Shown: positions 1-17,293, counted from the first letter of the stretch. The stretch: DNA of 17,293 bases from Vulcanimicrobiaceae bacterium (GCA_046262595.1 JBHEMM010000001.1:79863-97155); one strand, 5' to 3'. The notes: generated by a model not told the origin, from the sequence alone. Program-made: numbers and translations.

Positions 1-121
1 CCGCTGACCCCGGTCGGCCGTGAAGAGGTAGAGCGCCCGGCCGTTGCGATCGACGAGGAGCTGGCCGTAGCCGGAGGCCGAATGGACCCCGACGGCGATC
101 GGCCCGAGCGGCGCGGCGGGC

Positions 122-129
<8 letters not shown>
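1..129 (-). CDS. Fragment of a COG4315-type secreted protein/lipoprotein (Yx(FWY)xxD repeat family); lacks its N-terminus and runs off the window edge
   Basis: Manual minus-strand translation gives [43 protein letters not shown]. It contains the family signature G-x-x-L-V-D-x-x-G-R-x-L-Y-x-F-x-x-D. No ATG or signal peptide is found upstream before an in-frame stop at 196-198. Confidence 0.7.
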
Positions 130-1327
<1,198 letters not shown>

Positions 1328-1341
1328 CGAGCAGACCGCCG

Positions 1342-1376
1342 ATGAAGGCCCGCAGCGATGCGGGCCTTCATGCTTT
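1342..1376 (+). terminator. Stem-loop after pnp, probable intrinsic terminator or 3' stabiliser
   Basis: Perfect 13-bp stem ATGAAGGCCCGCA / TGCGGGCCTTCAT with a GCGA (GNRA) tetraloop, followed by a short GCTTT tail, 14 nt after the pnp stop. Confidence 0.7.
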
Positions 1377-1395
1377 GGAAAGGAGCGAGGAACGG

Positions 1396-2235
1396 ATGCG
1401 CAGCGCGATCCTGATCACGGGCGCCAGCACCGGCATCGGAAACGCCGCCGCCGCGTGTCTTGCGGGACGCGGTTATACGGTTTTCGCCGGAGTTCGCACC
1501 CAAGCCGACGCGCAGCGCGTTCGCGCGCAGAACGAACGCATCGAACCGCTGATTCTCGACGTAACGCGCGACGGCGACGCCGCGAAAGCGGCGCAGGTCA
1601 TCGAACGCAGCGGCACGCCGTTGAGCGGCGTGGTCAACAATGCCGGAATCGTCGTCGCCGGAGCGCTCGAGTATCTGCCGATCGACGAGCTGCGCAAGCA
1701 GTTCGAAGTCAACGTCTTCGGCGCGCTGGCCGTGACGCAAGCCGTGCTTCCGCTGCTGCGCCGCAGCAACGGGCGCATCGTGTTCGTGAGTTCCGTTTCG
1801 GGGCAAATCGCGCCGCCGTACATCGGCCCGTATGCCGCCTCAAAGTTTGCCCTCGAAGCGATGGCCGACGCGCTGCGCATGGAACTCGCGCCGTTCGGCA
1901 TTGTCGTGAGCGTCATTCAGCCGGGCAACGTCAAAACGCCGATCTGGCAAAAAGGCCGCGATGCCAAGCCCGCGATCATGGCGCGCATGTCGGCTCAAGC
2001 GCTCGAACATTACGGCGCTGCAATGGAAACGGTTTCACGGCTGACGCAACGCGAAGAGCGCACGGGCATTGCGCCGCAAACCGTTGCGCAAACAATTTTA
2101 TGCGCGCTGGAGTCGCCTAGGCCGCGCGCGCGCTATGCGATCGGCAGCCCGTCCACATGGCAGCGGCGCATGGCGGTGCTTCTCCCCGAACGGGTGCGCG
2201 ACCAGCTGATTCTCAAGAACTTCAAAAACGGCTGA
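1396..2235 (+). CDS. Short-chain dehydrogenase/reductase (classical SDR)
   Basis: TGASTGIG Rossmann motif, NNAG, catalytic YAASK and IQPG. Start moved to ATG 1396 because a purine-rich RBS (AAAGGAG/GAGG) precedes it and the ATG at 1342 lies within the terminator stem. Confidence 0.93.
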   Translation: MRSAILITGASTGIGNAAAACLAGRGYTVFAGVRTQADAQRVRAQNERIEPLILDVTRDGDAAKAAQVIERSGTPLSGVVNNAGIVVAGALEYLPIDELRKQFEVNVFGALAVTQAVLPLLRRSNGRIVFVSSVSGQIAPPYIGPYAASKFALEAMADALRMELAPFGIVVSVIQPGNVKTPIWQKGRDAKPAIMARMSAQALEHYGAAMETVSRLTQREERTGIAPQTVAQTILCALESPRPRARYAIGSPSTWQRRMAVLLPERVRDQLILKNFKNG

Positions 2236-2258
2236 GCGGCGGCTCTCTTGTTCCTATG

Positions 2259-2267
2259 TGCTAAAAC
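2259..2267 (+). promoter_or_regulatory. Putative extended -10 element (TGcTAAAAC) that would give a leaderless GNAT transcript
   Basis: TG-c-TAAAAC ends 6 nt before the GTG start at 2274, and no Shine-Dalgarno is present. Confidence 0.4.
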
Positions 2268-2273
2268 CGGAAC

Positions 2274-2870
2274 GTGAACACTTTCGAACTGGCCGGCGCA
2301 ACGGTACGCCTCGAACCGCTTACCGCGGCGCATCTGCCGCATTTGATCGGCGAGGCGGCCGACCCGGCGCTCTGGGAATTCACCTTTCAAACCAACCCGT
2401 TCGTTTCGGAGGCTTCCGCAGCCGCGTGGCTCGACGCCGCGCGCACGCCGGACGTGCGCGCCTTTGCAATCGTCGATCGCGCGACCGCAGCCGTTGCGGG
2501 CTCCACGCGCTTTTTCGACATCGACGCCGCAAACCGTAAATGTGAAATCGGCTGGACGTTTCTTCTGCGGCGGTTCTGGCGTTCGCACGTCAATAGCGAA
2601 ACGAAGCTGCTGCTGCTGCAATACGGCTTCGAAACGTGGGGCGCTTCGCGCATTCAATTCAAGGCCGAGGCGATCAACCGCCGCTCGCATGCGGCGCTCT
2701 TGCGGATCGGTGCCACGCATGAGGGCACGATGCGCAGCTTTCGCATTCGTCCCGGCGGCGACGTGCGCGACGTCAACCTTTACAGCATCATCGCGGCCGA
2801 ATGGCCCGCGCTCAAAGCGCGGCTGCTCAGCTTCGCGGAGCAAAACCCCGATAGCCGCGCAGCGGGATGA
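2274..2870 (+). CDS. GNAT N-acetyltransferase, RimJ/RimL-like
   Basis: VRLEPL N-terminus, CEIGWTFL...WRSHVNSETKLLLLQYGFE, RIQFKAEAINRRSHAALLRIGATHEG and YSIIAAEWP are typical of this subfamily. Confidence 0.9.
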   Translation: MNTFELAGATVRLEPLTAAHLPHLIGEAADPALWEFTFQTNPFVSEASAAAWLDAARTPDVRAFAIVDRATAAVAGSTRFFDIDAANRKCEIGWTFLLRRFWRSHVNSETKLLLLQYGFETWGASRIQFKAEAINRRSHAALLRIGATHEGTMRSFRIRPGGDVRDVNLYSIIAAEWPALKARLLSFAEQNPDSRAAG

Positions 2871-3117
2871 TCTGCTCGATCTCCAGCATGCGGGCGCGCA
2901 TGAGCGGCAACGTCTCGACCACACCGCGCGCCTCTTGCACGCCGGCCGCTTCGAGCAGCACCGCGGCGCCTGGAGCGTCGTCCCGGCTCCACATCGCCCG
3001 GATCGTTCCTTCGGCATAGAGCGCCCGTACCGCTTGAGCTTCCGGTTCGAGCAGCGGAGCGAACTGCTCGTCGCTGAATTTTTCCGTGCGGCGGCGCAAG
3101 AGGGCTAAAACTTGCAT
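2827..3117 (-). CDS. Small dimeric alpha/beta-barrel protein, muconolactone delta-isomerase-like (96 aa)
   Basis: MQVLALLRR...EAQAVRALYAEGTIRAMWSRDD-APGAAVLLEA...LPL resembles the MIase/YciI-like pattern (E..a..L...G.ir.iW...G...LP). Its 3' end overlaps the GNAT 3' end by 44 bp. Confidence 0.7.
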   Translation of the reverse strand: MQVLALLRRRTEKFSDEQFAPLLEPEAQAVRALYAEGTIRAMWSRDDAPGAAVLLEAAGVQEARGVVETLPLMRARMLEIEQIIPLRGYRGFAPRS

Positions 3118-3197
3118 GGCTCGCGCTTTCGGCGCGCTGCCCGCAGCGCCTCGATGCCTTGGGATGACACTTGGCCTTTGCGTCAAACAGCCCCGGC

Positions 3198-4676
3198 ATG
3201 GCGTTCGATTCGCTGCGCGCGTTCGTGGACGCGCTCGATCGTGCCGGCGAATTGCACCGCATCGATGCGCCCGTCGACCCGTATCTCGAGGTGAGCGAAA
3301 TCACCGGCCGCGTCGTGAAAGCGGGCGGCCCGGCGCTGCTGTTTTCCAACGTGCGCGGGTCGGCGTTTCCCGTTCTGACCAATCAATTCGGCTCGCAGCG
3401 CCGCATGGCGTTGGCCTTGGATGCCGGATCGCTCGATGACGCCGCGGCGCGCATCCGCAAGCTGCTCGATCTTTCGATTCCTACATCCGGCTTGGGCAAG
3501 ATCGGCAAACTCTTCGATCTCGCGCCGCTGGGCGCGGCAATCCCGAAAACCGTTTCTTCGGGCAGCGTGCAGGACGTCGTTATCAACGATCCGGATCTGC
3601 GCAAGCTGCCCGTGCTCACGACGTGGCCGCTCGATGCCGGGCCGTTCATCACGCTGCCGCTCGTCATCACCAAGGATCCAAAGTCCGGACGCCCCAACGT
3701 GGGCATGTACCGCATGCAAGTCTACGGCGCGCGTGAAACCGGTATGCATTGGCAGCGTCACAAACAAGGGCGCGCGCACGCCGCGGCTGCGGGCGATCGC
3801 ATTCCGGTTGCCGTCGCCATCGGTTCCGATCCAGTATTGACGTACGCCGCTACCGCTCCACTTCCGCCGGTCGTTGACGAATTCGCCTTCGCCGGACTGC
3901 TGCGCGGAAAAGCGGTGAAGTTGGTTCAAGCCAAGACGGTCGATCTCAAAGTCCCGGCCGACGCAGAGTTTGTTCTTGAAGGGTACGTCGATAACACCGA
4001 CCGGCGCATGGAAGGGCCGTTCGGCGATCACACCGGAGTGTACAGCTTGGCCGATATGTATCCGACGTTTCACGTGCAATGTATCACGCACCGCAAGGAT
4101 CCGGTCTATGCGGCCACCGTCGTCGGAAAACCGCCGATGGAAGACGCCTGGCTGGGCAAAGCGACGGAACGGTTGTTCTTGCCGCTGCTGCAGATGGTCG
4201 TGCCCGAGATCGTGGATATGAATCTGCCCGTGGAAGGCGGTTTTCATAACCTGGCGATCGTCTCGATCAAAAAGTCATATCCCGGCCAAGCAAAAAAAGT
4301 GATGAATGCGCTGTGGGGCTTGGGACACATGATGATGCTTACCCGCGTGCTGATCATCGTCGATGCCGATGTGGACGTGCAGAACGCGCGCGAGACGGCG
4401 TGGTTCGTGCTCAACAACTTGGACGCGCAGCACGACGTCGTGATGATGCCCGGACCGGTCGACGACTTGGATCACGGATCGCATACGCCGGCCCTCGGCG
4501 TGAAGATCGGCGTGGACGCGACGCGTAAAAGCGCCGCCGAAGGCTACACGCGCGAATGGCCGCCGGACATGATCATGGACGAAGCGACCAGCAGCGCGGT
4601 GTCGGCGCGCTGGAAGGAGCTCGGCTTGGATCGCATCAAGCGCGCCGCCAATCCGTGGTCGGGGCAAGGCGGCTGA
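3198..4676 (+). CDS. ubiD: UbiD-family prFMN-dependent decarboxylase, probably the futalosine-pathway menaquinone decarboxylase (MqnL type)
   Basis: GPALLF, NVGMYRMQV, MHWQRHK, EGPFGDHTG, GKPPMED, SIKKSYPGQAKKV and GVDATRK motifs, and adjacency to a UbiA/MqnP-type gene. ATG 3198 (MAFDSLRAF) is preferred over TTG 3171. Confidence 0.92.
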   Translation: MAFDSLRAFVDALDRAGELHRIDAPVDPYLEVSEITGRVVKAGGPALLFSNVRGSAFPVLTNQFGSQRRMALALDAGSLDDAAARIRKLLDLSIPTSGLGKIGKLFDLAPLGAAIPKTVSSGSVQDVVINDPDLRKLPVLTTWPLDAGPFITLPLVITKDPKSGRPNVGMYRMQVYGARETGMHWQRHKQGRAHAAAAGDRIPVAVAIGSDPVLTYAATAPLPPVVDEFAFAGLLRGKAVKLVQAKTVDLKVPADAEFVLEGYVDNTDRRMEGPFGDHTGVYSLADMYPTFHVQCITHRKDPVYAATVVGKPPMEDAWLGKATERLFLPLLQMVVPEIVDMNLPVEGGFHNLAIVSIKKSYPGQAKKVMNALWGLGHMMMLTRVLIIVDADVDVQNARETAWFVLNNLDAQHDVVMMPGPVDDLDHGSHTPALGVKIGVDATRKSAAEGYTREWPPDMIMDEATSSAVSARWKELGLDRIKRAANPWSGQGG

Positions 4677-5542
4677 AAAACACCCTGCTGTTCCTTAAAG
4701 AAATTCGCGTGGAACATACGCTGTTCGCGCTTCCGTTCGCTTATACGGGCGCAATCTTCGCCGCGCGCGGCATTCCGTCGTGGCACGCGCTGCTTTGGAT
4801 CACGCTTGCGGTTCTAGGCGCGCGCACGGCGGCAATGGCCGCGAACCGCTACTTCGACCGCGACATCGACGGGCGGAACCCGCGCACGCAGCGTCGCGCG
4901 CTCGCGAACAAGACGCTCGCGCCCGGAGTGATGGTCGCGGCAATCGCGGCAGGCATTCTGCTGCTGATCGTCTCGGCGTGGGAACTGAATCCGCTCTGCG
5001 TCAAACTGCTGCCGATCGCGGCGCTCGGCGTGCTGGCGTATCCGCTGTGCAAACGGTTTACGTGGCTCACGCACTTCGTGCTCGGCGCGGTTGACGGCCT
5101 GGCACCGCTGGGTGCCTACATCGCCATAGCGGGAACGGTCTCGTTTCCCGCAGTGCTTCTCTTTGTCGCAGTGACGCTCTGGGTGGCCGGTTTCGACATC
5201 TATTACGCCCTCATGGACTTCGCGGTGGATCGCGAGCAAGGGATACGCTCGCTGCCTGCGGCGTTCGGGGAACCCCTGGGCCGCGCGATCCCGACTACGC
5301 TGCACTTGCTCATGTTCATGTGTCTGCTGCTCGCCGGCGCGGCGGCGCACACGGGACGCGGCGCGTTGGCGTACGAAGCAGGACTGCTCGCGGCATGGGC
5401 GCTGATCGCGGGCGAACTGTTGATCGTCCGCCGCTCGCAAAACGTCTTCGTCTTGAACGAGCGCATTTTTCGTGCGAACATGGCATTTTCGGTCGTTTTT
5501 CTCGTGACGACGGCCTGGAGTTTTTCGTTAAGCCGGGGATGA
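4655..5542 (+). CDS. ubiA: UbiA-family polyprenyltransferase, MqnP type (start uncertain: GTG 4655 or CTG 4673)
   Basis: EHTLFALPFA, ARTAAMAANRYFDRDIDGRNPRT and AGFDIYYALMD...D...GIRSLP motifs, with multiple TM segments. Confidence 0.9.
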   Translation: MVGARRLKNTLLFLKEIRVEHTLFALPFAYTGAIFAARGIPSWHALLWITLAVLGARTAAMAANRYFDRDIDGRNPRTQRRALANKTLAPGVMVAAIAAGILLLIVSAWELNPLCVKLLPIAALGVLAYPLCKRFTWLTHFVLGAVDGLAPLGAYIAIAGTVSFPAVLLFVAVTLWVAGFDIYYALMDFAVDREQGIRSLPAAFGEPLGRAIPTTLHLLMFMCLLLAGAAAHTGRGALAYEAGLLAAWALIAGELLIVRRSQNVFVLNERIFRANMAFSVVFLVTTAWSFSLSRG

Positions 5543-6705
5543 GCATGAACAGGCGCCGATTTCTTCTTTCCGCCACGGGCGCCGCAGGCGCCGCCGCGTT
5601 GCCGCTGGCGGCGCGCGCGCAGTTTAACGGTCGGTTTCAGCAGCCGCTCACCATCGCCGTCAACGCTCCGCTGTCCGGCAGCGGCGCGCAAGGCGGGCGC
5701 GAGATTGCCAACGGCGTGCAAGGCGCCATCGATGAAACCAACCGCGTCGGCGGAACGTTCGGCACGGCGTTCCAAATGCGCACATTCGATGATATGGACG
5801 CACTCGCGCAATCGATCGTGAACGTGCAGTTCGCCGCGGCGGATTCGACCGTCGTGGCGATGGTCGGCGGCTACGACGGTTCCCTGCTCGCCGCATCTCT
5901 GCAATCGTACGCCAACGAACAGATGCCGCTGCTCGTTGCCGGCTCGACCGCCGATCAGGTGACGGCGCGGGGATACCGCAACGTGTGGCGTCTGCCGGCG
6001 AAGGATTCGGTCGAAGGCCAACTCGCCGCTGATTTTCTCGCACGGCGCGAACATCCCAAGCTCGTCATTGCCGTCGCGCAGGAGGGCGACTATGGACCCG
6101 ACGTCGCGCAAGGTTTCGTCAACGGCGCCAAAGCGAGCAAACTTAACGCGCTGGCATATCTCTTTCCGTACGACAAGCCCGATTATCGCGCCGCCGCGAG
6201 CGCGCTCGCGCAAAAGCAGCCGGATTACGTCTATCTTTGCGGCGTAACGGCATCCTTGGGGCCGCTCATTCCGGCGCTGCGCGCCGCCGGCTACAAGGGC
6301 AAGTTCGGCGCATCGCAAGGCTTTTATAACGGCGCCGCACTTCAGGCGTACGGGCAAGACTTAGCGGGCGGAATCATCTCGACGTCAGCGCCGCCGCTCG
6401 AGCGCGCTCCCGACTTCGCGAACGCGCTTGCCGACTTCCGCCGCGGCTACGCTGTCACGACCCTCTCGGCGTTCGGCTACGCGGCAGCGCAGATCGTCAT
6501 CTCCGCCGTCCGCCGCACCGGCGCGACAAGCCGGTTGGCAACGATGACCGCGCTGCAAGCGCCGGTTCAGTACAACACGATGGCCGGCCCGTTTCAGTTC
6601 ACGTATTCCGGCGATGCGATCGATCCGCTCGTGTATTTCTACACCGTCACCGGCGGCAAACTGCGCTTTATTGCGCCCTCGCACGTGACGTCGTTCGTCC
6701 TGTGA
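5539..6705 (+). CDS. Periplasmic binding protein type 1, LivK/branched-chain amino acid SBP-like, with a Tat signal peptide
   Basis: MSMNRRRFLLSATGAAGAAALPLAARA has twin-Arg RRxFL and an AxA cleavage site. Also PLSGSGA...G, DYG...A..F and GYAAAQIV patterns. ATGA overlap with the ubiA stop. Confidence 0.85.
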   Translation: MSMNRRRFLLSATGAAGAAALPLAARAQFNGRFQQPLTIAVNAPLSGSGAQGGREIANGVQGAIDETNRVGGTFGTAFQMRTFDDMDALAQSIVNVQFAAADSTVVAMVGGYDGSLLAASLQSYANEQMPLLVAGSTADQVTARGYRNVWRLPAKDSVEGQLAADFLARREHPKLVIAVAQEGDYGPDVAQGFVNGAKASKLNALAYLFPYDKPDYRAAASALAQKQPDYVYLCGVTASLGPLIPALRAAGYKGKFGASQGFYNGAALQAYGQDLAGGIISTSAPPLERAPDFANALADFRRGYAVTTLSAFGYAAAQIVISAVRRTGATSRLATMTALQAPVQYNTMAGPFQFTYSGDAIDPLVYFYTVTGGKLRFIAPSHVTSFVL

Positions 6706-6835
6706 AGTGATGCGGTGCGCCGGGATGCACGTGTACCGGCGCGGCCGCCTGTTCCGGCGCTTCTTCCAGCATGAGCACGAACCGCAGTTTCCATGCGCCC
6801 AGTGCGATCGAAAAGTTTGCTCCCAACAACTCCAT
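6668..6835 (-). CDS. Putative 55-aa small protein, last ORF of the ytr-like operon
   Basis: ATG lies 4 nt after the permease stop, with GGAGG 9 nt upstream. Sequence MELLGANFSIALGAWKLRFVLMLEEAPEQAAAPVHVHPGAPHHFTGRTTSRARAQ. Confidence 0.5.
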   Translation of the reverse strand: MELLGANFSIALGAWKLRFVLMLEEAPEQAAAPVHVHPGAPHHFTGRTTSRARAQ

Positions 6836-6839
6836 GACT

Positions 6840-7874
6840 TTAAGCCTCCGCGCGGCGCCATTGCAGCACCGAGATTGCAAGGTATCCAAGAACGAGCGCG
6901 GCGAGCGCCGCGGCGGTGACGCTGAGCGTGAGGCCGAGCCCGGCCTGGACCACTGCGCCCGTCACTCGAAACGACAGATACGCGACGGGGTCCAAATAGC
7001 TCAGCGTGGTTAAAATGGTGTGGATCGCAGCCGCGACCGAGTTATAACGGCCCAGGGCCGATATCGCGTGCGCAGTACCGGGAATGATCAGCGCGACCAA
7101 CCATCCCAAACCGCACACTAAACCCGGACCGCGTTTGAGCGAAGCGCTTGCGGCGGTGATCACGGCGCACCAGGCGAGCGGCCCAAGCAGCGCGACCGCA
7201 ATCTCCATGGCGGTGCTTGCGGAAACGGTAAGTTTCGGGACGAAGAACAGCAAGCACGCGGCGAGCAGCACGGCGACGGTTAAGAGCTGCGCAGCCACGA
7301 CGCCCGCGCAATCGACGGCAAAAGTGCTCACTGCGTATGTTTCGCGCGAAACGGGCTTCGTCCAGGCCAGTTCCAAATGACCGTCGTTTTCTTTCGCGAG
7401 CGCGCCGCCGAGCATCGTCGCCGCCATCAGCGCGATCGGCATCGCGACGAGCAGCAGCAGGCCGATGTCGAAGGCGGGAATGCTATCGCGGTAGCGCAGT
7501 TGCGTGCGCCGCATCGTTCCGCCGGCAAACGTGGTTTCGTTCTCGTCCATCGATCCCATGGAGAGATGATTGTCGCGGGCGCGGGACGCCGGTTCGGTAA
7601 CGTTCATCTCCAACGCACCGTTCGGATGCTCGACGATCACCGCGCGGGTCTTGCGCGCCGGATCATCCACGACGATGCGTGTAACGCCTGCGCCAAGCGC
7701 TGTGCGCGTCACGCGGGCGGTGGGCGACCCGGACAGTTCGTTCGGCCACGTCCTGACGTTGGAGCCGTGCAGCGAGAGGCGCAAGACGATTGCGGTGACG
7801 AGCAGCACGGCGAGCACGATGCCGACGATGAGCAGCGTACGCCGCACCCGCAGCATTTCGACGTAATACGGCAT
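6840..7874 (-). CDS. ABC-2-type exporter permease with an extracytoplasmic domain after TM1
   Basis: About 6 hydrophobic segments, the ABC-2-like loop AKENDGHLELAWTKPVSRETY, and position 1 nt downstream of the ATPase. Confidence 0.8.
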   Translation of the reverse strand: MPYYVEMLRVRRTLLIVGIVLAVLLVTAIVLRLSLHGSNVRTWPNELSGSPTARVTRTALGAGVTRIVVDDPARKTRAVIVEHPNGALEMNVTEPASRARDNHLSMGSMDENETTFAGGTMRRTQLRYRDSIPAFDIGLLLLVAMPIALMAATMLGGALAKENDGHLELAWTKPVSRETYAVSTFAVDCAGVVAAQLLTVAVLLAACLLFFVPKLTVSASTAMEIAVALLGPLAWCAVITAASASLKRGPGLVCGLGWLVALIIPGTAHAISALGRYNSVAAAIHTILTTLSYLDPVAYLSFRVTGAVVQAGLGLTLSVTAAALAALVLGYLAISVLQWRRAEA

Positions 7875-7875
7875 A

Positions 7876-8775
7876 TTAGGCTTTCTCCACGATGTCGGCG
7901 CTTTGGCCGGCTTCTACGGCATTCAAAAAGATATCTTCCAAGTTGAGATCGACGATGCGCACGCTTTGCGCGCCCATGCCCGAAAGTGTTTGCGCCAGTT
8001 GTTCGCCGCCTGCGTTCACGGTAAGGCGCAAAATGCGCCCCGTGCGTTCGATGCGGCTTATACGCGCGTCGGCGCCCAAGCCGTTAACGGCGATCGCGTC
8101 GGTGGGAAAAATGGCTTCGACGATCTTCGACCCCGCTTTAAGATCGTCAACGGCTCCGCCCAGAACGATCCGGCCGCACTGAAGCACCGCCAGGTGATCC
8201 GCGGCCCGTTCGACTTGCCCGATTTGATGCGAGGAGAGCACGATAGTGGTGCCCTGCGCGGCGGCGTCGATGATCAATTTCAGCACGGAACGCTGATTCA
8301 CCGGATCTAAACCGCTCGTCGGCTCGTCGAGCACCATGGTTTTGGGCTCGATGGCGAACGCCAGCACGACAGCGAGCGCCGTGCGCATGCCTTTGGACAT
8401 TTGGCGCACGCGTTTGCGCGCGTCGAGGGAAAACAATTCCATCAGTTCGCCGGCGCGGCGCGCGTTGAAGCGGCTAAACGCGCGCTTCTGCATCTCCAGA
8501 TGTTCCGCGGCGGTCATCCATTCGTACAGCGCGCTGCGTTCCGGAACGTACGCGATCGCTTCAAATGCGGACGGCGTAAGCGGTTTGCCGTCGAAGCGCA
8601 CCTCACCGGAAGTCGCCGCCGCTAAGCCCAGCATGCATTTGAACGTCGTGGTTTTGCCTGCGCCGTTGGGGCCGAGCAATCCGAACACCGAGCCGTCGGG
8701 AATGTCCAGGCTCACGTCTTGCGCGGCGGCGAACGAGCCATAGCGCTTCGTCAAATGCTTGATGGATATGCTCAT
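7876..8775 (-). CDS. ABC transporter ATP-binding protein (YtrB/CcmA-like)
   Basis: Walker A GPNGAGKTT, signature MSKGM, Walker B VLDEPTSGLD and SSH switch. RBS GGAGG and ATGA overlap with the gntR stop. Confidence 0.95.
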   Translation of the reverse strand: MSISIKHLTKRYGSFAAAQDVSLDIPDGSVFGLLGPNGAGKTTTFKCMLGLAAATSGEVRFDGKPLTPSAFEAIAYVPERSALYEWMTAAEHLEMQKRAFSRFNARRAGELMELFSLDARKRVRQMSKGMRTALAVVLAFAIEPKTMVLDEPTSGLDPVNQRSVLKLIIDAAAQGTTIVLSSHQIGQVERAADHLAVLQCGRIVLGGAVDDLKAGSKIVEAIFPTDAIAVNGLGADARISRIERTGRILRLTVNAGGEQLAQTLSGMGAQSVRIVDLNLEDIFLNAVEAGQSADIVEKA

Positions 8776-9170
8776 ACTTCCTCCGGGAACCACCGCTTGA
8801 TCGCGGCGTCGAAATGGGCGCGTACTTGCGCCGGCGCTTGGCCGATCGATTTGGCATCGCGCACGGCGCGATCGAGCGTCAGGGCGGTGATGTCGCTCGC
8901 TGCCGAGCGGGCTGCGTCGGCCGTTCCGTTGCCGCGAATAAAGGAGCCGCGTCCGGGCGAGGTTTCGATGACTTCGTCCCGCTCCAGATCCCGGTACGCT
9001 CGCGCAACGGTATTGGGGTTGACCGTTAGGTCGAGCGCCAGCTGTTTTACGGTGGGCAGCTGCTCGCCGGGCGCCAGCACGCCGAGGGCGACCGAGCGTT
9101 TCACCTGTTCGATGATCTGCAGGTAGATCGGCACGCCGCTGCGCGTATCGACCGTCAAAACGGCGGGCAT
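8772..9170 (-). CDS. GntR-family transcriptional repressor, YtrA subfamily (132 aa)
   Basis: PIYLQIIEQVK...G.L.PGEQLPTVKQLALDLTVNPNTVARAYRDLE...GRGSF with a short C-terminal domain, directly upstream of the ABC genes. Confidence 0.93.
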   Translation of the reverse strand: MPAVLTVDTRSGVPIYLQIIEQVKRSVALGVLAPGEQLPTVKQLALDLTVNPNTVARAYRDLERDEVIETSPGRGSFIRGNGTADAARSAASDITALTLDRAVRDAKSIGQAPAQVRAHFDAAIKRWFPEEV

Positions 9171-9178
9171 CAGACGCT

Positions 9179-9295
9179 TTAGAGCTTCGGACCCCAGCCG
9201 AGGAAAAGACTGCCCGGTTGCTGCTGCAGCGGAAATGAGGGACGCGCTTGCTCGCCGTTGGCGGGCCGGACTTGGCGGTTGAGTTTCAAGGTCAT
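9179..9295 (-). CDS. Small peptide P1 (38 aa), first ORF of the GntR-ABC operon, member of the 'GWGPK' family
   Basis: MTLKLNRQVRPANGEQARPSFPLQQQPGSLFLGWGPKL. RBS GAAAGG upstream, located downstream of the promoter, and homologous to the ORF at 16662-16826. Confidence 0.8.
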   Translation of the reverse strand: MTLKLNRQVRPANGEQARPSFPLQQQPGSLFLGWGPKL

Positions 9296-9345
9296 GATGT
9301 GTCGCCTTTCGAGCGTCGTATTCGTCCAGTACCGCTTTGCCTGTC

Positions 9346-9363
9346 GTACTAGTACAGTAGTAC
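9346..9363. promoter_or_regulatory. Putative YtrA-type GntR operator
   Basis: Palindrome GTACTA-N6-TAGTAC fits the YtrA-subfamily GT-n-TA...TA-n-AC pattern and overlaps the -10/+1 region. On the minus strand it sits within three 8-bp repeats, TGTGCTAT-TGTACTAC-TGTACTAG. Confidence 0.75.
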
Positions 9364-9389
9364 AATAGCACAAGTTCGCGCCTTGTCAA
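9362..9389 (-). promoter_or_regulatory. Sigma70-type promoter of the P1-gntR-ABC operon
   Basis: Minus strand reads TTGACA-16 nt-TATTGT, with an extended TGn immediately before the -10. Confidence 0.75.
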
Positions 9390-9537
9390 GCGTTTTTGCT
9401 TGGCCGGGATATCGTTGAAAACCGACGCTCGGCACCCCATGGGTGCACAAGGCGGCAATTTTCGCACAAAGCGCGATCGCAGCCGCGTTGAGGTTTTTCG
9501 CCGAGCCCGTCAATGTCCGACGTCGAAAATGCCGAGA

Positions 9538-9581
9538 TGTCTCGTTGCGGAACGAGACAAAATCCGCGTCAGGCGACGCGG
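9538..9581 (-). terminator. Tandem hairpins downstream of the 9623-10531 gene
   Basis: CCGCGTC-N4-GACGCGG (9564-9581, followed by ATTTTGT on the minus strand) and TGTCTCGTT-N4-AACGAGACA (9538-9559). Confidence 0.5.
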
Positions 9582-9622
9582 CCGCCGCGACACTTCTGAA
9601 TACATACGGCGAGAAGTTCGGC

Positions 9623-10531
9623 TTAAATCGCCGGCTCCGTCAGCACGTCACCCGATGTCCGGAACATCGATAAATTCCAAGTAACACCCGGCACGTCAGC
9701 AGGCTGAATATGGTCGAACGTTATGCTGATGTTTGTATACCGGCGCCCCCGATATGGGAAAGGAGCGAGGGCACTTTCTGATACGATGTAACTGCCGCTA
9801 CCCTTATCGGCGAAGCGTATTAGCCAGGGTATGGTGGGCGCTGGGCCGGACGTAAAATTTCCTTGAACGATCACCTGAACAGTTTCAAACGTCTGCGCGT
9901 CTATCCAGAGTTCACGCAGCCTTAATAGGGCCGGATCACGTAAAGGCTTCAACCGGAGTTTCAGGCACGCCGTACCGTTTAGTGTCGTTGTACCATCGTA
10001 CGCTACCACATACTGTGGCCGGACGGCAGTGACGGCCGCAATCGTCTTTAAGGTTGGCGTTGCGAACGCAGAGTTCTTTTGCTGCAACAGCTCGGGAGGC
10101 CGCAGGCCAAACGAATACGTCGGCGATAGTAACGGTACGCCTAAAGTGTCATACTGTTCTTGCTGTGATACGCGGATCGCCTTAGAGACATGAATATCGC
10201 CGTCGTCACCGTCTGCGGATGGCGCTCCAGAAATCTTCGGATGTCTGGTGTAGCTTACTTTGAGGCGGACGGTAAAGTTTAGGCCGCGTGGAGTGTATGG
10301 TTTAGCCGCTTCTTGCGGACTCGTTGCGCGAACCTTTATGGCGCCGTCCGTCGTGTCGGTGAATGATGAATACGTGTTCATGAGAGTTGCGGACGGGATG
10401 TCAGCAGACACGTTTACGCTGTAGGTAAGAAATCGTGGATATTGCGCGGATGCCCATCTTGCGCGTGCGCGATCATAGATCTCGTATGGGTTGGGCATCG
10501 AAAGGATGAGGGCCAGCGCCGCAATAAACAT
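9623..10531 (-). CDS. Hypothetical secreted protein, possibly LolA/outer-membrane sorting protein-like fold; lower GC than its neighbours
   Basis: Hydrophobic N-terminus MFIAALALILS, beta-rich body and LKLRLKP...RLRELWIDAQTF motif. Sampled 60-nt lines are 50-55% GC. Confidence 0.75.
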   Translation of the reverse strand: MFIAALALILSMPNPYEIYDRARARWASAQYPRFLTYSVNVSADIPSATLMNTYSSFTDTTDGAIKVRATSPQEAAKPYTPRGLNFTVRLKVSYTRHPKISGAPSADGDDGDIHVSKAIRVSQQEQYDTLGVPLLSPTYSFGLRPPELLQQKNSAFATPTLKTIAAVTAVRPQYVVAYDGTTTLNGTACLKLRLKPLRDPALLRLRELWIDAQTFETVQVIVQGNFTSGPAPTIPWLIRFADKGSGSYIVSESALAPFPYRGRRYTNISITFDHIQPADVPGVTWNLSMFRTSGDVLTEPAI

Positions 10532-10579
10532 AGCTAATGCATCGTCTCAGATGAAGGCCGGCATTGCGGCAAAGAACCA

Positions 10580-10774
10580 GGTCGTAATGCGAACTGTCTG
10601 TGCACGAAAGCGTCGCGCGCCCGGAACCCGAGTTTCATCGACGACTATTTCATGAGGAATGCTCAGTGCCCTTGAACTCGGTTGGAAGCATCGCAAGGCA
10701 CCGGGCGGCCCGGGCCTTAAGTGCCAACGCTGCGGCCCAAGGTGGCGCGCAAATTCAGTCGGCCCTTTACGACC
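10580..10774. ncRNA. Candidate structured non-coding RNA (~195 nt, long irregular rod); family unassigned
   Basis: Six nested, colinear complementary blocks within a 427-bp intergenic region (see finding). Confidence 0.4.
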
Positions 10775-10958
10775 GTGCTTGCTGGCCGGCGTGCTCGCCG
10801 CCGAAATCCGCCAGTGCGAACATGTCGAGTTAGCCGCGCACAGTACTGCATCGTTTCGAAATGCCTTTTGGTCGGCTCAGCGCGCGGGCTCGCCGGCATA
10901 TAGCGGCCCGGGAAATGTATGCGGTGAAGCGAAGCGGCGGACGAGGCATTAAAATCCC

Positions 10959-12362
10959 ATGCGGCAACTCTTCCGAGGACCGTTCTCTCTTACGTACCGC
11001 GGCGAACGGATAGCGTTCTATCTGACGCTGCTCTTTGCGTTCCCGGCTGCAGCGGCGATCGGTTTTGTCCTGCGCGAAGACATTCATCCATCCCAAATAG
11101 CGGTGCTCGGCGTCATGGCCATGGTGTACGTGACGCTCGCGCGCGGCCGCCTGGTTGGCAGCAGCGTGCGCGTTCACGCCTCGCAGTATCCGCGCGTGTT
11201 CGCAATCGCGCAGCGCTGCGCGGCCGCACTCGACCTGCCCGTTCCCATGGTGTTCGTGCCGACGAGGTCGTTCCCGCTCGTCACGGTCGGCCTGGGCGAA
11301 CCGTATTCGCTCGTTATCTCCAGCAACTGGATCGAACATTTCCGCGACGACGAGCTTGCGTTCATGATAGGCCGCGAGCTCGGCCATATCGCCTCGGGTC
11401 ATGCGCGCTTCACCTCGCTGCTCAGCGTGAACGGCAACGAAAACGCCATCGTGTCGCTGATCTTCGGCGCGTGGCTGCGGCGCGCCGAGCTCACGTGCGA
11501 TCGCGTCGGGCTGCTGTGCTGCGGCTCGCTCGACGCAGCGATGCGCGCGATTACGGTCGCGTCCTTTCACGCGTTCGGACGGCAAATCGATCACCGCATT
11601 TTTGCCGAGCAAGCGCGCGACGTCAATGCCGATTCGGTACTGCGCATGGGCGAGCTCCTCGGATCGATGCCGTACGCGACGCGGCGCATCGAATCGATGC
11701 GCGTTTTCTTTGGAACCGAGCTGTACCGGCTGCACGAGGAACAATTTCTCAAAGAGAGCGCGCATGCGCCGGCGCTCGTTCCGCGAACGCTCGGTGCGCA
11801 GGTAACGAAAAGCGATTTGGCGGGCTGGTGGCGACGCATGGCCGCATTTGTCCTTGATTGGATCATCGTGCAGGCGCTGGTTACGACGCTGCTGGGCGTT
11901 GCCGCGCATCCGGTCGTTCAAATACACAGCGGTGATGCGGTGCAGCCAAAAGCGGTGGCCGCCGAAAACCTCGCCGTGCGCTCTTCGCCTGCGCTGTTTT
12001 CGATCGGCGGAGCAACGATTCACAGCGAGGGCGTCACGTGGAGAAACGCCGTTTCGCCCTGGAATAACGTGCGGTCCGGCGCCGTGGGCGCATTTTTTCC
12101 GCTCGAACTGTGCTTGTACTTCGGCTTACTGGTGGCGCTGGGCGGCCAGACGCCGGGCATGATGATTCTGGGCTTGAAAGTGGTGCGCACCGATTTCGGC
12201 AAGCCGGCGGTTGCGCAGAGCCTCTGGCGGTACGCCGCCGGCTTTCTGTTGTGCTGGATCGTTTTTCCGCTAAGCCCCTTTTCGCGTCTGTACCTGCACG
12301 ATCGCCTCTCGAAGACGCGCATCATCAAAACCGAACGGGCGCTCGCGCGCGTCTGCGCTTAG
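10959..12362 (+). CDS. Peptidase M48 (HtpX/Ste24)-like domain with a degenerate active site, fused to a C-terminal RDD domain
   Basis: Two N-terminal TMs, ELAFMIGRELGHI (HExxH position), WLRRAELTCDRVG, and RDD motifs AGWWRRMAAFVLD, GQTPGMMILGLKVV and LHDRLSKT. Confidence 0.85.
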   Translation: MRQLFRGPFSLTYRGERIAFYLTLLFAFPAAAAIGFVLREDIHPSQIAVLGVMAMVYVTLARGRLVGSSVRVHASQYPRVFAIAQRCAAALDLPVPMVFVPTRSFPLVTVGLGEPYSLVISSNWIEHFRDDELAFMIGRELGHIASGHARFTSLLSVNGNENAIVSLIFGAWLRRAELTCDRVGLLCCGSLDAAMRAITVASFHAFGRQIDHRIFAEQARDVNADSVLRMGELLGSMPYATRRIESMRVFFGTELYRLHEEQFLKESAHAPALVPRTLGAQVTKSDLAGWWRRMAAFVLDWIIVQALVTTLLGVAAHPVVQIHSGDAVQPKAVAAENLAVRSSPALFSIGGATIHSEGVTWRNAVSPWNNVRSGAVGAFFPLELCLYFGLLVALGGQTPGMMILGLKVVRTDFGKPAVAQSLWRYAAGFLLCWIVFPLSPFSRLYLHDRLSKTRIIKTERALARVCA

Positions 12363-12781
12363 CGCTGCAGCGCATTCTCGACCCGGTTGCGATAGTTCTC
12401 CACGCCGATCGCGCACAACAGCTCGACGATCTGCGCCGGCGTGTAATGCGCACGCAGATCGTCCCAAAGCCGGCCGGGCAACGCGCGCGGTTCGCGCGTG
12501 AGCGCGACGGACGCCGCAAGCGCCGCTTTTTCCGCATCGGTATACCTCACGCTGCGCGCATTGTCCCACAGGTCGTTGAGCTTCGCTGCTTGCGCGCCGA
12601 GATCGCGCGCACGCTTGCGGTGCCGCACGAGTGACGGCGTGCAAAAATTCAAGCCGGCGATCATGGCGGCGCACAGCGCTTTCGTCAGTTCCGACACGCC
12701 GCCGATGCCCATGACTGCCGCGGCATGCTCGTCCAAGGCTCGCGCCATCGCCGCGTTATCGTCCAGGGCGCCTCGCGCCAC
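12359..12781 (-). CDS. Carboxymuconolactone decarboxylase/AhpD-like protein
   Basis: TKALCAAMIAGLNFCTPSLVRH, YTDAEKAALA...LT and LRAHYTPAQIVELL..IG..NY.NR. Begins 2 nt after the regulator stop. Confidence 0.8.
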   Translation of the reverse strand: MARGALDDNAAMARALDEHAAAVMGIGGVSELTKALCAAMIAGLNFCTPSLVRHRKRARDLGAQAAKLNDLWDNARSVRYTDAEKAALAASVALTREPRALPGRLWDDLRAHYTPAQIVELLCAIGVENYRNRVENALQR

Positions 12782-12783
12782 GC

Positions 12784-14208
12784 CTAGCCCGGGCTTTGCG
12801 TGTAGCGGCGGAATCGCAGGTCGCCGCGCACGCCATCCATGCGCGGATCGATCGCCAACAGCGCCGCCGGTTCGTCAAATTTACCGCGCCGCAGCAGCGC
12901 GAGAGCCTCGCTTTTCTCGCCGTTCGCGATGAGCGCTGCAAGGAAATTGTCGTAAGACACGGCGTGCATCGCCAGGCCCGCGCGCGCGATGCGCAGCTCC
13001 GATTGCGCGCCGGCGGCGTCGTGCGCGCGGGCGTATGCGTGCGCAAGCAGTGCGGCGGCATCGTAGCGGCAATCCGTGCAGCGCCTGGCGTACGCCTTAT
13101 AGATCGCAATCGCCGCGCGTTCGTTGCCGAGCGCTTCATACGCCATGCCTATCGTTTCGTTTGCGCCGTAGCGCTGCGGAGAAAGATCCAGCGCTTGACG
13201 CCCGTACGCGACGGCGTCGCCGTAACGCCGTGAGATAAACGCCGCTTGCGCGAGCCAGTCGGCCGCCGCGACGCTCGAAGGATCCAAATTCGCCGCCGTG
13301 TTCAATTCGCGATAGCCCGCGAGCGCTTTGCCGCTCAACAGCAGCGCGGAACCGTACCATTGATGTGCCGGCGCATACTTCGGATCCAGCGCGAGCGCGC
13401 GGCGATATTGCGCGAAGCCCTCGTGCATCTGATGGCGATCGACGCTGACCAGCCCGAGCACCGCATAGGCTTCCGCAGATCCGCCGTTGAGCGCAATGGC
13501 CTTGCGCGCAAAGCGTGCCGCGAGAGCAAGCGCGTCTTTCTGCCGCAAACTGCCGTAGCCGTAATCGCCGGCGATGGCATACGCGGAAGCGAGCCCCGAG
13601 TAGCCGCGCGAATCGCGCGGATCGGTGCTTGTCACTTGAGCGAAATAGCGGCGGCTCTTTTCAATGCCGGCAGCGGTGCGCTGATTCCAGTAGTAGCGCC
13701 CCATCGCGTACAAGCGCGCTCCGGTGGCCGAGAGGCCCTGCCCCGGCATTGCGCTGCCATGCGGGCGCGCTGCAGCGAAAGCCGCTGCGCCGATTGCGAG
13801 CGCGAACAGGCATGCCGCCGCAGCGGCGATGCGAAAGCGTGCGGGAGCAGCAACGGGCGCGTGACGCGGCGCAAACGGCACTGCCTGCGAACTATCGTGC
13901 TCCAAACGAACCGGAGCGGTAAAACGATATCCGCGGCGCGGAACGGTTTCAATGACGTTCTGCGGCCAATGTGCGCGCAGCGTCTTTCGTATGACGTAGA
14001 TATTCTGCGCCAGGTTCGCCTCTTCGACAAAGCCCTCGGGCCAAATGCGGTCGAGAAGCTCGGTCTTGCTCGCGACCGCTCCACCGCGCTCGATCAGCGC
14101 CAGGAGCGTTTCAACGACCTTCGGACCGAGCGCAAGCGGTTCGCTTTCGGCGCAAAGCAAAAGCTGGCCGCTCTCGAGCCGGAAGGGACCAAACCGGTAT
14201 ATCGACAT
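12784..14208 (-). CDS. CadC/ToxR-like membrane-anchored regulator: OmpR-type winged HTH, one TM, and a TPR sensor domain
   Basis: YRFGPF, K.ELLDRIWPEGFVEEANLAQNIYVIRKTL and IETVPRRGYRF, then the TM IAAAAACLFALAIGAAAFAA, then TPR repeats (RRALALDPKYAPAHQWYG). AGGAG lies 6 nt before ATG 14208. Confidence 0.9.
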   Translation of the reverse strand: MSIYRFGPFRLESGQLLLCAESEPLALGPKVVETLLALIERGGAVASKTELLDRIWPEGFVEEANLAQNIYVIRKTLRAHWPQNVIETVPRRGYRFTAPVRLEHDSSQAVPFAPRHAPVAAPARFRIAAAAACLFALAIGAAAFAAARPHGSAMPGQGLSATGARLYAMGRYYWNQRTAAGIEKSRRYFAQVTSTDPRDSRGYSGLASAYAIAGDYGYGSLRQKDALALAARFARKAIALNGGSAEAYAVLGLVSVDRHQMHEGFAQYRRALALDPKYAPAHQWYGSALLLSGKALAGYRELNTAANLDPSSVAAADWLAQAAFISRRYGDAVAYGRQALDLSPQRYGANETIGMAYEALGNERAAIAIYKAYARRCTDCRYDAAALLAHAYARAHDAAGAQSELRIARAGLAMHAVSYDNFLAALIANGEKSEALALLRRGKFDEPAALLAIDPRMDGVRGDLRFRRYTQSPG

Positions 14209-14272
14209 CTGCAACTCCTGTGCGGCCCGAATATTGATGCCTTTCTCAAGATTCGGGTTTGCGCATGCACGC

Positions 14273-14278
14273 TATACT
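14273..14278 (+). promoter_or_regulatory. Putative -10 element (TATACT) for the outer-membrane protein gene; no good -35
   Basis: TATACT ends 9 nt before ATG 14288 in the 79-bp divergent spacer, and no SD is present. Confidence 0.45.
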
Positions 14279-14287
14279 TACTGGCAC

Positions 14288-16555
14288 ATGCGCAGAACAG
14301 CTTCAGCCGCCCTAGCCTTCTTCGCCCTTCTTTGGCCGAGCGCTTCCGTCCACGCCGCCGTGACCGCGCAAAGCGTCGTGCGGGCTCAGGCCGCGACGCA
14401 CCCGCCGAGCGCCGACCCGGCGCTGAAGGACAGCGAATGGCAGCGCGGCACGATCCCGGCGCCCGGCGGCTTTGAAAATCTCACGACGCGCTCGGCCGCA
14501 CCGCTGGCGACCGCCGTGTGGCTGCTTTACGACGCATCGAATCTGTACGTGGCAATTCGCGCGCAGCAGCACGGACTGCCCATCACCGCTTCGCAGACGA
14601 CAAATGACGTCGGGTTCGGCTTGGACGACTTCGTGGGCGTAGGCATCGATCCGAGCGGCGTCGGAACGCAAGCGTACTACTTCGAGCTGAGCCCCCGCGG
14701 CGTGCGGTACGAGCAGGCCAGCGAAAACGCGCGTTACCGCCCGCAATGGACGGCCGCCGCGGCAATCAGCGGCGATTCCTGGACAGGCGTGTTCGTCATC
14801 CCGTTGCGCGTGATGCGTATCCGCAGCGGCTCGCCGCAAACGTGGCGGATCAATTTCGTGCGCAGCATCGCCGCAAACGGCGAGCATTACACCTGGGCAT
14901 ACGACGGCCTCATGCAGGACGGCAGCGTGGGCAACGGCTGGCCGTCGTTCAACGACGTGCGCTATTGGGCGCAATGGAGCGGCATCGCCGTCGATCGCTC
15001 GATGCTGCGCGCGGCGCAGCCGAAACCGCGCGCCGAGATCTACGGCTTGGAAAGCGCTGGACGCGATCGCGATGTCTTTGCGCAGGCCAACGGCGCCTTC
15101 GAGCGGCAGCACGTGCGCGTGAGCGGAATCGATCTGACGTATCCGCTCACGCCAACGATCAACTTCGTCGGCACGCTCGCTCCCGACTTTTCCAACGTCG
15201 AAATCGACCAGCAGACGATCGCGCCGCAAGAATTCCGGCGGCAGTTGCAAGAGTACCGGCCGTTTTTCACGCAAGGCGCCAATTTCATCAATGCAAACGC
15301 CGTGCAGAACGGACCGAACACACTTTTTTATTCGCCGTCCGTCGGACCATTCGACCGCGGTGAAAAAATCGAGGGAACGTTCGGCAAGCAGTCCTTCGGC
15401 GTGCTCAACTTCCGCGGTTACGATCAAACGACCGGCAACGAGTTCGACGATACGTCCTACGGTTACAAGCATGCGCTTCAGAACCGGACGTTTCTATACT
15501 GGGCCGACGGCGTGCTTGCGCATCACAGCATCTTCGGGCAGGACGCAACGAACGAACTCGGCTTCGCCGTGCGCAATTTAAAAACCGGATTCGTCGGCGG
15601 TATCGATGAGTCGATGGAGCAAGGCTCGTGGGTTCCGGGCGGCCGCGCGCAGAGCACATTTGGCTTCGTGGACGTGCACAAGCCGAACTGGGAGATCAAC
15701 CTTGCCCAGACGCAGGTGACGCCGAACTATAATCCGATCGATGGGTTCACCACCACTTCGGACGTTCAAGGCCCTTCTCTGTTCGTGGACGCGACCGGAG
15801 CGACGCAGCGTTTGAAAAACTTTTTCTTCTTCGCGAACGCCGACCGGCTGCGCGATGAGTCGGGCGCCATCCATCAAGCCGATTTTGGTGTGTTCGTCAA
15901 CGCCACGTTCAAAAACGGTTTTTCGATCAACGGCATGGGGCCGCAGATAAGCGAGCTGCGCAATTATGCCGTCGTCGATCCCGCTTCGGCCGGAATGGCG
16001 TGCGGCGATCCCGCGCTGCCGCGCTCATCGTTCACCGGTTTTCCCGCGTACCGCTGCGGACGCACGGACAGCTACAACTTGTTCGGCATTCCGCTCGGGT
16101 ACGGAGACGGGACGCCCACGCCCGTCGATTTCTCGGCAAATTTCGGGCGGTTCGGTTACGGAAACGTCGGACCGCACGACAACGGTCCCGATGAACTGCA
16201 CCTCTACACGTTCGCGTTTTCGCGGCCTGTGCTTCGGGTGTTTTCGCTGGGTTTCGAGCTGGACGGCACGTACGAGCGCGCACTCTCGACCGGAGCGCGC
16301 GACGCACAGTTCTTGCGCCGCATTTCTCTGAGCACGCAACTCGGGCAGGACTCGAACGTCACAATTTCGCTTCGCGGTATCAACGGAAATGGCGGTTTTG
16401 CGCAGCCGGGAACGAACCTCGCTGCCGCTTTCCACCGCCGCCTGCGCAGCGGCGACGAGCTGTTCGTCAACTTCGGAACGCCTGCCGCTTCGCGCACGCT
16501 CGACCGTTTTATCGTTAAATACTTGTTCCGTTTCGGCGGTGATGCCGGCACGTAG
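14288..16555 (+). CDS. Outer-membrane protein with an N-terminal CBM9-like domain and a DUF5916-like beta-barrel
   Basis: Signal peptide MRRTASAALAFFALLWPSASVHA, CBM9-like T.VWLLYD..NLYVA...DDFVGV.ID...W.AAA...W...IP...WRINF.R, DUF5916-like PDFSNVEID and EYRPFF..G, and a C-terminal amphipathic strand FIVKYLFRF. Confidence 0.8.
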   Translation: MRRTASAALAFFALLWPSASVHAAVTAQSVVRAQAATHPPSADPALKDSEWQRGTIPAPGGFENLTTRSAAPLATAVWLLYDASNLYVAIRAQQHGLPITASQTTNDVGFGLDDFVGVGIDPSGVGTQAYYFELSPRGVRYEQASENARYRPQWTAAAAISGDSWTGVFVIPLRVMRIRSGSPQTWRINFVRSIAANGEHYTWAYDGLMQDGSVGNGWPSFNDVRYWAQWSGIAVDRSMLRAAQPKPRAEIYGLESAGRDRDVFAQANGAFERQHVRVSGIDLTYPLTPTINFVGTLAPDFSNVEIDQQTIAPQEFRRQLQEYRPFFTQGANFINANAVQNGPNTLFYSPSVGPFDRGEKIEGTFGKQSFGVLNFRGYDQTTGNEFDDTSYGYKHALQNRTFLYWADGVLAHHSIFGQDATNELGFAVRNLKTGFVGGIDESMEQGSWVPGGRAQSTFGFVDVHKPNWEINLAQTQVTPNYNPIDGFTTTSDVQGPSLFVDATGATQRLKNFFFFANADRLRDESGAIHQADFGVFVNATFKNGFSINGMGPQISELRNYAVVDPASAGMACGDPALPRSSFTGFPAYRCGRTDSYNLFGIPLGYGDGTPTPVDFSANFGRFGYGNVGPHDNGPDELHLYTFAFSRPVLRVFSLGFELDGTYERALSTGARDAQFLRRISLSTQLGQDSNVTISLRGINGNGGFAQPGTNLAAAFHRRLRSGDELFVNFGTPAASRTLDRFIVKYLFRFGGDAGT

Positions 16556-16661
16556 CTTGCAAATGTCGCATGAAACAAAAGTTGTAGCAGCGCGGTAACA
16601 AGCGGTGTAGATTACCAAATGGAGCGCGAATGCGCGCTCACACCATTAAAGGATTGTACCT

Positions 16662-16826
16662 GTGAAACCCGCGGCCAAACCGCCAGTGAAAACTCAAGAA
16701 ACCACGACGGAGAATCTCCGTCCGACCATCTCGCTGCAGCACGTCGTTGCAACGGGAACCGGTTCGTTCGGCGGCTGGGGACCCAAAGTTGCCGGCTCCG
16801 GCGGCCTCTTAAAAAACTGGAACTAA
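16662..16826 (+). CDS. Small peptide P2 (54 aa), stand-alone member of the 'GWGPK' family; absent from the ORF track
   Basis: GTG start with AAAGGA RBS. MKPAAKPPVKTQETTTENLRPTISLQHVVATGTGSFGGWGPKVAGSGGLLKNWN is homologous to P1 and is flanked by 5' and 3' hairpins. Confidence 0.8.
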   Translation: MKPAAKPPVKTQETTTENLRPTISLQHVVATGTGSFGGWGPKVAGSGGLLKNWN

Positions 16827-16935
16827 TGCTTTTAAAGTTTCATCCGCGGAATAACTCTGCGGCATGAAAATGAAGGCGCACGGATTCGACCCGGACGCCT
16901 TCATGGCTAGACTCCTCGTAGAGTGCAGCAAGGAC

Positions 16936-16976
16936 GGGCCGGCGATGTCTCCACCATCGCCGGCCCAAATTTCTTC
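16936..16976. terminator. Strong hairpin between the convergent P2 and aldo-keto reductase genes
   Basis: Perfect 12-bp stem GGGCCGGCGATG / CATCGCCGGCCC with a 7-nt loop, followed by AAATTTCTTC. Confidence 0.65.
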
Positions 16977-16981
16977 TGCCC

Positions 16982-17293
16982 CTAACTGACGAACGGTTCG
17001 AACGGCGTGACCGGCTCGAGGATCGCGTTCATGCGTTCGAAGATGTGGCGATCCACCTCCATGTCCCCCGCAGCCGCGTTGTCGTCCACATGGGCGGCTT
17101 TCGTCGCACCGACGATCACGCTGGTCACCGCAGGCTGACGCAAACACCACGCCAAGGCGAGCTGCGCCGGCGTGCACCCGGCCTCTTCGGCAAGCGGCTT
17201 TATGCGCGCGACCGCGTCGAGCACGTCTTGGGTGAAGTAGTCTTCCATCATTTCGCGCCCGGAACTCGCCGCGCGCGTGCCCGCGGGCGGATG
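16982..17293 (-). CDS. Aldo/keto reductase, C-terminal part (5' end outside the window)
   Basis: PAGTRAA...LAEEAGCTPAQLALAWCLRQPAVTSVIVGATK...DN is the typical AKR C-terminal signature. The frame is open to the window edge. Confidence 0.9.
   Translation of the reverse strand, partial: HPPAGTRAASSGREMMEDYFTQDVLDAVARIKPLAEEAGCTPAQLALAWCLRQPAVTSVIVGATKAAHVDDNAAAGDMEVDRHIFERMNAILEPVTPFEPFVS

Follow-up and report, generated by a model that had tools for sequence, protein, structure and literature searches.

A lineage-specific family of short GWGPK proteins in Eremiobacterota and its possible role as a portable leader ORF

The 17,293-nt stretch of DNA analysed here (the window), from a Vulcanimicrobiaceae bacterium, carries two small paralogous genes, P1 and P2, whose substitution patterns indicate that both are real genes under purifying selection. 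They belong to a lineage-specific protein family, recorded so far in one class of Eremiobacterota only, whose members are cationic, unstructured and 35 to 60 residues long; in most cases the gene opens an operon encoding regulators or transporters. On the basis of gene order and sequence conservation, we tentatively favour a reading in which family members serve as portable leader ORFs: the nascent or just-released C-terminus would act on its own ribosome and gate the coupled downstream cistron.

9179..9295, minus strand: P1, 38 aa, short type, ending LFLGWGPKL-TAA; first cistron of its operon
16662..16826, plus strand: P2, 54 aa, long type, GTG start, SFGGWGPKV with tail AGSGGLLKNWN-TAA

The translations of both ORFs match those of a preliminary description exactly, and the paralogy proposed there is supported. 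When the two shared blocks are aligned, 12 columns are invariant and a 3-residue indel separates the sequences, while the codons differ at synonymous positions as had been noted (ggc tgg ggt ccg aag in P1 versus ggc tgg gga ccc aaa in P2). BLASTP of P1 against P2 yields 11/27 identities (E of 6e-05 for that single comparison). When all 2.42 Mb of the genome are translated in six frames, there are 3 occurrences of GWGPK and 11 of RP(S/T)xxLQ, and only P1 and P2 contain both; a relaxed motif search of the same genome (89.7% complete) did not reveal a third copy. Chance is excluded as the source of the P1/P2 likeness. Both genes have the ribosome-binding site ascribed to them, AAAGG located 10 nt 5' of the P1 ATG and AAAGGA 8 nt 5' of the P2 GTG.

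Many relatives contain homologues with an intact frame, for P1 and for P2, and frequently 2-4 paralogues per genome. The median pairwise dN/dS is 0.34 for the P1 type (finite dS in 46 of 55 pairs) and 0.31 for the P2 type (40 of 45 pairs), in line with the earlier proposal that selection acts on the protein rather than the DNA. Synonymous sites are near saturation (mean pS of 0.64-0.65 for P1- and P2-type pairs), and all four Gly and all four Pro codons are in use inside the motif. The family motif can be written F-x-G-W-G-P-(K/R)-hydrophobic, with an R-P-x-hydrophobic-x-L/P block approximately 14-18 residues N-terminal to it. Across 99 distinct instances F is retained in 99, P in 97 and K/R in 95, and 68 have exactly one hydrophobic residue after K/R prior to the stop (P-(K/R/N/T)-hydrophobic-stop). 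In the P1-type ending, F-x-GWGP(K/R)-hydrophobic-stop, the residue following K/R in 78 short forms is L (32), I (19), F (13), V (7), A (6) or M (1); the distance to the stop is not strict, as 10 of these forms carry 2-3 extra residues beyond the hydrophobic one. P1 represents the ancestral form. P2-type proteins possess an extra conserved tail (LKNWN), placing the motif 10-13 residues from the C-terminus in 21 long-tail instances. N-termini vary in both sequence and length, and the C-terminal block is the most conserved part of the family.

An AlphaFold2 model using a 51-sequence alignment contains no secondary structure (pLDDT 69.5, pTM 0.15). P1 and P2 lack a hydrophobic or TM segment and a signal peptide, and no amphipathic helix is predicted for these Pro/Gly-rich peptides. 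Pfam returned nothing for them at E up to 10, and the GWGPK family has no match in Pfam, NCBIfam, PDB or the literature, so that its absence from described families, as originally suggested, is upheld.

The same description compared the two blocks with the leader/core layout of RiPP precursors or with peptide signals. A role as peptide signals may hold, whereas the leader/core layout is not supported: there is no maturase nearby, the most conserved part is the C-terminal end as opposed to an N-terminal leader, and the paralogues precede unrelated operons. Trp-Lys crosslinked and Trp-prenylated peptides do exist, and the proteins could be RiPP or pheromone precursors with RP..LQ as recognition block and FxGWGPK modified, for instance in either of these ways, by an enzyme encoded elsewhere. 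We consider this very improbable. Short conserved peptides with an invariant Trp and Lys, in a cluster with an ABC transporter and an M48-like peptidase, are what it would predict, but Pfam searches of the window and of the variable inserts of relatives identified no radical-SAM, YcaO, lanthipeptide, ATP-grasp, peptide-prenylating or C39-peptidase genes, and the inserts of four relatives, like the surroundings of ten other paralogues, yielded no maturase family. A UbiA/UbiD pair lies nearby as ordinary synteny, next to a binding-protein gene; the invariant part is the would-be core, and the ABC protein has no leader peptidase domain.

The P1 operon has the order promoter/operator, P1, YtrA-type GntR, ABC ATPase and ABC-2 permease, and is presumably self-repressed through the operator.

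9362..9389, minus strand: sigma-70-like promoter of the P1 operon (TTGACA, 16 nt, TATTGT)
9346..9364, minus strand: near-palindromic operator, consensus TTGTACTAGT-GT-ACTAGTACAA, overlapping the -10 box
8772..9170, minus strand: YtrA/PmtR-like GntR repressor, 132 aa, without effector domain (Pfam GntR, 9.4e-15)
7876..8793, minus strand: ABC ATPase, DrrA-, lantibiotic-protection- and PmtA-like by domain and NCBIfam models
6840..7874, minus strand: membrane protein, 344 aa, presumed ABC-2-type permease from hydropathy, synteny and a weak ABC2_membrane_4 match (E 0.24)

The promoter shows 10/12 matches with a TG ahead of the -10 box, and is kept in 11 aligned relatives. The presumed GntR binding site is the only match to the operator in its own genome; its core GTACTAGTAC is present once per matching locus (46 of 109 loci), on the P1 side in those compared. 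Against NCBIfam, the GntR protein matches the Rv1152 family (1.6e-19) and PmtR (1.3e-16), both below cut-off. Hydropathy of the 344-aa protein suggests an N-terminal TM segment, a loop of ~110 aa and 5-6 more TM segments. A 231-aa ORF (8772-9467, minus) overlapping P1 in another frame was rejected as an upstream extension of the GntR frame, since all 30 aligned GntR orthologues start at ATG 9170.

The P1 stop lies 8 nt from the GntR ATG, and a gap of 3-20 nt is seen in 48 of 48 distinct junctions, only 9 of which have a GGAG/GAGG/AGGA core ahead of the GntR start. The short gap and the usual lack of a separate Shine-Dalgarno indicate that translation of GntR is coupled to that of P1. A similar position is occupied by paralogues elsewhere, which are located ahead of unrelated operons or are free-standing. 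DUF4097 toastrack and DUF6249 genes are directly 3' of a paralogue at six loci (gap of 0-2 nt read in five), and BlaI plus BlaR1-M56 at two (gaps of 9 and 11 nt). Other gaps are 5 nt to an ECF sigma gene, 34 nt to an S9 peptidase, 37 nt to MsrA and 48 nt to NMO, and a bestrophin-like gene is also directly preceded by a paralogue. Seven further instances are without a downstream ORF by the criteria used, one of them directly before a terminator-like hairpin.

Under the leader ORF proposal, the conserved C-terminal ~20 residues, about the length of the exit tunnel, would act on their own ribosome at or just after termination. How often that ribosome leaves the stop codon and starts again on the following cistron would then depend on the peptide, so that transcriptional control is supplemented by a translational gate. 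The -P-(K/R)-(L/I/V/F)-COOH end resembles the apidaecin -P-R-L-COOH pharmacophore, which would provide a concrete route to a stop-codon stall. On this view, P2 would have arisen as a derived copy, with a structured RNA taking the place of a protein gene as its downstream 'cargo'. Several observations argue for this proposal: the short gaps of the P1/GntR junctions and of the DUF4097, BlaI and ECF sigma loci (0-11 nt), the variable N-termini combined with a conserved C-terminal block, and the lack of secondary structure in the model. The downstream products have no common fold, which makes a single peptide ligand for all of them unlikely. Stop codon use also favours it: stop codons in 81 regex matches (one evident false match; the instances are related, hence not independent) are TAA in 58, TAG in 18 and TGA in 5, whereas 1460 long ORFs of the own genome use TGA in 42%, TAA in 31% and TAG in 28%. 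Envelope or antibiotic stress is the theme suggested by the cargo genes (exporter, BlaI/BlaR1, ECF sigma, toastrack, MsrA), and the family members probably tune their operons.

Other observations count against it. No conserved RNA structure was detected between P1 and the GntR start (-5.25 kcal/mol, 0/8 pairs covarying), although direct occlusion or coupling would need none. TAA also terminates 15 of 21 P2-type ORFs, the TAA bias may partly stem from TAA-purine Shine-Dalgarno-like junctions, and the distance from motif to stop varies among the short forms. Furthermore, although P2 has no downstream ORF, purifying selection maintains it together with a conserved tail of its own. An ORF acting purely in cis would not be expected to survive by itself, and this applies equally to the seven further instances and to the short P2-like copy that borders a convergent gene.

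The persistence of P2 is more readily accommodated by the main rival explanation, which in our estimate is rather unlikely: a diffusible small regulatory protein, with the bipartite motif serving as a linear binding motif for one common candidate partner. Each paralogue would be made on induction of its host operon or transcript, such that several stress inputs converge on the partner; for P1, this could be the YtrA-type repressor, in the way that phenol-soluble modulins (PSMs) free PmtR from its operator, or the ABC exporter (YtrG-like position). One mechanism would then cover P1 and P2, free-standing P2 and last-cistron copies would be natural, and both the conservation of P2 over its full length, tail included, and the multiple paralogues per genome fit. 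The GntR protein, lacking an effector domain and resembling PmtR and the Rv1152 family below cut-off, is also compatible, as is an operator unique to its own promoter, a situation indicated for PmtR and pmt in the available part of PMC5080381. The first-cistron small protein of the B. subtilis ytrA operon is functional according to the available text of PMC13729164. On the other hand, the genes directly downstream encode structurally unrelated regulators (GntR, BlaI, ECF sigma) and enzymes, which excludes the neighbour as the shared partner. None of the candidate partners accompanies every copy; unlike PSMs and YtrG, the peptides have neither an amphipathic helix nor a TM segment, and they carry no signal peptide.

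The following features lie between P1 and P2.

10959..12362, plus strand: M48-like membrane peptidase domain fused to RDD; cluster neighbour in many relatives
12784..14214, minus strand: ToxR/CadC-like regulator with winged helix, TM 129-147 and TPR repeats, divergent from the DUF5916/P2 unit
14045..16555, plus strand: DUF5916-like secreted or outer-membrane protein, followed by P2
16571..16653, plus strand: P2 upstream region with conserved TGAAAC...GTA box, GTGTAGATTA box, hairpin and AAAGGA Shine-Dalgarno

The true start of the DUF5916-like protein is probably later, ahead of a signal-like segment at residues 88-106. The P2 upstream region contains a covarying hairpin (16621-16639) and the Shine-Dalgarno at 16648-16653; a sigma-70 consensus was not found in it. 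None of the 21 long-tail instances has a downstream gene; a single 124-aa ORF without Pfam match, called by script after one P2-type gene, was taken as spurious. In Rubrimentiphilum-type loci, a convergent gene directly adjoins a short P2-like copy.

These neighbours raise the alternative that the proteins are exported leaderless peptides, either signals or apidaecin-like antimicrobials, that leave through the P1-linked ABC-2 transporter; their periplasmic sensor would be the TPR domain of the ToxR-like regulator, or else the M48-like protein would process them. Peptide gene, regulator and ABC exporter are the usual layout for such peptides, the proteins are cationic and unstructured, and in addition to the wHTH-TM-TPR regulator divergent from P2, TPR regulators flank three other paralogues. 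Nevertheless, we give this alternative a low probability: TPR regulators are common and the adjacency may be chance, export signal and double-glycine leader are absent, the ABC protein has no peptidase domain, and the M48-like domain is predicted to be cytoplasmic with RELGH in place of the HExxH zinc motif, missing its first His. The first-cistron place before BlaI, ECF sigma and MsrA is also hard to account for.

Directly 3' of P2, covariation identifies a structured RNA.

16827..16976, plus strand: structured RNA of 150 nt
~16838-16869, plus strand: hairpin 1
~16870-16904, plus strand: hairpin 2
16912-16935, plus strand: conserved single strand CTCCTCGTAGAGTGCAGCAAGGAC
16936-16966, plus strand: terminator hairpin with T-run

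With the alignment having been fitted to the RNA model, 93% of cells are paired and 31/32 pairs changed on both sides (0/500 shuffles as high; slid controls 28-43%), while an independent RNAalifold run found 21/32 pairs covarying. The RNA is present 3' of P2 in 17 of 17 sources searched, occurs once in its own genome and has no Rfam match. With no promoter match and a terminator at 16936-16966, we infer that P2 and the RNA are co-transcribed. A dual-function transcript, in which the P2 protein works with this RNA and P1-type copies might act on their own mRNAs, would explain the strong covariation and the constant presence in the sources searched, and has a precedent in ccaF1 with the CcsR sRNAs (PMC8034643, available part). 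The hairpin-2 loop is the anti-Shine-Dalgarno-like CCUCCAC in 16 of 17, but UUCGAC in the window itself, and no target stood out. The RNA was not found after P2-type ORFs at four loci from unpublished genomes, nor after short P2-like ORFs; the peptides contain no DUF1127 or other RNA-binding domain, and P1 is left unexplained. We hold a dual-function transcript to be improbable.

Eremiobacterota are abundant in soil and peat, and to our knowledge almost no experimental biology exists for them. With ~40 residues, of which five are invariant, and no fewer than 99 variants in nature, the GWGPK element is clean and testable, and it heads the operons most likely controlling envelope and antibiotic stress in its class. 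If it is a leader peptide, it would represent a new arrest/coupling motif and one module movable before unrelated regulators; if a diffusible protein, a new linear-motif hub. Gene callers miss or mis-frame these ORFs, as illustrated by the 231-aa overlap on P1, and the P2-linked RNA is a further undescribed structured RNA.

Among known systems, RNAIII/hld is a dual-function RNA. In the available part of PMC8034643, Rhodobacter ccaF1, encoding a DUF1127 protein, is co-transcribed with the CcsR sRNAs, which lie in its 3' UTR and whose loops carry CCUCCUCCC. The P2 small ORF is likewise followed, presumably on the same transcript, by a terminator and conserved hairpins, the second of which has a CCUCC-type loop in 16 of 17 sources though not in the window; unlike CcaF1, P2 has no DUF1127 domain, and there is one RNA unit versus four repeats.

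By position and description, P1 resembles YtrG, the functional small first-gene protein of Bacillus subtilis ytrGABCDEF (PMC13729164, as far as available), each being the first small ORF before a YtrA-type repressor and ABC genes; YtrG is a monotopic transmembrane protein, in contrast to P1, which has no hydrophobic segment. In the accessible text of PMC5080381, Staphylococcus aureus PmtR is a YtrA-like GntR that autoregulates the ABC exporter operon PmtABCD and is released by small signal-less peptides (PSMs) that the exporter carries. The P1 operon shares the YtrA-like GntR, the ABC exporter genes and an operator within its promoter region. Unlike the PSMs, which form amphipathic helices and are encoded elsewhere, P1 has no predicted helix and is encoded in the operon; the PmtR and PmtA model matches are below curated cut-offs, and the ATPase scores better with DrrA, lantibiotic-protection, GldA and NodI.

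TnaC and SpeFL are regulatory leader/arrest peptides acting at or near termination. P1-type genes, though not P2, are likewise short ORFs directly 5' of and co-directional with the regulated gene, and the family shares the variable N-terminus, the conservation of a Trp-, Gly- and Pro-rich stretch at the C-terminus, and the lineage restriction. Having no N-terminal signal or TM segment, P1 and P2 do not belong to the subclass of Sec/YidC monitoring substrates, and free-standing members (P2) and the lack of any attenuator or RBS-sequestering structure found are further differences. uORF position and a conserved C-terminus are published criteria for candidate arrest uORFs in the available part of one survey, the main text of which, in that part, does not contain the string 'WGP' (PMC10987492).

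Apidaecin binds the tunnel in the nascent-chain orientation and traps RF1/RF2 via its last two residues (PMC11347161 and PMC7544508, available parts); in the former, R17 and L18 contact the release factor and P-site tRNA, and P11, R12, R17 and L18 are intolerant to change. The GWGPK proteins resemble this type II PrAMP in being unstructured and cationic with a -P-(R/K)-(L)-COOH end, which is not so in P2. The likeness amounts to three residues: the P11-R12 equivalents are missing, with S/G-L-F at those positions, and the family is not proline-rich (P1 has 5 Pro among its 38 residues). By analogy, the family could be an endogenous counterpart of apidaecin, its own -G-P-(K/R)-hydrophobic end holding the release factor at its own stop from within the tunnel post-hydrolysis, an idea we consider quite unlikely. 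It would form a tunable roadblock 0-20 nt 5' of the start codons of YtrA-type GntR, BlaI and ECF sigma, and in P2 the module would have been combined with a regulatory RNA of anti-Shine-Dalgarno type. Apidaecin, a peptide of insects, acts in trans after import, whereas the family is proposed to act in cis; if true, the analogy would define a new class of termination-arrest leader peptide, and would suggest that a mechanism which bacteria already apply to themselves has been copied by insect type II PrAMPs.

P1, a 38-aa ORF of the short type (9179-9295, minus), translates as MTLKLNRQVRPANGEQARPSFPLQQQPGSLFLGWGPKL, and P2, a 54-aa ORF of the long type with a GTG start (16662-16826, plus), as (M)KPAAKPPVKTQETTTENLRPTISLQHVVATGTGSFGGWGPKVAGSGGLLKNWN. 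The synonymous codon differences, AAAGG boxes and 3-residue indel reported for the pair in the preliminary description were borne out by re-reading and alignment. Six-frame translation of the source assembly (GCA_046262595.1; 2.42 Mb in 122 contigs, GC 62.7%) contains GWGPK 3 times and RP[ST]xxLQ 11 times, with the two together in P1 and P2 only, and a relaxed motif search found no third family copy in this 89.7% complete genome. Profile searches revealed intact-frame homologues in many relatives, and the proposed selection on the protein agrees with median dN/dS values of 0.34 (short type, 46/55 pairs finite) and 0.31 (long type, 40/45 pairs), with mean pS of 0.64-0.65 across P1- and P2-type pairs. 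Both peptides are overlapped in another frame by longer ORFs that could mislead gene callers: P1 by a 231-aa ORF (8772-9467, minus) that extends the GntR frame upstream, and P2 by an 82-aa ORF (16619-16867, plus). The short frames are preferred because conservation supports them.

With a two-sequence profile, both paralogues were located within a single contig, separated by 2.5-12 kb, in nine relatives (genomes G001, G002, G003, G008, G014 and G019, and the unpublished G022, G023 and G030), and on two separate contigs in G010. Translation of the fetched regions defines a short type of 34-47 residues ending F-x-GWGP[KR]-hydrophobic-stop, and a long type of 51-60 residues ending ...[KR]NWN. The long type starts with GTG in 12/14 loci and ATG in two (G014, G006), mostly 7-9 nt downstream of AAAGGA. 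Searching 1.84 billion cluster representatives with a profile yielded 55 matches at E <= 0.001; 50 were fetched, all being 34-87-aa peptides of short or long type, and the remaining five (773-3471 residues) were taken to be low-complexity matches. The P2 profile matched 149 proteins in a 90%-identity collection, none with a Pfam domain and, where named, each a 'hypothetical protein', from Baltobacteraceae, Eremiobacteraeota, Vulcanimicrobiaceae and one Dormibacteraeota. A search for the exact word LFLGWGPK in 185,579 species (one genome each) gave 41 matching stretches, of which 31 were confirmed, yielding 30 loci, 28 with Eremiobacterota/Vulcanimicrobiota-type titles and two titled 'uncultured bacterium'. 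A 30-sequence P1 profile was also run against 200 other genomes of the phylum (match at E <= 0.05), with matches in 95/113, 2/3 and 15/15 genomes of families f1, f2 and f3, and weak candidate matches (E 0.004-0.05) in 7/69 genomes of 18 other families. The family was thus found in one class, with no convincing member outside it among the genomes searched.

The novelty suspected for the family held across the resources consulted. The peptides had no match in Pfam (E up to 10) or NCBIfam (E up to 1), the family alignment, used as a profile query against the PDB, gave three matches, all at E 2 or worse, and Rfam over the whole window (E up to 1) gave four sub-threshold chance matches, none at P1 or P2. 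The best ESM Atlas score with P2 was 0.85, the clusters being unnamed and without structure. Full-text literature searches found neither the string 'GWGPK' nor related work on YtrA with an ABC transporter and a small peptide. The family is predicted to lack secondary structure (AlphaFold2, 51 sequences; pLDDT 69.5, pTM 0.15). The RiPP precursor reading of the preliminary description, based on a leader/core-like layout of the two motif blocks, has no maturase to support it, none being found with Pfam in the window, in the inserts of relatives or beside other paralogues.

P1 is the first cistron of an operon with the following features, in operon order:

Features of the P1 operon
9389..9362, minus: promoter, TTGACA-16-TATTGT
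9346-9364, minus: operator, near-palindrome with consensus TTGTACTAGT-GT-ACTAGTACAA (alignment A8), overlapping the -10 box
minus, first cistron: P1
minus, start 8 nt past the P1 stop: GntR, 132 aa, without effector domain
minus, after GntR: ABC ATPase
minus, end of the operon order: permease-like protein with six or seven TM segments

This P1-GntR-ABC-permease order is kept in every relative inspected, including class-level ones, in which the peptides retain only ...F-x-GWGP[KR]-hydrophobic. The P1 stop lies 3-20 nt from the GntR start in 48 distinct junctions, and a strong Shine-Dalgarno core precedes the GntR start in only 9 of these. The short gap and the rarity of a Shine-Dalgarno core make coupling of GntR translation to that of P1 a well-supported prediction. 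No conserved RNA structure was found at the junction by RNA folding. The operator, a 22-bp near-perfect palindrome, is kept to class level and occurs once in the source genome; its core is found once per matching locus, just upstream of the P1-type ORF in the loci compared, and was not seen there upstream of P2 or other paralogues. Because the operator is unique in the genome, the YtrA-type repressor seems to control its own operon only. Against the Rv1152-family and PmtR models, GntR scores 1.6e-19 and 1.3e-16, respectively, both under curated cut-offs; the ATPase scores 5e-34 with PmtA and better with the DrrA, lantibiotic-protection, GldA and NodI models, all under curated cut-offs. Complex prediction of two GntR chains with P1, run without controls, scored 0.00, which speaks neither for nor against binding.

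P2 is preceded by a gene for a DUF5916-like secreted protein, which forms a divergent pair with the gene for a wHTH-TM-TPR (ToxR/CadC-like) regulator. In many relatives an M48-like/RDD protein lies between the DUF5916/P2 unit and P1. Other arrangements were observed. In G033 and in the unpublished G022, DUF5916 is lacking, and P2 and the TPR regulator are themselves adjacent and divergent. The complete genome G018 has no P2, and its DUF5916 gene adjoins a convergent aldo-keto-reductase gene. In Rubrimentiphilum-type loci the place of P2 is taken by a short form with the ending GWGP[KR]A-stop, which runs into a gene of convergent orientation. At the 5' end of the 836-aa DUF5916-like ORF (14045-16555, plus), this ORF and the divergent regulator gene overlap. 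Alignments with orthologues begin only at about residue 60-120, and residues 88-106 form a signal-like segment, so the true start of the ORF is probably later. The M48-like/RDD membrane protein (10959-12362, plus) has GRELGHIA[SA]GH in place of the M48 HExxH, and its domain is predicted to be cytoplasmic from two N-terminal TM segments. The motif Arg is kept in 18/18 distinct orthologue motif variants seen, and the site may for this reason be non-catalytic or an unusual metallo-site. Between the M48-like gene and P1 lies a 302-aa ORF (9623-10531, minus) with no family match and no tblastn counterpart in the loci of relatives. There, the inserts at this place vary: GGDEF/PAS proteins, an AraC regulator, chromate transporter genes, and AAA_16 ATPases that in two loci carry a fused LuxR-type GerE domain. 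Four genomes have the M48-like gene immediately beside P1.

The 150 nt 3' of P2, on which the preliminary description is silent, are conserved better than the ORF itself and fold into three hairpins, the last a terminator. RNAalifold gives 32 pairs, 21 with compensatory changes. A covariance model places this RNA directly after P2 in 17/17 sources (the window plus 16 loci from named public records, the model having been built without nine of the 17), and only once in the source genome. In the 17-sequence alignment, which was fitted to the model and so favours the result, 93% of cells pair and 31/32 pairs changed on both sides; for this model-fitted alignment, 0/500 shuffles were as high and slid controls reached 28-43%. 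The hairpin-2 loop is CCUCCAC in 16/17 sources and UUCGAC in the window itself. A single strand, CUCGUAGAGUGCAGCAA, is nearly invariant, and blastn-short gave only chance-sized short matches as targets in the source genome. At E <= 0.01 the RNA was not found after short P2-like ORFs, or after the P2-type ORFs of L015, L037, L038 and L039, loci from unpublished genomes (only ~200 nt are left after the ORF in L039). Upstream of P2 are conserved boxes (16571-16614, plus), namely TGAAAC, ~18 nt and GTA, and a GTGTAGATTA box, and also a covarying hairpin. No sigma-70 consensus was found there, and the boxes resemble an ECF-sigma-type promoter more closely than a sigma-70 type.

The P1-profile scan gave two to four family matches per genome in many genomes. 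We fetched 30 further places, where the peptides all end in the motif, and named the downstream genes by Pfam:

Genes downstream of the further paralogues
DUF4097 toastrack + DUF6249: six loci of one genus; gap 0-2 nt in five, not resolved in locus L086
BlaI + BlaR1-M56/pentapeptide protein: two loci; gaps 9 and 11 nt
ECF sigma gene itself: one locus; gap 5 nt
S9 peptidase: one locus; gap 34 nt
MsrA: one locus; gap 37 nt
Nitronate monooxygenase: one locus; gap 48 nt
Bestrophin-like protein: two loci; overlapping
No downstream ORF by the criteria used: seven loci, one with a terminator-like hairpin immediately after

A divergent ECF sigma gene is present at DUF4097 loci L078 and L080, the two with the upstream gene scanned. 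Paralogue counts take in nine loci from unpublished genomes (G022, G023, G030, G031, G059); the RNA absence in four loci and the G022 arrangement come solely from such genomes, and no other claim does. Locus L087 (G135; 3813-7605) has a virginiamycin-B-lyase-family gene in divergent orientation to the peptide-BlaI-BlaR1(M56)-pentapeptide-repeat operon, whose BlaR1-like protein has pentapeptide repeats and, by Pfam scan, no penicillin-binding sensor domain. In L081, L083 and L085 (G202, G190 and G008), paralogues adjoin large HTH or BTAD regulators with NB-ARC and/or TPR domains, much as P2 adjoins the wHTH-TM-TPR protein. Such proximity could be chance, these regulators being common, or could reflect a peptide-TPR pairing.

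Binding of each peptide to its own neighbour's product is unlikely, because the neighbours of the paralogues share no fold. Common to the copies are a 5'-end, tightly coupled position, a C-terminal block of about tunnel length and a free N-terminus. Among 99 distinct motif instances in all fetched DNA, F is found in 99, P in 97 and K/R in 95; the peptide ends one residue past K/R in 68, two or three past it in 10, and with a 10-13-residue P2 tail in 21. Family stop codons are TAA 58, TAG 18 and TGA 5 (81 regex matches, one evidently false; instances related, not independent), as against TGA 42%, TAA 31% and TAG 28% in 1460 long ORFs of the source genome. The TAA bias extends to P2-type ORFs (15/21), and TAA-purine junctions may double as Shine-Dalgarno sites. 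Two simpler roles were rejected: GWGP codons as the Shine-Dalgarno of the next gene (at least 16-21 nt separate the G-run from the start, and codon choice at synonymous sites is free), and a Trp-codon attenuator (a single Trp codon, and cargo without Trp relation).

On the preferred reading, the family would represent a portable leader ORF, whose nascent or just-released C-terminus acts on its own ribosome and gates the coupled downstream cistron. We give this reading somewhat less than an even chance: P2, the short form resembling it and several free-standing copies speak for a function of the released peptide itself. The main rival, a diffusible linear-motif protein, accounts for P1 and P2 together and has positional precedents in PSM-PmtR (PMC5080381) and YtrG (PMC13729164), but leaves the variety of cargo genes unexplained.

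Within the libraries and searches used, the family, the operator and the RNA linked to P2 all appear to lack a description. The kinds to which they may belong (leader ORF, small regulatory protein, ORF-plus-sRNA transcript) are already known. As regards the leader ORF, the family fits the arrest-uORF search criteria of PMC10987492, apart from the localisation signal, which is there needed only for Sec/YidC monitors. Apidaecin, according to PMC11347161 and PMC7544508, lies in the tunnel in nascent-chain orientation with its last Arg and Leu contacting the release factor and P-site tRNA. The family ending -P-[KR]-[LIVF]-COOH recalls the apidaecin C-terminus, and by this analogy the mechanism would be stalling at the stop codon. 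The P2 layout is closest to ccaF1-CcsR (PMC8034643), in which a small ORF is followed by sRNAs with anti-Shine-Dalgarno loops.
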